29,801 bases of DNA, from positions 1 to 29,801 of the forward strand of contig CAZQDF010000001.1 of assembly GCA_964592065.1 (NCBI GenBank), in the 5' to 3' direction. Source of the DNA: an uncultured Dehalococcoidales bacterium. Its GTDB lineage: Bacteria; Chloroflexota; Dehalococcoidia; GIF9; AB-539-J10. Below the pieces are notes generated by a model that saw only the letters and a program-made list of their open reading frames with translations, did no database searches and was not told the DNA's origin. Every line of letters begins with the position of its first letter. Position 1 is the first letter of the stretch. The position numbers and the translations under genes were made by a program. This document shows, piece by piece, positions 1-29,801 of this stretch.

Positions 1-2
1 GA

Positions 3-692
3 TGGCAAGTATTTTGCATTAGCACCAGTTATGAACAGTACGCTTTATCTATAACACAAAGGCTGAGCATACCCAGTGAAAATATAGCTTGCACCTCTTT
101 CCCCCTAGATTTAATTTGTCAGTTGCTAAGTGAAAACGATTTCGCCTTGCTAAAGCAAGCAGAAGAAGAATTTGCAACCCTAAGTGATGATGCCAGGATA
201 AAACAAACCCTGGACCGCTTTTATTGGCAAGAATTGCTCAAGACAAGCTCGGGAAGAATCATGACACAAGTGAAGCCTGTAGGCGGGAAACGGAAAGTGG
301 AGGCATTGGAATATTTCGCCACCAGAGTAGGGAAGCCGCTTTCCCAATGGGTAGCAGTGGGAGATAGCATCACGGATTTTAAAATGCTCCAAGCGGTGAA
401 TAGAGTCGGCGGTTTAGCCGTTGCTTTCAATGCTAATGAGTATGCTCTGCCTTACTCCACCATGGGCTTGGCATCTACAGAGTTATACGATTTATGGACA
501 GCTTTAGAAGTTTGGGAAAGGGGTGGGCGGGAGGCAACGGAGAAAGTAATTAAGAGTAGGGAGAAAACTGGTGGCAGTGGTGATAGAGGCTACTTCCATT
601 GGCTAGCTGGAATTCAAGACATAACTCGCCCACTGGAGAGCCATAAAAGGATAAGGCGCTTGGTCAGAGAAGAAGCAGCCAAATTGGGCTAA
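3..692 (+). CDS. HAD-superfamily phosphohydrolase, EhaR/COG4030-like; 5' end lies outside the window
   Basis: The frame of ORF 123..692 is open back to nt 3 (WQVFCISTSYEQYALSI...). Motifs ISTSYEQY, VAVGDSITD (HAD motif IV) and GGLAVAFNANEYAL resemble the archaeal EhaR-like HAD family. Confidence 0.6.
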   Translation, partial: WQVFCISTSYEQYALSITQRLSIPSENIACTSFPLDLICQLLSENDFALLKQAEEEFATLSDDARIKQTLDRFYWQELLKTSSGRIMTQVKPVGGKRKVEALEYFATRVGKPLSQWVAVGDSITDFKMLQAVNRVGGLAVAFNANEYALPYSTMGLASTELYDLWTALEVWERGGREATEKVIKSREKTGGSGDRGYFHWLAGIQDITRPLESHKRIRRLVREEAAKLG

Positions 693-702
693 TGTATATT
701 CT

Positions 703-867
703 CTAATCTCGCCTCTTAGTGCCGTTAATCAGCCACACCACTGTGGCAATAAGGATTACAGAAATGATGACAACAGTAATCAAGCCTGCTTTGCTTAAGC
801 CCAAAAAGTTTGACGGGCTAGCTGTGTTCAGTGTCAGGACTTGGCTAGTAGCTAACAAGGAGTTCAC
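703..867 (-). CDS. 54-aa single-pass membrane protein, not in the ORF track
   Basis: GTG start overlaps the clpP TGA (GTGA, 864-867). Translation [54 protein letters not shown] has a ~20-aa hydrophobic segment followed by KRR. Confidence 0.55.
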
Positions 868-1469
868 TTCTTTTCTGACTTGGAGAGTATTTCGTCTATA
901 ATTCCATATTCCACTGCTTGCTGGGGGTCGAGATAAAAATCTCTGTCGGTATCATGGGCAATCTTCTCCATTGTCTGACCTGTGTGCTTAGCAATGATAT
1001 TGCGGATTGTTTCCTGCAGCCTCATGATTTCCCGAGCAGCAATTTCAATATCGGCTGCTTGACCTTGAGCACCTCCAACTGCTTGGTGGAGATGTATGGT
1101 GGAGTTGGGTAGAGCGTACCTCTTACCTTTAGCTCCAGCGCAAAGAAGCAAAGTGCCCATACTAGCTGCCAAACCAACGCAGATGGTGGATACACCGCAG
1201 CGAAGAAGCTGCATAGTATCATAGATAGCCAAGCCAGCACTGATAACGCCGCCAGGACAATGAATATAAAGACTTATATCCTTTTCAGGGTCTTCCCTCT
1301 CCAGATAGAGGAGTTGTGCGATAATGAGATTGGCTATCTGGTCATTTATAGGGGTGCCTAAAAAAACGATCCTTTCCTTCAGTAGAAGGGAATATATGTC
1401 AAAGACACGCTCGCCACGGGCACCGGTCTCAGTTACCGTGGGAATTATTACTTGAGATTTTACTTCCAT
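864..1469 (-). CDS. clpP: ATP-dependent Clp protease proteolytic subunit
   Basis: [29 protein letters not shown] (catalytic Ser), IHLHQ (His), DRDFYL. The ATG at 1469 has SD AGGAGAG; the ORF track starts at 1499. Confidence 0.97.
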
Positions 1470-1485
1470 TTGGCTCTCCTTCGCT

Positions 1486-2760
1486 TTATTCCTCTTCATA
1501 GCCGCTGGCTATTTGTACTAATTGGGCTATTGTCTTCTCAGTGCGTAAAGATTGTTCGATTGATTCTCTAACTTGGGGCAAGGCAAAGAATTGTTGTATC
1601 CTCTCTTTATCCTTGGCATCCTTCATAATTTCCTCTACTCTATTATCTACTTCCGACGAATCAATTTCAACCTTTTCTTCCTCAGCTATCTTATCTAGAA
1701 CGAGAGCGTGAATAATTCGCTTTTTGGCCATAGGACGCAGTTTCTCCCTATGTTCCTCCTTTGTCTTGTTAGTTCTGTTGAGATAGTCTTGTACCTCCCT
1801 GAAACCAAAGCGTTGTGACTCATCTTCAAGAAGCCTATCAATTTCCCTATCTTCCAAAATAGGAGGGTAGTCTACCTCGCTGAGTTCAATAGCAGCATCG
1901 AGAACTTTTTGCCTTAGCTTCTGGCGACTCCTCGCCTCAGCTTCAACCTTCAAATCGGCAACCACCTTTTCCTTCATAGCAGCAAGGTTATCATAGCCAA
2001 TGCTCTGAGCAAATTCATCATCAAGCTGTGGCAAGTCCTTCTCCTTTATTTCAGCAACAGTAACCTTGAAAACGCATTCCTTACCGGCAAGTTCCTTGGT
2101 TCTATAGTCGGCGGGAACATTAAGGCTGAAAGCCTTTTCCTTGTTTTTTTCGATACCTGCTAGGTTTTGGTTGAATCCAGGTAGAGGAAAGGTTGATTTT
2201 TCACTCACTTCATATACCATATCCTTATGGTTTAGAAATGGCTTACCTTCAATGGTAGCTTCGATATTCATGGTAACCACATCATCAAATTGAACAGGAC
2301 GGTCTACAGGTGATAATACTGCTTGTTCCTGTCGAATCTGTTCTATAGCTGCTTCGATTTGCTCATCACTGATTTCCACCGGCTCAGGCTCCAACTTTAT
2401 GCCATGGTAATTGCCAAGCTTAGTTGTAGGCTTGAGGGGCACGATGGCTTTGAGAACCACGGGGGCAGTTTGAGTAATTTCTATCTGTGGCTCAGCAATA
2501 GGCTTGATCTCCTGCGATTCAATTGCCTCTTTATAAAGCTGGGGTATTAGACGATCCAAGGCATCTTCCAGTAAAGCGCCTTTGCCTAGATGCTGCTCTA
2601 GAATAGCCCTTGGTGCCTTTCCTTTGCGGAAACCAGGTATAGATGCCTTATTAACTAAGCGATGATAAGCTTCACTTAGGGATTTATCTAACTCTTCTGC
2701 TTCAGCCTCTATAGTGAGGGCTACTTGGCAATTTTCCATCTTTTCCGTGCTTACTTTCAT
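1486..2760 (-). CDS. tig: Trigger factor
   Basis: Ribosome-binding signature [14 protein letters not shown]-like middle domain, 424 aa, directly upstream of clpP. Confidence 0.95.
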
Positions 2761-2775
2761 ATCTCACACCCTTTA

Positions 2776-2801
2776 TCATTCTGAGCGTAGCGAAGAATCT
2801 C
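2776..2801 (+). repeat. Short palindromic (REP-like) element in the aspS-tig spacer
   Basis: TCATTCTGAGCGTAGCGAAGAATCTC has the same termini (CATTCTGAG ... CGAAGAATCTC) as the inner module at 6667-6699. Confidence 0.75.
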
Positions 2802-2829
2802 CTCTTTAGTTCCTTCCTATCATAAGGAT

Positions 2830-4644
2830 TCAAAGCTTTGGCTTACTGGGATAACCTTCGCGAAGAATCTCATGCTTCAATTTTAAATTTAGTTCATCAA
2901 GCTGGTTCCTATCAACGTATGAGGGACTGTCGAACATCAAGTCAGCAGCATTTTGGTTTTTGGGGAAGGCAATGACCTCCCTGATACTTTGCTCACCAGC
3001 GAATAGCATTAGCAATCGGTCTAGTCCTATGGCAATGCCACCATGGGGTGGTGCTCCATATTCCAGCGCTTTTAAAAGGCATCCAAAACGGCTTTCCATT
3101 TCCTCTTGGCTATAACCAAGAAGTTCAAATATTTTCTCCTGGAGCTGGCGCTTATGGATTCTGATGCTGCCGCTGCCAAGCTCGCAGCCGTTGCACACAA
3201 TATCATAATGGCGACCATGAACCTTGGCCAGTTCGGTATCAATCAACAGCATATCTTCCTCCCGCGGTGCAGTAAACGGATGATGCATTGACTCCCAGCG
3301 ACCTGCCGTCTCACTCCATTCCAACAGAGGGAAATCAACTATGAAGGTAAAAGCGAGTAGCTTAGCATCGGCTAGGCTAAGCCGGCGTGCCATCTCGCGA
3401 CGCAACTCGTCAAGCGCCCTGTTAGTCACCTCTAGTTTGTCAGCGATGAATAGTAAAAGGTCACCAGACTTTGCCTCGAATCTAGCAGCTATATTTTCCA
3501 GTTGAGCTTGAGTCAAGTATTTGGCAGCTGCTGACTTTACCTTATCTAATGCCACAGATTCTCCTGTAAAAGCTATAGTGGTTAACCCTTTAGCTCCGTT
3601 GGCTTCAGCCAGATTGATTAATCCATCAAGTTGATGGCGGCTATAATGACCACAACCAGGAACGCATATTCCCTTCACTTTGCCACCCTTCTCAATAACA
3701 GAACGGAAAACATCAAAGTTAGTTTGAGCAGCGATATCAGATATATCTTTGAGTTCCAAGCTGAATCTCATATCTGGTTTATCTGTGCCATAGCGCTCTG
3801 TTGCTTCCTTGTAGGAGAGGCGTGGGAAAGGCTTTAATACTCGCATTTCTGGTTTAATAATCTCTACAAGCGAGGTGAAAAGCTCCTCCATAAGTTGTAA
3901 TATGTCCTCTTCTTCTACAAAGCTCATCTCCAGGTCAAGCTGAGTAAATTCAGGTTGGCGATCCGCTCGAAGGTCTTCATCTCTAAAGCAGCGAGCTATC
4001 TGGAAATATTTTTCAAAACCAGCTACCATGAGGATTTGTTTGAGTTGTTGTGGAGATTGAGGGAGAGCATAAAACTTGCCTGGGTTGAGGCGGCTAGGTA
4101 CAAGGTAATCGCGAGCTCCTTCTGGAGTGCTCTTAATCAAAATAGGCGTCTCGATTTCGATAAAGCTTTTGGCATCGAGGAAGGCACGGATAAACTTTAT
4201 CGCCCTGTGGCGTAAGATGATATTATCTCGTACTCTAGGTCTTCTCAGGTACAGATAGCGACTTTTGAGGCAAAGTGATTCTTCAACTTCCACATCCTCA
4301 TTTATGTAAAATGGCGGAGTTTCTGAAGGATTAAGGATGACAGCTTTTTTAACTATGACTTCAATATCTCCGGTAGCCAATTTGGAGTTCTCTGTGCCTT
4401 TAGGACGGGGAACAATTTCTCCAGTAATCTGAATTACATACTCATTGCGGAGTGAACCAGCTATCTGGTAGGTATCTTGGGATATCTGCGGGTTGAAAAC
4501 TATTTGGACTACGCCTTCTGTATCTCGTAGGTCAATAAATACCATGCCGCCGTGGTCACGGCGTCGGTGCACCCAACCAGCTAAAGTTGCCTTCTGGCTA
4601 ACATGTTCTTTTCTCAGTTCACCACAACTATGGGTTTTGAGCAA
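2830..4644 (-). CDS. aspS: Aspartate--tRNA ligase, probably non-discriminating (Asp/Asn)
   Basis: GWVHRRRDHGG, GARDYLVPSR, ALPQSPQ, FRDEDLRADRQPEFTQLD, PPHGGIAIGLDR. His in RDHGG and Gly in RPKGTEN are the recognised ND-type determinants. Confidence 0.96.
   Translation of the reverse strand: MLKTHSCGELRKEHVSQKATLAGWVHRRRDHGGMVFIDLRDTEGVVQIVFNPQISQDTYQIAGSLRNEYVIQITGEIVPRPKGTENSKLATGDIEVIVKKAVILNPSETPPFYINEDVEVEESLCLKSRYLYLRRPRVRDNIILRHRAIKFIRAFLDAKSFIEIETPILIKSTPEGARDYLVPSRLNPGKFYALPQSPQQLKQILMVAGFEKYFQIARCFRDEDLRADRQPEFTQLDLEMSFVEEEDILQLMEELFTSLVEIIKPEMRVLKPFPRLSYKEATERYGTDKPDMRFSLELKDISDIAAQTNFDVFRSVIEKGGKVKGICVPGCGHYSRHQLDGLINLAEANGAKGLTTIAFTGESVALDKVKSAAAKYLTQAQLENIAARFEAKSGDLLLFIADKLEVTNRALDELRREMARRLSLADAKLLAFTFIVDFPLLEWSETAGRWESMHHPFTAPREEDMLLIDTELAKVHGRHYDIVCNGCELGSGSIRIHKRQLQEKIFELLGYSQEEMESRFGCLLKALEYGAPPHGGIAIGLDRLLMLFAGEQSIREVIAFPKNQNAADLMFDSPSYVDRNQLDELNLKLKHEILREGYPSKPKL
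2846..2871 (+). repeat. Repeat right-end fragment inside the aspS 3' end
   Basis: CTGGGATAACCTTCGCGAAGAATCTC resembles 6701-6726 CTCAGGGTAAACTCCGCGAAGCAATC. On the minus strand it encodes EILREGYP of the AspS tail. Confidence 0.55.
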
Positions 4645-4673
4645 AAATGGTCTCCCGCTTCGCGTATGTGCTG

Positions 4674-4702
4674 ATTATAGCTTATGGGAAGCTTTCCCTC
4701 AA
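4674..4702 (-). promoter_or_regulatory. sigma70-type promoter for aspS-tig-clpP
   Basis: Minus strand TTGAGG-N17-TATAAT, 29 nt upstream of the aspS TTG start. Confidence 0.6.
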
Positions 4703-4823
4703 TTGCTAACAGTGGGTTTCTTCCTTGGCAACTTAGTTTACTAACAGATATTTCCTAAGAGTCTCCTTTAGTAAAACTAGAGGATGGCTCAGCCTGGCAA
4801 TACTTAAAGAAGAAGCTTTTCAA

Positions 4824-5339
4824 TTACTTCTCCAGCATTATTGAAGCGACAATTCGGGCTGCTTTTTCAGGCGGAACACGACATTTCTTCGCCCCGTCAT
4901 CTTCAAGAAACTTCTGCATCTCCTTTGGATCCATGGTGTTATACTCTCTACCCATTATTTTAGGGCGTATATCACCACACATGGTGCTACCAAATTCCTC
5001 TTTAAAAGTCTCACAAAATCTCCATACTTTTTCCTTGAGTTTAAACGCCTCTTCCTTTGCTTCGGGAGTGTTGCTTCCGGGATCGTAAGGTTTATTTCTC
5101 CCATAGGCTAGCCCTAATGCCATGAGACCCCCAATAATTGCTCCACACGTCTCTTTTCTGCTCACAAGTCCAGGCATGAATGTTGCAGCTTTTAATATAT
5201 CATCTCCCCCGCCCAGGTTAAATTCTTCTTGCAGGGCAGCCAGTGTACCTTGAGCACAATTGACAAGAAGCTCTTCTTGGTCTCCCCCTTTCTTTGACAC
5301 TCGGTCAAGAATTTCTTCCTTTGAGCCTTTATTTAGCAT
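4824..5339 (-). CDS. C_GCAxxG_C_C family putative redox protein
   Basis: NCAQGTL...TCGAIIGG...TMCGDI...KKC pattern. The ATG at 5339 has SD GAGGAG; the ORF track starts at 5366. Confidence 0.85.
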   Translation of the reverse strand: MLNKGSKEEILDRVSKKGGDQEELLVNCAQGTLAALQEEFNLGGGDDILKAATFMPGLVSRKETCGAIIGGLMALGLAYGRNKPYDPGSNTPEAKEEAFKLKEKVWRFCETFKEEFGSTMCGDIRPKIMGREYNTMDPKEMQKFLEDDGAKKCRVPPEKAARIVASIMLEK

Positions 5340-5383
5340 CTTGGTTACTCCTCTTTTTCTCCTCATTATTTTTGTGATTTATT

Positions 5384-5407
5384 GAGATTGCTCTATCTGT
5401 AATGACA
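5384..5407 (-). repeat. Collapsed repeat remnant directly after the aroB stop codon
   Basis: Minus strand TGTCATTACAGATAGAGCAATCTC keeps both termini (TGTCATT, GCAATCTC) of the element at 6526-6581. Confidence 0.5.
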
Positions 5408-7255
5408 TCATGGCTGCAGCAGTTCCTGAAGAACAGCTAGTACATCTTGCCGAGGCACGCTGCTGTGAATCACCGCCTTGCCCATATCTTCTAAAAGCAC
5501 CCAACGGATTGCGCCTCCTCTTACCTTTTTATCCAGTTCCATAGCTCTCTCCACATCGGTTAAGTCTATTTTGGAGAAGCTTACAGGTAAATCAAATCTT
5601 TGTAATAGGGATTGTTGCTGTTTAACTCTGGCTGGAGATAAAAGACCTAACCTCTGACTAAGCTTACCTGCCCCCACCATGCCAATAGCTACTGCTTCAC
5701 CATGAAGGAATTGCCTATATTGAGTGGCTGCTTCCAATCCATGGGCAATAGTATGCCCATAGTTCAAAATAATACGTTTCCCCTTCTCCCTCTCATCTTC
5801 ACTAACAACCTGAGCCTTGAAAGCAGCGCTGCGAGCAATAGCCTGAGTGAGCATATCCGGCTCTAATTCCATTAGCTTAGCAGCGTTGATTTTCAAAAAC
5901 TTAAAGAACCCTTCATCTAGTATGAGACCATACTTAATCACTTCAGCCCATCCTGAGGTCAGCTCCCGCTGAGACAAAGTGGTAAGAGTCTGACAGTCAA
6001 CCAAGACAAAGTTAGGCTGATAGAAGGCGCCGATAAGATTTTTCCCCTGAGGGTGGTTAACGCCTACCTTGCCTCCAATGCTGGCATCAACCATAGCTAC
6101 CAAGCTGGTTGGTAGTTGTATCCAGGGCATGCCTCGCAAGAAAGTGGCAGCTACAAAGCCAGCTAAATCACCCACCATGCCACCACCCAAAGCGATGAGG
6201 ATGTCATCTCGCTCCGCTCGGTGTTCTACGAGAAAGTCATAGATTCTGTTAGCGAAGTCAATGTTTTTCGTTGTCTCGCCCGGCGGCACAACAAAGGAGT
6301 TCACTACGAAGCCGGCATGTTCCACTATTTCTCTAACCTTGCGGCCGTAGAGGGAAAATACAATTTCATCGCTAATTACATTGACCGTACCACATAAGCC
6401 CCTCTCTTTTATCTTTTCCCCTAGCTTGTCCAGTAGCCCCCAGCCCACAAAAATAGGATAACTTTGAGTGGTAGTTTTCACCTCGCAGGCAATGTCCTTA
6501 TCAGTATCATTGCAACCCTTCCCTTTGTCATTGCGGTGAGCCGAAGTCCTGAGTGTAGCGAAGGGGGAGCGTGGCAATCTCGGCGTTAAGTATTCCTGCG
6601 ATTGCTTCGGCATTTCATGTCTTGCGATGGCGCCCGAATTGTCATTGCGAGCCCTTCGCCTCTTGCCATTCTGAGGGAGAGAAGCGACCGAAGAATCTCG
6701 CTCAGGGTAAACTCCGCGAAGCAATCCCCAAGCTCTTGCTACCTCCTCAGCTACCTCACTAATGCTTAAGTCATCGGTGTGAACCGTCCAGTCAACATTG
6801 GCATAGTAAGGCTGCCTAGAGGCTTTAAGTTGCTTGATGTGCTCTAGGGGATTGTCCTGAGCTAGAAGAGGGCGAATTTCTGTTTCCGAGCCGTAAGCAG
6901 CATCCTGAAATAAGCGTTGATAGATTGTTTCTGGCTTGGCTTCAAGACAAATGATTAAACCACTTTGGGCAAGCAGTTCATAGTTTTGATTATCAACAAT
7001 AGCACCGCCTCCGATAGCTATGACCGTTTGTTTTTGCTGGCAAGCTTTCTTAATCATGTGCCGCTCCAGCTCCCTGAATTTTGCCTCCCCCTCCTGCTGA
7101 AAAATTTCACTAATTGGCTTGCCAGCTTGTTTAACTATCTCTTCGTCAGTATCAATGAAATCCCAGTTTAACCTCCGGGCTACCTCTCTGCCTACAAAAG
7201 ATTTGCCAGTAGCAGAAAAACCTGCCAGGATGATATTAGCTATTCGTTTGCTCAT
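5408..7255 (-). CDS. aroKB: Fused shikimate kinase / 3-dehydroquinate synthase (AroK-AroB) with a repeat-derived linker
   Basis: N-terminal GFSATGKS P-loop, DTD, GGG and RPLL. C-terminal GGGMVGDLAGF, PTSLVAMVDASIGGK, LNYGHT and HGEAVAIG. Confidence 0.93.
   Translation of the reverse strand: MSKRIANIILAGFSATGKSFVGREVARRLNWDFIDTDEEIVKQAGKPISEIFQQEGEAKFRELERHMIKKACQQKQTVIAIGGGAIVDNQNYELLAQSGLIICLEAKPETIYQRLFQDAAYGSETEIRPLLAQDNPLEHIKQLKASRQPYYANVDWTVHTDDLSISEVAEEVARAWGLLRGVYPERDSSVASLPQNGKRRRARNDNSGAIARHEMPKQSQEYLTPRLPRSPFATLRTSAHRNDKGKGCNDTDKDIACEVKTTTQSYPIFVGWGLLDKLGEKIKERGLCGTVNVISDEIVFSLYGRKVREIVEHAGFVVNSFVVPPGETTKNIDFANRIYDFLVEHRAERDDILIALGGGMVGDLAGFVAATFLRGMPWIQLPTSLVAMVDASIGGKVGVNHPQGKNLIGAFYQPNFVLVDCQTLTTLSQRELTSGWAEVIKYGLILDEGFFKFLKINAAKLMELEPDMLTQAIARSAAFKAQVVSEDEREKGKRIILNYGHTIAHGLEAATQYRQFLHGEAVAIGMVGAGKLSQRLGLLSPARVKQQQSLLQRFDLPVSFSKIDLTDVERAMELDKKVRGGAIRWVLLEDMGKAVIHSSVPRQDVLAVLQELLQP
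6526..6726. repeat. Composite of three nested palindromic elements (+,-,+) in frame in the aroK-aroB linker
   Basis: 6526-6581 TGTCATTGCG...GTGGCAATCTC with inner CCTGAGTGTAGCGAAGG; 6600-6632 minus CGCCATCGCAAGACATGAAATGCCGAAGCAATC; 6640-6726 TGTCATTGCGAG...CGAAGCAATC with inner CATTCTGAG...CGAAGAATCTC. Confidence 0.85.
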
Positions 7256-7276
7256 TGTTCATAAATACCCTCGGTC

Positions 7277-7305
7277 AGTATATTGGAAAAGCCAGACTGG
7301 AGCAA
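7277..7305 (-). promoter_or_regulatory. sigma70-type promoter for aroKB
   Basis: Minus strand TTGCTC-N17-TATACT, 21 nt upstream of the aroKB ATG. Confidence 0.5.
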
Positions 7306-7437
7306 GAGTCGCCAGCTCTAGCCTTGCTTTAAGTGAAAGCCTTTCCAAGACCTACTAAGAATACCTTCAAAAAGAGTATAATAAATCCATCAAAAGGATT
7401 GGATAAGGTAGACTCAAGGCAGGAGGTAAGCTGAGAG

Positions 7438-8187
7438 ATGAAACGATGTTCTGTATTAGCTGCCATCCTTTGCATTCTGGCATTGCTCCTAGTCAGTTGT
7501 ACTGGAGCACCACCATATTCCCCACCCGAGGTAATAAGTGCTCCTAGCACACCCAATGGACCTTCCACTGGAAGTATCACTCAGGTCTCGGCTTACATTA
7601 CAGGAGGGGCAACCTCAAGTTTAAGACATAGCGTTCAGTATCGCTTCAATTGGGGAGACGGAAGCTATTCCGACTGGTCATCGTCAACCAGCGCCTCTCA
7701 TTCTTGGTCGTCCCCTGGCAAGTACATGGTTGAAGCTCAGGCTAGGTCTTCTGTTAACTCCGGCATCCTTTAGAGTTGGTCTAGCAGCAAAAGCGTGACT
7801 ATCAATCCACCCAAGACAATAATCATAAAGTATTCGGTAACCATAACAAATGAAAGAGAGTCATGGCTAGGATGGACTATGAAGGCTGATCCAGGTTATA
7901 CCTACTTAGTGGTGAGTTTAGATATTGAAAACGATGGTTATGATTCATTTACCACGAATCCGCTTCGCTTTTGTGCGATAGTAAACAAAGTGAAATATGA
8001 CGCAGGCTTCTATTATCCACAGAAAGACGAGCTAAAAATGGTGGATTTACTGGACGGGGGGAAAATATCTGGGAAAATAGCACTTGAGATACCTGAAGAT
8101 GTGCTCAGTGCTGGCTACCAACTTGGATACAGGCTGGGGACTTGGGAGCCTTACAATATAAAATGGGTCGAAAATAATCTTAGCTGA
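7438..8187 (+). pseudogene. Lipoprotein (lipobox, PKD-like domain, DUF4352-like domain) interrupted by one in-frame TAG at 7771-7773
   Basis: ORFs 7438..7773 and 7795..8187 share a frame. Read-through gives ...VNSGIL*SWSSSKSVTINPPK, the usual end of a PKD-like strand. Lipobox LLLVS-C, PKD motif YRFNWGDG, DUF4352-like YLVVSLDIEN...GGKISGKIALEIP. SD GGAGGT upstream. Confidence 0.7.
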
Positions 8188-8209
8188 CCTAGGCTAGAGG
8201 AGGCTAGAT

Positions 8210-8392
8210 ATGCATCAAGCTGAGAACAAAGATATTTGGTATAACTGTGAGTTCTGCACGAGAAGATTCAAATCTGGTAAGGAGAGGACTGGCCAAAAGC
8301 TTTGTCGAAACTGTATTGAGCTAAGGAGACTAATACGCACTTGGGTTAAGGACGGAGTGTGGGTTAAGGAGGCGGAAGAGCCACAGCCATAA
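8210..8392 (+). CDS. 60-aa protein with two CxxC motifs (putative zinc finger)
   Basis: Strong SD GAGGAGG; CEFC...CRNC. Confidence 0.6.
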   Translation: MHQAENKDIWYNCEFCTRRFKSGKERTGQKLCRNCIELRRLIRTWVKDGVWVKEAEEPQP

Positions 8393-8434
8393 CAAAGCGA
8401 AGGAGGTACGAACTCTGAATCAAAGAGGGTATAT

Positions 8435-9001
8435 ATGAATCTAACGCATGAACAATTTACCAAAGAGTTACCAAAGTGGTATCACAAGTGGAGGAGAGAT
8501 AATACAAATTACTTTCCCGTAGAGAGACGCCTTACTAAGAAAGCTTACACTTTAGGTTACCTTGAGATAGGTGACTTGGTCGACATTACGCGTGTCCTGG
8601 GCAATCCCTTTAATATAGCTAATAGGGTTCGCAAGGCAAATACTGAAGACGAAATAAAGGAAAACACAGGGGAGGCTATTCAGCATCTTAGCAACCCAGC
8701 GAGGGCTCTTACTGATATGAAAAGCATTAGACAGTGGGGACGAACATACGCAAGTAAAACCTTAAGGTGTATTTGCCCATCTGATTATGGGGCACTGGAT
8801 AGCAAGCTAATTCATGGCATAAATTCAAACTATCTGTCCTCAAGAGACGAAGTGGAGCGATATTGCCAGTTTCTTGATTTCTGCCAACAGATTTGGCAGA
8901 TGGTTTCAGTGCCTGGACCAAGAGAAAATGGAGCGTGGTTTTTGGCTGATATAGAAATTGCACTTTTTCAGTTTGTGTGGGATGGCGGTAAGATTGTATA
9001 A
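8435..9001 (+). CDS. Hypothetical protein, possibly HhH-type DNA glycosylase-like fold
   Basis: 188-aa ORF. Segment ALTDMKSIRQWGRTYASKTL...YGALD resembles HhH-GPD spacing by eye; C-terminal DIEIALF. Confidence 0.45.
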   Translation: MNLTHEQFTKELPKWYHKWRRDNTNYFPVERRLTKKAYTLGYLEIGDLVDITRVLGNPFNIANRVRKANTEDEIKENTGEAIQHLSNPARALTDMKSIRQWGRTYASKTLRCICPSDYGALDSKLIHGINSNYLSSRDEVERYCQFLDFCQQIWQMVSVPGPRENGAWFLADIEIALFQFVWDGGKIV

Positions 9002-9134
9002 GCGTTTCCTGCTGCGTACTTATACAACCTATACACAAGAGAAATAGTCTAACTATAGAACCTTAAGAAAAGAATGCTTAGCAACATAATTATTGATGAT
9101 AAGATCCTAAAATGGTTAATTAAAGCCTAAGAGA

Positions 9135-9347
9135 TTACACTGTTACAGCTACTTCTGCCAACTCTACATCTTCAGGTATAGCGAGCCCGTCTTTCTGCAA
9201 AGACTCCAAATAGCCTTGTATAGCCTCTTTAGCATGCTCCAGAGCTTCTTCCTTCGTTCGCCCTTGGGTAACACACCCAGGCAAAGCTGGCACAATCACT
9301 GTATAGTATCCTTCGTTGTATTCCAGAAACACTTTATAACTTGTCAT
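9135..9347 (-). CDS. hicB: HicB family antitoxin (short form, no obvious C-terminal DNA-binding domain)
   Basis: GYYTVIVPALPGCVTQGRTKEEALEHAKEAIQGYLE. The ATG at 9347 has SD GAGGG; alternative TTG at 9359 overlaps the hicA stop. Confidence 0.92.
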   Translation of the reverse strand: MTSYKVFLEYNEGYYTVIVPALPGCVTQGRTKEEALEHAKEAIQGYLESLQKDGLAIPEDVELAEVAVTV

Positions 9348-9355
9348 CTTAACCC

Positions 9356-9583
9356 TCAAAGTAGCTTCACGAACTCTTCAACACTTAGACCAGCTTGTTC
9401 CAATATGCTCTCAAGGGTCTTAGGCGCTAGAGTTTCCCCAGCATGTATCGGAATGGTCACCCTTCTCCCTGGAAAATTTGGGTGCTTGTAATAAAAGTGA
9501 GATCCCTTTGAGTGATGAAGATACCAGCCCGCTCTTAATAATGCTCGCTCTACCTCCTTCCCTGTGATCCTTGGTAGTTTCAC
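9356..9583 (-). CDS. hicA: HicA family mRNA interferase toxin
   Basis: KGSH motif, VTIPIH, TLESILEQAGLS; 75 aa, directly upstream of hicB. Confidence 0.92.
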   Translation of the reverse strand: MKLPRITGKEVERALLRAGWYLHHSKGSHFYYKHPNFPGRRVTIPIHAGETLAPKTLESILEQAGLSVEEFVKLL

Positions 9584-9596
9584 TCCCTAGTTTACT

Positions 9597-10826
9597 CTAA
9601 TCCTTACATATTGACAATTGATAATTATGATAGTTTGCTGAGGTCTCCTTTAGATTATCGCCAGCGAATTTCTCTAACATGGCATCGGCTAAGACAATAG
9701 CTAACATTGCCTCGCCAATCACCCCAGCAGCGGGGACAACGCAAACATCGCTGCGCTCATAATGGGCTTGGGCTGCTTCGCCACTACGCAAATCTATGGA
9801 GGGCAAGGGCTTAGCTAGAGTAGCAATAGGTTTGACCGCGGCCCTGATTACAATGGGTTCTCCATTGCTTATGCCGCCCTCGATGCCGCCAGCGCGGTTA
9901 GTGGCGTGGCGCCAGGGGAAAGGTTGCTTTGAGGGATTGGGGCCAATAATATCCTGGGCTTGTGAACCTTTGAGCTTGGCCAAACTAAATCCATCACCTA
10001 CTTCTACTCCTTTAATAGCGTTGATGCTCATTATTGCCTGAGCAATTCTGCCGTCGAGGCGGTCATCCCAGCTAACATGGCTGCCCAAACCTATAGGCAC
10101 TCCATTGGCGATTACCTCAAAGATGCCACCTAGTGTATCTCCACTAGCTTTAGCTTCATCAATAGCTGTTATCATCTCCTTTCCCATCCCGGCATCAGCA
10201 CAGCGAACTGGAGAAGCTTCTACCTGCTGCCAATTTAGAGAGATTGCTTCGCGGAGACTGTCCTGAGTGGGATTCTTCAGCCGATTCTCTCCCTCAGAAG
10301 GATAAGAGGCGAAGGACTGGCAGCTAACAGGCCCGATTGATATAGTATGGCTGTGAATAGCAATGCCAAACTCCTTAAGAAATCTCTTGGCTACAGCTCC
10401 AGCGGCTACCCTGGCTGCTGTTTCCCTGGCGCTGGCTCTTTCTATTATCGGTCTAATGTCTTTGAGTCCATATTTAGTTACACCAGCTAGGTCGGCGTGT
10501 CCCGGGCGTGGACGAGTTATGGGTTCAGTTTCCTTCTCTAGCAAGGTGACACTCATCTCCTCCAGCCAGTTTTGCCAGTCCCGGTTGGGGATAAAGAGAG
10601 CAATAGGGCTGCCTATAGTAAGTCCATAGCGGACTCCGGAAACGATTTCAGCTTTGTCTTGTTCTATCTTCATGCGAGAGCCGCGGCCATAGCCTCCCTG
10701 GCGACGCTTTAACTCTCTATTGATGTGTTCCGCTTCCAAGGGGAGGCCAGCTACCATCCCTTCGGCTACGGCTATTAACCCCTTCCCGTGGGATTCTCCG
10801 GCGGTTAAAAAGCGAAAATGTCCCAT
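9597..10826 (-). CDS. aroC: Chorismate synthase with an internal repeat-derived insertion
   Basis: TAGESHG, RRQGGYGRG, PRPGHAD, ERASARETAAR, NRAGGIEGGISNG, RSDVCVVPAA. Confidence 0.97.
   Translation of the reverse strand: MGHFRFLTAGESHGKGLIAVAEGMVAGLPLEAEHINRELKRRQGGYGRGSRMKIEQDKAEIVSGVRYGLTIGSPIALFIPNRDWQNWLEEMSVTLLEKETEPITRPRPGHADLAGVTKYGLKDIRPIIERASARETAARVAAGAVAKRFLKEFGIAIHSHTISIGPVSCQSFASYPSEGENRLKNPTQDSLREAISLNWQQVEASPVRCADAGMGKEMITAIDEAKASGDTLGGIFEVIANGVPIGLGSHVSWDDRLDGRIAQAIMSINAIKGVEVGDGFSLAKLKGSQAQDIIGPNPSKQPFPWRHATNRAGGIEGGISNGEPIVIRAAVKPIATLAKPLPSIDLRSGEAAQAHYERSDVCVVPAAGVIGEAMLAIVLADAMLEKFAGDNLKETSANYHNYQLSICKD
10242..10315 (-). repeat. Palindromic element in frame inside aroC
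   Basis: The minus strand matches 6653-6726 (plus strand) ungapped at 62/74 nt by hand count. It encodes roughly SFASYPSEGENRLKNPTQDSLREAI. Confidence 0.9.
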
Positions 10827-11764
10827 TAGCTTTGATATAAATATTGAGGCTGAGGATAAGTGGGGCTTAATGTCTCTAGCAAAACTATATCCTGTCCGCT
10901 TAACCCTAGCAATTTCATCTGGATGACGCTGACCAACTCTCTCAGGTCCAGCCCTAGAATCGATTCTAACAGAGATGGACGCTTAAGCTTATAATATTCC
11001 ACTTTAGGAGTTGCAATGTTGGCTAGTTGTGCTGCCAAATCTATGGCTGTGTTCAGCCCTCCTAGTTCATCAACCAAGCCTAATTCCTTGGCTTGATTGC
11101 CAGTGTACAGTTGCCCTGTGGCTAAGCTCCTGACTTGCTCCTTGCTTAGTCTCCTGCCTTCTGCCACAACCTCGATGAATTGCTTATAGTATTCATCGGT
11201 CATTTGCTGCATGATTTCCTTCTCGTCAAGAGTTAGTTCTCTTAATCCTGAATACATATCTTTATATTTGCCACCTTTGAAGGTTTGCATTTCAATCCCC
11301 AGCTTCTCGTAAAGTCCCTCAACGTTAGGTATTTGAGAAATAACACCGATGCTCCCAGTCAATGTGCCGGGAAGGGCTACAATCTTATCTGCCTTGGCTG
11401 AGATGTAATAGCCTCCGGAGGCAGCCATGGTTTCCATACTTACCACGATGGGCTTTGTCTGCGTAACCTTTTCCATTTCCTCTAAAATTTCTTGGCAAGG
11501 TGCCACTGCTCCGCCAGGGCTCTCTATGCGAAGGACAATTGCCTTTACTGCCATGTCCTTCTCTGCTCTATCCAGTTGCTCCTTTACCAGTTCTGGTGTA
11601 ATGGTAGAGCCAAAAAATATATAAGTGCCCTCGGTTGCGATAGTCCCGCTAAGAGGAATCACAGCAACTTTATTCCCAGCTTCTATTGGCATACAACTGG
11701 TGGGAATTACTATCGCAACTAGCAATAATATGGCTAAACCAATAACTACTATTTTCCCCTTCAT
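10826..11764 (-). CDS. sppA: Signal peptide peptidase SppA, short (36K) type
   Basis: LRIESPGG, AASGGYYIS (catalytic Ser), TGSIGV, GKYKD, GLVDELG; N-terminal hydrophobic anchor. Overlaps aroE (ATGA) and aroC (TAATG). Confidence 0.92.
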   Translation of the reverse strand: MKGKIVVIGLAILLLVAIVIPTSCMPIEAGNKVAVIPLSGTIATEGTYIFFGSTITPELVKEQLDRAEKDMAVKAIVLRIESPGGAVAPCQEILEEMEKVTQTKPIVVSMETMAASGGYYISAKADKIVALPGTLTGSIGVISQIPNVEGLYEKLGIEMQTFKGGKYKDMYSGLRELTLDEKEIMQQMTDEYYKQFIEVVAEGRRLSKEQVRSLATGQLYTGNQAKELGLVDELGGLNTAIDLAAQLANIATPKVEYYKLKRPSLLESILGLDLRELVSVIQMKLLGLSGQDIVLLETLSPTYPQPQYLYQS

Positions 11765-12651
11765 CCTCCTCCTTTTAGCAATATTTGTTCGGCCTTGTAA
11801 AACATTATGTCAACTGGAGGCTTTTTCCCCGTCCATAACTCAAAAGAGGCAACGCCCTGATATACTAGCATAGCTAGACCCCTAAGTATATTAGCTCCTA
11901 CATTTCGTGCTAACTGTAACAAAGGCGTTTCCCAAGGGTTATATACTAAATCGCAGACTAAGGCATTTTGGGGAATCAGTTCAGCACTTAGAGGTGACTG
12001 CCCTGCCTGAGAACTGTATTTCATTCCGATAGTAGTGCAGTTGACTATAAGATGGCAGTGTTCTAAAGTCTCGCCTGAGTATAAACTCTGCCAGGGCAAA
12101 GCGGTGACCTTACTTTTTAATTCTTCTGGGCTTGCTGAAGAGTCTTTAACATAGCGATTTATGCTATCTGCCAATGTCGCGGCTCTCTCTAAAGTCCGAT
12201 TGATAATAAGAAGCGAGCTCGCTTTCTCCTTCACCAAAGCAAAGCTAACTGCCTTGGCTACCCCGCCAGCACCCAAGATTACCGCCCGCTTACCTTCTGG
12301 CTCAAAGCGCCCATCTTTATATAACGCCTCAATAAAGCCATAGCTGTCAGTGTTGAAACCCAGGAGTCTATTATCCCTTTTGACTATAGTGTTGACTGCC
12401 CCAATCGAACTTGCCAGGTCATCAACTTCGTCTAATAAAGGCAAGACTGTTTCTTTATATGGAACGGTGACGTTGGCTCCAAGGCTTTGAGGTTTTCTTA
12501 AGTTATCTACTGCACCTTGAAGCTTTTCCGGGCTTGTTTCCCAAGCTTCATAATGAATGTCAAGGTGGTAGTAATCCAAGGCGGCTTGCTGGAAATAAGG
12601 GGAGATGGAATGCTTGATGGGGTAACCAATGAGACCAATGAACTTTGGCAT
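11761..12651 (-). CDS. aroE: Shikimate dehydrogenase
   Basis: HSISP, GANVTVPYKE, GAVNT, NTDSYG, GAGG, DLVYNP, MLVYQG. Confidence 0.96.
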   Translation of the reverse strand: MPKFIGLIGYPIKHSISPYFQQAALDYYHLDIHYEAWETSPEKLQGAVDNLRKPQSLGANVTVPYKETVLPLLDEVDDLASSIGAVNTIVKRDNRLLGFNTDSYGFIEALYKDGRFEPEGKRAVILGAGGVAKAVSFALVKEKASSLLIINRTLERAATLADSINRYVKDSSASPEELKSKVTALPWQSLYSGETLEHCHLIVNCTTIGMKYSSQAGQSPLSAELIPQNALVCDLVYNPWETPLLQLARNVGANILRGLAMLVYQGVASFELWTGKKPPVDIMFYKAEQILLKGGG

Positions 12652-12652
12652 T

Positions 12653-13084
12653 TTAACACCTCAAGCTATCCAGAAAACCTTGGAGGATAAAAGCAGCTGC
12701 TACAGCATCTCGGTGCTGTTTCCGTTTATTTCTTTTTGTGCCAGCTTCAGCCATTAATCGCTCAGCAGCTATGGTGGATAACCGCTCATCCCATAATTGT
12801 ATGTTGACCTGGTTGAGGCCACTTCGCTTTGCTCGAGATGACAATTTCTCAGCAAAAGATGTTACTTTGTTAGCTTGCTGGCCAAGATGACCATTTAAAG
12901 AGTAGGGCAACCCGACTACAACGCATTCTGCTTCGTATTCTTTAATGAGCTTGAGAATGGCATCTAGGGTTGCTTCTTCATCCCTACCGCCAATAACAGC
13001 TAGAGGGATAGCTAGAATGCCTTGCGGATCACTTACTGCTACTCCAGTTCTTTTATCTCCGATATCTAGCCCTAAGCTGCGCAT
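12653..13084 (-). CDS. ruvX: RuvX/YqgF pre-16S rRNA nuclease (putative Holliday junction resolvase)
   Basis: GLDIGDKRTGVA, VVGLP, WDERLST, DAVAAAFILQ. ATG at 13084 preferred over 13186, which overlaps alaS. Confidence 0.95.
   Translation of the reverse strand: MRSLGLDIGDKRTGVAVSDPQGILAIPLAVIGGRDEEATLDAILKLIKEYEAECVVVGLPYSLNGHLGQQANKVTSFAEKLSSRAKRSGLNQVNIQLWDERLSTIAAERLMAEAGTKRNKRKQHRDAVAAAFILQGFLDSLRC
12822..12843 (-). repeat. Half element in frame inside ruvX
   Basis: Minus strand TGTCATCTCGAGCAAAGCGAAG (TGTCAT tag plus GAGC..AGCGAAG core) encodes LSSRAKRS. Confidence 0.6.
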
Positions 13085-13139
13085 TTTTATTCTTACACCC
13101 CTCGCTAGATAATGAGTGGGGTGGATGGAAGCTCTCCTT

Positions 13140-16139
13140 TTAATCCTCTTCCGTTGAAGTGGAGGAGATTTGCTTTGCAATGACACTTTTAACTGAGATT
13201 AAGGCCTCATTAAGCTTAGCGATATCTTTGCCGCCTGCCTGAGCCATGGTTGCCTTGCCGCCGCCGCCACCGCCAGTGACTTTTGCTACCTCTCTGATAA
13301 TGTCGCCGGCATGAAATCCTTTGGCTGCTAAGTCAGGGGTTACCATGGCCACGAAGTTGGGCTTGTTATCGTAAACTGTAGCCAAAACTACTATAGCGCT
13401 CTTTAACTTGTCCCGCAATATATCGCCCATTTCTCTAAGGATAAGTATAGTTAGTGGCGGCACCTTAGCTGCTAAGACTGTTACACCATCCACCTTCTCA
13501 ACTTGCTCGAGTAAGGATTCTGCTACTTTCCTCGATAGCTCCCTTTCCAAGCAAAGCGTGCGTCTGTGCTCTGTTTCCAGTTCACTAAGCAAGGTTTTTA
13601 CCTTGTCATGGGTTTCCTCGAGTGGACTCTCTACCTCCTTAGCTATATTTTGTAAGGCTGAGAGACGTTCTTCAACCAAAGATTCCGCAGCTCGTCCGGT
13701 CACCGCTTGAATGCGGCGTAATCCGGTACCAATACTGCTTTCATTGGTTATAAAGAAGAGGCCAATTTCACCTGTTGACTTGACATGGGTGCCTCCACAA
13801 AGCTCCTTGCTTATCGGAGGCTCGCCAATTTCGATTACCCGAACCATTTCTCCATATTTCTCTTCAAAAAAGGCGAGAGCACCTTCAGCAATAGCTTGCC
13901 CATAAGGGATGTCTTTTTTTGCTTTCACTGGCAAGTTTTGTCGCACCTTTTCATTAACCCGTCTCTGAACCTCCATGAGCTGCTCTTCGGTTATGGCTGC
14001 TAAGTGTGAAAAATCAAATCTGAGCCTTTCTGGCTCTACCAACGAACCTCTCTGTTGAACACGACTACCCAATACTTGTCTCAAAGCAAGCTGAAGGAGA
14101 TGGGTAGCGGTGTGGTTGCGGGCGATGTCGAGACGGCGAGCAGCATCAATTTTCGCCTCTACTTCATCGCCAACGGATATACGGCCATTAACAACTTGAC
14201 CCAAATGAACAATGGCTCCAGCAGCAAGGTTGCCAAACGGCGACCAAACAGTTCTAGCAATATCAGCCCAGCCAGAATGACAAGTTATCCTACCGAGATC
14301 ACCCACCTGTCCTCCCATCTCAGCATAAAATGGCGTCTTATCCAGCACAATGGCAACCAATTTCCCTTCTTCTACCAGAGACACCGCAATACCTGAGTCT
14401 TGATCTAACAAGTAGCTAATTTTAGAGCGGCTCTCTAAGCTATCATAACCAGTAAACTCAGTCGGCTCAGGTATGTATTCAACTCTAGCTCCCTCATGCC
14501 CAGTGGCTCTGTCTGAGGCAGTAACAAACCTATGTCCTGCCCTCGCCCTTTCTCGCTGTTTTTCCATCTCAGCCTGGAAACTCTCCCAATCTATGGATAA
14601 ATCTCGTTCCCTAGCGATCTCAGCAGTTAGTTCTTGAAGAAAGCCATAAGTATCATGAAGTATAAACACCTCAAAGCCTGTCAACTCATTAGCAACTGAA
14701 TCAAGATCATCTTCTAGCCTTTCTAAGCCTTCCCTCAGGCTTCGCTTAAGAGCGTCAAAGGCATCGGGGAGCTTAAATGGATCGTATCCAGACACAATTC
14801 CCTTTAGATCTGTCAAATCTTTCTCCACTGGTTGTAGGCTTTCCACAACAGCATCTCTATATCCTATACCTAGTACATGCTTCCATGCCTTACAATCTCG
14901 AAGAAAGTGATCTATGGCAGCATCGAGCTTGTGCGTAAGATCAATAATATCTTTTTGGGATATTGCTTTTTCAAATGCCTTCTTGAAAATAGGGAGGTAA
15001 CCTACCAATTCCTCTCGCATCCTAAAAAGGGTTTGTTCCAAGATACCCATCCCAATTGGGAGTGTTTGCTGGAATTTCTCCTCCTCGACTTCGACTACCT
15101 GTCTAATCAAGTCTCTATTGGCTGTTAGCTCAGGGTATATGTCGCTCATTTGGGAGATAACCACCTCAGTAATTTGGCTGAGGAAAGGCTTATCCAAGCC
15201 CAGCCTTTTCCCATAAACCGAGGCACGCTTGAGTATTCGCTGCAGAACATAGCCCCTTCCTTCGTTGGAAGGCATAACACCATCGGCAATAAGGAAGACA
15301 ATGCCGCGCCCATGCTCAGCGATAATTCTGATGGCCCGATCGGTATTTTCATCCTCGCCGTAATTTCTATTGACTAGCTGACAAATCTGTTTTACTAAGG
15401 GCGAGAAAAGCTCTGTTTCATAAGGGGAGGGTTTGCCTTGAGTAGCTGCGGCAGTCCTCTCCAGTCCCATCCCGGTATCAATATTCGGTTTGGGTAAAGG
15501 AGTGCGTTGCCCGTTGCTATCTTGATTATATTGAGTAAATACCAGGTTCCATATTTCAGAGAAGCGACCACACTCGCAATTAGGTTTACATTCAGGCCTA
15601 CCGCAGCCAAATTCCTCGCCCAAGTCATAATGGATTTCACTGCAAGGACCACAGGGGCCTGAATCGCCAACCGGACCCCAGAAGTTATCCTCCTCACCAA
15701 ATCTCAATATCTTTTGAGAGGGAACACCCACTTCCTGCCAATAAGTGAAGGCCTCGTCGTCATCAAGGTAGATAGTTATCCAGAGCCGCTCCTTGGGCAG
15801 CTTCAGATACTTAGTAACGAATTCCCAGGCCCAAGAAATAGCTTCCTTCTTAAAGTAATCACCCACGCTGAAGTTTCCCAGCATCTCAAAAAAGGTAAGG
15901 TGCTTGCTATCACCAACTGAATCTATATCAGTAGCGCGAAAGCATTTCTGGCAGGAGGCCAACCTTGGGCTGGGGGGCGCTTCCAACCCCAAGAAATAAG
16001 GCTTAATCTGTACCATGCCGGCACTGGTTAATAACAAAGTGGGGTCTTTATAGGGAATCAAAGATGAGCTAGGGAGAACTTTATGTCCTCTGTCCTGGAA
16101 AAACTCCAGAAAGGCCTGTCTAATTTCGTCACCAGTCAC
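13140..16139 (-). CDS. alaS: Alanine--tRNA ligase with a ~100-aa internal insertion
   Basis: DPTLLLTSAGM, TFFEMLGNFS, IDTGMGLER, editing NHTATH and ELCGGTH, C-terminal GGGGG...AQAGG; 999 aa. Confidence 0.97.
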   Translation of the reverse strand: MTGDEIRQAFLEFFQDRGHKVLPSSSLIPYKDPTLLLTSAGMVQIKPYFLGLEAPPSPRLASCQKCFRATDIDSVGDSKHLTFFEMLGNFSVGDYFKKEAISWAWEFVTKYLKLPKERLWITIYLDDDEAFTYWQEVGVPSQKILRFGEEDNFWGPVGDSGPCGPCSEIHYDLGEEFGCGRPECKPNCECGRFSEIWNLVFTQYNQDSNGQRTPLPKPNIDTGMGLERTAAATQGKPSPYETELFSPLVKQICQLVNRNYGEDENTDRAIRIIAEHGRGIVFLIADGVMPSNEGRGYVLQRILKRASVYGKRLGLDKPFLSQITEVVISQMSDIYPELTANRDLIRQVVEVEEEKFQQTLPIGMGILEQTLFRMREELVGYLPIFKKAFEKAISQKDIIDLTHKLDAAIDHFLRDCKAWKHVLGIGYRDAVVESLQPVEKDLTDLKGIVSGYDPFKLPDAFDALKRSLREGLERLEDDLDSVANELTGFEVFILHDTYGFLQELTAEIARERDLSIDWESFQAEMEKQRERARAGHRFVTASDRATGHEGARVEYIPEPTEFTGYDSLESRSKISYLLDQDSGIAVSLVEEGKLVAIVLDKTPFYAEMGGQVGDLGRITCHSGWADIARTVWSPFGNLAAGAIVHLGQVVNGRISVGDEVEAKIDAARRLDIARNHTATHLLQLALRQVLGSRVQQRGSLVEPERLRFDFSHLAAITEEQLMEVQRRVNEKVRQNLPVKAKKDIPYGQAIAEGALAFFEEKYGEMVRVIEIGEPPISKELCGGTHVKSTGEIGLFFITNESSIGTGLRRIQAVTGRAAESLVEERLSALQNIAKEVESPLEETHDKVKTLLSELETEHRRTLCLERELSRKVAESLLEQVEKVDGVTVLAAKVPPLTILILREMGDILRDKLKSAIVVLATVYDNKPNFVAMVTPDLAAKGFHAGDIIREVAKVTGGGGGGKATMAQAGGKDIAKLNEALISVKSVIAKQISSTSTEED

Positions 16140-16190
16140 TTTTGGTCGTCTCTTCTGTTTTCAAGCAATACCGGTTTAGCTATCAATTGA

Positions 16191-16233
16191 TGCCCGACTT
16201 CGACTATGCTAGCATAAACCTTGCCATCGGGCA
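16191..16233. repeat. Hairpin enclosing a degenerate repeat module upstream of alaS
   Basis: TGCCCGA (16191-16197) / TCGGGCA (16227-16233) stem around CTTCGACTATGCTAGCATAAACC, which resembles the CTTCG...GCTCAGGGTAAAC module. Confidence 0.35.
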
Positions 16234-16335
16234 AAGAGCTTTGCTGAACGCAATAATTTCGCCAGGGGTAGTATGGTTGATTGGCTTATGAGATGACGCC
16301 GACCCACTCGTGCGCTGCTACTAGGGTCACCTCTC

Positions 16336-17193
16336 TTACTTTCCCGGTGCATTACCGAAGTATACCTTGGTGTGAGGCCAGGGTATCTCTATGCCTTCAG
16401 CATCAAAGGCCCTTTTCAGGCGAAGTCTCAACTCACCCATCACCGCCCATTGCTCGATGGGTTTGACATCACCCAAGATCTTGACCTCTATCCCGGAGTC
16501 GCCCAGGTCATTCACCCTCAGTACCTGGGGCGCAGTTTTAATCACCTTGCGCCATTGCTCATCCGCAGCCAGCTCCTGGCCTACACGGTTTATTACACTT
16601 ATGGCGTGGTCAAGGTCGGTACCATAGGACACTGAGACATTAAGATTAACCCTGGCGAAGTGTCTGGTATAGTTGCTGGCTATCCTAATCTCGCCATTGG
16701 GGACATGGTGGACTATCCCGTCCAAGTCACGGAGCACCGTCTTCCTTAGATGAACCTCCTCTACCAGCCCAGTGACGTCGGCTATTCTGGCTACATCTCC
16801 AACCCTGTACTGGTTTTCTGCGATTATGAAGATGCCAGCAATAACATCCCTTATCAGGTACTGAGCGCCGAAGCCGATGGCTATTCCAGCAATGCCGAAA
16901 CCAGCCAGGATTGGGGCAACAGGGATATTTACTTCAGATAGGACCATCAGTATGACAACTATGGCGATAAATATCCGCCCTACCCCGGTCAAGACACCTA
17001 TAAGCGTCTCTCTCCTTTTCTTAATTCCCTCCTTGCTTTCGCCCCTGATTGTGACCATGGTACGGCCTATTAGGAGGGGGAGAAACTTTCTCAAAGCGAA
17101 CCATAGCACAATCCCCACCACCAATATGATGAGAATGCGAATGCCATGTTCAATCAGCCAGCTAACTACAGTGGCCCAACTCAATTGGAACAT
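16336..17193 (-). CDS. mscS: Small-conductance mechanosensitive channel family protein
   Basis: Three TM helices, AGFGIAGIAIGFGAQ, YRVGD, DGIVHHVPNG, AFDAEGIEIP. The ATG at 17193 has SD GGAGG. Confidence 0.93.
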   Translation of the reverse strand: MFQLSWATVVSWLIEHGIRILIILVVGIVLWFALRKFLPLLIGRTMVTIRGESKEGIKKRRETLIGVLTGVGRIFIAIVVILMVLSEVNIPVAPILAGFGIAGIAIGFGAQYLIRDVIAGIFIIAENQYRVGDVARIADVTGLVEEVHLRKTVLRDLDGIVHHVPNGEIRIASNYTRHFARVNLNVSVSYGTDLDHAISVINRVGQELAADEQWRKVIKTAPQVLRVNDLGDSGIEVKILGDVKPIEQWAVMGELRLRLKRAFDAEGIEIPWPHTKVYFGNAPGK

Positions 17194-17269
17194 ATGCAAC
17201 CTCCATGCTCCGCACTTTCTGCAGAGGCTAAACTGACATTATTTTAAACATTTATTCAGTGCGCTGTAT

Positions 17270-17397
17270 AGTCATCGGAGACGCTGGGGTAAACCTAGCT
17301 ATCAGTTTGCCCTGCCTCTCTTAAGCTTCTGCGAGGATACATTGACTCGGCGGGTACTCGACCATTTACATTTTCCAGCGTATACCCTTCCTTGGCT
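17270..17397 (+). ncRNA. Candidate structured RNA (long irregular hairpin with central bubble, 6S-like topology)
   Basis: Pairings ACGCTGG 17281-17287/CCAGCGT 17375-17381, GTAAA/TTTAC, GCCCTGCC/GGCGGGT, plus outer G-U-containing pairs that favour the plus strand. It lies in a ~350-nt spacer with no credible ORF. Confidence 0.3.
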
Positions 17398-17545
17398 TTA
17401 AGTGTGGCAGGAACTTGCACCTAAACACCCGTGTTAATGTTTTACTTGTATGGCCTTATACCAGGGTTTGCTTCGTTAAGACGCTTTTAAGAGTAGAATG
17501 GACGACTAGTGCCGAGAAATCTATGAGTAATGGGGCACGAGTATC

Positions 17546-18550
17546 CTAGGTCCGAGTCCGACAGCTGCTAAGCTCAGTTACGAGAAGCTCGACAGCTAGC
17601 TGGTCGTTATATTTACCAGTTTTGATAGCCAAGTCTGCTTCCAAGAGCTTGCCATACGCTTCTCTTACCTGCTCTAAGTTGTACAGTTTGGCTTGATTAA
17701 GTGTCTTATCGAGGCTGTAGTCTGCCAAGCCCAGCTTAGCTTGAACTTGCTGGCGGGACAGGTCACCTAGCTCTTTGCCTAGTGCTATTAAACGGAATTG
17801 CCTGGTAATCATAGTTATGATATAAGTTGGCGAAGCACCCGCCTGATACAGTTGATGCAATAACCTCGGGGCTGTCTTAGCCTGACCTTCAAGGATTGCA
17901 TCTACCAAGGGAAAGATGCTAGCTTCCTGAACATGGCTTACCAGTTGCCTAACATCGTCTTCATCGATAGTGCGTTCTTGGGTATAAAGAAGAAGCTTCT
18001 GGATTTCACTATTCAATGCCCATAAATTCCCCCCGATAAGTTCAGCTAGTAAATCAATGGCCTGGAAAGTGATACTGCCTTTTTCGTTGATTACTCGCTG
18101 TTGAATCCAAGTTTTCAGCCTCTTACCTCGCAGCAAAGGGAATGCCTCTACCTTAGCTATTGGGGAAAGATTCTTCAAGAGCGGATTATTCCCACTTATT
18201 TTGCCGTCAATTAGTACTAGCACGGTGGTTTCTGGTATTTGCTTGATATAAGAAGCCATTTCCTGCCACTTTCCTAGCTTGTTTGCAGATTTGGTATTGC
18301 TTTTGCTAAATCTTGATTTCCTTTGTCCTGACTCAAATCGTCCTAGCAAGCCTTTGACTGTAACCAAACGCTGTGACGATAAGAAGGGGACGATGTCACA
18401 GTTGCTCCTAAGCTCATTCAGGGTTAAATGCTCACCATCTAGCTTGATGGTGTTAACCGCTAGCATTTCTGAATTGCCTAAGTCAGTTTTAATTCTCTCT
18501 ATGGTTTGGTAAAGAGAGAAATCATCTTGGCCATGAAGAATATAGAGCAT
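17546..18550 (-). CDS. holA: DNA polymerase III delta subunit
   Basis: MLYILHGQDDF, PFLSSQRLVTVK, GGNLWALNSEIQKL, DLAIKTG. ATG at 18550 preferred over 18568. Confidence 0.93.
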   Translation of the reverse strand: MLYILHGQDDFSLYQTIERIKTDLGNSEMLAVNTIKLDGEHLTLNELRSNCDIVPFLSSQRLVTVKGLLGRFESGQRKSRFSKSNTKSANKLGKWQEMASYIKQIPETTVLVLIDGKISGNNPLLKNLSPIAKVEAFPLLRGKRLKTWIQQRVINEKGSITFQAIDLLAELIGGNLWALNSEIQKLLLYTQERTIDEDDVRQLVSHVQEASIFPLVDAILEGQAKTAPRLLHQLYQAGASPTYIITMITRQFRLIALGKELGDLSRQQVQAKLGLADYSLDKTLNQAKLYNLEQVREAYGKLLEADLAIKTGKYNDQLAVELLVTELSSCRTRT

Positions 18551-18558
18551 TTCTTGGT

Positions 18559-18567
18559 ATTGTACCA
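18559..18567 (-). promoter_or_regulatory. Extended -10 promoter 8 nt upstream of the holA ATG (possible leaderless mRNA)
   Basis: Minus strand TGGTACAAT-ACCAAGAA-ATG; no SD. Confidence 0.45.
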
Positions 18568-18627
18568 CAACACCATTTGGTAAGAGTCTTATCTAATTCA
18601 CAAGTTAAGGTCTTGGAAGTTACATGC

Positions 18628-18930
18628 TCACTTTGCACTTTTAGCTGTCCTGTGCCTTTTCCAGCCTAATATTGTCAGCAAATCTCCTACGACTGTATCC
18701 CTCGCTGTCTCATGCCTTAGAGGCAAATCGGGGTTAATACGATAGGTGTTGCTCCTGCCCACCTTTCTGCGCTTTAAGTAACCTGCGGCTTCCAGGTCCG
18801 AGATTGTTTTGTGGACGGTTCTCTCTGTAAGGCCCAGGGTCAAGGCAATGTCGCGAGTGGTGCTGCGCTGATGCCTGGAGATATGGCTCAGGACCATGCC
18901 ATGACTGGTAATAAAAGTCCACTCTCCCAT
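18628..18930 (-). CDS. Winged helix-turn-helix transcriptional regulator (MarR/AsnC-like, WTF.T.H type)
   Basis: WTFITSHGMVL...TRDIALTLGLTERTVHKTISDLEAAGYLKRRKVGRSNTYRIN; SD GAGGAG. Confidence 0.88.
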   Translation of the reverse strand: MGEWTFITSHGMVLSHISRHQRSTTRDIALTLGLTERTVHKTISDLEAAGYLKRRKVGRSNTYRINPDLPLRHETARDTVVGDLLTILGWKRHRTAKSAK

Positions 18931-18987
18931 TTTATTCAGTTCTCCTCAAAAAAAATGAAATTTTATCTTAAAACCTCGTAAAACCAC

Positions 18988-19015
18988 TTGACAAAATTGA
19001 TGGTAGCAGTATAAT
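18988..19015 (+). promoter_or_regulatory. Consensus sigma70 promoter
   Basis: TTGACA (18988-18993)-N16-TATAAT (19010-19015). Confidence 0.7.
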
Positions 19016-19251
19016 TATTCTAGAAAACTAATTCATAATTATTATCTCACATTATATATTGCAGTAATTATAATAACAATAGCATAGCAAATTATTGAAT
19101 ATTGGTAAAGTGCTTAAACGTAAACGTTATTTCAGCTATATCACTCAAACCTCTTGTGATTACTTAGCAAACAGTCACAGGAGAAAATTGTTTAAGGTTG
19201 CAAACATGGATACTTGCCAAATCGAGTCCTGTAAAAAAGGAGGTGAGAAGC

Positions 19252-19302
19252 ATGCAGAAGAAACCTAGTGCTCCTAAGCCAGGTGCCCCTAGGCCCAAGT
19301 AG
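19252..19302 (+). CDS. 16-aa Pro/Lys-rich peptide MQKKPSAPKPGAPRPK
   Basis: SD AAGGAGGTGA at 19237-19246, ATG at 19252, TAG at 19300-19302; flanked by a promoter and a terminator. Confidence 0.6.
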   Translation: MQKKPSAPKPGAPRPK

Positions 19303-19321
19303 TTGAGTTATAAGGGTAGGT

Positions 19322-19368
19322 AAAGCGAAGGGGAGTTTCCCCGTAAGGGGTGGCTCCCCTTCGCTTTT
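19322..19368 (+). terminator. Intrinsic (probably bidirectional) terminator
   Basis: Perfect 14-bp stem AAAGCGAAGGGGAG/CTCCCCTTCGCTTT, inner CCCC-GTAA-GGGG hairpin, followed by T run. Confidence 0.8.
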
Positions 19369-19579
19369 GGCTTCGGAGGCAAGGCACAGAGTTTATCACG
19401 TAAGCGAGCTTAGTAACTAAGTCAAGATGGAGATAGCAAATTTTTATTTGAAGAACATCAGCCCTGCACTTCATGTTACCCGTGGTATAAAACCTTATAA
19501 TTTGGAGGAGGGAGCCACCTCGCTATTGAGTCCCTGGGGCCTAACGAGCCAGATGGCCACGAAGTGCAAAACCAAATTA

Positions 19580-19588
19580 TGCTATAGT
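19580..19588 (+). promoter_or_regulatory. Extended -10 promoter 7 nt upstream of the ychF ATG (possible leaderless mRNA)
   Basis: TGCTATAGT-TATATCC-ATG; no SD. Confidence 0.5.
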
Positions 19589-19595
19589 TATATCC

Positions 19596-20684
19596 ATGAA
19601 GATTGCCATTATTGGACTGCCCAAGAGTGGTAAAACAACCGTCTTTAATGCCTTAACCAGAGGCAGGGCTGAGGTCGCTGCTTATGCCTCGTCTTTAGCC
19701 CCAAATGTAGGCGTGGCCAAGGTATCTGATTCTCGATTGGTAGCACTAGAGAACATATTCCATCCTAAAAAGGTTGTTCCTGCGGAAGTAAGCTATGTAG
19801 ATATTGCAGGGTCAGTTAAGGCTTTTTTTAAAGAGGGTATAGGAGGGGAATTCCTGAGCTATCTAACTGCTGCTGATGCTTTGCTTCAAGTAGTCCGGAC
19901 CTTTCAAGATGAAAACCTTCCCCATCCTGAAGGAAGTATAGATCCTAAACGGGATATAGCTACTTTGGACTTAGAGCTTACCTTCTCCGATTTAAATATT
20001 ATTGAGAGAAGACTTGACAGGCTGGAGGTAAGCTTAAAAGCTGCTAAAGCAGCGGAGCGTGGACAGTATTTGAAGGAACAAATACTGTTGCAGAAGATTA
20101 AAACAGAATTGGAAAAAGATATACCGATAAGGCAGCAAGAGCTCAGTAAGGATGAACTCGGGGCATTGTCTAATTACCAGTTTCTTACGGCTAAACCTGT
20201 ACTAGTTGTGCTTAATATCGGAGAAGAACTATTACCACAGGCTTCACAATTGGGAGATGAGATAAGCTCCCTCTATCCTCGATTTGCTGTTGTAGCTCTT
20301 TGTGGAAAGCTCGAGATGGAGTTAGCTCAGTTTAGCGATGCTGAGGCCAAGGAATTCCGTGAATCTATGGGGCTAACTGAGCCAATGCTCGACCAGGTTA
20401 TTGGCCTTTCTTATCATCTTTTGGGGCTAATTTCATTTTTCACCACAGCCTCCGCTGAATTGAAAGCATGGACTATCCCCAGCGGTATGATGGCACCGGG
20501 GGCGGCGGGGAAGGTCCATTCTGATATGGAAAAAGGATTTATCCGAGCTGAGACGATCAGCTATGCTGATTTGGAGAGCTGTGGGAATTTATGCGAGGCA
20601 CGGAAAAAAGGCCTGCTTAGAACAGAAGGCAGGAATTATGTCATCCAGGATGGAGATATAATTACCTTTCTATTTCACGTTTGA
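19596..20684 (+). CDS. ychF: Ribosome-binding ATPase YchF
   Basis: IIGLPKSGKTT, DIAG, FLTAKP, AAGKVHSDMEKGFIRAE, EGRNYVIQDGDII.F.F. Confidence 0.96.
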   Translation: MKIAIIGLPKSGKTTVFNALTRGRAEVAAYASSLAPNVGVAKVSDSRLVALENIFHPKKVVPAEVSYVDIAGSVKAFFKEGIGGEFLSYLTAADALLQVVRTFQDENLPHPEGSIDPKRDIATLDLELTFSDLNIIERRLDRLEVSLKAAKAAERGQYLKEQILLQKIKTELEKDIPIRQQELSKDELGALSNYQFLTAKPVLVVLNIGEELLPQASQLGDEISSLYPRFAVVALCGKLEMELAQFSDAEAKEFRESMGLTEPMLDQVIGLSYHLLGLISFFTTASAELKAWTIPSGMMAPGAAGKVHSDMEKGFIRAETISYADLESCGNLCEARKKGLLRTEGRNYVIQDGDIITFLFHV

Positions 20685-20778
20685 ATTAAGCACTCCAAGC
20701 TCATTGCTTTAAGCTGTGGTCTTACTTAGCCTGCCTTACTCCAAGAAAGCTTTTGGTATGGCCCTGCAACCCCATTCT

Positions 20779-23292
20779 CTAGTGTTTGATCTTCAAGGTC
20801 ACTATCTCAAAGGGTTTCACTTTCATTGTTAGCCTATTGCGATTTGGCTTCAGCTCATATTCCTCTCGCTCCAGCAAATCGGAAACTGTTGCCCTTTCGA
20901 TATTACGGAATAGCTCGATTTCAGCCGTGGTTTCCTCTCCTTTAGTTTCAAAGAACCTTAATATTACCTCATCGCTGCCCTCAGCCTTCTTAAGGGCTGA
21001 CAGGATAAGGTTATTCGGTGAAATCTTGAGGAAGGAAAATTCTGGGGGCAAATTGCCTTTAGAATTAGTTTGAGTGCAAAGAGGTTGGTGGTGATATTCT
21101 TGGCCATGCTTATATGCTTCAGATTGCCTCCAATCACCCTCATGATGCTGCAAGGCATATTCAAAAGTGTAATCTCTATTGAGCTCCAAAGCATCTGGAG
21201 TTGGGATTAGAGGCCCAGCGTCCCCATCGGTAGAAAGAGCACCAACACTCCGCAAAAGTGTTAAGTAAACCTGACTACCCCTTATCTCAGTTGCCGGGAT
21301 ACCCTTGTTCATAAAAGTTATTCCTCTCGTTCCATCGCCATAACAGAACCAGGATAGAAAATTGGGAATTCCGGCTGGTGTCCCCGTCCTTTCCAAGGAT
21401 GCAAATAACTCTGTAGGCTCAGGAACAACACCAAATTGGGTCTCACGAAAATAAACCATTCTCTCCTTAAATGTATCGAATTTAACCCTAAGCCTTATAT
21501 TTGGATATCTACTATTGACTTTGGTTGTAAACTCGACCCTGGGAAGGTCCCGATAAATAGTAACCTCTTTTATAACATCTAAAACCCTGTGTTTATAAAA
21601 CTTAGTTTCAAACTTCTCGAACATTCGATAAGGCCATCTGAGACAATAATATCCCTCTTTTAGGATTATTTTCGATTTTAGCGGACCATTTTCTACCTTG
21701 AAGCTATCGGGCTTAAAAGTTCCATAATAAATCCCCTCTCCACTCTCATTTTTTATCAGTTCAAAGAACATGTGCCGATGATAATACAAGTCGCCAACCT
21801 CGTTCTCAATATTCAGTTCATTCCCTTTAACTAAAAGCTTTCCTTTTTTATCGAAAACTTCAATTATTCCTGTTTCAGGGTCAGTTTTTAATTTAAAGAA
21901 GGGATTTTCTAGCGCATTTTCCTTGCTCTTGACAGCCCTTTCAGGTTCTTTACTTCGTTCGATGACCTTATAAATCTTATAGCCTATCGGTGGAAGGTCA
22001 ACAAAAAAGCCAAGCCTTGCATGATTGATTTTCCCCTCTCTATCCTTTTTCAGCCCTAAAACTTGATTTTCTACCTCCTCCGCACTATATCTGAGCCCAG
22101 GTTCCTTCTCCCAGCCTTCAAGCTCCAAACCAACCTCACACCAGTTGTGCATTCCCCAGGGGAGAGGGTTGAAAATTACAACTGCTTTGCCTTGAGTATC
22201 TATTTTGCTGGCAATGAATTTCAGCGAATCATTCAGAATTTTAGAAAGATGCTCTTCAAGGAAGGAAAATATTTCTCTAACCTCGTCATAAATTTCATCT
22301 ATCCCGCATCCGGTGATGATATCGTGGAAGGCAACGAAAAGCATCTTCTCCCAGCACTCATTTAGCTCGGTACTGGGATATTCCTTACCTAATAGCCAGG
22401 CCAGAGTAGCAAACCGCTCAACTGTACTGAGCAATGCTTCACATTTCCTCGCTCCAAGGACCACCCACATTCGGCTTGAGCATACCTGAGGGAAAACTTC
22501 GACCAAATCCTTGTCATACAATTCACCCTCGTGGGGTTTAAATTTCCCCTCTTCGCTCTCCACAGCTTGGAAGAATTTGGATGGAGTGGAGAGCTTCATC
22601 TGGGAACCACCTCGATGATTCTCATTCCATTTCATTACCGCTTCAATAACTTCCTCTTGAGGAGGCACTGATCCACTTCCTGAAGGCATGAGAATGTGGA
22701 AAGTAGTGGCATATTTGTTAAGCGCTATATAGCTTTCCTGTAACCTATCGAGGTAGAATCCAGCCCTGTACCCTAATGGCATCCAATGGGCAAGGATAGT
22801 AGTCCCATCAAGCCCCCTCCAAATAAATTCGCTCTGCATCTCCTTCGCTCCTCGCCTAAAAGCAACCCATTTGTACCCCGATTTCTTATAAATTTGAGGG
22901 AGCTGCGCATTCATGCCAAAGCTATCGGCACACCAAGCTACAGGGACATCTACCCCAAACTTCTCCTTACAGTACTTCTTGCCAAACAAGATCTCCCTTA
23001 CCAACACCTCCCCAGTGGGAAGCATGGTATCTGGCATCAAATACTGGCCATCAACTATTTCAAGTTTTCCCTTCTGGATCATTTCCTTTATTTCTGACCA
23101 AAGCTTAGGATTCCTTTCCTCCAACACTTTCAAGGGGAAGATTTGCTCCCAGGAGAATCTATATTCCTCGTACTTTCTCATCAATTCAACGGCCTGTTGT
23201 AGAATACCTTGGTTTATTTCAAGATAATCCTCTTTGGTGAATGCCCAAGCTACATCATAATGAGAATGAGGAACAAGGTATATCGTCTGCAT
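20779..23292 (-). CDS. GH38 alpha-mannosidase-like protein, apparently lacking the canonical acid/base Asp
   Basis: Zn ligands PHSHYDVAW and FHDIITG; nucleophile motif WCADSFG; C-terminal LSALKKAE...LRFFE. ATG at 23292, 1 nt after the mpgP stop, with SD GGAGGT. Confidence 0.9.
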   Translation of the reverse strand: MQTIYLVPHSHYDVAWAFTKEDYLEINQGILQQAVELMRKYEEYRFSWEQIFPLKVLEERNPKLWSEIKEMIQKGKLEIVDGQYLMPDTMLPTGEVLVREILFGKKYCKEKFGVDVPVAWCADSFGMNAQLPQIYKKSGYKWVAFRRGAKEMQSEFIWRGLDGTTILAHWMPLGYRAGFYLDRLQESYIALNKYATTFHILMPSGSGSVPPQEEVIEAVMKWNENHRGGSQMKLSTPSKFFQAVESEEGKFKPHEGELYDKDLVEVFPQVCSSRMWVVLGARKCEALLSTVERFATLAWLLGKEYPSTELNECWEKMLFVAFHDIITGCGIDEIYDEVREIFSFLEEHLSKILNDSLKFIASKIDTQGKAVVIFNPLPWGMHNWCEVGLELEGWEKEPGLRYSAEEVENQVLGLKKDREGKINHARLGFFVDLPPIGYKIYKVIERSKEPERAVKSKENALENPFFKLKTDPETGIIEVFDKKGKLLVKGNELNIENEVGDLYYHRHMFFELIKNESGEGIYYGTFKPDSFKVENGPLKSKIILKEGYYCLRWPYRMFEKFETKFYKHRVLDVIKEVTIYRDLPRVEFTTKVNSRYPNIRLRVKFDTFKERMVYFRETQFGVVPEPTELFASLERTGTPAGIPNFLSWFCYGDGTRGITFMNKGIPATEIRGSQVYLTLLRSVGALSTDGDAGPLIPTPDALELNRDYTFEYALQHHEGDWRQSEAYKHGQEYHHQPLCTQTNSKGNLPPEFSFLKISPNNLILSALKKAEGSDEVILRFFETKGEETTAEIELFRNIERATVSDLLEREEYELKPNRNRLTMKVKPFEIVTLKIKH

Positions 23293-23293
23293 C

Positions 23294-24100
23294 TTAACCT
23301 CCAAATATTTCTTCGATTACTCTGCTCCAGCCTTCAGGGCCAATCCCCTGAACTTTGCGCAAGTGAGGCAGATTTATGTTCTCCCAAGTGTGATTCCTTT
23401 TTTGCACTAAGATAGGTATATCCACTGCGGAAAGCAGAGGTAAATCGTTTAAGCTGTCGCCAAGTCCAATAGTCTCTATTTTATCCCACATCCTATGGTA
23501 TAGATTGCTTACAATGGCTACAGCTTTACCTTTATCGTTATCTCCCATGATGTCATAAAACCGCCCACCATGGGTCCAATTGAGGCCAGCATCTTTAACC
23601 TTTTCCAAGGCCTTGCTCACCTCTTCACCTGAGAGGTCGAGCTTTACTGTTTCATCATATTCTCTTTGCTTAGCTAATTTAGCAGACTCCATATCCAAGC
23701 CAGTCTCTCTGGCTATCTCTTCAACACTCATATCGCCAAAGCCTCTAAAGTGAAAATTGCCTTCCTTTTTAACCTTATCCAGCAATTTTCTGATCTCCTC
23801 ATAAGGAGTGCCCAGCTCAATAACTAATAGATTACCTATAGTAACTTTATGATACTCGAAAGGGAAGGAAAAGTAACCTTGTGGTATAAAGATAGCGCCT
23901 CCATTCTCCACTATAAAGGGATGAAACACTTTCATTTTGTGCCGATATAACTCTTGCTCTGCTCTGGTCTTTGCCGAGCAGAATATCAGGGGTATGCCAT
24001 TCTGCTGAAGTCGTTTAATCCCAATAAGCGATTTCTCATAGGAATAAGTTACGCTGTCAAGAAGAGTGCCATCTAAGTCAGTAAATACTATTTGTTTCAT
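23294..24100 (-). CDS. mpgP: Mannosyl-3-phosphoglycerate phosphatase (HAD IIB)
   Basis: FTDLDGTLLD, CSAKT, PFIVENG, AKQREYDE, GGRFY, DKGKA, GLGDSLND. Confidence 0.9.
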   Translation of the reverse strand: MKQIVFTDLDGTLLDSVTYSYEKSLIGIKRLQQNGIPLIFCSAKTRAEQELYRHKMKVFHPFIVENGGAIFIPQGYFSFPFEYHKVTIGNLLVIELGTPYEEIRKLLDKVKKEGNFHFRGFGDMSVEEIARETGLDMESAKLAKQREYDETVKLDLSGEEVSKALEKVKDAGLNWTHGGRFYDIMGDNDKGKAVAIVSNLYHRMWDKIETIGLGDSLNDLPLLSAVDIPILVQKRNHTWENINLPHLRKVQGIGPEGWSRVIEEIFGG

Positions 24101-24285
24101 TGCAACTAAAGAGGATATGGGTGGATTATTCCTTTATTCCCCAGCAAATTTTCTTTTTCCAGTTTGACGAACTTTATCTTGCGTCACTCATATGTGTCAA
24201 ACTTCCTTGGACTTTGACAATTACGGCAGTAAGGACAGTTTGCCGCTGGCAAACAGATTTGATATTATCCTTTTGAGATAAGAAG

Positions 24286-25473
24286 ATGTTTATTGAGAGT
24301 CCGAGGTATACAGAGAGGTTTGGTTCAGTCAGAATGAATCACGTGCAGAAGGTGGTGGCTTTAGACTCAGGGGTAAAAAGCGAGTTGCCTTCCCATGGTG
24401 CCATGGGGATAATAAAAATAGATGAGGAGACGATCAAGCATTTTGAGGACAGAATGGCGATTGTCATCCCAGTCAAAGAAGAGAAGCTCAAGCTCTTTGA
24501 AGGAGTGGTTAGTGGCGTGCCACATGACTGCCTGGTAATAGTTGTTTCGAATAGCCAAATAGAAAAGGTTGACAGATTCAGGATGGAAGGTGATGCTCTA
24601 GCCCAGCTTTGTCGCTTTACCTCTCGCCAGGCTTTGATCGCTCATCAAAAGGATCCGGCTATTGCCGAAGCAGCAATGGAAGCTGGCTATAATGACCTAT
24701 TGGGTGAAGATGGGCTAGTGCGTAATGGTAAGAGCGAAGCTATGGTAATAGGATTGCTTATGGCCAAGGCGTCAGGAAAAGAGTATGTTGGTTTCATTGA
24801 CGCTGATAATTATTTCCCTGGTGCGGTGCTGGAGTATGTGAGGAATTATGCTACTGGTTTTAGCCTAGCTCAATCTCCTTATAGCATGGTAAGAATATTA
24901 TGGCATTATAAGCCCAAGATCTCAGGGGGGGTGTACTTTAAGAAATGGGGAAGGGTATCAGAGATTACCAATAAATACTTGAATAATCTGATATCTTCTA
25001 AAACAGGGTTTGAAACTGATGTGGTTAAAACGGGCAACGCTGGTGAGCATGCTATGAGTATGAAGCTGGCAGAAATTGTACCTTATGCTTCGGGATACGC
25101 TGTGGAACCTCAAGAGTTAGTATCTATATTTGAAAGTTTTGGTGGCATTTTGCCCTCCAGAGAGCATAAGGTGATGGAGCAAGGCGTAGATATATTCCAA
25201 ATTGAGACCAGAAATCCTCATCTACACGAAGAAAAGGGAGAGGAGCACCTTGATGAGATGTTGTTATCTGCAATGAGCACCATTTACCACTCATCTCTTT
25301 GCGATGAAGAATTAAAACAGGCAACTCTGACTGAATTAGTTAATCGAGGAATTCTCAAAGAGGGTGAGGAGCCCCCACCTATTCATATTAATGCTCCGCT
25401 AAAAGAAGTCGATACTAAGAAGTTTATGAGCGCTATACACGACGACTTCGATAGATACCAAGTGTTACATTAA
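24286..25473 (+). CDS. mpgS: Mannosyl-3-phosphoglycerate synthase (GT55)
   Basis: ERFGSVR...QKVVALDSG, AIVIPVK.E, GKSEAM, GFIDADNYFPG, WGRVSE, NAGEHAM, ETRNPHLHE. Confidence 0.93.
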   Translation: MFIESPRYTERFGSVRMNHVQKVVALDSGVKSELPSHGAMGIIKIDEETIKHFEDRMAIVIPVKEEKLKLFEGVVSGVPHDCLVIVVSNSQIEKVDRFRMEGDALAQLCRFTSRQALIAHQKDPAIAEAAMEAGYNDLLGEDGLVRNGKSEAMVIGLLMAKASGKEYVGFIDADNYFPGAVLEYVRNYATGFSLAQSPYSMVRILWHYKPKISGGVYFKKWGRVSEITNKYLNNLISSKTGFETDVVKTGNAGEHAMSMKLAEIVPYASGYAVEPQELVSIFESFGGILPSREHKVMEQGVDIFQIETRNPHLHEEKGEEHLDEMLLSAMSTIYHSSLCDEELKQATLTELVNRGILKEGEEPPPIHINAPLKEVDTKKFMSAIHDDFDRYQVLH

Positions 25474-25575
25474 ACCCAGTGGCCTGTCACGGATTTTTCC
25501 ATAGCAGATTCCACTGAATGACGGGGGTGCTAAGTAAAAGCTTGGAATGTAGAAAATAGAGGATTTTGGGCGCTT

Positions 25576-27756
25576 CTAAGCTTCCGCCATTTCTTTCAGC
25601 AGAAGGTTCACCTCGCTTTGGGAACCAAGATTGAATTTGGCTGCCGAGGCACTGAATCCGACCTTAATTGACCATGCCGTGGTGGGCAGGACTTTGAAAA
25701 TATCCTCATCGGTCCAATCATCACCTATTGCTAATATGAAGTCCCAACCATCTCTCGAAATCCATGGCAAGGCTGCTCGCCCCTTATTTATGCCAGCATT
25801 TTTTACTTCAACTACCTTACTTCCCTCCAGGACCTGAAGGTTGAGATTACCAGTAAGGTTTAGAAGATCATTTACTAGCTCTCTTGCTCGTAGTTCACCT
25901 AGCCGTGGGTCAGCTTTCCTATAATGCCAAGCAAGAGAAAAATCTTTCTCTTCAATGAAGGAGCCTGGAGTCCTATCCACGTATAGCGCACAGATTGGGC
26001 GCATTTCCTCCTTCCAGTCGCTCTTCAACGCTTCTAACATCTCCCACTCCTTGCCTCTTTCCTTAATCCAGGCACCATGTTCAGCTACCAATGCCATATT
26101 TAGATTGCCAAACCATTTCCCTAGAGCATCTTTGTCGCGTCCACTTATGAGCACCACCTCATTTCTAGTGTCCTCAGCGAGCCCTTTAAGCAATTCCAGA
26201 AGCTCGCTGGTTGGTATTGCTTTCTTTGGCTTTTCTGAAAATGGAATAAGCGTGCCATCATAATCCAAGAACAGTAGTCTCTGCTCACCCTTTTGGAAAT
26301 CGCTCATTAACTTCTTTTTCGCCTCATGGTTTAATGTTTTTGTTTCCATCTCTTCCTGAACTTCTCTGGCGCAAAGTAATTTATTCACAAACTCGTCTGC
26401 CCATCGCTTTACATTATAATGCTCAAGGCGTTCCTGCATTATCCTAATACGCCCTACCTGCTCTTCTTCTGGCATAGTTAAAGCTTGTTCTAACGCCTGG
26501 ACAATTTCCTCTTCGTTATTTACATTTATTGTGACTGCCTCTCCTAGTTCCTTCGCTGCCCCAGCTGTCTCACTAAGCACTAAAACCCCTTTGCCTTCTG
26601 TCTTAGTTGCTATGTATTCTTTAGCTATAAGGTTCATTCCATCTCTAATGGGGGTAACCAAGGCAACGTCTGCCATGCTATACATAGCAACAAGAGAATG
26701 AGAAGGTAAAGAGCGATATGAGTACCAAATGGGTGTCCAGCCAATGGATCCATACCTTCCATTGATTGCCCCTACAAGTTCATCTATCTGTTTTTTCAGC
26801 AGAGCATACTGGCCCACTCTTGTACGAGAAGGAACTACGGTTAATATTAGAACTACTTTCCCTCTATACCGTGGCTTTCTTTCCAGAAAGAGGTTAAAAG
26901 CTTCCAATCGCTGAGGAATACCTTTAGTATAATCGAGGCGGTCTATTGACAGGATTATCTTACAGTCTCCCAGTCTCTTGCGAAATTTGCTTATCTGTGT
27001 CCGCACTTTTCGACTCTGTGCGGTGCTAGAGAATTGCTCATAATCTATCCCCATGGGGAATTCATCCGACTTAATTACGCGACTAGCGGTGGTGATTTGC
27101 CCCATAACCGCCTCATAGCCCAACAAGCGATGCACACTGTCAAGAAAGTGCCGTGTATAATCATAGGTATGAAAGCCTACTAGGTCTGCTCCTAAGAGTC
27201 CATCCAAAATTTCCTTACGCCATGGGAGCAAGCGGAATATTTCAAAAGATGGGAAGGGAATATGAAGAAAAAAACCTACTGCTGCCTTTGGTAGCCTCTC
27301 CCTTACAAGCTTTGGGAGTAGCATTAAGTGGTAATCGTGTATCCAAATGATATCACTCTCTTCTGCTACTTCAATAACGGCATCAGAAAAAACTTGGTTA
27401 ACCCGCTCATAGGTTTGCCATAAATCTTTGTTATACACTGCATACTGGGTGAAATAATGAAAAAGGGGCCAGATAGTTTTATTGCAAAATCCATGGTAGT
27501 AGTCTTCAACATCGTGTTCCGAAAAAAAAACAGGGTAGCAACTTTCCGACAGTAATCTTGCTTCTATATCCTTTTCCTCTCCCGCTATCTTTTCCTGAGC
27601 AATTCCAGGCCATCCTATCCAGATGCTGTCACGTGATTTATAGAACGCCCCCAGGCCAGTCGCTAGACCTCCAACGCTAGGGTCAAATTGTAATTTCTTT
27701 TTTCTTTTCTGAATACTAATAGGCAACCGATTTGAAACGATTAGCAATCGAGGCAT
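25576..27756 (-). CDS. otsAB: Bifunctional trehalose-6-phosphate synthase/phosphatase (GT20 + HAD)
   Basis: VSNRLP, HDYHLM, GFFLHIPFP, DRLDYTKG, DGMNLIAKEY; phosphatase FLDYDGTL and AIGDDWTDED. Confidence 0.95.
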   Translation of the reverse strand: MPRLLIVSNRLPISIQKRKKKLQFDPSVGGLATGLGAFYKSRDSIWIGWPGIAQEKIAGEEKDIEARLLSESCYPVFFSEHDVEDYYHGFCNKTIWPLFHYFTQYAVYNKDLWQTYERVNQVFSDAVIEVAEESDIIWIHDYHLMLLPKLVRERLPKAAVGFFLHIPFPSFEIFRLLPWRKEILDGLLGADLVGFHTYDYTRHFLDSVHRLLGYEAVMGQITTASRVIKSDEFPMGIDYEQFSSTAQSRKVRTQISKFRKRLGDCKIILSIDRLDYTKGIPQRLEAFNLFLERKPRYRGKVVLILTVVPSRTRVGQYALLKKQIDELVGAINGRYGSIGWTPIWYSYRSLPSHSLVAMYSMADVALVTPIRDGMNLIAKEYIATKTEGKGVLVLSETAGAAKELGEAVTINVNNEEEIVQALEQALTMPEEEQVGRIRIMQERLEHYNVKRWADEFVNKLLCAREVQEEMETKTLNHEAKKKLMSDFQKGEQRLLFLDYDGTLIPFSEKPKKAIPTSELLELLKGLAEDTRNEVVLISGRDKDALGKWFGNLNMALVAEHGAWIKERGKEWEMLEALKSDWKEEMRPICALYVDRTPGSFIEEKDFSLAWHYRKADPRLGELRARELVNDLLNLTGNLNLQVLEGSKVVEVKNAGINKGRAALPWISRDGWDFILAIGDDWTDEDIFKVLPTTAWSIKVGFSASAAKFNLGSQSEVNLLLKEMAEA

Positions 27757-27899
27757 GATGTTTTATACTCCTTAAATAAGATACCTCATTTAGCCAATTG
27801 TACTGCATACTTGTATTTCACTCAACTTAAAAAGCTTGTCCAGCTATACTCAATGCCCTTACTCGTCAGCTCCCAACAGTTGACGACCTCGCGCTTTGA

Positions 27900-27928
27900 T
27901 TGAGTTCGTTGGCCTCGAGTGCTATAAT
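27900..27928 (+). promoter_or_regulatory. sigma70-type promoter upstream of pgi/pmi
   Basis: TTGAGT-N17-TATAAT with extended -10 TG at 27920-27921. Confidence 0.55.
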
Positions 27929-28044
27929 GCTTGCAAGCAAGTTTTCTCATTTGCTTTTAAATAGATGGTTCACTTCGTTTTTCCCATTACAGAGGGTGCC
28001 TTCTGCATCTATCCGAAGTTGATAGATTTGCCCAAGGGGGAAAG

Positions 28045-29157
28045 TTGGTAGCACGTGGAAGGAAGAGGTCGGGGTTAGCAATAGTTGACCTAGACAATCT
28101 TCAAATTTACAGGCAGCTTGATACATCAGGGATGCTTAACCATCTGCACAAGTTCCCTGAGCAATGCAAGCGAGCCTGGGAAAAGGTTTTGAAGTTTGAT
28201 CTACCCAGAGAATATGCTCAAATAGATAAGGTTATTATCTTGGGAATGGGTGGCTCTGCTATTGGTGGAGAGATGGTACGCCGCCTTGCTTTGGCTGAAA
28301 GCGAAGCGCCTGTCTGGGTGCATCGAGATTATGGCTTGCCTCCATTTGTTGATGAGGACACTTTGGTTATCGCCTCAAGTTACTCTGGAAACACTGAGGA
28401 AACCCTTTACGCCTTCACGGAATCACTCAAAACCCCGGCTAAAAAGCTTGTTCTCACTACAGGCGGTAAGCTTAAGCATCTGGCTGAGAAAGAAGGCATC
28501 CCTATTTTTGCTATAGATTACCAAGCTCCTCCAAGAGCGGCTTTCTCTCATAGTTTCATCCCCTTGGTCGGCATTTTTCAAAAACTTAGTTTGCTCAGAG
28601 ACAAATCAGAGAACTTGCAAGAAGCATTACAGGTATTGAACAAGCTATCCGGGGAGCTCGTTGAAACCTCCCTTCTAGTTTCTAATTCGGCAAAGCAATT
28701 AGCTACTAAACTGTGGGGGCATGTAGCAATAATTTATGGGGCAGAGATACTCTCAGAGGTAGCTCAACGCTGGAAGGGCCAGCTTAACGAGACTGGCAAG
28801 ACATGGGCTTTCTTTGAACTTTTCCCTGAACTCAACCACAATGCAGTGGTAGGTTATGAATTTCCCTCCGAGGCAAAGGAAAGAATTTTTGTGGTTTTGT
28901 TGCGTTCCCGCTTGTTTCATCCCCGAAACCTGATTCGCTATGAGGCTACAGCTAAGCTACTGGCCAAAGCAGGAGTCACTTATGAATTCGTGGAAGCCTC
29001 AGGAGAAAGCGCCCTAGCCCAGGTGATAAGCCTAGTTTTTTGGGGAGATTATCTCAGCTTCTATCTAGCGATATTAAATAGGATTGACCCTACGCCGGTA
29101 GATTCTATAAACTTTGTTAAGGAATACCTTGCTCAGTTTATGGCTGTAAGTGGTTAA
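28045..29157 (+). CDS. Bifunctional phosphoglucose/phosphomannose isomerase (SIS fold); start uncertain, may be ~12 codons downstream
   Basis: GMGGSAIGG, SSYSGNTEET, PPRAA, WKGQLNE, PELNHN. Confidence 0.9.
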   Translation: MVARGRKRSGLAIVDLDNLQIYRQLDTSGMLNHLHKFPEQCKRAWEKVLKFDLPREYAQIDKVIILGMGGSAIGGEMVRRLALAESEAPVWVHRDYGLPPFVDEDTLVIASSYSGNTEETLYAFTESLKTPAKKLVLTTGGKLKHLAEKEGIPIFAIDYQAPPRAAFSHSFIPLVGIFQKLSLLRDKSENLQEALQVLNKLSGELVETSLLVSNSAKQLATKLWGHVAIIYGAEILSEVAQRWKGQLNETGKTWAFFELFPELNHNAVVGYEFPSEAKERIFVVLLRSRLFHPRNLIRYEATAKLLAKAGVTYEFVEASGESALAQVISLVFWGDYLSFYLAILNRIDPTPVDSINFVKEYLAQFMAVSG

Positions 29158-29248
29158 ACCCAAGCAAAATACTGGAGTCGGCTTCGCAAACTAGAGAGGT
29201 TGAACCACGAATAGGCCGTATCATGTGAAAGGTATGGCAGGACTGCTA

Positions 29249-29801
29249 ATGAAAGCATTGATCTTGTGTGGTGGCAAGGGAACAAGGCTCAGGCCTCTCA
29301 CACATACTACGGCAAAGCACCTCTTGCCTGTTGCTAACAAGCCAATCCTATTTTACATTTTGGAGTATATTAGAGCGGCTGACATTACCCATATCGGCAT
29401 CGTCATCTCTCCGGAGACAGGTAACCAGATAAAAGAAGCTGTGGGTGATGGTTCAAAATGGGGTGCTCAAGTCACCTATATTGTCCAATTAGAGCCGCTT
29501 GGTCTAGCCCATGCTGTAAAGGAGGCCCAGGGTTTCCTCAGCGATTCCCGTTTCCTCATGCTCCTAGGCGATAACCTTATTGAGGGTGGTGTCACGGAAT
29601 TTATCGGCCAGTTTAACACTTACGCCCCAGATGCTCTTATCCTTCTCAAAGAAGTGCCCGATCCTGAAGCTTTCGGGATAGCTGAGCTTAGCGAAAGGGG
29701 CGAAGTGATTCGTGTGGCCGAGAAACCCAAAGAGCCAAAAAGCAATCTTGCTCTAGCGGGGATATATCTTTTCACTCCTGAAATTCATAAGGCGATAGCC
29801 C
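29249..29801 (+). CDS. Sugar-1-phosphate nucleotidyltransferase (glucose-1-P thymidylyltransferase-like), 3' truncated; not in the ORF track
   Basis: [34 protein letters not shown]...PLGLAHA...LGDNL...[16 protein letters not shown], open to the window end. An in-frame alternative ATG is at 29234. Confidence 0.9.

Follow-up and report, generated by a model that had tools for sequence, protein, structure and literature searches.

RPE-1 of Rickettsia is a single unit of 100–150 bp found in one genus, and the small dispersed repeats of cyanobacteria, which Elhai et al. are said to have described in 2008, reportedly are found inserted in one another and in conserved genes that survive the insertion. 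The CGTC-tagged REP superfamily (Di Nocera, De Gregorio and Rocco 2013, BMC Genomics 14:522; PMC3733652) includes dRS3 of Neisseria as well as RPE-4 and RPE-6 of Rickettsia; its members have a stem of 8–9 bp, a loop of 4–5 nt and a 3-nt unpaired tail with the consensus CCA, and are without a dedicated transposase. The repeats that we describe here lie in a 29,801-nt stretch of DNA (the window) from a Dehalococcoidia contig, an assignment that a preliminary description had proposed as probable and that the Dehalococcoidia labels of its homologues bear out. They are a known kind of bacterial repeat, of the CGTC/TGTC-tagged REP type; what is little described is their nesting in one another's loops and the in-frame hydrophilic peptides that they add to housekeeping enzymes. 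Indeed, the Rickettsia palindromic elements and CGTC/TGTC-tagged REPs that the preliminary description named as precedents are the right ones (PMC3733652).

Module architecture and known counterparts

Each module consists, in order, of a TGTC tag, a 5-nt stem, the conserved loop GAGCGNAGCGAAG, the complementary stem and a CTC tail; among the window copies the tag occurs as TGTC, TATC or TGCC and the tail as CTC or CCC. The loop is 11–13 nt long and contains an internal GC/GAA/GC mini-hairpin of 2 bp, and the conserved CGAAG overlaps the 3′ stem. The stem sequence varies from copy to copy while its two arms covary, giving several stem classes (ATTGC/GCAAT, ATTCT/AGAAT and ACTCT/AGAGT). True left–right stem pairs had a mean of 4.13 Watson–Crick pairs out of 5, versus 2.99 for cross-pairings, and the observed total was matched in 0 of 20,000 permutations. 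Predicted single-stranded DNA (ssDNA) folding was no better than that of shuffled sequence for simple and nested copies (z-scores of −0.1 to +1.9), so the evidence for pairing is the covariation of the stems and not thermodynamic stability; with stems of 5 bp and folds like those of shuffled sequence, "palindromic" is a weak description. No Rfam covariance model reached the gathering threshold in the whole window, and none reached E ≤ 1 within 6450–6800.

The modules share with CGTC-tagged REPs (PMC3733652) an unpaired CGTC/TGTC tag at the 5′ end, a stem that opens A-T, T-A, a short unpaired tail (alphaproteobacterial copies of the core described below end in CCAG), occurrence in several phyla, intragenic in-frame copies and the lack of an associated transposase. 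They differ from them in having 5-bp stems, a conserved loop of 11–13 nt, a CTC tail in the Dehalococcoidia copies and systematic multi-level insertion into one another's loops; in addition, Chloroflexota is absent from the phyla named in the sections of PMC3733652 consulted. With the REPIN–RAYT system (Bertels and Rainey 2011, PMC3116915) they have in common that short hairpin repeats, presumably non-autonomous, would be moved by a single-copy enzyme that works in trans on ssDNA, and an inverted doublet is also present. However, their tag is TGTC/CGTC instead of GTAG, their usual arrangement is the nest and not the doublet, their core sequence is common to many phyla and not lineage-specific, and no RAYT gene was seen in the DNA examined (compare PMC3116915). 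Unlike MITEs, they show neither terminal inverted repeats of 15–30 bp nor, at the two aroC additions, target-site duplication. The cyanobacterial small dispersed repeats are likewise very small, nested and tolerated in conserved genes, but they have other sequences and hosts and are not known to have the architecture of tag, stem and GCGAAG loop.

Copies in the window and the peptides that they encode

The preliminary description had placed one repeat family at seven sites, in both orientations. Reading every site confirmed family members at six of the seven, with copies on both strands. The features are as follows.

2774..2801, + strand: simple module of the ATTCT/AGAAT stem type (B), intergenic, between tig and aspS
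2855..2871, + strand: right-half module remnant CCTTCGCGAAGAATCTC (CCTTCG/CGAAGAATCTC), antisense to aspS
5384..5407, − strand: short degenerate module TGTCATTAC-AGATAGA-GCAATCTC, adjoining the aroK-aroB stop codon
5408..7255, − strand: aroK-aroB fusion (Pfam), 615 aa, with about 80 inter-domain linker residues repeat-derived
6526..6581, + strand: module A1, ATTGC/GCAAT stem type, in the aroK-aroB linker, read antisense
6600..6632, − strand: module A2, degenerate, inverted relative to A1
6640..6728, + strand: three-level nest of 89 nt in the aroK-aroB linker
9597..10826, − strand: aroC, chorismate synthase (Pfam), 409 aa; commonest orthologue length 389 aa
10238..10328, − strand: three-level nest in aroC, like that at 6640..6728, in sense orientation
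12820..12845, − strand: degenerate simple module TTGTCATCTCGAGCAAAGCGAAGTG in ruvX, encoding LSSRAKRS
Single-strand module sequence: TGTCATTGCGAGCGAAGCGAAGCAATCTC
Example of an insert peptide: SEGENRLKNPTQDSLR

The seventh site, 16198, was rejected as a repeat copy; the palindrome TATGCTAGCATA found there lies upstream of alaS and is kept in five relatives, including a repeat-poor one. Also rejected as a repeat product was a 97-residue insertion in AlaRS, which has no module motifs and is not similar to the insertion at that site in the relative L128 (GCA_030612025.1). Half-sites with up to two mismatches were not above chance (11 versus 6.9 expected, and 5 versus 2.1), so support for the family comes from full modules, paired stems and the comparison with relatives.

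The copy at 2774..2801, TATCATTCTGAGCGTAGCGAAGAATCTC, parses as TATC-ATTCT-GAGCGTAGCGA-AGAAT-CTC, and is predicted to fold as expected, into a 5-bp hairpin that contains the GC-GAA-GC mini-hairpin. The final codons of aspS come in part from the remnant at 2855..2871, which thereby encodes part of the AspRS C-terminal tail ..HEILREGYPSKPKL; AspRS of T. thermophilus stops about 13 residues before the end of the window protein, and L128 has a related module at the same aspS end. The weakest accepted copy, at 5384..5407, is without the conserved loop and pairs at four of its five stem positions. Within the aroK-aroB linker, A1 contains a module of the CCT/AGG type in the same orientation (TCCTGAGTGTAGCGAAGGGG), and A2 is shared in part with a more distant relative, L127 (GCA_964435965.1), as VIARHEMPKQSQEYL. 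A1 and A2 (6526–6632) form the one inverted doublet in the window.

The neighboring nest at 6640..6728 has an outer A module, TGTCATTGCGAG..CGCGAAGCAATCCC, which encloses a reversed C module (6652–6663 and 6700–6714), which in turn encloses a forward B module (6664–6699); the whole encodes GLLRGVYPERDSSVASLPQNGKRRRARND of the AroK-AroB linker. In the aroC nest the outer left half is degenerate (GTTAGCTGCCAG). Together the two nests form the longest inverted repeat in the window by far, with 10242–10322 83% complementary to 6646–6726 over 81 nt, as compared with 38 nt and 74% for the second longest. This module reading, together with the junctions described below, upholds the earlier view that several stem types belong to one family whose modules are nested in one another.

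Four genes of the window, identified by Pfam as aspS, aroK-aroB, aroC and ruvX, hold in-frame copies; the preliminary description had stated that four copies lie within ORFs without breaking the frame. Reading frames are open through every in-gene copy. All copies with at least 70 upstream ORF residues are in the hydrophilic sense frame, and the copy in the aroK-aroB linker is in a hydrophilic antisense frame; about 10 gene sites share the hydrophilic frame, and an equally open hydrophobic frame is used at none. In aroC, the insert falls where the Aquifex and M. tuberculosis structures are gapped relative to each other; the remaining inserts are terminal or in a linker. (AlphaFold2 run on AroC with a 23-sequence alignment gave a mean pLDDT of 34 and no usable model.) In-gene copies were seen only in stop-free hydrophilic frames, at what appear to be loops, linkers and termini. 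Like Rickettsia palindromic elements, the repeats are in-frame inserts in housekeeping genes, tolerated as extra peptide, and have intergenic copies too; a further match is that the in-frame inserts are missing from orthologues, both in the window (aroC, aroK-aroB and ruvX) and in relatives (tilS, mfd, rnhB and aroB). Unlike RPE-1 (see PMC3733652), they form nests of units shorter than 30 nt.

Gain and loss at fixed sites in relatives

The repeat segments are not ordinary protein of distant orthologues, being absent from AroC of Aquifex and M. tuberculosis and from YrrK of B. subtilis, which has six residues fewer at the ruvX module site. Among close orthologues, the comparison of empty sites that had been proposed earlier found a given protein site to be empty in some, partly filled in others and fuller in still others, through stepwise additions in multiples of three. 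In particular, one aroC site is graded at 13, 19, 33 and 59 residues, with steps of 18 and 42 nt, and no duplicated flank was found at either of these additions; aroC of L001 is without nucleotides 10254–10313 (60 nt, 20 codons, FASYPSEGENRLKNPTQDSL). At the ruvX module site, the relatives L126 and L128 have nests of 39–41 residues. In this respect the repeats differ from Rickettsia palindromic elements, in that the same protein sites have been filled repeatedly and differently across related lineages. The "empty" aroC and ruvX sites nevertheless still hold module-like remnants (SEAIS and SRAKAAN), so these series do not include a first insertion into naive sequence, and among the near-identical genomes compared there was no true empty-versus-filled pair marking a fresh insertion.

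Every sequence used here comes from metagenome assemblies, and short repeats can mislead assemblers into chimeric joins. That the insertions are artefacts of this kind is nonetheless extremely improbable, as assemblies made independently from separate samples (L003, L004, L005 and L139/L141) share the same in-frame aroC insertion, frames are open through all in-gene copies and flanking synteny is intact.

Arrays also shrink, via deletion between repeated halves. Over 6.46 kb of alignment at 95% identity between the window and L003, the only indel longer than 13 nt within the compared genes is a 114-nt repeat dimer, which comprises A1 and A2 plus flanking bases and is bounded by an 11-nt direct repeat. 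The difference is probably a deletion between the 11-nt repeats and not an insertion. Of the earlier claim that the element is active or recently active, turnover therefore stands; the sole such indel relative to the 95%-identical genome probably reflects deletion, and movement by transposition is something that we infer.

The L003 deletion, as well as the module remnants at all hot spots, even in the shortest orthologues, would fit an account without transposition, in which ancient REP-like seeds expand, contract and swap content by gene conversion, microhomology-mediated template switching and slippage, with the GAG...CGAAG loop edges as the homology. Consistent with such local exchange, junctions always fall at conserved loop edges; the homology at these junctions, however, is just 3–7 nt. 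We consider this account unlikely in light of how widely the repeats are distributed.

Distribution of the repeat and a possible route of spread

Across many phyla, at least 120 genome stretches carry the plain 24-nt core CATTGCGAGCGNAGCGAAGCAATC unchanged, whereas simple arithmetic predicts about 0.2 matches by chance. The core is preceded by CGT or TGT and followed by CAG or TC. Among 146 copies from different phyla, C fills position −3 in 78% and T in 18%, G fills position −2 in 96% and T fills position −1 in 96%, after which comes the first C of the core; the bases next to its final C are C (82%), A (75%) and G (62%), in that order. Tails are mostly CAG in alphaproteobacterial copies and TC in copies from Chloroflexi and other non-alphaproteobacterial groups. 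The core string was not found in the supplementary files of PMC3733652, and a literature search for the peptide and DNA strings of the repeat returned no match, nor did a search of the literature retrieve anything specific to Dehalococcoidia.

A 63-nt inner unit, C[B], is present in 42 metagenome contigs, at about 20 unrelated genomic sites and enclosed by outer modules that represent at least five classes of stem; its gene hosts include tilS, mfd, rnhB, ruvX and aroB. Of 22 distinct variants, 18 are 63 nt long. About 40 of the 48 copies directly follow an outer ..GAGC and six follow GAAC; in most, CGCGAAG and the matching outer stem come next. The loop edge, GAG^CG..GCGAAG, fixes insertion points to the single nucleotide. 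That this unit is present at many sites, and that the core does not differ between phyla, requires spread to new sites and genomes and not just local exchange among resident repeats.

We therefore favor, with a probability of roughly 0.65, the interpretation that the copies are a short non-autonomous REP-like hairpin element, in or next to the CGTC/TGTC-tagged REP superfamily, that spreads in trans into resident loops, with selection keeping in-frame insertions. The earlier observation that the window encodes no mobilizing enzyme agrees with the Pfam results, in which no window ORF has a transposase or nuclease domain. The nuclease or transposase gene flanked by repeats that the preliminary description had proposed looking for did not appear in 390 kb of related contigs, and clustering of ORFs at 120 cross-phylum loci gave no recurrent neighboring gene, a result that also suits the account by local exchange; both scans yielded just spurious ORFs reading through repeats. 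Given that no enzyme was found, we infer the mechanism. Copies would move in trans as a ssDNA hairpin intermediate, through an enzyme encoded elsewhere, for which a Y1 HUH protein of the RAYT or IS200/IS605 type would be the prime candidate. The preferred landing site would be the exposed loop of a resident copy, where the CTTCGC brought by a reversed incoming unit could pair with the resident GCGAAG. Selection would then retain only in-frame, loop-compatible insertions, so that a seeded site may grow into a nest. As in IS200/IS605 single-strand transposition, there is no target duplication and hairpins would be the recognized feature, and in both reconstructed aroC events the unit lies, on its own strand, immediately 3′ of CTTCGC; unlike IS200/IS605, with its two subterminal hairpins, the module has one hairpin, no tnpA and undefined cleavage sites. 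Recombination or template switching between resident repeats would yield much the same pattern.

Conservation of the 24-nt core across phyla and covariation of the stems could instead mean that the modules are functional host elements under selection, such as protein-binding sites, mRNA stabilizers or terminators, or supercoiling or replication signals, with in-gene copies as by-products; most REPs are downstream of ORFs and probably transcribed, according to Di Nocera et al. (PMC3733652). This is very unlikely, however, given the strong variation in repeat load among close relatives (high in L128 and L127, almost nil in L129, GCA_964394145.1), the presence of copies in both orientations and within coding regions, the weakness of the hairpins and the lack of a match to an Rfam family in the window.

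A bolder reading, which we regard as distinctly unlikely, is that the hairpin with the GAGCGNAGCGAAG loop is selfish, pan-bacterial and moves in a way of its own: it would integrate site-specifically into the loops of its own kind via CTTCGC/GCGAAG pairing, using widely conserved host machinery or an unrecognized enzyme family, neither RAYT nor a known transposase. Were this so, it would in some lineages steadily supply essential proteins with new surface peptides.

To our knowledge, no means of moving has been described since 2013 for the CGTC-tagged half of the REP world. The Dehalococcoidia lineage makes such movement easier to test, because repeat-rich and repeat-poor relatives share synteny, insertion points are defined at the nucleotide level and growth is stepwise in aroC, ruvX and aroK-aroB. 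It also offers a second clear case, after Rickettsia, of repeats that add residues (20–77 here) to essential enzymes. A filter that admits a single hydrophilic frame can be seen here, with implications for how proteins acquire new loops. Metagenome annotation is affected as well, as the repeats give rise to many spurious "hypothetical proteins".

A family of nested palindromic modules

The preliminary description proposed that related palindromic elements, nested in one another, had entered core genes in frame, and direct reading of the sites in the window bore out the existence of the family. Each module opens with the tag TGTC (also TATC or TGCC), followed by a 5-nt stem starting with AT and by the loop GAGCGNAGCGAAG, the final bases of which overlap with the 3' stem; the complement of the first stem and then a CTC tail complete the module. 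The window has three stem types: A (ATTGC/GCAAT), B (ATTCT/AGAAT) and C (CCCT/AGGG). The copies are as follows.

Modules in the window
6640–6728: three-level nest, in which the loop of an A module contains a reversed C module and the C loop contains a forward B module (direct reading)
10238–10328: the same three-level nest on the opposite strand to the 6640–6728 copy, outer left half degenerate
6526–6581 (+): A module with a nested C-like module (A1)
6600–6632 (−): A module, inverted (A2)
2774–2801: clean, simple B module between tig and aspS
2855–2871: right-half remnant, coding for part of the AspRS C-terminal tail
5384–5407: short degenerate copy adjoining the aroK-aroB stop codon

The two three-level nests are 83% identical over 81 nt, far above the runner-up inverted repeat in the window (38 nt at 74%). 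Most of the linker between the AroK and AroB domains consists of A1, A2 and the 6640–6728 nest. Half-sites considered alone (at most two mismatches) were not above chance in number in the window, and the evidence for the family comes from complete modules and from the relatives with which the window was compared.

A site at 16198, previously listed as a probable copy, was rejected. It is a perfect palindrome, TATGCTAGCATA, enclosed by a GCCCGA..TCGGGC hairpin (16190–16235). Five relatives, the repeat-poor one among them, conserve this hairpin upstream of alaS. From its sequence this palindrome looks like an operator; in E. coli, AlaRS represses its own gene at a palindrome. Separately, a GC-rich hairpin (AAAGCGAAGGGGAG..CTCCCCTTCGCTTTT) at 19322–19367, between a marR-like gene and ychF, consists of two inverted GCGAAGGG half-sites, GCGAAGGG being the C-type right half. 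It resembles an intrinsic terminator and could be a relative of the module family or a coincidence.

Insertion and turnover within genes

The window spans its entire contig (29,801 nt) and carries a minus-strand syntenic housekeeping block comprising clpP, tig, aspS, an aroK-aroB fusion, aroC, aroE, ruvX, alaS, mscS and holA, together with an S49 peptidase gene (between aroC and aroE) and a C_GCAxxG_C_C-family gene for a putative redox-active protein (between aspS and aroK-aroB); sugar-metabolism genes lie beyond holA. The nearest AroC homologues carry a Dehalococcoidia label and originate from metagenomes of sediments and the subsurface.

The in-gene copies are insertions. Compared with solved structures, the aroC segment aligns with a gapped stretch in which the enzymes of Aquifex and M. 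tuberculosis have fewer residues, and the ruvX segment adds six residues relative to B. subtilis YrrK. Among 120 close homologues, 389 residues is the commonest AroC length (others range from 391 to 504), with the extra length confined to two sites. At the DNA level, site 1 forms a graded series: 13 residues in L129 (the repeat-poor relative) and L001, with an A-like module only (..GAGCAAAGCGAAGCAATCTC); 19 in the repeat-rich L127, where a minimal reversed C module of 18 nt (CCCTTCGCTCAGGGTAAG) is added immediately after GAG/CAG; 33 in the window and its 95%-identical relative L003, which additionally have a 42-nt B module placed between TTCGC and TCAGG of the C module; and 59 in L126. Neither the 18-nt nor the 42-nt step is accompanied by a flanking duplication, as judged against the shorter orthologous sites. 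At site 2 the window has no insert, whereas the repeat-rich L128 has 18 extra residues and L126 has 67.

The degenerate ruvX module of the window (KLSSRAKRSGL), the weakest of the original calls, is validated by nests at exactly the same position in L126 (41 residues) and L128 (39 residues). The aroK-aroB fusion is itself conserved; its linkers are repeat-built in the window, L003 and L127 and are short and unrelated in L129. With L129 as the reference, we also listed, without regard to repeats, all insertions of four residues or more across eight gene families. In ruvX, aroC and aroK-aroB, every internal insertion contained module motifs in one or more genomes, and the alaS insertions and a 5-residue aspS insertion had zero or one chance-level motif match. 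(A second short repeat, GGTGAGGGTGA, occurs 6–7 times in 21 kb of L128, e.g. at 9981, 11802, 13004, 15439, 18795 and 19380, and these occurrences include one in the L128 aroK-aroB linker, read as HPHLNPLP.)

Over 6.46 kb compared at 95% identity, the sole indel of more than 13 nt between the window and L003 within the compared genes is one of 114 nt (38 codons), which corresponds to the A1/A2 dimer and is flanked by the 11-nt repeat TTGTCATTGCG. Because part of this segment is also present in the more distant L127 (VIARHEMPKQSQEYL), the sequences are most simply read as showing its loss from L003, by deletion between repeated left halves, and not a new insertion in the window. The arrays both grow and shrink, and no fresh insertion was caught in the comparison of relatives. 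The original interpretation is supported once two points are corrected: the 16198 site does not belong to the family, and the proposed active or recent activity stands as turnover only.

A 2.3-kb segment separating aroK-aroB from aroC (7256–9596; a PKD-domain ORF, a DUF4352 ORF and two opposite-strand unknown ORFs) is missing in L003, which has 197 nt between these two genes. Upstream of aroC in L003, a 62-residue ORF (5302–5490) matches the shikimate dehydrogenase C-terminal domain only and is separated from intact aroE by a 4-kb glycosyltransferase/GH65 block; it appears to be a duplicated aroE fragment, the remnant of a rearrangement. The window AlaRS has a 97-residue insertion (14757–15047, residues 365–461) between its catalytic and tRNA-recognition parts that is missing in Aquifex AlaRS, L126, L127 and L129 and yielded no repeat motifs and no Pfam match. 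At this position L128 has an insertion of 94 residues, in which no similarity to that of the window could be detected.

Distribution of the nest and its core

The junction of the unit with B inside C, C[B], was found in 42 metagenome contigs in a scan for it. An outer-module ..GAGC precedes about 40 of the 48 copies examined, and ..GAAC six; most copies are then followed by CGCGAAG and a stem complementing the outer left stem. The outer stems fall into the classes ATTGC/GCAAT, ATTCT/AGAAT, ACTCT/AGAGT, TCCT/AGGA and CCCT/AGGG, at least three of them fully complementary. True left–right stems average 4.13 of 5 Watson–Crick pairs versus 2.99 of 5 for cross-pairings, and none of 20,000 permutations reached the observed total, a figure inflated by copies related by descent.

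Of 22 distinct variants, 18 have an inner unit of exactly 63 nt, whether the setting is coding or non-coding. Variants of 93, 111 and 174 nt contain additional nested units; a single variant, of 113 nt, has a length not divisible by three, and it is intergenic. A real ORF is touched at roughly half of about 20 distinct sites; hosts, named by reading the printed sequences and not by family search, include tilS, mfd, the dehydroquinate synthase domain of aroK-aroB, the rnhB C-terminus, ruvX, a pfkB-type kinase and a DnaD-like protein. In tilS of L135, another relative (about 3340–3440), the B-module loop of the nest contains a different palindrome in a GTAG..CTAC frame (GTAGTTGCC..GGCAACTAC), and therefore a GTAG-type repeat is nested in a TGTC-type repeat; the unit is 93 nt and the frame is kept.

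The plain core CATTSYGAGCGNAGCGAAGVAATC matched at least 120 genome stretches in a scan of one genome per species, compared with about 0.2 matches expected by chance (48 variants of a 24-mer, 1.2e12 positions; our own arithmetic). The matches are from Bradyrhizobium, sphingomonads, Micavibrio, Legionellales, Coxiellaceae, Hymenobacter, Bacteroidales, Fibrobacter, Planctomycetota, Omnitrophota, Desulfobacterota, Bacillota, Anaerolineae and other Chloroflexi. Among the matches listed, most alphaproteobacterial copies are flanked by CGT (5') and CAG (3') and most copies of other phyla by TGT and TC, with no conservation beyond these immediate flanks. A perfect copy, GTCATTGCGAGCGAAGCGAAGCAATCTC, in the aroC hot spot of L128 ties the window family to this pan-bacterial core.

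Very small repeats nested in one another were reportedly described by Elhai in 2008 for cyanobacterial SDR elements, a precedent for the nesting seen here. Our literature search found no account of the module family in Dehalococcoidia. As defined by Di Nocera et al. (PMC3733652), CGTC-tagged REPs have a CGTC tag (often TGTC or CCTC), a stem of 8–9 bp opening with A-T pairs, a loop of 4–5 nt and a short tail with consensus CCA; they occur in five phyla, mostly in alphaproteobacteria, include intragenic in-frame copies such as Rickettsia RPE-4 and RPE-6, and apparently lack a dedicated transposase. On that description, the window family shares the tag, stem start, intragenic habit and absence of an associated enzyme, and core copies in alphaproteobacteria may share the tail of the REPs. 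The family differs in both stem and loop length; its 13-nt loop is conserved, and its modules are systematically nested, loop within loop, in addition. The word "nested" is not used in that paper. The unusual loops reported there for Bradyrhizobium CGTC-1 repeats may be the plain core, although the core string is not in the supplements.

Proposed mobility and reading frame

Modules are placed precisely and recurrently in the loops of other modules, are gained and lost between relatives, and are present at unrelated sites and in different phyla; their stems covary, their units are multiples of three in length, and they lack target duplications. Such units are inferred to move as single-strand hairpins, with an enzyme supplied in trans from elsewhere. 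In both reconstructed aroC events the incoming unit lies, on its own strand, immediately 3' of CTTCGC, and the strongest predicted helix in the nest pairs CTTCGC of the reversed unit with GCGAAG of the host module, which suggests that this pairing could guide integration of the IS200/IS605 or RAYT kind. Counting against this model, no gene of either type was found in the window, whose ORFs, as first noted, include no mobilising enzyme, or beside the 120 cross-phylum core copies, and no module-flanked enzyme gene was found in 390 kb of related contigs; a single-copy gene could easily be missed in such a sample. Resident copies exchanging content through recombination or template switching is a serious rival to this model. 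That both orientations are used speaks against the in-gene copies acting at the RNA level; in predicted folding the hairpins have unremarkable stability, and Rfam returned zero family matches. The family offers a tractable system for asking how CGTC-type repeats move.

It is also a striking example of essential enzymes with repeat-built peptide loops. The nest is stop-free in four of six frames, two of them strongly hydrophilic (GRAVY about −1.4; CHSEPFASCHSEGEKRPKNLAQGKLREES and, on the opposite strand, EILRGVYPERDSSVASLPQNDKRRRAQND) and two near neutral to hydrophobic. Among the copies examined, the hydrophobic frames are never used within genes. Selection on translated loops would produce such a bias: wherever an ORF runs for 70 residues or more upstream of a copy (about ten separate gene sites), the copy is read in the first hydrophilic frame, and the aroK-aroB linker copy uses the hydrophilic frame of the other strand.

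Follow-up and report, generated by a model that had tools for sequence, protein, structure and literature searches.

Probable REP-type palindromes nested in frame in the linker of an AroK-AroB fusion from an uncultured Dehalococcoidales bacterium

The window, that is the whole 29,801-nt stretch of DNA analysed, carries an aroK-aroB fusion ORF (5408–7255, minus strand; 615 aa) in which a shikimate kinase domain (residues 15–174) is joined to a 3-dehydroquinate synthase starting at about residue 268. The question raised by this locus is how the repeat-built segment between the two domains arose, and whether it matters to the protein. The 201-bp repeat block at 6526–6726 corresponds to residues 177–244; its single stop-free frame is the AroKB coding frame, as expected from the original prediction of 67 codons open on the coding strand. 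In an AlphaFold model the linker appears disordered, with pLDDT values of 24–27 and no secondary structure at residues ≈191–250, most of the kinase domain reaching 70–87; since the model has a mean pLDDT of 60 and was built from a 26-row alignment, little weight can be placed on the low linker values. The block is probably a cluster of short, non-autonomous REP-type palindromes, selfish DNA that has accumulated in frame within the flexible linker.

Three repeat units, E1, E2 and E3, make up the block in the orientations +, − and +, and two of the three hold a further unit in the loop. The arms of all three start with AT; in the family, five Watson-Crick pairs, ATTGC/GCAAT, are followed by a conserved GAG/CGAA mismatch region. 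E1 (6526–6581, plus strand) is a REP-like unit with a TGTC tag at 6526–6529, the left arm GTCATTGCGgt and the right arm GGCAATCTC; its loop centre of ≈40 nt contains ≈27–30 additional nucleotides with the inner unit GTCCTGAG-TGTAG-CGAAGGGG (6546–6566, plus strand; CCCT/AGGG-type arms), and the coding strand encodes ..LPRSPFATLRTSAHRND. E1 and E2 face each other with their tails across a 16-nt spacer (6582–6597). E2 (≈6598–6633, minus strand) is a decayed simple unit whose tag is among the decayed parts and which encodes AIARHEMPKQS; its reverse complement, GCCATCGCAAGACATGAAATGCCGAAGCAATCGC, divides into GCCATCGCAAG-ACATGAAATGC-CGAAGCAATCGC and, compared by eye, is identical to the canonical copy GTCATTGCGAGGCATGAAATGCCGAAGCAATCTC of the relative L245 at ≈28 of 34 positions. 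After a 6-nt spacer follows E3 (6640–6729, plus strand; TGTC tag at 6640–6643), which reads TGTCATTGCGAG ... CGAAGCAATCCCC, matches the arm consensus exactly and encodes GLLRGVYPERDSSVASLPQNGKRRRARND. Here a 64-nt module replaces the 4-nt loop of the basal 26-mer, and within this module lies the inner unit CCATTCTGAGGGAGAGAAGCGACCGAAGAATCTC (6666–6699, plus strand) with the covarying arms ATTCT/AGAAT (CCATTCTGAG...GAAGAATCTC). E1 and E2 thus form a tails-facing dimer adjoining E3, and the 11-nt direct repeat TTGTCATTGCG occurs on the plus strand at 6525–6535 and 6639–6649, as tag plus left arm of E1 and of E3, respectively. The three alternating elements originally predicted were recovered in this way, and the second modules proposed for two of them proved correct because all three units are present in L245 in simple form, arranged and oriented as in the window, including the simple E1 form TGTCATTGCGAGCGGAGCGTGGCAATC, the E1–spacer–E2 arrangement and a similar spacer.

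The basic unit can be written as (C/T)GTC + ATTGC + GAG + loop + CGA(A) + GCAAT + C(CA/TC), and there are sister types with covarying arms (ATTCT/AGAAT, ACCCT/AGGGT, ACTCT/AGAGT). A pan-bacterial scan located it at no fewer than 120 loci, spread over most bacterial phyla; Proteobacteria, Chloroflexota, Patescibacteria, Bacteroidota, Cyanobacteria, Planctomycetota, Zixibacteria, Bacillota (Sporomusa) and Helicobacter are represented among the matches listed. In a sample of 173 copies from other genomes (at least 120 loci), the base before GTC is C in 110 and T in 55 (95% together), and the 3′ tail is CCA in 84 (49%) and CTC in 43, the tails in the window being CCC (E3), CTC (E1) and CGC (E2). 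Neighbouring units have their tails facing in 31 of 37 pairs.

Judged by its sequence, the unit fits the superfamily of CGTC-tagged REPs, whose families CGTC-1 to -4 include dRS3 of Neisseria and RPE-4/RPE-6 of Rickettsia conorii (Di Nocera, De Gregorio & Rocco 2013, BMC Genomics 14:522; PMC3733652). These repeats are defined by an unpaired CGTC (often TGTC or CCTC) tag, an 8–9 bp stem starting A-T, T-A, a loop of 4–5 nt (variable in Bradyrhizobium CGTC-1) and a short unpaired 3′ tail, mostly CCA; they are mostly inverted dimers, dispersed and without a linked transposase, and occasional in-frame copies and clusters in genes account for up to 43–82 aa (PMC3733652). The five phyla for which they have been listed do not include Chloroflexota (PMC3733652). 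Common to both groups are the CGTC/TGTC tag, the inverted-dimer habit, dispersed copies, some of them in frame in genes, and the lack of a linked transposase, with the AT start of the stem and the short CCA/CTC tail as apparent further parallels, and the R. conorii peptides DSRFRGND, CHSRESGDP and VIPAKAGI are paralleled here by LLRRYAPRND, CHCE.. and VIAR... To our knowledge, no transposase of CGTC-type REPs has been described. In the present material, no recurrent protein family was found within 400 nt of the 173 copies (552 ORFs clustered, repeat-derived pseudo-ORFs aside), no transposase domain among window ORFs of 110 aa or more, and no RAYT gene in ≈0.9 Mb of flanks examined. On the other hand, the units described here appear to have five Watson-Crick arm pairs and a GAG/CGAA internal loop instead of a perfect 8–9 bp stem, and their loops, instead of 4–5 nt, can accommodate entire additional units (64 nt; nests of two to three levels); they reside in a Dehalococcoidia (Chloroflexota) host, where they have entered many genes of core metabolism and translation. 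Their ATTGC/GCAAT arms and peptides differ from those of the R. conorii CGTC-1/-4 copies (Additional file 3, PMC3733652), with which only the architecture is common. A literature search with unit DNA strings returned unrelated primer matches only, and in the literature searched no paper connected Dehalococcoidia with REPs.

Relatives of the fusion gene show the linker in graded states. Between two conserved anchors it measures 21–95 aa (median 35) in 100 relatives, the 84 aa of the window being the third longest; none of these relatives showed a linker of equal length devoid of repeat DNA. The basal unit is kept at the linker site in most of the 100 relatives and is old in the clade, later events having gone into its loop or beside it. 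The shortest linkers (21 aa) hold one canonical 32-nt unit only (in L244, encoding GLLRRYAPRND), the DNA of which is identical to copies in other phyla. L245 has three simple units, L246 has a different palindromic module in the same loop, L002 has an apparent E1 remnant, and the E1/E2 tails-facing dimer recurs in L245 and ≈10 relatives. REKARND-type tandem repeats occur in some relatives. In the closest relative, L001 (91.7% nucleotide identity), E3 is the only element, and exactly 114 bp are missing, which equal E1 + E2 and are bounded in the window by the two TTGTCATTGCG copies. The 11-nt repeat around E1 and E2 is the shared left arm and not a duplicated target, and a deletion between these identical arms could equally well have produced the difference as an insertion. 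L002 was considered as a clean deletion product and set aside, for it is equally a different composite (E1-type left arm, module, E3-type right arm).

The same pattern is seen in aroC, where L002 has the canonical 26-mer TAGTTGCGAGCAAAGCGAAGCAATC and the window, L183, L193 and L227 are 60 nt longer. At orthologous sites, the loop of a unit is either native (4–12 nt) or filled by one of several palindromic modules, resulting in nests two to three levels deep. Neither a target-site duplication nor another transposition scar was found at the two filled/unfilled comparisons (aroC and linker), and because such scars are absent, gene conversion or template switching could give the same patterns. The idea of repeated insertion at a tolerant inter-domain site is supported by the graded linker states, but for L001 deletion is equally possible, and the linker is not special, since the elements also sit in loops of aroC, of the C-terminal region of AroB and of many other enzymes.

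Within the window, a second E3-type composite (10240–10328, minus strand) lies in frame in the chorismate synthase gene (aroC ORF 9597–10826, minus strand) and encodes SCQSFASYPSEGENRLKNPTQDSLREAIS; at 10242–10322 it is 83% identical to E3 over 81 nt in inverted form (local BLAST E = 1e-9); relative to the host gene its orientation is opposite to that of the aroKB composite. The two are ≈3.5 kb apart. A composite of the same superfamily at 2775–2875 (plus strand), with the unit TCATTCTGAGCGTAGCGAAGAATC at 2776–2799 and a second right arm near 2859–2869, overlaps the 3′ end and the stop codon of aspS. An arm-pair scan of the window gave six overlapping hits, compared with ≈0.1 in shuffles, which fall at four loci (2776–2799, 2776–2869, the E3 composite and the aroC composite).

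Beyond the window, composites occur in frame in many housekeeping genes as well as in intergenic DNA, in both orientations relative to the host genes. The in-frame hosts include CarA, CobU, DapF, SecA, MnmA, a formyltransferase, an AP_endonuc_2 protein, a PyrK-like protein, AroC and AroKB; those outside the window (carA, cobU, dapF, secA, mnmA and others) are given where the host gene was identified and come from metagenome contigs without taxonomic assignment. Among the positions occupied are the linker in AroKB, a variable region in AroC and an inter-domain region in CarA. While single units are open in four to five of six frames, 34 of the 35 intragenic copies are read in two hydrophilic frames (..HSEGEKRPKNLAQDKLREA.. 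or ..PERDSSVASLPQNDKRRRARND..), and the hydrophobic open frame is used by none of the 35. Typical repeat-encoded peptides are ..RFARND.., VIARSEATKQS and HSEGEKRPKNL. A concatenated peptide query for host proteins matched nothing but short hypothetical ORFs of Chloroflexi and Dehalococcoidales.

If the block is a cluster of selfish palindromes, its copies may have been spread by a trans-acting enzyme working on the hairpin, candidates being an HUH/Y1 transposase like RAYT or an IS110-like recombinase, and the exposed loop of an existing copy would be the preferred target. Slippage, or recombination between identical arms, might further remodel the arrays. A copy in an essential gene would be retained by selection only if its length is a multiple of three, it has no stop, it falls in a linker or a surface loop and its reading frame is hydrophilic; the ≈67 extra residues of AroKB would become part of the protein as a disordered tether, with no function required of it. 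A bolder and doubtful version holds that the units are an active pan-bacterial class of hairpin elements integrating preferentially into the loops of existing copies, a process that in Dehalococcoidia would have remodelled dozens of essential enzymes in their linkers and loops, some inserts having been recruited as functional tethers.

An exapted linker, in which the repeats came as selfish DNA and the charged, disordered peptide is now selected for domain spacing or independence, solubility or partner binding, appears unlikely. Such an origin would agree with the retention of the basal unit in most of the 100 relatives, with the exclusive use of hydrophilic frames, and with an E3 region whose conservation equals or exceeds that of the flanking enzyme domains (97.4% versus 91.7% identity with L001 and 92.2% versus 88.1% with L002, over just 77 positions). 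That E3 is no more diverged than the enzymes is a little surprising if the tether is neutral; taken as evidence of constraint, the observation was nevertheless rejected, the difference lying within local variation at only 77 positions. Against selection for the peptide, length and content vary enormously among close relatives (21–95 aa, different modules), some of which are almost devoid of the element, and identical peptides turn up in unrelated enzymes whichever way the element is oriented, which speaks for tolerance rather than a specific function.

We consider it quite improbable that the repeats are there as a structured RNA or DNA signal, be it an mRNA stabiliser or RNase site, inter-domain translation pausing, an antisense sRNA or a site to which a chromosomal protein binds, although all these roles have been proposed for REPs, and REPs of other bacteria have been reported to act as RNA elements (PMC3733652). 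The arms covary between subfamilies, and the partners in the proposed stems pair in 86.7% of cells, as compared with ≈40% when slid against each other. The original prediction that neighbouring units can pair is likewise correct as far as complementary segments are concerned, these being the arms of inverted units, but neither the block nor the units fold better than shuffled sequences: the z-scores of the block, the individual units and the aroC copy range from −0.55 to +1.9 on both strands, none of them indicating exceptional stability. For strand-specific pairing through G-T wobbles, as proposed in the original prediction, the statistics gave no support, G-T and A-C cells in the informative helix of the wider family numbering 42 and 30, which amounts to no strand bias. 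Covariation in the 35-copy E3 alignment did not exceed that of shuffles, in part because the inner helix had been fixed by the search pattern and one helix was out of register between subfamilies. Rfam gave no match, either at the gathering threshold for the window and ten unit-rich loci or in a permissive scan of a four-copy array, and the occurrence in both orientations and in intergenic DNA likewise counts against such a signal. Least credible of all is an expansion of a low-complexity linker by slippage without mobile DNA, or an assembly artefact. The 11-nt direct repeat bounding the 114-bp indel and the tandem repeats mentioned above are compatible with slippage, but the same sequences recur in aroC and many unrelated genes, between genes and in other phyla, and the arrangement is reproduced in independent ENA, NCBI, Logan and JGI assemblies.

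Among comparable known systems are the Rickettsia palindromic elements (RPE-1 and others; Ogata et al. 2000, Science 290:347; 2002, Genome Res 12:808), which later accounts describe as inserted in frame in unrelated housekeeping genes at fold-compatible positions, with coding and intergenic copies, RPE-1 being ≈100–150 bp long and Rickettsia-specific (PMC10969869, PMC3733652). The likeness covers in-frame palindromes in functional genes, fold-compatible sites and additional intergenic copies, and the difference lies in the composites of ≈86–90 nt seen here, built from 26–34-nt units found across phyla. Moreover, the present host belongs to a free-living anaerobe lineage and not to obligate intracellular bacteria, and nesting is prominent. 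The BIMEs of enterobacteria and the NIMEs of Neisseria are extragenic mosaics of REP or dRS3 units, arranged side by side in alternating orientation with conserved spacers. Alternating orientation and recurrent spacers are found here too, but here units are nested in one another's loops, and the array as a whole lies in a predicted coding frame. The 114-bp E1 + E2 indel resembles the mobile unit of the REPIN/RAYT system in being an inverted doublet of short hairpins, although the tag is TGTC/CGTC and not GTAG, and RAYT is missing from the flanks examined. MITEs differ by terminal inverted repeats of ≈15–30 bp, compared with arms of 5 bp, and the two filled/unfilled comparisons are free of target-site duplications.

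An element of this kind would explain numerous unusual charged "insertions" and spurious short ORFs in MAGs of Dehalococcoidia and other uncultured lineages. With it, the incorporation of selfish DNA into proteins, as described for Rickettsia, would be extended to bacteria that are free-living and abundant in the environment. Sites range from unfilled through filled to doubly filled, a series that lends itself to the study of how tag-bearing REPs move, and the AroKB series represents a natural experiment on how much disordered sequence a fused two-enzyme protein tolerates. The predicted tryptic peptides of the AroKB block include DSSVASLPQNGK, HEMPK, QSQEYLTPR and SPFATLR.

By the source names of its nearest homologues, the window belongs to a Dehalococcoidia bacterium. 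The 201-bp block of nested palindromic repeats (6526-6726) lies in a 615-aa open reading frame, aroKB (5408-7255, minus strand), in which shikimate kinase is fused to 3-dehydroquinate synthase. The Pfam SKI (shikimate kinase) domain covers residues 15-174 and the synthase begins at about residue 268; since the block encodes residues 177-244, it forms most of the inter-domain linker. As originally noted, the block is stop-free in the coding frame, and it is so in no other frame. In the AlphaFold model of AroKB, weak overall (mean pLDDT 60), roughly residues 191-250 score 24-27 and lack secondary structure. Read on the plus strand, antisense to aroKB, the block resolves into three units, each with a tag, left arm, centre, right arm and tail: E1 (6526-6581, TGTC-ATTGC-Ggt ... 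G-GCAAT-CTC) and E3 (6640-6729, TGTC-ATTGC-GAG ... CGAA-GCAAT-CCCC) in plus orientation, and E2 (about 6598-6633) reversed, its reverse complement being GCCATCGCAAG-ACATGAAATGC-CGAAGCAATCGC. E1 and E2 are separated by a 16-nt spacer with their tails facing, and the tags of E2 and E3 face each other. The centre of E3 is a 64-nt module with an inner unit (6666-6699, CC-ATTCT-GAG...CGA-AGAAT-CTC), whose arms differ from the outer ones and are mutually complementary, and the centre of E1 contains another (6546-6566, GTCCTGAG-TGTAG-CGAAGGGG), so that the proposed +,-,+ arrangement with an inner module in two units is correct. An arm-pair scan gave six overlapping matches, representing four loci in the window, versus about 0.1 in shuffled sequence.

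The basic unit fits the published definition of the CGTC-tagged REPs (short palindromic repeats), an assignment made by architecture. These are defined by a CGTC, often TGTC, tag, a stem starting AT, a CCA tail, dimers and the lack of a dedicated transposase, and they include Neisseria dRS3 and the R. conorii Rickettsia palindromic elements RPE-4 and RPE-6 (PMC3733652). A scan for GTCATTGCGAG-N5-35-CGAAGCAATC, with one genome per species, returned at least 120 loci; the matches listed come from Alpha-, Gamma- and Deltaproteobacteria, Chloroflexota, Patescibacteria, Bacteroidota, Cyanobacteria, Planctomycetota, Zixibacteria, Sporomusa and Helicobacter. Among these matches the flanks are constant and the centre is variable, often self-complementary, a GCGAAGC-type mini-hairpin being common; 95% of 173 copies have C or T in front, so that the tag is CGTC or TGTC, the tails read CCA (49%) or CTC (25%), and 31 of 37 neighbouring pairs are inverted with tails facing. 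Covarying arm types were counted in 720 kb of metagenome loci, namely ATTCT/AGAAT (197, a count inflated by the search pattern), ATTGC/GCAAT (52), ACCCT/AGGGT (13), ACTCT/AGAGT (10) and rarer types. The R. conorii peptides DSRFRGND, CHSRESGDP and VIPAKAGI (PMC3733652) parallel LLRRYAPRND, CHCE.. and VIAR.. of the present repeats. A Chloroflexus genome (L010, 1372-1869) carries four copies in the same orientation with a covarying CCGCC-N3-GGCGG centre, three of them about 50 nt apart within a 185-aa stop-free stretch, a tandem arrangement unlike the usual inverted dimers.

A second E3-type composite, that is, a unit holding another in its loop, is found in inverted orientation at 10240-10328 (81 nt aligned at 83% identity, local BLAST E-value 1e-9) within aroC (chorismate synthase, 9597-10826, minus strand). 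Translated in frame as SCQSFASYPSEGENRLKNPTQDSLREAIS, it is oriented relative to its host gene opposite to the aroKB case. At the same position, aroC of the relative L002 holds no more than a canonical 26-nt unit, TAGTTGCGAG-CAAA-GCGAAGCAATC (protein ASCEQSEAIS), the 4-nt centre of which is replaced by 64 nt in the window and in three metagenome contigs, which adds 60 nt (20 aa) net. The region is length-variable, as it is gapped in the alignment to Aquifex chorismate synthase (1Q1L). A further composite of the same repeat superfamily (2775-2875) overlaps the 3' end of aspS (2830-4644, minus strand), for which reason the C-terminal ~14 residues of AspRS (..HEILREGYPSKPKL*), together with the stop codon, seem to derive from the repeat; L001 and L002 share this arrangement.

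The aroKB linker was extracted from five relatives. That of L244 consists of a single canonical 32-nt unit, GTCATTGCGAGGAGCGTAGCGACGAAGCAATCC (peptide GLLRRYAPRND), with identical copies in unrelated phyla. The closest relative, L001 (91.7% nucleotide identity), has E3 alone and is shorter by exactly 114 bp (38 codons), corresponding to E1 plus E2; this indel is flanked by an 11-nt repeat, TTGTCATTGCG, no more than the tag and left arm common to E1 and E3. L245 has three simple units ordered +,-,+ as in the window, and in L246 the same outer arms enclose another palindromic module (peptide HPPHLNPLPSRERKLGSQLK). In L002 the left arm of E1 is joined to the module of E3, which could be the result of a 105-bp deletion or a composite of another kind. 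Across 100 relatives the linker spans 21-95 aa (median 35), that of the window being the third longest; 10 relatives have the E3 motif, 30 have the PLPSRERK motif belonging to the alternative module, and about 10 have the dimer; most linkers of 21-28 aa hold a bare unit alone. A second hot spot lies near the AroB C-terminus, where several relatives carry E3 in the other orientation.

The invasion extends to other genes. Metagenomes scanned for the unit inside E3 gave at least 120 loci, and among the matches listed 38 of 125 copies lie well within long stop-free segments. Hosts identified by Pfam domains on both sides of the insert include, among these matches, CarA, with the insert between the CPSase and GATase domains in about 11 orthologous contigs, CobU, DapF, the SecA wing/scaffold domain, MnmA, a formyltransferase, a TIM-barrel AP_endonuc_2 protein and a PyrK-like protein, besides AroC and AroKB. 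In a stricter recount, in which segments had to measure 150 aa or more, 35 intragenic copies were left among the matches listed: 28 read as ..HSEGEKRPKNLAQDKLREA.., six, in the opposite orientation, as ..PERDSSVASLPQNDKRRRARND.., and one in a third frame, while none uses the hydrophobic open frame; single units have four to five of six frames open. Some copies are nested at three levels, with an ATTGC unit outermost, then a CCCT-type unit and the E3 module. Canonical units also occupy the carA-carB intergenic region in one Planctomycetota and one Deltaproteobacteria genome (L082, 3228-3271; L083, 5951-5976), whereas Dehalococcoidia-type contigs have the composite within carA itself.

Selfish REP-type DNA is the most likely explanation of the block, with nesting, a dimer-sized indel, spread into many genes and intergenic DNA, and a frame bias all seen directly. 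It can be rationalized that a putative hairpin-specific enzyme would mobilise the units, perhaps preferring the loop of resident copies as target, that slippage between identical arms may add further gains and losses, and that selection would retain copies only where they lie in linkers and loops, in frame, free of stops and read as hydrophilic peptide. Repeated insertion at a tolerant inter-domain site, as first proposed, is supported, with the corrections that deletions contribute too, that the basal unit is old at this site and that the linker is not unique. That the block is an exapted tether is a minority reading, rather improbable; between relatives E3 diverges no more than the enzyme domains, over 77 compared positions only.

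A role as an RNA or DNA signal is more doubtful still. In a 35-copy alignment 86.7% of the cells in the proposed stems are paired, versus about 40% with partners slid; covariation in this alignment and the predicted folding stability do not exceed those of shuffles, and the Rfam search matched no family. Counts of G-T versus A-C show no strand preference and give no support to the suggestion that G-T wobbles favour the non-coding strand. An origin by pure slippage, or as an artefact, is very improbable. As to mobility of the units, no gene family recurs beside the copies among the matches listed, no transposase domain was found in ORFs of at least 110 aa in the window, and two filled/unfilled sites lack target duplications, which fits REP or IS200-like chemistry and, equally, gene conversion. 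In-frame REP or RPE clusters are already known, CGTC-tagged copies and clusters inside genes, with a coding length of up to 43-82 aa, having been reported, with five phyla given that do not include Chloroflexi (PMC3733652). Our literature search found no paper tying Dehalococcoidia to REPs; what appears to be new is the lineage, the architecture of composites nested loop in loop and the wide range of housekeeping genes affected.

Other features were noted in the window. The aroKB-aroC gap measures about 2.3 kb (7256-9596), compared with 190 nt in L002, and contains ORFs for a PKD-domain lipoprotein (7438-7773) and a DUF4352 protein (7795-8187), a 60-aa cysteine-rich ORF, a 188-aa ORF without Pfam match and a gene pair at 9135-9583. 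The PKD and DUF4352 ORFs share a reading frame with a lone TAG between them (7774-7776) and may together form a single gene interrupted by an in-frame stop, through pseudogenization, sequencing error or read-through. The pair comprises a HicB-like antitoxin (Pfam match on 9135-9359) and a 75-aa, putatively HicA-like ORF; L245 likewise has a HicB-like gene upstream of aroKB. Alanyl-tRNA synthetase (13140-16139, minus strand) has 999 aa versus 885 aa in L002, owing to one helical-looking insertion of ~105-114 aa (residues ~371-485), which is free of repeat arms and splits the Pfam tRNA-synt_2c match in two. Finally, an inverted repeat at 19322-19367 (21-nt arms, 86% complementary, 4-nt loop), followed by TTTTG, looks like a candidate intrinsic terminator.

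Follow-up and report, generated by a model that had tools for sequence, protein, structure and literature searches.

Results

Organization of the locus

The stretch of DNA that we analyzed, referred to throughout as the window, covers 29.8 kb of an uncultured Dehalococcoidales genome and carries a compact transcription unit centered on a micro-ORF of 16 codons, arranged divergently from a gene for a MarR-like winged-helix (wHTH) regulator (Table 1). The regulator matches the Pfam models MarR_2 (2.6e-08) and HTH_24, both accounting for the helix-turn-helix only, and its gene has holA, mscS, and ychF as neighbors. A near-identical copy of the contig (99%) is contained in the MAG contig JAFGBN010000009, and DNA of the window was found in salt-marsh and sediment metagenomes.

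Table 1. Features of the micropeptide unit and its immediate surroundings, numbered from the first nucleotide of the window
Feature	Coordinates	Strand	Remarks
MarR-like wHTH regulator gene, 100 aa	18628..18930	-	divergent from the micropeptide unit
Candidate wHTH promoter, TTGTCA-N18-TAAGAT	18965..18994	-	consensus scan, 9/12 matches
Sigma-70-type promoter, TTGACA-N16-TATAAT	18988..19015	+	-35 box 18988-18993, -10 box 19010-19015; perfect consensus
Operator-like site	19019..19037	.	counterpart of the CCTGAA-AAATAA-TTCAGG palindrome found in relatives; the window's copy (TCTAGAAAACTAATTCATA) is degenerate
AT-rich 5' leader, about 215 nt	19022..19236	+	conserved blocks 19076-19125 and 19200-19236, variable middle
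10-bp stem-loop, CTCTTGTGAT / GTCACAGGAG	19151..19183	+	19151-19160 pairs with 19174-19183; in the minimum-free-energy fold
Shine-Dalgarno (SD) sequence, AAGGAGGTGA	19237..19246	+	near-perfect, unique in the window
Micro-ORF, 16 aa, MQKKPSAPKPGAPRPK, stop TAG	19252..19302	+	orthologues in 12 lineages
Intrinsic terminator	19322..19368	+	14-bp outer stem AAAGCGAAGGGGAG (19322-19335) / CTCCCCTTCGCTTT (19354-19367), inner CCCC-GTAA-GGGG hairpin, TTTT
Spacer with remnant of MFS transporter gene start (ATG 19427)	19369..19595	+	outside the unit; downstream cargo decayed

A sequence-only reading of this region had proposed a consensus promoter, an SD sequence, an ATG, a 16-codon ORF, and a 14-bp terminator, and all of these elements were recovered. 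The promoter conforms perfectly to the sigma-70 consensus and occurs once in the window against an expectation of 0.01 in shuffled sequences; it was also the sole 12/12 match in a consensus scan of 10 kb. The 10-nt SD sequence is likewise present once (0.09 expected), ends 5 nt before the ATG at 19252, and places GGAGG 8 nt from that codon. Both signals are therefore far above chance. The terminator hairpin was folded in both the minimum-free-energy and centroid structures; a simple terminator scan left this plus-strand hairpin unlisted, its U-tract comprising only four T residues, and support for it comes from folding and conservation. The transcript as a whole folded more stably than shuffled sequences (z = -3.4), owing mainly to the terminator and a local stem. 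Antisense ORFs lying over the repeat (GLGAP...) were set aside as a composition artifact with no start signals.

Conservation and coding signature of the micro-ORF

Relatives were collected with the wHTH protein as the query against a protein collection and against public genomes and metagenomes, the DNA around each match then being fetched. Micro-ORF orthologues were found in 12 lineages of an uncultured sediment clade of Dehalococcoidia, and each adjoins a wHTH orthologue of 73 to 88% identity. The SD sequence, a start codon 8 to 9 nt 3' of it (ATG in six lineages, TTG in six), an open frame, and the terminator are present in all 12, so that the pairing of an SD sequence with a Lys/Pro-rich short ORF beside this wHTH family extends well beyond the window in which it was first noticed and passes the conservation check by which the sequence-only reading proposed to refute it. 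Retention of the whole set in 12 lineages places it well outside coincidence. The predicted peptides are 13 to 32 residues long and follow the consensus M-Q-K-K-P-(G-A-P-K-P)n-K, with n = 1 to 4 (Table 2). The unit of the internal repeat originally described as PSAPKP/PGAPRP is the pentapeptide G-A-P-K-P, in one to four copies.

Table 2. Predicted micropeptides at the window and at related loci
Locus	Peptide
Window, L001	MQKKPSAPKPGAPRPK
L042	MQKKPGAPKPGAPRPK
L007, L043, L044	MKKKPGAPKPGTAKPK
L003	MQKKPKPGGPKPK
L045	MEKKPKPGAPKPK
L004	MQKKPKPGAPKPSAPKPK
L006	MQKKPKPGAPKPGAPKPK
L005	MQKKPGKPGAPKPGAPKPK
L011	MQKWKPGAPKPGAPKPKPK
L008	MQKWKPGAPKPGAPKPGAPKPK
L009, L010	MQKWKPGAPKPGAPKPGAPKPKPK
L038-L040	MQKKRGAPKPFGAPKPGAPKPGAPKPEEPKKS

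Changes in micro-ORF length are always multiples of three, arising through indels of 3, 6, or 15 nt. Across the C-terminal 11 codons common to six lineages, differences by codon position number 20/5/52 and the pooled pN/pS is 0.18, an estimate drawn from a small sample of related lineages and weakened by the concerted evolution that repeats can undergo. Variable columns of the micro-ORF are distributed 4/1/6 by codon position, and the window differs from its relative L042 by four synonymous changes and one nonsynonymous change. Because the middle of the leader has drifted to 64% identity and synonymous sites within the micro-ORF have reached a pS of 0.39, there has been time enough for an unconstrained frame of 16 codons to decay, and its survival in all 12 lineages would be unexpected if nothing constrained it. 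The pattern of substitution indicates that the product is very probably under selection at the protein level, and we consider it very probable that the micro-ORF is a real, translated gene.

The single exception is L002, in which the wHTH protein is 84% identical and the ATG has become GCT, several prolines have been replaced, and the terminator has been deleted; having lost start codon and terminator, at least one lineage can thus do without the micropeptide gene. No such peptide accompanies the wHTH proteins of the more distant clade, and the micropeptide family was found in one narrow clade only. When the 32-residue member was compared by phmmer with 1.84 billion proteins, there were no matches, as expected given that gene callers skip ORFs this short, and a literature search on the repeat strings found no described homologue.

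Leader and RNA structure

The leader is AT rich, as first described, with a GC content of 0.29. Its two conserved blocks are 81 to 82% identical among relatives, compared with 83% for the ORF and 64%, with 22% gaps, for the intervening middle, and the SD core is 91% identical. The distance from stop codon to terminator is 19 to 20 nt in most lineages and 23 nt in L038, and the hairpin shows some compensatory pairs. The leader, in RNAalifold runs on 7 and on 11 sequences, yielded no conserved secondary structure (consensus, -0.35 kcal/mol), which leaves a riboswitch or RNA thermometer without support. The 10-bp leader stem to which the sequence-only reading drew attention does exist and forms part of the minimum-free-energy fold, but it is not conserved: most relatives do not have the segment, which is lineage specific and absent from L004-L006, L008-L011, and L045. 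At the gathering score, neither the window nor 20 related loci matched an Rfam family; in a permissive scan of positions 18850 to 19650, the best E-value was 0.21, for a miRNA hairpin model overlying the terminator. Conservation of the leader blocks may point to a function of the RNA itself.

Two further reading frames were considered and discarded. The frame opened by a uORF-like ATG at 19206 (MDTCQIES...), in the proximal leader block, is broken in the lineage of the window, and its changes among relatives are mostly nonsynonymous; an extended ORF of 34 residues from a TTG at 19198 has a start that is not conserved, L002 having CTA at this point.

Promoter region and putative operator

The sequence CTTGACAAA is found together with TATAAT at all near-clade loci, and the -35 box is also present in the far clade. 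Immediately 3' of the -10 box, most relatives carry CCTGAA-N6-TTCAGG, whose 6+6 arms match perfectly as a palindrome in L007, L041, and L047, and a related motif occupies the same place in the far wHTH clade (51 to 63% identity), whose divergent genes differ greatly. The occurrence of an operator-like motif in both clades, whatever the cargo gene, is what one would expect if the regulator bound there itself, and it is reasonable to suppose that the wHTH protein represses the micropeptide promoter, probably through the site just 3' of the -10 box. The earlier suggestion that the divergent regulator might control the unit gains plausibility from this conserved, operator-like site, although the copy in the window is degenerate. 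On the opposite strand, TTGTCA-N18-TAAGAT is a candidate promoter of the wHTH gene itself; its -35 box overlaps that of the plus-strand promoter, and its -10 block, TCTTAAAAC, is retained in most relatives.

Variation in locus layout

In the window the micro-ORF forms a stand-alone unit, as the sequence-only reading had it, but this arrangement is not general, since in some relatives the micro-ORF lies behind two larger genes. In this second layout, here termed Form B (L003, L038-L041, and L047/L048), two tandem paralogous genes for proteins of 111 residues (MFWKKKPAKEE...) are situated between the distal leader and the micro-ORF, which becomes the last cistron, the promoter and leader being common to both 111-residue genes. 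A block of 40 to 70 nt that precedes the micro-ORF is present twice in Form B, in a degenerate state before the first 111-residue gene and intact before the micro-ORF, so that either an insertion or a deletion between direct repeats would convert one form into the other. Both forms occupy orthologous positions beside holA and mscS and are intermixed on the wHTH tree, the resolution of which is too low to place gains and losses of the 111-residue genes in sequence. The proteins themselves provided no functional clue: they have no Pfam match, their 351 homologues are spread over several phyla and are all hypothetical, the genes in other phyla lie in unrelated contexts from which the micro-ORF is absent, and an AlphaFold model (pLDDT, 78) with a disordered, Lys/Pro-rich N terminus had no fold matches in the PDB.

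The DNA beyond the terminator varies as well. A conserved spacer leads from it to lineage-specific genes, which encode an ArsB/CitMHS-type permease in L005, L006, L008-L011, and L045 and an MFS transporter in L004, L007, L043, and L038. In the window, the spacer segment GGCTTCGGAGGCA...AAGTCAAGATG shares homology with the DNA preceding the intact MFS genes, and only the first bases of such a gene (19427 onward) remain ahead of ychF; L003 also has ychF here, and L042 has a stop-riddled MFS pseudogene remnant larger than that of the window. In lineages without the transporter, the micro-ORF is intact and its changes are mostly synonymous.

RNA libraries

No RNA run contained the window's own sequence. 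In two small libraries described as metatranscriptomic (X18 and X19), contigs with a depth of 2 to 5 covered the L008 unit, neighboring genes being covered similarly, and one of these contigs extends from the middle of the leader to about 64 nt past the terminator. X19 also contained a 771-nt contig, at a depth of 9.5, that matches a Form B organism, beginning in the region of the 111-residue genes and reaching the micro-ORF, where it breaks off within the repeat. A third library labeled as RNA (X17) held an 11-kb contig at a depth of 1306 and was uninformative. These contigs are compatible with transcription of the unit and with cotranscription in Form B, but may also reflect carryover of DNA. 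The original description of the peptide as highly expressed finds no support in these contigs: depth in the RNA libraries was low (2 to 10), was no higher than that of neighboring genes, and could represent DNA.

Properties of the predicted peptide

Apart from the initiator Met, most of the peptides are made up solely of Lys, Pro, Gly, Ala, Gln, Ser, Thr, Arg, and Glu, with a single Trp in three variants and a single Phe in one. The version in the window has a net charge of about +6 and is about 40% Pro, and Pro comes directly after each Lys and Arg, except for the N-terminal Lys-Lys and the C-terminal residue. This pattern, together with the Pro content, predicts an extended, disordered, polyproline-II-like chain that would resist trypsin-like proteases; Lys-Pro bonds resist trypsin, and KPSAPKPGAPRPK is the expected trypsin-resistant fragment. 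The variants have no hydrophobic stretch or transmembrane helix of the kind that marks type I toxins and membrane microproteins, and they have no signal sequence, so that the peptide should stay in the cytoplasm. A search of the neighborhood (wHTH, holA, mscS, ychF, and transporters) for hallmarks of RiPP or RRNPP-type systems found no adjacent modifying or export enzyme and no TPR receptor. The product is most likely a flexible, protease-resistant, cytoplasmic polycation of the polyproline-II type, as judged from its predicted composition. Since anything from one to four repeats is tolerated, the function is more likely to rest on charge and composition than on a precise interface.

Discussion

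We suggest that the consensus sigma-70 promoter would fire an mRNA of ~350 nt, that the MarR-like neighbor would probably repress its synthesis from the palindrome-like site, which spans about +1 to +20, and that relief of repression would permit efficient translation of the 16-residue peptide, driven by the AT-rich, unstructured leader and the near-perfect SD sequence, with the strong hairpin serving to terminate the transcript. The peptide may then act in trans on a polyanionic partner, which could be nucleic acid, the ribosome, or its own regulator, and the number of repeats may tune the charge dose delivered. Taken as a whole, the proposal of a wHTH-controlled, trans-acting polycationic micropeptide produced from a real, unannotated gene has in our estimation a somewhat better than even chance of being correct, and any particular target that might be named for the peptide is doubtful at best. 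By analogy, we favor a trans-acting polycation that would bind nucleic acid or ribosomes, since the nearest analogues are the Lys/Pro/Ala repeat tails that bind DNA.

Such tails are represented by the KPAA repeats of AlgP/AlgR3, the C-terminal domain of PhaF, the PAKKA tail of mycobacterial HupB, and histone-H1-like tails, which bind DNA electrostatically. They have in common with the micropeptide short repeats of Lys, Pro, and Ala, sometimes with Gly, a strong positive charge, and predicted disorder, but they are appendages of larger folded proteins and comprise tens of repeats, whereas here the repeat, with G-A-P-K-P as its unit, makes up the entire product of 13 to 32 residues. The proline-rich antimicrobial peptides oncocin, Bac7, and apidaecin, which correspond to the analogy offered in the sequence-only reading, are secreted animal host-defense peptides that are processed from precursors and possess defined motifs for binding in the ribosomal tunnel; the micropeptide resembles them in being cationic, rich in Pro and Arg or Lys, and of comparable size (16 to 30 residues), and the window's copy contains a PRP motif, but this motif is not conserved, most relatives having PKP, and there is no export signal. 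To our knowledge, very few bacterial proteins of fewer than 20 residues have a known role.

Among the alternatives, the one that survives best assigns the main effect to the RNA, as a base-pairing or protein-titrating sRNA with the conserved leader blocks as its working parts, the ORF representing either a second function, as in Spot 42/SpfP and SgrS/SgrT, or a means by which ribosome loading stabilizes the transcript. Leader blocks that match the ORF in conservation and share no conserved fold are reminiscent of seed or binding regions, the strong terminator ends the transcript in the manner of an sRNA, and dual-function RNAs with a 15-residue product are known (PMC8916003). We nevertheless regard this explanation as unlikely: the Form B leader heads an mRNA for two 111-residue proteins, which identifies the distal blocks as a 5' untranslated and operator region and not as the body of an sRNA, the concentration of changes at third codon positions and the frame-preserving indels speak for selection on the peptide itself, and the RNA matches no Rfam family.

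Somewhat less likely still is a leader peptide acting in cis, in which terminator read-through into the transporter genes would depend on how ribosomes progress through its codons for Pro, Lys, Gly, and Ala, in the manner of MgtL and MgtP. Intact micro-ORFs upstream of a gene that varies or has decayed argue against an attenuator of this kind: the downstream gene differs between lineages and has been deleted or pseudogenized in the window, L042, and L003, where the micro-ORF remains under purifying selection. The conserved distance between ORF and terminator, the location of the permease or MFS start 50 to 100 nt further on in most relatives, the abundance of Pro codons, and the RNA-library contig that continues beyond the terminator would all suit read-through control, but the RNAalifold runs detected the terminator only, with no conserved antiterminator pairing, consecutive Pro codons are absent, the downstream genes have leaderless-type starts of their own, and a codon sensor needs neither selection at the amino acid level nor a variable number of repeats. 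The MgtL and MgtP ORFs of Salmonella mgtA and mgtCBR are likewise very short, Pro rich, and situated in a long leader ahead of a termination signal, but each of them controls, in cis and by way of alternative RNA structures, a downstream gene that is always the same (PMC6460261), whereas the present locus has no conserved structures of this type and is followed by a gene that varies or has been lost.

Feedback of the micropeptide on the neighboring wHTH regulator, altering its DNA binding, appears improbable on present evidence; the free variation in repeat number would be unusual for a specific protein-protein interface and the far clade of the wHTH family manages without such a peptide, although the micro-ORF is strictly linked to the wHTH gene in 12/12 lineages while all else around it changes, and there is a precedent in SpfP, the 15-residue product of Spot 42 RNA, which binds the transcription factor CRP (PMC8916003). 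Least probable of all is a functionless micro-ORF, a young by-product, arising where a 15-nt repeat expanded after a strong SD sequence and looking conserved through close kinship, for, although the copy number of the unit varies as slippage predicts, the family is confined to a narrow clade and was lost in L002, and the +1 frame is also open owing to composition, the start, frame, stop, and peptide have been kept in 12 lineages with a low pN/pS while neutral parts of the transcript acquired many substitutions and indels, and the 3- and 6-nt indels preserve the frame as well as those of 15 nt.

The micropeptide gene belongs with bacterial small-protein genes and dual-function transcripts, and no annotated or described homologue was found. 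SpfP/Spot 42, SgrT, and SR1P (PMC8916003, PMC12310071, PMC12612679) resemble it in that a product of ~15 residues, missed by annotation pipelines, is encoded on a short, separately terminated transcript with conserved noncoding parts; they differ in that there is no sequence relation, and the product described here is a low-complexity polycation with variable repeats, encoded in some relatives by the last cistron of an operon.

Genes of 13 to 32 codons are invisible to annotation pipelines, and in this instance comparative evidence alone makes a strong case for a tiny gene whose polycationic, low-complexity sequence is unusual, which has a dedicated regulator, and in which the number of repeats varies. 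The locus shows a micro-gene that persists while larger genes around it are inserted, deleted, and pseudogenized. As a speculation to which we attach little weight, free-standing Lys-Pro repeat micropeptides might constitute recurrent and overlooked bacterial "mini-protamines," abundant and protease-resistant polycations of the polyproline-II type, with repeats tuned by slippage and expression gated by a dedicated neighboring transcription factor, that modulate the nucleoid, RNA, or ribosome, for example, during ionic or osmotic stress in sediments. The host is an uncultured lineage that is abundant in sediments, and the peptide, should it prove to bind nucleic acids, ribosomes, or its regulator, would represent a new type of small effector.

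Variation between the wHTH gene and ychF

The two divergent promoters of the window (18965-19015) apparently have a -35 region in common (TTGTCAA on either strand), and close to it lie short palindromic and other motifs (see the table), of which the repeated ATAATTAT is restricted to the lineage of the window and the related locus L002. Further downstream, the block ahead of the SD sequence holds a conserved ATG, both in the window (19206-19268) and in the homologous block of relatives. In most relatives this ATG starts a 12-codon frame that is closed by the TGA within AGGAGGTGA; the frame stops in ATGA in the related locus L007, overlapping the start of the micro-ORF, and a 2-nt difference throws it out of register in the window. 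The frame is probably not coding, since changes within it are mostly non-synonymous between relatives; the block itself is nonetheless under constraint.

In some relatives, the shared leader is separated from the micro-ORF by an insertion of two tandem paralogous genes, each encoding a 111-aa protein (MFWKKKPAKEE...). The protein is predicted to combine a disordered, K/P-rich N terminus with a small alpha/beta domain (AlphaFold model, pLDDT 78); no Pfam domain was detected in it and its fold had no match in the PDB. The family comprises 351 homologues from Dehalococcoidia, Desulfatiglandales, and Thermodesulfobacteriota, among others.

In the window, the long stretch that separates ychF from the terminator contains the beginning of an MFS transporter gene in decayed form. 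Among the related loci compared, this gene is intact in L004, L007, L043, and L038; L042 retains a larger pseudogene of it, and an ArsB/CitMHS-type permease precedes it in other relatives. The region from the wHTH gene to ychF is a gene-loss hotspot.

Coordinates of features in the window and in related loci
Feature	Location	Strand	Locus
ATAATTAT palindromes	19011-19018 and 19035-19042		window
TATAATTA / TAATTATA	19010 and 19065		window
MFS transporter remnant ('MEIANFYLKN...')	ATG at 19427, within gap 19369-19633		window
Tandem 111-aa gene pair	2975-3645	-	L003
Tandem 111-aa gene pair	564-1237	-	L038
Tandem 111-aa gene pair	2-579	-	L041
Tandem 111-aa gene pair	1-539	-	L048
Basic small ORF MKVPDKIKSLFKWPKGKAKAGKAGQVRTK	~170-260 nt upstream of wHTH gene	opposite	L030
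Far-clade RNA elements	~200-400 nt upstream of wHTH gene	opposite	L013, L014, L016, L018-L026, L030, L031

Sequencing run X17

Run X17, labelled a marine-sediment metatranscriptome (35 million letters), yielded an 11.4-kb contig from the Dehalococcoidia lineage of L008, a near relative carrying the micro-ORF unit, at a word depth of ~1300 (L008:1500-4500). The contig spans spacers and genes alike, and the library looks to be dominated by DNA or amplified material of the L008-lineage organism.

Divergent transcripts in the far clade

At the place equivalent to the micro-ORF, one locus of the more distant wHTH clade (L030) has a different basic small ORF of 29 aa, which did not turn up in the other far-clade loci. 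The far-clade divergent transcript includes a short terminated RNA (...GACCTGTGGGGGCAGGTCTTTT) and a conserved hairpin-like element, GGGCTCAGAG-CCCCAAGTGTGGGTGTACC-TTTGAGCCC, usually situated upstream of permease genes and a gene for a solute-binding lipoprotein that carries a long (Ala-Pro)n linker. The RNA element had no match in Rfam and so may represent a cis-regulatory RNA not yet described.

Follow-up and report, generated by a model that had tools for sequence, protein, structure and literature searches.

An Asp-less clade of GH38-family proteins, recurrently encoded beside mannosylglycerate-synthesis genes, with a putative role in mannosylglycerate turnover

Results

A GH38-family gene adjoining mpgP

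The window, by which we mean the whole stretch of 29,801 nt analysed here, derives from an uncultured Dehalococcoidales bacterium (contig CAZQDF010000001.1 of assembly GCA_964592065.1, forward-strand positions 1-29,801). It carries a GH38-family gene in the company of genes for the synthesis of mannosylglycerate, as follows:

20779..23292, reverse strand: GH38-family gene, member of the Asp-less ‘GSG’ clade described below; intact ORF, 837 aa from the ATG
23290..23305, reverse strand: mpgP/GH38 junction, TTTGGAGGTTAAGATG, with a Shine-Dalgarno GGAGG within the last mpgP codons
23294..24100, reverse strand: mpgP, mannosyl-3-phosphoglycerate phosphatase (TIGR02461, 274 bits, above the cutoff of 244)
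24286..25473, forward strand: mpgS, mannosyl-3-phosphoglycerate synthase, divergent from mpgP (PF09488, E 7e-154; TIGR02460, 542 bits, above the cutoff of 351)
25576..27756, reverse strand: bifunctional trehalose-6-phosphate synthase/phosphatase (NF011071, 1046 bits)
28045..29157, forward strand: bifunctional phosphoglucose/phosphomannose isomerase
29225..29801, forward strand: GlgC-like sugar-1-phosphate nucleotidyltransferase, cut by the end of the window

The TAA stop codon of mpgP and the ATG of the GH38 gene lie a single base apart, and we infer that the two genes are translationally coupled. No tRNA genes were found in the window, and a scan for promoters and terminators returned sites no more numerous than in shuffled sequence.

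The encoded protein is a full four-domain member of GH38, comprising an N-terminal domain, a helical middle domain and C-terminal beta domains: Glyco_hydro_38N (PF01074) is matched with an E-value of 9e-61, and Alpha-mann_mid, Glyco_hydro_38C and 38C2 (PF09261, PF07748, PF17677) are also present, with all four domains scoring above their gathering thresholds. The fold of an AF2 model (pLDDT 82, pTM 0.86) agrees with that of solved GH38 structures, with Foldseek returning TM-scores of 0.83-0.85 to SpGH38 (2wyh) and the E. faecalis enzyme (5kbp), and of 0.70-0.77 to Ams1, Bl_Man38 and dGMII. The catalytic domain begins at residue 3, leaving no space for a signal peptide, so that the protein is presumably cytoplasmic. 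Amongst NCBIfam models it matches NF007331 (MngB) and no other, with 297 bits against an equivalog cutoff of 1138. Automatic annotation labels members of the clade ‘alpha-mannosidase’ or ‘mannosylglycerate hydrolase’, on the basis of weak similarity to MngB. A tblastn search of plasmids with the protein gave only matches of ~25% identity or less, all of them to canonical GH38 genes.

Glycine in the acid/base column

The residues discussed in this and the following sections are encoded on the reverse strand at these positions:

23254..23268, reverse strand: H9-S-H11-Y-D13; H11 and D13 are Zn ligands by alignment, equivalent to SpGH38 H13/D15
22924..22926, reverse strand: D123 in WCADSFG (120-126), nucleophile and third Zn ligand by alignment, equivalent to SpGH38 D125
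22852..22857, reverse strand: R146-R147; R147 is the conserved Arg (SpGH38 R149), R146 is clade-specific
22765..22770, reverse strand: Y175-R176 in the loop WMPLGYRAG; Y175 pairs with the conserved ‘GY’ Tyr of MngB-like enzymes
22669..22686, reverse strand: P203-S-G-S-G207-S208, the loop after strand 199-203; G207 (22672-22674) lies in the acid/base Asp column
22321..22326, reverse strand: H323-D324 of FHD (322-324), equivalent to SpGH38 H351/D352
21778..21786, reverse strand: Y503-Y-H505 in GDLYYH; Y503 is the probable -1 subsite Tyr (SpGH38 Y574)
21625..21636, reverse strand: W553-P-Y-R556, an insertion found only in the clade
21568..21570, reverse strand: K575
21184..21228, reverse strand: loop S687...E703, pairing with the D763/W764 ‘+1 sphincter’ loop of SpGH38

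Three independent alignments (phmmer, BLASTP and MAFFT) place G207, within the segment ATTFHILMPSGSGSVPPQEEV, in the column of the acid/base Asp. With phmmer, HLLMMNGCDHQP pairs with HILMPSGSGSVP of SpGH38 (2wyh), the Asp being chain residue 254, or D232 in native numbering, which is named as the acid/base in the SpGH38 structure paper; with BLASTP, the G207 segment pairs with LLPNGHDQMP of E. coli MngB; and in the MAFFT alignment of 152 GH38 proteins, G-S-G-S-V-P-P in the window protein stands against G-x-D-F-x-P-P in its nearest Asp-containing relatives. For the Ams1/MAN2C1-like class (GDGGGGP) the register is shifted by one, such that SpAms1 D493 pairs with S206; no acidic residue is found at 206 or 207, i.e. 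in either register. In the G207 column, Asp is found in SpGH38, in MngB of E. coli and in almost every other GH38 protein of the alignment. As judged by alignment, the canonical acid/base Asp (dGMII D341, SpGH38 D232, SpAms1 D493; on the loop after the fifth strand) is absent, with Gly207 taking its place (or Ser206, in the shifted register).

Across the query and 120 close homologs, G205 and S206 are found in 121/121 sequences and G207 in 120/121; the motif of the close homologs, LMP[SC]GSG, persists down to 37% identity, and each of the 76 genome loci covering this segment encodes GSG. The hosts of these loci span Bacteria and Archaea (Dehalococcoidia, Ignavibacteria, Calditrichales and Nitrososphaerales). 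Over the 76 loci, codon 207 is GGC in 34, GGT in 22, GGA in 12 and GGG in eight, with GGY, one transition away from Asp, making up 56 of the total. Conservation, this synonymous turnover and the intact 837-codon ORF exclude the idea that the Gly is a sequencing error or the mark of a decaying pseudogene, for which nothing speaks beyond the missing Asp itself; with GSG in more than 200 independent sequences, we regard its probability as negligible.

In a neighbour-joining tree, for which Ams1-type G-x-G-D-H loops were labelled apart from ‘GSG’, the Asp-less sequences form one clade (bootstrap 99/100), and the Asp-to-Gly change marks a monophyletic GH38 subtype. The sister lineage, represented by P0132, is the nearest to retain the Asp (G-x-D-F-x-P-P); it shares the loop length of the clade at 33-38% identity, but is without R146, R176, the WPYR insertion and K575. 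Its gene is part of a classical ABC sugar-uptake operon, which would fit with a functional switch at the node where the Asp was lost. Searches of the literature on GH38 in connection with mannosylglycerate or with phosphorylases, and on the phosphorolysis of mannosylglycerate, returned no description of the clade.

An otherwise conserved active site

The remainder of the catalytic machinery is kept. Amongst the close homologs, H11, Y12 and D13 are found in 118/118 sequences covering that position, D123 in 120/120 and H323-D324 in 121/121; by equivalence with SpGH38, H323 completes the set of four Zn ligands, and D324 belongs to the -1 subsite. In 46/46 diverse members of the clade, H11, D13, W16, D123, F125, R147, H323, D324 and Y503 are invariant, aligning respectively with SpGH38 H13, D15, W18, D125, F127, R149, H351, D352 and Y574; these include all four Zn ligands (H11, D13, D123 and H323). 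As the Zn site, the nucleophile D123 and the mannose (-1) subsite are all intact, it is still plausible that the clade has kept the covalent mannosyl-enzyme step.

The preliminary description of this stretch had read the Zn site and nucleophile as intact, on the strength of HSHYD (9-13), WCADSFG (120-126) and FHD (322-324), and Gly207 as standing in for the acid/base Asp; both readings are borne out, the second by the alignments with SpGH38, MngB and the set of 152 proteins. Its misgiving that the Gly might be private to this one sequence can be set aside, given GSG in 76/76 covering loci and G207 in 120/121 homologs.

The loss of a residue held to be essential for catalysis, along with the tight coupling of the gene to mpgP, might also be read as the signature of a catalytically inactive, GH38-like mannoside binder with a sensory or regulatory function in osmolyte synthesis. 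We consider this very unlikely, since the four Zn ligands, the nucleophile, and the tuning Arg and Tyr are invariant across ~60% sequence divergence and two domains of life, which would not be expected of a pure binding protein.

Gained basic residues and candidate replacement acids

Basic residues have appeared at four positions in the clade: R146, R176, R556 and K575. R146 is found in 22/23 clade members against 0/129 other GH38 proteins, R176 in 22/23 against 2% of the others, and K575 in 23/23 against 3% (Gln or Thr elsewhere). R556 (21/23) closes the WPYR insertion, in which W, P and Y are each present in 23/23 members and whose columns are gaps in nearly all of the 129 other proteins; in the model, the insertion sits in a low-confidence loop (pLDDT <50 at 553-565). 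Two of the four adjoin, in sequence, residues shown by solved GH38 structures to make contact with the nucleophile, R146 being next to R147, the equivalent of SpGH38 R149, for which this contact is described in the SpGH38 structure paper.

We also looked for an acid that could have taken over from the Asp. In the loop that carries G207, E214 and Q212 were rejected as substitutes because SpGH38 has Asp/Gln there in addition to its catalytic Asp; E214 furthermore has acidic counterparts in certain canonical enzymes (SpGH38, MngB) and is missing from distant members of the clade. The loop S687...E703, modelled with pLDDT <50 at 683-701, is four residues longer than its SpGH38 counterpart and differs from it in residues; it carries D689, D691, D700 and the clade-specific E703 (22/23 members against 11% elsewhere) as candidates. 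Of these, D700 belongs to a P-x-P-[DE] motif that is also present in SpGH38 and MngB, and D689, invariant in Dehalococcoidia and Nitrososphaerales, is absent from several clade members (P0122, P0124, P0126, P0131 and P0135); neither could be a new acid for the clade as a whole. H505 is invariant in the clade and is also found in the Asp-containing sister P0132.

It is possible, if on the whole somewhat unlikely, that the clade comprises mannosylglycerate hydrolases of ordinary chemistry, in which the acid/base has moved to E703, D689 or H505 and Gly207 serves to make room for a charged aglycone. The conservation of these three residues would be in keeping with such a relocation, as would the position of the 683-703 loop, since the D763/W764 loop with which it pairs in SpGH38 lies ~6 Å across the +1 site from the acid/base. 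Set against this are the patchy distribution of D689, the presence of H505 in a sister that retains its Asp, the acidic matches to E214 and D700 in canonical enzymes, and the gain of four basic residues, which a relocated acid would leave unexplained.

Gene neighbourhoods across the clade

MpgS or MpgP is encoded within 10 kb of the GH38 gene in ~16 of 77 genome loci. MpgP lies directly upstream in the window and in L006, L007, L011, L019, L032, L048, L070 (Ignavibacteria), L075 and L086, and the order in L087 is GH38-MpgP-MpgS; in all, MpgP adjoins GH38 in 11 loci, amongst them those of Ignavibacteria and of two deep-branching members in which the genes are ordered differently. Linkage to mpgS/mpgP is thus recurrent, across phyla and gene orders, but not universal: in ~60 of the 77 loci, the 10 kb around GH38 are free of mpg genes. 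In Dehalococcoidia, many copies adjoin a THEP1-like NTPase and SAM-cycle genes instead, copies from Nitrosocosmicus have no informative neighbours, and what overlaps the start of GH38 in deep archaeal members is a 2-phosphoglycerate-kinase-like gene, in place of the mpg genes. Both Dehalococcoidia (PMC4918011) and Nitrososphaerales (PMC7554672) are reported to carry genes for mannosylglycerate synthesis.

The coupling to mpgP put forward in the preliminary description is in keeping with the one-base junction and with the 11 loci in which the two genes adjoin. The undescribed GH38 subtype in mannosylglycerate metabolism that it also proposed stands in part: the subtype is upheld by monophyly and by a score well short of the MngB cutoff, and the metabolic assignment by a linkage that recurs but is confined to roughly a fifth of loci. 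The mechanisms it put forward, namely substrate assistance by the glycerate carboxylate, phosphorolysis or transglycosylation, are best treated as hypothetical.

These neighbourhoods also bear on whether mannosylglycerate is degraded at all. Engineered retaining glycosidases that lack their acid/base still turn over activated donors, and a clade acting on a donor with a good leaving group (GDP-mannose or mannose-1-phosphate), or as a transglycosylase making a larger mannoside, would have no need of a general acid. Co-translation with a biosynthetic enzyme might be taken to favour this, as might the GlgC-like nucleotidyltransferase found immediately upstream of GH38 in three loci (L014, L016 and L068) and within 6 kb in 14. 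We nevertheless judge it quite unlikely, as the nucleotidyltransferase is equally well explained by the supply of GDP-mannose to MpgS, no acceptor-related or export genes are conserved near GH38, and the kinases amongst its neighbours (2PGK-like, PfkB and APH/AAA_33) are a better fit for the salvage of breakdown products.

Discussion

Taking these findings together, we tentatively propose, at what we would put a little below an even chance, that this distinct and ancient clade consists of cytoplasmic, Zn-dependent GH38 enzymes for the turnover of mannosylglycerate, phosphorylated or not, in which an anionic ligand stands in for the missing Asp. The substrate would be the compatible solute 2-O-alpha-mannosylglycerate, or its phosphorylated form, as produced by the neighbouring MpgS and MpgP. 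We suggest that the site emptied by loss of the Asp makes up, together with the new Arg/Lys residues, an anion-binding pocket, its occupant being either the phosphate or carboxylate of a glycerate-based aglycone or else inorganic phosphate, and that this occupant supplies the proton transfer for which the Asp is normally responsible. Hydrolysis would then yield mannose and glycerate (or 3-phosphoglycerate), whilst phosphate acting as the acceptor would yield alpha-mannose-1-phosphate; within the anionic-ligand explanation we hold hydrolysis and phosphorolysis to be roughly equally likely. Co-transcription with mpgP would create a synthesis-plus-degradation module, capable of tuning osmolyte levels.

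Two considerations temper the proposal of an anionic ligand. A carboxylate held by Arg would be a poor general acid, which weakens the version that relies on the carboxylate of glycerate. In addition, co-translation with a biosynthetic phosphatase would be futile for a degradative enzyme, unless its activity were regulated.

Comparison with known systems is informative here. E. coli MngB (EC 3.2.1.170) is likewise a cytoplasmic, four-domain GH38 acting on a mannosylglycerate derivative, 2-O-(6-phospho-alpha-mannosyl)-D-glycerate; however, it shares just 24% identity with the window protein, keeps its acid/base Asp (GHDQ), has W and A where the clade has R146 and R176, and is encoded in a PTS/regulator operon (mngR-mngA-mngB) rather than alongside mpgS, mpgP, the trehalose-6-phosphate synthase/phosphatase and the isomerase. 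As MngB cleaves such a substrate with its Asp in place, a glycerate aglycone does not in itself force loss of the residue, and that explanation for the Gly is correspondingly weakened. SpGH38 of S. pyogenes (2WYH/2WYI) and the E. faecalis GH38 (5KBP, 3LVT), the best structural and PDB sequence matches, have identical Zn-site, nucleophile and -1 subsite residues, but SpGH38 is an alpha-1,3-mannosidase for host N-glycans, with D232 as acid/base where the clade has Gly207.

The only enzyme known to us for non-phosphorylated mannosylglycerate is MgH (GH63; Thermus, Rubrobacter and Selaginella), an inverting enzyme with an (alpha/alpha)6 fold; it would share its physiological role with the clade, but is unrelated in sequence and fold. 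The glucosylglycerate and glucosylglycerol phosphorylases of GH13_18, again an unrelated family, have glucosides as their substrates and retain a canonical Glu as acid/base. What they have in common with the window GH38 is the encoding of a degradative enzyme beside an osmolyte synthase and phosphatase, breakdown and synthesis genes lying together as ggp next to ggpPS in Marinobacter and as GPGS-GGAP-GPGP in Synechococcus PCC 7002 (PMC10873239).

A more specific and bolder reading, which we think unlikely though by no means far-fetched, is that the clade represents the first GH38 glycoside phosphorylase, interconverting mannosylglycerate plus phosphate with alpha-mannose-1-phosphate plus glycerate. 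R146, R176, R556 and K575 would hold inorganic phosphate in the space left by the Asp, where it would initially serve as general acid and subsequently accept the mannosyl group from the mannosyl-enzyme intermediate. There is a precedent of sorts in the GH3 phosphorylases Nag3 and BglP, in which replacement of the carboxylate acid/base lets anionic phosphate into the site (PMC8950772). These too are members of a retaining glycosidase family that pair loss of the carboxylate with use of phosphate, albeit with another fold, on beta-glycosides, and with a His/Asp dyad rather than a Gly as the replacement; the criterion given for phosphorylases in that work, that there be no anionic carboxylate acid/base by the anomeric centre, is one with which Gly207 appears to accord (PMC8950772). 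A phosphomannomutase gene, which would favour phosphorolysis, was not seen adjoining GH38 amongst the annotated neighbours, and no GH38 phosphorylase was found in the literature searched.

GH38 is a textbook retaining family in which, to our knowledge, the acid/base Asp is treated as invariant. That a clade spanning two domains of life has dropped this residue under purifying selection, its active site being otherwise preserved, points to chemistry so far undescribed for the family, with anion-assisted hydrolysis and phosphorolysis as the candidates. We know of no mannosylglycerate-degrading enzyme described for Dehalococcoidia or for the ammonia-oxidising Nitrososphaerales; if our proposal is true, the clade would fill this gap in abundant subsurface and soil groups that carry the genes for mannosylglycerate synthesis. 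Should its members prove to be phosphorylases, they would offer Dehalococcoidia and Nitrososphaerales an energy-conserving route for recycling their osmolyte, and might also permit the one-step synthesis of mannosylglycerate from mannose-1-phosphate and glycerate, which would be of biotechnological value.

A GH38 protein with glycine in place of the acid/base aspartate

The GH38 gene of the window and its key residues, numbered from the ATG, are as follows:

20779-23292 (-): GH38 ORF, 837 residues counted from the ATG
residues 9-13 (-): HSHYD, from the translation
22924-22926 (-): D123, aligned with the SpGH38 nucleophile
22672-22674 (-): G207, in the acid/base Asp column
residues 322-324 (-): FHD, from the translation

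These motifs and their numbering, as set out in the preliminary description, are exact on translation of the ORF; an upstream TTG at 23304 is ruled out as the start, because homologs begin at the same Met as the ATG. All four GH38 Pfam domains are found (N-terminal, E 9e-61; middle; C; C2), and an AlphaFold model (pLDDT 82, pTM 0.86; alignment of 46 homologs as input) gives TM 0.83-0.85 against GH38 enzymes of Streptococcus pyogenes (SpGH38) and Enterococcus.

In SpGH38, Zn is bound by H13, D15, D125 and H351; D125 is also the nucleophile, and the acid/base residue is D232 (PMC2815779). In a phmmer alignment, H13, D15, D125, H351 and D232 fall on H11, D13, D123, H323 and Gly207 of our query. 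BLASTP places the Asp of GHDQ in E. coli MngB on the same Gly, and MAFFT (152 sequences) sets G-x-D-F-x-P-P of the nearest Asp-containing relatives against G-S-G-S-V-P-P at equal length, such that the ‘by eye’ replacement of the Asp by Gly207 is upheld by three alignments. The Ams1 class shows a one-position register shift, placing D493 of SpAms1, from the corresponding loop (PMC7609781), opposite S206; neither S206 nor G207 is acidic. The model predicts that the GSG motif forms a loop between strand 199-203 and helix 215-225. Its fold, domain make-up, Zn site and nucleophile mark the protein as a GH38, yet one without the family's canonical acid/base Asp.

Conservation of the glycine and clade-specific residues

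The Gly is not private to one sequence, a possibility raised in the preliminary description: across the query and 120 homologs (58-96% identity), G205 and S206 are each found in 121/121 and G207 in 120/121, whilst (I/V/L)LMP[SCAF]GSG is present in 76/76 GTDB genome loci covering the motif, at identities as low as 37% (hosts: Dehalococcoidia and many Nitrososphaerales archaea, together with a single MAG each from Ignavibacteria and Calditrichales). All four Gly codons are used at position 207 (GGC 34, GGT 22, GGA 12, GGG 8), with 56 of the 76 a single transition away from Asp, which we take as a sign of purifying selection for Gly.

A cluster-representative search (space of 1.84 billion) returned P0032, P0121, P0122, P0124-P0131, P0134, P0135, P0158 and P0165 as the Asp-less group. 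By neighbour-joining, Asp-less sequences form one clade in 99/100 bootstraps, with the Asp-containing P0132 as sister; P0126 is atypical, having GIG for GSG and lacking R146 and R176. Some MAGs carry two or three Asp-less paralogs (L025/L029/L047 in one MAG, L039/L049, L052/L073, L054/L076, L079/L082; identities to the query of, for example, 74%, 61% and 57%), so that the clade has diversified inside genomes and may act on more than one substrate.

When 23 clade members were compared with 129 other GH38 proteins, the known -1 subsite builders (W16, F125, R147, D324, Y503) proved invariant in the clade. R146 (22/23 versus 0% of others) immediately precedes R147, the equivalent of the SpGH38 R149 that contacts the nucleophile (PMC2815779), and R176 (22/23 versus 2%) follows Y175, the conserved ‘GY’ tyrosine; K575 (23/23 versus 3%) and a W553-P-Y-R556 insertion (21-23/23; others gapped almost throughout) are likewise characteristic, as are S206, M202, F18 and N27. 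The clade has therefore given up one carboxylate and acquired four basic side chains.

The same comparison found no new acidic residue universal to the clade. E214 and D700 were set aside, some canonical enzymes also being acidic there. The main rival to the mechanism proposed below is that E703, H505 or D689 took over as acid/base, leaving the chemistry ordinary; E703 is nearly clade-wide (22/23 versus 11%) and H505 invariant, but H505 is shared with the Asp-containing sister and D689 is absent from several members, leaving E703 and H505 as candidates for a relocated acid/base.

Genomic context

The window surroundings comprise:

16336-17199: MscS channel
23294-29801: mpgP, mpgS (mannosyl-3-phosphoglycerate phosphatase and synthase), fused trehalose-6-phosphate synthase/phosphatase, bifunctional phosphoglucose/phosphomannose isomerase, GlgC-like nucleotidyltransferase

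With GH38, these genes constitute an osmoadaptation ‘island’. One base separates the mpgP stop from the GH38 start codon and the GH38 Shine-Dalgarno (GGAGG) sits within the mpgP end, from which we infer a single operon. Both mpgP and mpgS exceed their NCBIfam equivalog cutoffs; the GlgC-like protein falls under that for GlgC (385 versus 470, as scored on its full-length homolog in L008) and could be the pathway's mannose-1-phosphate guanylyltransferase. Elsewhere in the window, a 615-aa ORF (5408-7255) fuses shikimate kinase (PF01202) to 3-dehydroquinate synthase (PF01761/PF24621), with genes for chorismate synthase (9597-10826) and for shikimate dehydrogenase (11761-12651) nearby. A second HAD-IIB-like ORF (123-692) aligns with Hydrolase_3 in the C-terminal portion of that domain alone (E 5e-5), and its product may be a phosphatase, either truncated or divergent.

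Of 77 genome loci, ~16 encode MpgS or MpgP no more than 10 kb from GH38. MpgP is immediately upstream in L006, L007, L011, L019, L032, L048, L075, L070 (Ignavibacteria, GH38 43% identity) and L086 (46%); L087 (43%) has the order GH38-MpgP-MpgS, and L014 TreT, nucleotidyltransferase, GH38. The Asp-containing sister P0132 is preceded by an ABC sugar transporter solute-binding protein and two permeases. Other neighbours are:

L055:4100-6151 (Chloroflexota): fused MpgS-MpgP, 683 aa, MgsD-like, 1.2 kb from GH38
L085:3679-4599, L088:1-897, L090:6106-7038: 2-phosphoglycerate kinase-like gene overlapping the GH38 start
L001:7444-7974 and 13 other Dehalococcoidia loci (e.g. L024, L026, L033-L036, L038): THEP1-type NTPase (NF010248, 166 bits, cutoff 156)
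L024:3655-5205: APH-like/AAA_33 fusion, downstream of the THEP1-GH38 pair
L034:4983-5891: PfkB sugar kinase, downstream of that pair (often one or the other of these two)
L011:5539-6279, L055:2853-3602 (bacterial), L054:11181-11888, L066:12854-13573 (Nitrososphaerales): carbon-nitrogen hydrolase (PF00795)

Unlike the L055 fusion, mpgS and mpgP are separate and divergent in the window and most other loci. The kinase-like gene (~300-aa P-loop; NF003259 160-200 bits, below the cutoff of 343; L085 and L088 copies 48% identical) overlaps GH38 in the archaeal sequences that branch deepest in the clade (P0131, P0134, P0135), and may encode a glycerate or mannosylglycerate kinase that acts together with GH38. 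Not all loci share the mpg linkage: in a large subgroup from Dehalococcoidia (‘PCGSGSM’), the THEP1-like NTPase is upstream (15-45 bp, same strand, in 14 loci), with S-adenosylhomocysteinase and MetK, the APH/AAA_33 fusion or the PfkB kinase downstream; this pairing may reflect functional coupling or mere lineage synteny beside SAM-cycle genes. The PF00795 gene is convergent with, and nearly abuts, the GH38 3' end (the called ORFs lie -3 to -17 nt apart); its presence in both bacterial and Nitrososphaerales loci suggests transfer as a pair between two domains of life. Nitrosocosmicus loci lack informative GH38 neighbours.

Discussion

Given an intact Zn site, nucleophile and -1 site, the absent canonical acid/base, the new basic residues and repeated linkage to enzymes of (phospho)glycerate compounds, we propose that the enzyme binds mannosylglycerate or mannosyl-3-phosphoglycerate, both alpha-mannosides whose aglycone is anionic, and that an anion occupying the vacated Asp site carries out proton transfer. 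The pKa of phosphate, the substrate's own or inorganic, suits this role; a carboxylate bound by Arg, akin to the glycerate carboxylate of the preliminary description, would make a poor acid. Either hydrolysis or phosphorolysis yielding mannose-1-phosphate would result. GH3 enzymes with the carboxylate acid/base replaced are phosphorylases, because a carboxylate beside the anomeric centre repels phosphate (PMC8950772), and glucosylglycerate and glucosylglycerol phosphorylase genes adjoin those of the matching synthase and phosphatase (PMC10873239).

The query is no MngB equivalog (297 bits versus a cutoff of 1138; 24% identity) and its operon differs from that of MngB. Literature searches on GH38 with mannosylglycerate, GH38 with phosphorylase, and mannosylglycerate phosphorylase found neither a GH38 phosphorylase nor an acid/base-less GH38 clade, and we rate the GH38 protein of the window as a member of a new GH38 subtype; the bootstrap support and recurrent mpgP/mpgS neighbours favour those parts of the earlier reading that proposed a distinct subtype and a mannosylglycerate link. 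Of the host lineages, Dehalococcoidia have reported mannosylglycerate-synthesis genes (PMC4918011) and Nitrososphaerales retain MPGS (PMC7554672). A Nitrosocosmicus genome paper notes an annotated ‘mannosylglycerate degradation’ pathway for which it did not identify the gene; that gene may be the Asp-less GH38.

What the first reader, a model, noticed from the sequence alone, without database searches (positions are those of the whole stretch)
20779..29157. Integrated compatible-solute locus: mannosylglycerate synthesis and turnover plus trehalose synthesis
mpgS, mpgP, GH38, fused TPS/TPP and PGI/PMI are contiguous. Known chemistry: MpgS/MpgP make mannosylglycerate from GDP-mannose and 3-phosphoglycerate; OtsAB makes trehalose; PGI/PMI links G6P, F6P and M6P. 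Inference: a single locus that makes two osmolytes and recycles one, with mscS about 3.6 kb away for release. This suggests a saline or thermal habitat.
Basis: partly seen in the sequence, partly recalled or inferred. Interest (0 to 1): 0.6.

Follow-up and report, generated by a model that had tools for sequence, protein, structure and literature searches.

The report
Mannosylglycerate genes with odd mannosidase partner
A salt-marsh sediment bacterium keeps its genes for two protective sugars (mannosylglycerate and trehalose) side by side. The interesting part is a 'mannosidase' that travels with mannosylglycerate genes across many bacteria and archaea and has lost one of its two catalytic acids, so it probably breaks down or recycles that sugar by chemistry not yet described for its family.

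Summary
GH38, mpgP, mpgS, a fused trehalose-6-P synthase/phosphatase (TPSP) and a PGI/PMI-family isomerase lie at the stated coordinates, and mscS is 3.6 kb away.

The locus is two juxtaposed modules in at least four transcription units, not one integrated operon.

(1) Mannosylglycerate (MG) module: mpgS | mpgP→GH38. Of the three, mpgP and GH38 are translationally coupled. The GH38 is not an MngB orthologue. It belongs to a compact clade that co-occurs with mpgS in 26 of 27 Dehalococcoidia genomes. It abuts mpgP/mpgS, a glycerate 2-kinase or a C-N hydrolase in 47 of 79 loci from more than 10 bacterial and archaeal phyla. It keeps the zinc ligands and the nucleophile, but in all ~110 members the general acid/base Asp is replaced by Gly, and two clade-specific Arg are gained. 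It most likely cleaves MG and releases glycerate. Whether this is hydrolysis or phosphorolysis is open.

(2) Trehalose/hexose-phosphate module: TPSP | PGI/PMI→glucose-1-P-type nucleotidyltransferase. It sits next to mpgS only in this genus and one sister genus.

mscS is ordinary holA–mscS synteny and is also present in relatives without mpgS. A saline habitat is supported; a thermal one is not needed. This scan had already found the GH38–MG link on other DNA (ANME-1). I found no paper describing it.

The parts
20779..23292 (-). GH38*: cytoplasmic GH38-family enzyme of the MG-linked, acid/base-less clade (837 aa from ATG 23292; the ORF listing gives TTG 23304)
   Evidence: Four GH38 Pfam domains match. 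It is not an MngB equivalog: 298 bits against a cut-off of 1138. A GGAGG lies 5 nt before ATG 23292, and the mpgP stop TAA ends 1 nt before that ATG. The active-site residues of SpGH38 (PMC2815779) are conserved: H15, D17, W20, D127, F129, R151, Y179, H327, D328 (numbering from TTG). The exception is acid/base D232, which is Gly211 here (Gly207 from the ATG). The protein starts directly at the catalytic motif, so there is no signal peptide.
23294..24100 (-). mpgP, mannosyl-3-phosphoglycerate phosphatase (HAD-IIB)
   Evidence: TIGR02461 scores 274.3, above the cut-off of 244.35. An orthologue is immediately adjacent to GH38* in 24 of 79 loci across phyla, on the same strand in 18.
24101..24285 (.). 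divergent mpgP/mpgS promoter region
   Evidence: Promoter-like sites at 24200-24171(-) and 24240-24268(+). The -35 and extended -10 of the mpgS promoter are conserved in nine relatives. The palindrome GTTTGCC-GCT-GGCAAAC at 24238-24254 is not conserved beyond the closest relative.
24286..25473 (+). mpgS, mannosyl-3-phosphoglycerate synthase (GT55)
   Evidence: TIGR02460 scores 542.4, above the cut-off of 351.2; PF09488 E = 7e-154.
25576..27756 (-). TPSP, fused trehalose-6-phosphate synthase/phosphatase (OtsA-OtsB)
   Evidence: NF011071 scores 1045.6, above the cut-off of 634. PF00982 covers residues 3-460 and PF02358 covers 496-699. An orthologue adjoins mpgS only in G002, G003 and G004.
27757..28044 (.). 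divergent TPSP / PGI-PMI promoter region
   Evidence: Promoter-like sites at 27825-27797(-) and 27900-27928(+, TG-extended TATAAT). It shares no 8-mer with 24101-24285. No Rfam match.
28045..29157 (+). PGI/PMI-family sugar-phosphate isomerase
   Evidence: PF10432; TIGR02128 scores 244.5 (cut-off 213.9); NF006426 scores 362.6 (cut-off 295). It is 39% identical to the single homologue in the genomes of genus g81, taken to be Dehalococcoides. The D. mccartyi enzyme showed PMI activity only (PMC4720418). No classical PGI (PF00342) was found in G000, G001, G003 or G008.
29225..29800 (+). sugar-1-phosphate nucleotidyltransferase, 5' part (runs off the contig)
   Evidence: PF00483. The best NCBIfam match is rmlA_long (glucose-1-P type) at 250.8 bits, against 117.8 bits for man-1-P guanylyltransferase. 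The man-1-P-GT-like paralogue that adjoins mpgS in relatives sits on contig C82 in this genome.

Best explanation
The region holds two compatible-solute modules that have come to lie next to each other in one genus of salt-marsh and marine-sediment Dehalococcoidia.

Module 1 is ancient and has been widely transferred. MpgS makes mannosyl-3-phosphoglycerate from GDP-mannose and 3-phosphoglycerate, and MpgP dephosphorylates it to mannosylglycerate (MG). A specialised GH38 enzyme (GH38*) is translationally coupled to mpgP. It binds the alpha-mannosyl group in an unchanged -1 site (zinc, Asp nucleophile). It has an altered, more positively charged leaving-group site: the acid/base Asp is now Gly, and there are two extra Arg. 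It cleaves the mannosyl-glycerate bond, releasing glycerate and so drawing down or recycling the MG pool.

I take hydrolysis as the default, with the proton transfer supplied by a relocated residue or by the substrate. Phosphorolysis to mannose-1-phosphate is the main alternative. In this genome mannose can re-enter metabolism through a ROK kinase, PMM and the PGI/PMI isomerase.

Module 2 is lineage-specific. TPSP makes trehalose. The divergent PGI/PMI → glucose-1-P-type nucleotidyltransferase pair supplies hexose phosphates and NDP-glucose, and mannose-6-P for module 1.

Shown: the gene identities, the conserved linkage, the active-site substitutions and the operon anatomy. Inferred: the substrate, the direction and the chemistry of GH38*, and any co-regulation. 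mscS is a bystander.
For: Gene identities are above curated cut-offs.

Co-occurrence. In 401 Dehalococcoidia genomes, mpgS is found in 38. GH38* is found in 27 (at least 37% identity and more than 500 bits; other GH38s reach at most 31% identity and fewer than 285 bits). Of those 27, 26 have mpgS.

Linkage.
- 9 of 23 mpgS loci in relatives carry GH38*, in several different gene orders.
- Of 79 GH38* loci from Chloroflexota, ANME-1, Methanosarcinales, Archaeoglobaceae, DPANN, CPR, Ignavibacteriota, Latescibacterota and others, 35 have mpgS or mpgP within 10 kb.
- In 24 of them mpgP is immediately adjacent.
- 12 carry a glycerate 2-kinase, and in 10 of these it is directly adjacent to GH38*.
- In total, 47 have some MG-related neighbour.

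Active site.
- All -1-site residues named for SpGH38 are conserved, but D232 is replaced by Gly in about 110 of 110 clade members. E. coli MngB and all other GH38s examined keep the Asp.
- Among the 150 best 50%-identity cluster representatives from 1.84 billion proteins, Gly211, R150 and R180 co-vary perfectly. They define about 14 clusters.
- The clade is separated from canonical GH38s by a branch with 100% support.

Other support.
- No GH63 MG hydrolase was found in G000, G003, G008, G336 or G381.
- mpgP and GH38* are translationally coupled.
- A ROK kinase and a PMM are present.
- The habitat is saline.
- TPSP adjacency is restricted to two genera.
Against: - There are no biochemical or expression data; no RNA run was listed.
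- A retaining glycosidase without its acid/base should be a poor hydrolase of an unactivated alcohol glycoside.
- E. coli MngB, which has the same aglycone, keeps the Asp.
- Co-transcribing mpgP with an MG-degrading enzyme implies a futile cycle unless activity is switched post-translationally.
- Five of five small CPR/DPANN genomes carry the mpgP-GH38* pair without any mpgS. A purely catabolic role does not readily explain that.
- No glycerate kinase was found in G000 itself, which is 84% complete.
- Twelve mpgS-positive Dehalococcoidia genomes lack GH38*.
Confidence: 0.6

Rival explanations
1. GH38* is biosynthetic. It would be a retaining mannoside phosphorylase running in reverse, transferring mannose from mannose-1-phosphate to 3-phosphoglycerate (or glycerate). 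MpgP then pulls the reaction towards MG. This would be a GDP-mannose-independent route that complements or replaces MpgS.
For: - The carboxylate acid/base is lost and two Arg are gained. That is the kind of change expected for an anion (phosphate) site.
- GH38* is coupled more tightly to mpgP than to mpgS: 24 immediate adjacencies against 3.
- The mpgP-GH38* pair occurs in 5 of 5 CPR/DPANN genomes that have no mpgS.
- In the window the two genes are translationally coupled.
Against: - In Dehalococcoidia, 26 of 27 GH38* genomes also have MpgS, so the distribution is co-occurring rather than complementary.
- Glycerate 2-kinase and a C-N hydrolase are recurrent direct neighbours. This points to release of free glycerate, which is catabolism.
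- No phosphorylase is known in GH38 (own knowledge).
- The completeness of the CPR/DPANN genomes is unknown.
Confidence: 0.17
2. One reading: one co-regulated, integrated osmolyte locus. It would make MG and trehalose, recycle MG with an MngB-like hydrolase, and use the nearby MscS for release.
For: All the genes are contiguous. The same order is kept in a congener. TPSP-like genes lie within 10 kb of mpgS in 6 of 23 relatives' loci. The habitat is saline.
Against: - The genes are on alternating strands in at least four transcription units, with no shared motif in the two divergent regions.
- Orthologous TPSP adjacency is confined to two genera, and PGI/PMI adjacency to one.
- holA-mscS adjacency persists in mpgS-less relatives.
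- GH38* fails the MngB equivalog cut-off and lacks the acid/base Asp.
Confidence: 0.1
3. GH38* is a general cytosolic alpha-mannosidase, for example trimming free mannosides or glycans. Its position beside MG genes would reflect only a shared need for mannose metabolism.
For: The GH38 fold and an intact -1 mannose site. About 40% of GH38* loci show no MG-related neighbour within the sequence held.
Against: - 26 of 27 GH38* genomes have mpgS, against 38 of 401 overall.
- Adjacency to the glycerate-specific partners mpgP and glycerate 2-kinase holds across domains.
- The acid/base needed for ordinary mannosides is missing.
- Many of the 'empty' loci are cut short by contig ends.
Confidence: 0.07
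4. GH38* is a catalytically dead pseudo-enzyme that binds MG and acts as a sensor or regulator of the pathway.
For: The loss of the general acid/base is invariant.
Against: The zinc ligands, the nucleophile and 150 positions are at least 95% conserved across bacteria and archaea. This looks like selection on an active site. There is no DNA-binding or signalling domain.
Confidence: 0.05

Closest known systems
Two-step mannosylglycerate pathway MpgS/MpgP (Pyrococcus horikoshii, Thermus thermophilus, Rhodothermus marinus; fused MgsD of Dehalococcoides mccartyi, Empadinhas et al. 2004, as cited in PMC4918011 and PMC4720418)
   Same: mpgS and mpgP here pass the equivalog cut-offs. MG and trehalose synthase genes had already been reported in marine Dehalococcoidia (SAG DEH-J10, cited in PMC4959059).
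   Different: Here the two genes are separate and divergently transcribed. In genera g81 and g109 (taken to be Dehalococcoides and Dehalogenimonas), and even in one congener (G001), they are fused into a 690-712 aa protein. A third conserved partner, GH38*, is not part of the described pathway.
E. coli MngB (GH38, EC 3.2.1.170), hydrolase of 2-O-(6-phospho-alpha-mannosyl)-D-glycerate in the mngR-mngA-mngB locus
   Same: Same glycoside hydrolase family, a cytoplasmic location, and a mannosyl-glycerate-type substrate is expected.
   Different: Identity is 24% and it falls on the other side of a branch with 100% support. MngB keeps the acid/base Asp (motif NGHDQ) and the W-R-G / Y-A-I-G motifs, where GH38* has GSG, R-R-G and Y-R-A-G. 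MngB works with a PTS importer and a GntR repressor; neither is present in the window. MngB serves use of external MG, not turnover of a self-made pool.
GH63 mannosylglycerate / glucosylglycerate hydrolases (Thermus thermophilus MgH, Rubrobacter radiotolerans, Selaginella; Mycolicibacterium hassiacum GgH; PMC6608630, PMC5381378)
   Same: The proposed physiological role is the same: intracellular breakdown of a self-made sugar-glycerate solute when it is no longer needed.
   Different: The fold is unrelated ((alpha/alpha)6 barrel) and the mechanism is inverting. No PF22422 homologue was found in G000, G003, G008, G336 or G381. Among 12 mpgS-positive genomes without GH38*, two have a strong GH63 hit.
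Glucosylglycerol hydrolase GghA encoded beside ggpS in Synechocystis (recalled from memory, not checked here)
   Same: A hydrolase for a heteroside osmolyte is encoded next to its synthase. A futile cycle is avoided by salt-dependent enzyme activity. This offers a model for how mpgP-GH38* co-expression could be tolerated.
   Different: A different solute and a different enzyme family, and the catalytic residues there are canonical.
OtsA/OtsB trehalose pathway, fused TPSP form (NF011071)
   Same: The match is full-length and above the cut-off, with both domains present.
   Different: Nothing unusual was seen. Only its position next to mpgS is lineage-specific.

Membership tests
Mannosyl-3-phosphoglycerate synthase (GT55; TIGR02460, PF09488) | Full-length match above the curated equivalog cut-off | tested here: met
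   542.4 bits against a cut-off of 351.2, covering model positions 3-382 of 383.
Mannosyl-3-phosphoglycerate synthase (GT55; TIGR02460, PF09488) | Transfers mannose from GDP-mannose to 3-phosphoglycerate | not testable with these tools
   Needs an enzyme assay.
Mannosyl-3-phosphoglycerate phosphatase (HAD-IIB; TIGR02461) | Match above the curated equivalog cut-off | tested here: met
   274.3 bits against 244.35; subfamily TIGR01486 scores 254.5 against 164.75.
Bifunctional trehalose-6-P synthase/phosphatase (NF011071) | GT20 synthase domain and trehalose-phosphatase domain in one chain, above the cut-off | tested here: met
   1045.6 bits against 634. PF00982 covers residues 3-460 and PF02358 covers 496-699.
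Bifunctional PGI/PMI family (TIGR02128, NF006426, PF10432) | Match above the curated cut-off | tested here: met
   TIGR02128 scores 244.5 against 213.9; NF006426 scores 362.6 against 295.
Bifunctional PGI/PMI family (TIGR02128, NF006426, PF10432) | Both the glucose-6-P and the mannose-6-P isomerase activities | not testable with these tools
   The D. mccartyi homologue showed PMI activity only (PMC4720418). No classical PGI was found in G000, G001, G003 or G008, so PGI activity is needed here, but that is an inference.
Glycoside hydrolase family 38 | Domain architecture: N-terminal catalytic domain, middle helical domain, C-terminal beta domains | tested here: met
   PF01074, PF09261, PF07748 and PF17677 all match above their cut-offs.
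Glycoside hydrolase family 38 | Zinc ligands (His, Asp, Asp, His) and the Asp nucleophile | tested here: met
   H15, D17, D127 and H327 align with SpGH38 H13, D15, D125 and H351. They are conserved in the clade and in the outgroups.
Glycoside hydrolase family 38 | General acid/base Asp (SpGH38 D232, dGMII D341) | tested here: not met
   Gly211 (Gly207 from the ATG) occupies this position within the invariant motif P-[S/C/A]-G-S-G, in about 110 of 110 clade sequences. The Asp is present in MngB, SpGH38, 3LVT and seven other Dehalococcoidia GH38s.
MngB-type mannosylglycerate hydrolase (NF007331, EC 3.2.1.170) | Match above the curated equivalog cut-off | tested here: not met
   297.9 bits against a cut-off of 1138. 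Identity to E. coli MngB is 24%. The two fall in separate clades.
MngB-type mannosylglycerate hydrolase (NF007331, EC 3.2.1.170) | Genomic partnership with the MngA PTS importer and the MngR repressor | tested here: not met
   No PTS or GntR gene is present among the window's ORFs. The E. coli locus is shown. The rest of the genome was not searched for a PTS.
GH63 mannosylglycerate hydrolase (PF22422) | Homology to the (alpha/alpha)6 MgH/GgH fold | tested here: not met
   GH38* is a GH38 protein. No PF22422 match was found in G000 or in four related genomes, while the Thermus control matched.
MscS as a component of the solute module | Linkage that depends on the presence of MG genes | tested here: not met
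   mscS lies 70-80 bp from holA in G005, G006 and G011, all of which lack mpgS.

The most novel reading that the evidence does not exclude
GH38* is the first phosphorylase of family GH38. On this reading it is a retaining alpha-mannoside phosphorylase that interconverts mannosylglycerate (or mannosyl-3-phosphoglycerate) plus phosphate with mannose-1-phosphate plus glycerate (or 3-PG). That would give an energy-saving recycling route. Together with MpgP it would also give a GDP-mannose-independent way to make MG, which would explain the mpgP-GH38* pairs in CPR/DPANN genomes that have no mpgS.
Probability: 0.2. Interest if true: 0.85.

Novelty: new variant of a known kind. Interest (0 to 1): 0.58.

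Why it matters
Mannosylglycerate is a widespread stress protectant, but how anaerobes remove or recycle it is unknown. The only characterised MG hydrolases are GH63 enzymes and the PTS-linked MngB.

This work points to a compact GH38 subfamily, about 14 clusters at 50% identity, that accompanies MG genes in Dehalococcoidia, ANME archaea, CPR/DPANN and several other phyla. It has lost the family's acid/base residue. That gives a concrete, cloneable candidate for the missing enzyme, and a test case for how a retaining glycosidase works, or changes reaction type, without its acid/base.

The rest of the locus (mpgS, mpgP, TPSP, PGI/PMI) is ordinary and already known for marine Dehalococcoidia.

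Tried and rejected
The neighbourhood survey was done with the genome search, the fetch from genomes and the search for related loci instead.
- No RNA holder was listed for the stretch, so co-transcription could not be examined and read laying was not used.
- The AlphaFold2 model built from a 10-sequence alignment was poor in the catalytic domain (mean pLDDT 66; below 50 for residues 84-183 and 209-214). It was not used, and no fold search was run.
- A search for a shared operator in the two divergent intergenic regions found no common 8-mer. A GTTTG[AC]C half-site array and a palindrome at 24164-24254 are not conserved beyond the closest relative.
- Rfam gave no match in 16000-29801 at E ≤ 0.1. 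No tRNAs were found.
- Literature searches for GH38 with mannosylglycerate, for mannosylglycerate hydrolase, for mannosylglycerate with ANME, and for mannosylglycerate with mannosidase and glycerate kinase found nothing on this clade. PDB entry 7UFR was not traceable to a paper.
- I tried to tell hydrolase from phosphorylase by gene content. A ROK kinase and a PMM are present in all five genomes tested, so both routes are feasible and the test does not discriminate.
- GH63 and GH38* are only weakly complementary among mpgS-positive genomes: 2 of 12.
- The tallies include the unpublished genome G291. No claim here rests on it.

Full report
**Source.** The window is an entire 29.8-kb contig of a metagenome-assembled genome (1.74 Mb, 307 contigs, 84% complete). 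GH38 homologues and related contigs are labelled Dehalococcoidia or Dehalococcoidales. The stretch is held by salt-marsh metagenomes (one is probably the source), and by marine-sediment, subsurface and cold-seep metagenomes from 17 studies.

**Observation.**
- GH38: 20779-23304(-).
- mpgP: 23294-24100(-).
- mpgS: 24286-25473(+).
- Fused trehalose-6-P synthase/phosphatase (TPSP): 25576-27756(-).
- PGI/PMI-family isomerase: 28045-29157(+).

mpgS, mpgP, TPSP and PGI/PMI all exceed curated NCBIfam cut-offs. A sugar-1-P nucleotidyltransferase starts at 29225 and runs off the contig. Upstream lie ychF, a small winged-helix gene, holA, mscS (16336-17199) and alaS. A congener's independent contig has the same order at 94-97% protein identity (L035/L085).

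**Anatomy.** The genes alternate in strand: (GH38←mpgP) (mpgS→) (←TPSP) (PGI/PMI→NTP-transferase→).
- The real GH38 start is most likely ATG 23292. GGAGG lies 5 nt upstream, and the mpgP stop TAA ends 1 nt before the ATG. This is classical translational coupling and gives the 837 aa seen in homologues.
- Promoter-like sites occur in both divergent spacers. The mpgS -35 and extended -10 are conserved in nine relatives.
- The two spacers share no 8-mer, and no Rfam element is present.
- Nothing in the sequence argues for a common regulator.

**The GH38 is the unusual part.** It scores 298 bits against the MngB equivalog (cut-off 1138) and is 24% identical to E. coli MngB.

Co-occurrence in a sample of 401 Dehalococcoidia genomes:
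- mpgS occurs in 38.
- GH38 hits are sharply bimodal. One clade has at least 37% identity and more than 500 bits; everything else has at most 31% identity and fewer than 285 bits.
- The clade (GH38*) is present in 27 genomes, 26 of which have mpgS. The exception is an 86%-complete MAG whose congeners have mpgS.
- These genomes are related, so the counts are descriptive and not a statistical test.

Adjacency:
- 9 of 23 mpgS loci in relatives carry GH38* within 10 kb, in several different gene orders and often overlapping the mpgP stop.
- Searching named genomes with a GH38* alignment returned at least 593 relatives. The best 79 loci come from Chloroflexota, ANME-1/Methanophagales, Methanosarcinales, Syntrophoarchaeum, Archaeoglobaceae, Aenigm- and Woesearchaeota, CPR (Nealson- and Saccharibacteria), Ignavibacteriota, Latescibacterota, Krumholzibacteriota, Fidelibacterota and a deltaproteobacterium.
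- In 35 of the 79, mpgS or mpgP lies within the sequence held. In 24, mpgP is immediately adjacent, on the same strand in 18.
- The typical order is mpgS→mpgP→GH38*.
- Independent recurrent neighbours are a glycerate 2-kinase (DUF4147+MOFRL; 12 loci, directly adjacent to GH38* in 10) and a C-N hydrolase. An AsnB-like amidotransferase lies next to mpgS, and a sodium:solute symporter lies between mpgS and mpgP.
- Altogether 47 of 79 loci have an MG-related neighbour, although many loci are cut by contig ends.

**Active site.** I aligned GH38* with other Dehalococcoidia GH38s, E. coli MngB and, through HMMER alignments, SpGH38 (2WYH) and 3LVT.
- All residues that the SpGH38 paper names in the -1 site are conserved: H13, D15, W18, D125, F127, R149, Y192, H351, D352 (PMC2815779). 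In the window's protein these are H15, D17, W20, D127, F129, R151, Y179, H327, D328, numbered from TTG 23304.
- The general acid/base D232 (in 'NGCDH'; MngB has 'NGHDQ') is replaced by Gly211, which is Gly207 from the ATG. It sits in the invariant motif P-[S/C/A]-G-S-G.
- None of about 110 clade sequences has an acidic residue there.
- In an exhaustive search of 1.84 billion cluster representatives, 13,258 proteins match at E ≤ 0.001. Among the best 150, Gly211 co-varies exactly with two clade-specific arginines: R150 (W in others, next to the nucleophile-polarising R151) and R180 (next to Y179). Together they define about 14 clusters, and the nearest Asp-bearing relatives are 33-38% identical.
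- Other clade-specific invariant residues are H173, H509, E502, E520, Y559, K579 and E707.
- A FastTree phylogeny separates the clade from canonical GH38s, including MngB, with 100% local support. Dehalococcoidia sequences fall in more than one subclade, interleaved with other phyla, which suggests horizontal transfer.
- The protein begins directly at the catalytic motif, so it is cytoplasmic.

**Interpretation of GH38\*.**
- It binds an alpha-mannoside, because the -1 site is unchanged.
- Its leaving-group side has lost one negative charge and gained two positive charges. This suits an anionic partner such as the glycerate carboxylate and/or phosphate.
- The genomic partners mpgP, mpgS and glycerate 2-kinase all deal with glycerate or mannosyl-glycerate.
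- The canonical GH63 MG hydrolase was not found in this genome or in four relatives, two of which are at least 98% complete. It is common elsewhere in the class.

I therefore read GH38* as the enzyme that cleaves mannosylglycerate for pool draw-down or recycling.

Whether water or phosphate is the acceptor cannot be decided here. A ROK glucokinase-like gene and a PMM exist in all five genomes tested, so either product could be salvaged.

Two things favour a phosphorylase or biosynthetic reading:
- the missing acid/base;
- the mpgP-GH38* pairs in five small CPR/DPANN genomes with no mpgS.

Two things favour catabolism:
- the near-perfect co-occurrence with mpgS in Dehalococcoidia;
- the glycerate kinase and amidase neighbours.

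**The trehalose side.** TPSP orthologues (at least 72% identity) adjoin mpgS only in G002, G003 and G004, which are this genus and one sister genus. Three other relatives have 33-37% identical GT20 paralogues nearby. Among the 79 GH38* loci, only 2 have a TPSP-like gene and 1 has PGI/PMI.

The window's nucleotidyltransferase is closest to the glucose-1-P 'rmlA_long' type. The mannose-1-P-guanylyltransferase-like paralogue that accompanies mpgS in relatives lies elsewhere in this genome, on contig C82, next to a fragmented AsnB-like gene.

The PGI/PMI protein has single 39-48% identical homologues in the complete genomes of g81 and g109, taken to be Dehalococcoides and Dehalogenimonas. The D. 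mccartyi enzyme showed only PMI activity (PMC4720418). Since no classical PGI was found in this genome or in three of four relatives, the enzyme here probably has to supply glucose-6-P for trehalose as well as mannose-6-P for MG. That is an inference.

So TPSP | PGI/PMI→NTP-transferase reads as a trehalose/hexose-phosphate module placed beside the MG module in one lineage.

**mscS.** In three of five family members that lack mpgS (G005, G006, G011), mscS lies 70-80 bp from holA, as it does in the window's neighbourhood. Its proximity is conserved housekeeping synteny, not evidence of a release valve tied to the locus.

**What is known.**
- MG synthesis in Dehalococcoides and Dehalogenimonas, and MG plus trehalose synthase genes in marine Dehalococcoidia single cells, are published (PMC4918011, PMC13390484, PMC4959059).
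- Characterised MG hydrolases are GH63 enzymes (PMC6608630) and MngB.
- I found no paper in the held library linking this GH38 clade to MG.
- Earlier notes of this scan had reached the same link on ANME-1 and other DNA, and one note on this window flagged the missing acid/base. I re-tested those points here.

**Verdict.**
- The locus as a whole is an ordinary, lineage-specific juxtaposition of known osmolyte genes.
- The GH38* partner is a new variant of a known kind: an MG-cleaving enzyme with an altered catalytic apparatus and unknown chemistry.

Noticed in passing
L041:8139-8384 (G002, same genus): Between ychF and mpgP this congener keeps only the last 82 codons of GH38* (94% identical). 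The rest of the gene is deleted, while mpgP, mpgS and TPSP are intact. This is a natural loss of GH38* within the genus.
   Followed up: partly
L029, L030, L031, L036, L045-L047, L049; L097, L102, L111, L112, L121, L138, L162; own genome L164:3959-5397: An AsnB-like glutamine amidotransferase sits next to mpgS in many phyla, and a C-N hydrolase (nitrilase-like) often abuts GH38*. They are candidates for making and breaking mannosylglyceramide. In the window's own genome the AsnB-like gene on contig C82 is fragmented: three frames and about 50 residues missing. It lies next to an intact man-1-P-guanylyltransferase-like gene.
   Followed up: partly
L107, L108, L109, L123, L141 (CPR and DPANN genomes of 0.6-1.3 Mb): An mpgP-GH38* pair is present, but no mpgS (PF09488) was found anywhere in any of the five genomes. 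L123 has a PMI-type cupin directly downstream. L141 has a GT2/MGS_GT-like glycosyltransferase upstream.
   Followed up: partly
L049 (G001, same genus), L050 (G030); G113, G136, G154 and others: mpgS and mpgP are fused into a 690-712 aa protein in the genera g81 and g109 (taken to be Dehalococcoides and Dehalogenimonas) and even in one congener. They are split and divergent in the window. The congener's fused copy is only 53% identical, so it looks like a separate acquisition.
   Followed up: no
L111, L121, L138, L162: A sodium:solute symporter (SSF) gene lies between mpgS and mpgP. It may be an MG or glycerate transporter.
   Followed up: no
window 24164-24254: Four GTTTG[AC]C half-sites are present, including the perfect palindrome GTTTGCC-GCT-GGCAAAC, which overlaps the -35 of the mpgS promoter. 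Only the 95%-identical relative keeps most of them, so a regulatory role is doubtful.
   Followed up: yes
L061 (G142:C3) and P0126: A divergent GH38* paralogue subclade has 'CGIG' at the acid/base position and lacks both clade-specific arginines (F-G-R-G, Y-H-V-G).
   Followed up: no
G030:C86:2437-4962 and G021:C40:28718-31228: The GH38* genes of these two relatives carry one in-frame stop each (TGA and TAA). These may be pseudogenes or sequencing errors.
   Followed up: no
G336:C1:215200-217677: In this complete g109 genome (taken to be Dehalogenimonas), the PGI/PMI homologue lies next to a PMM/PGM gene. Elsewhere in the genome the fused mpgS/P gene is directly followed by GH38* (1035672-1040349).
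   Followed up: no
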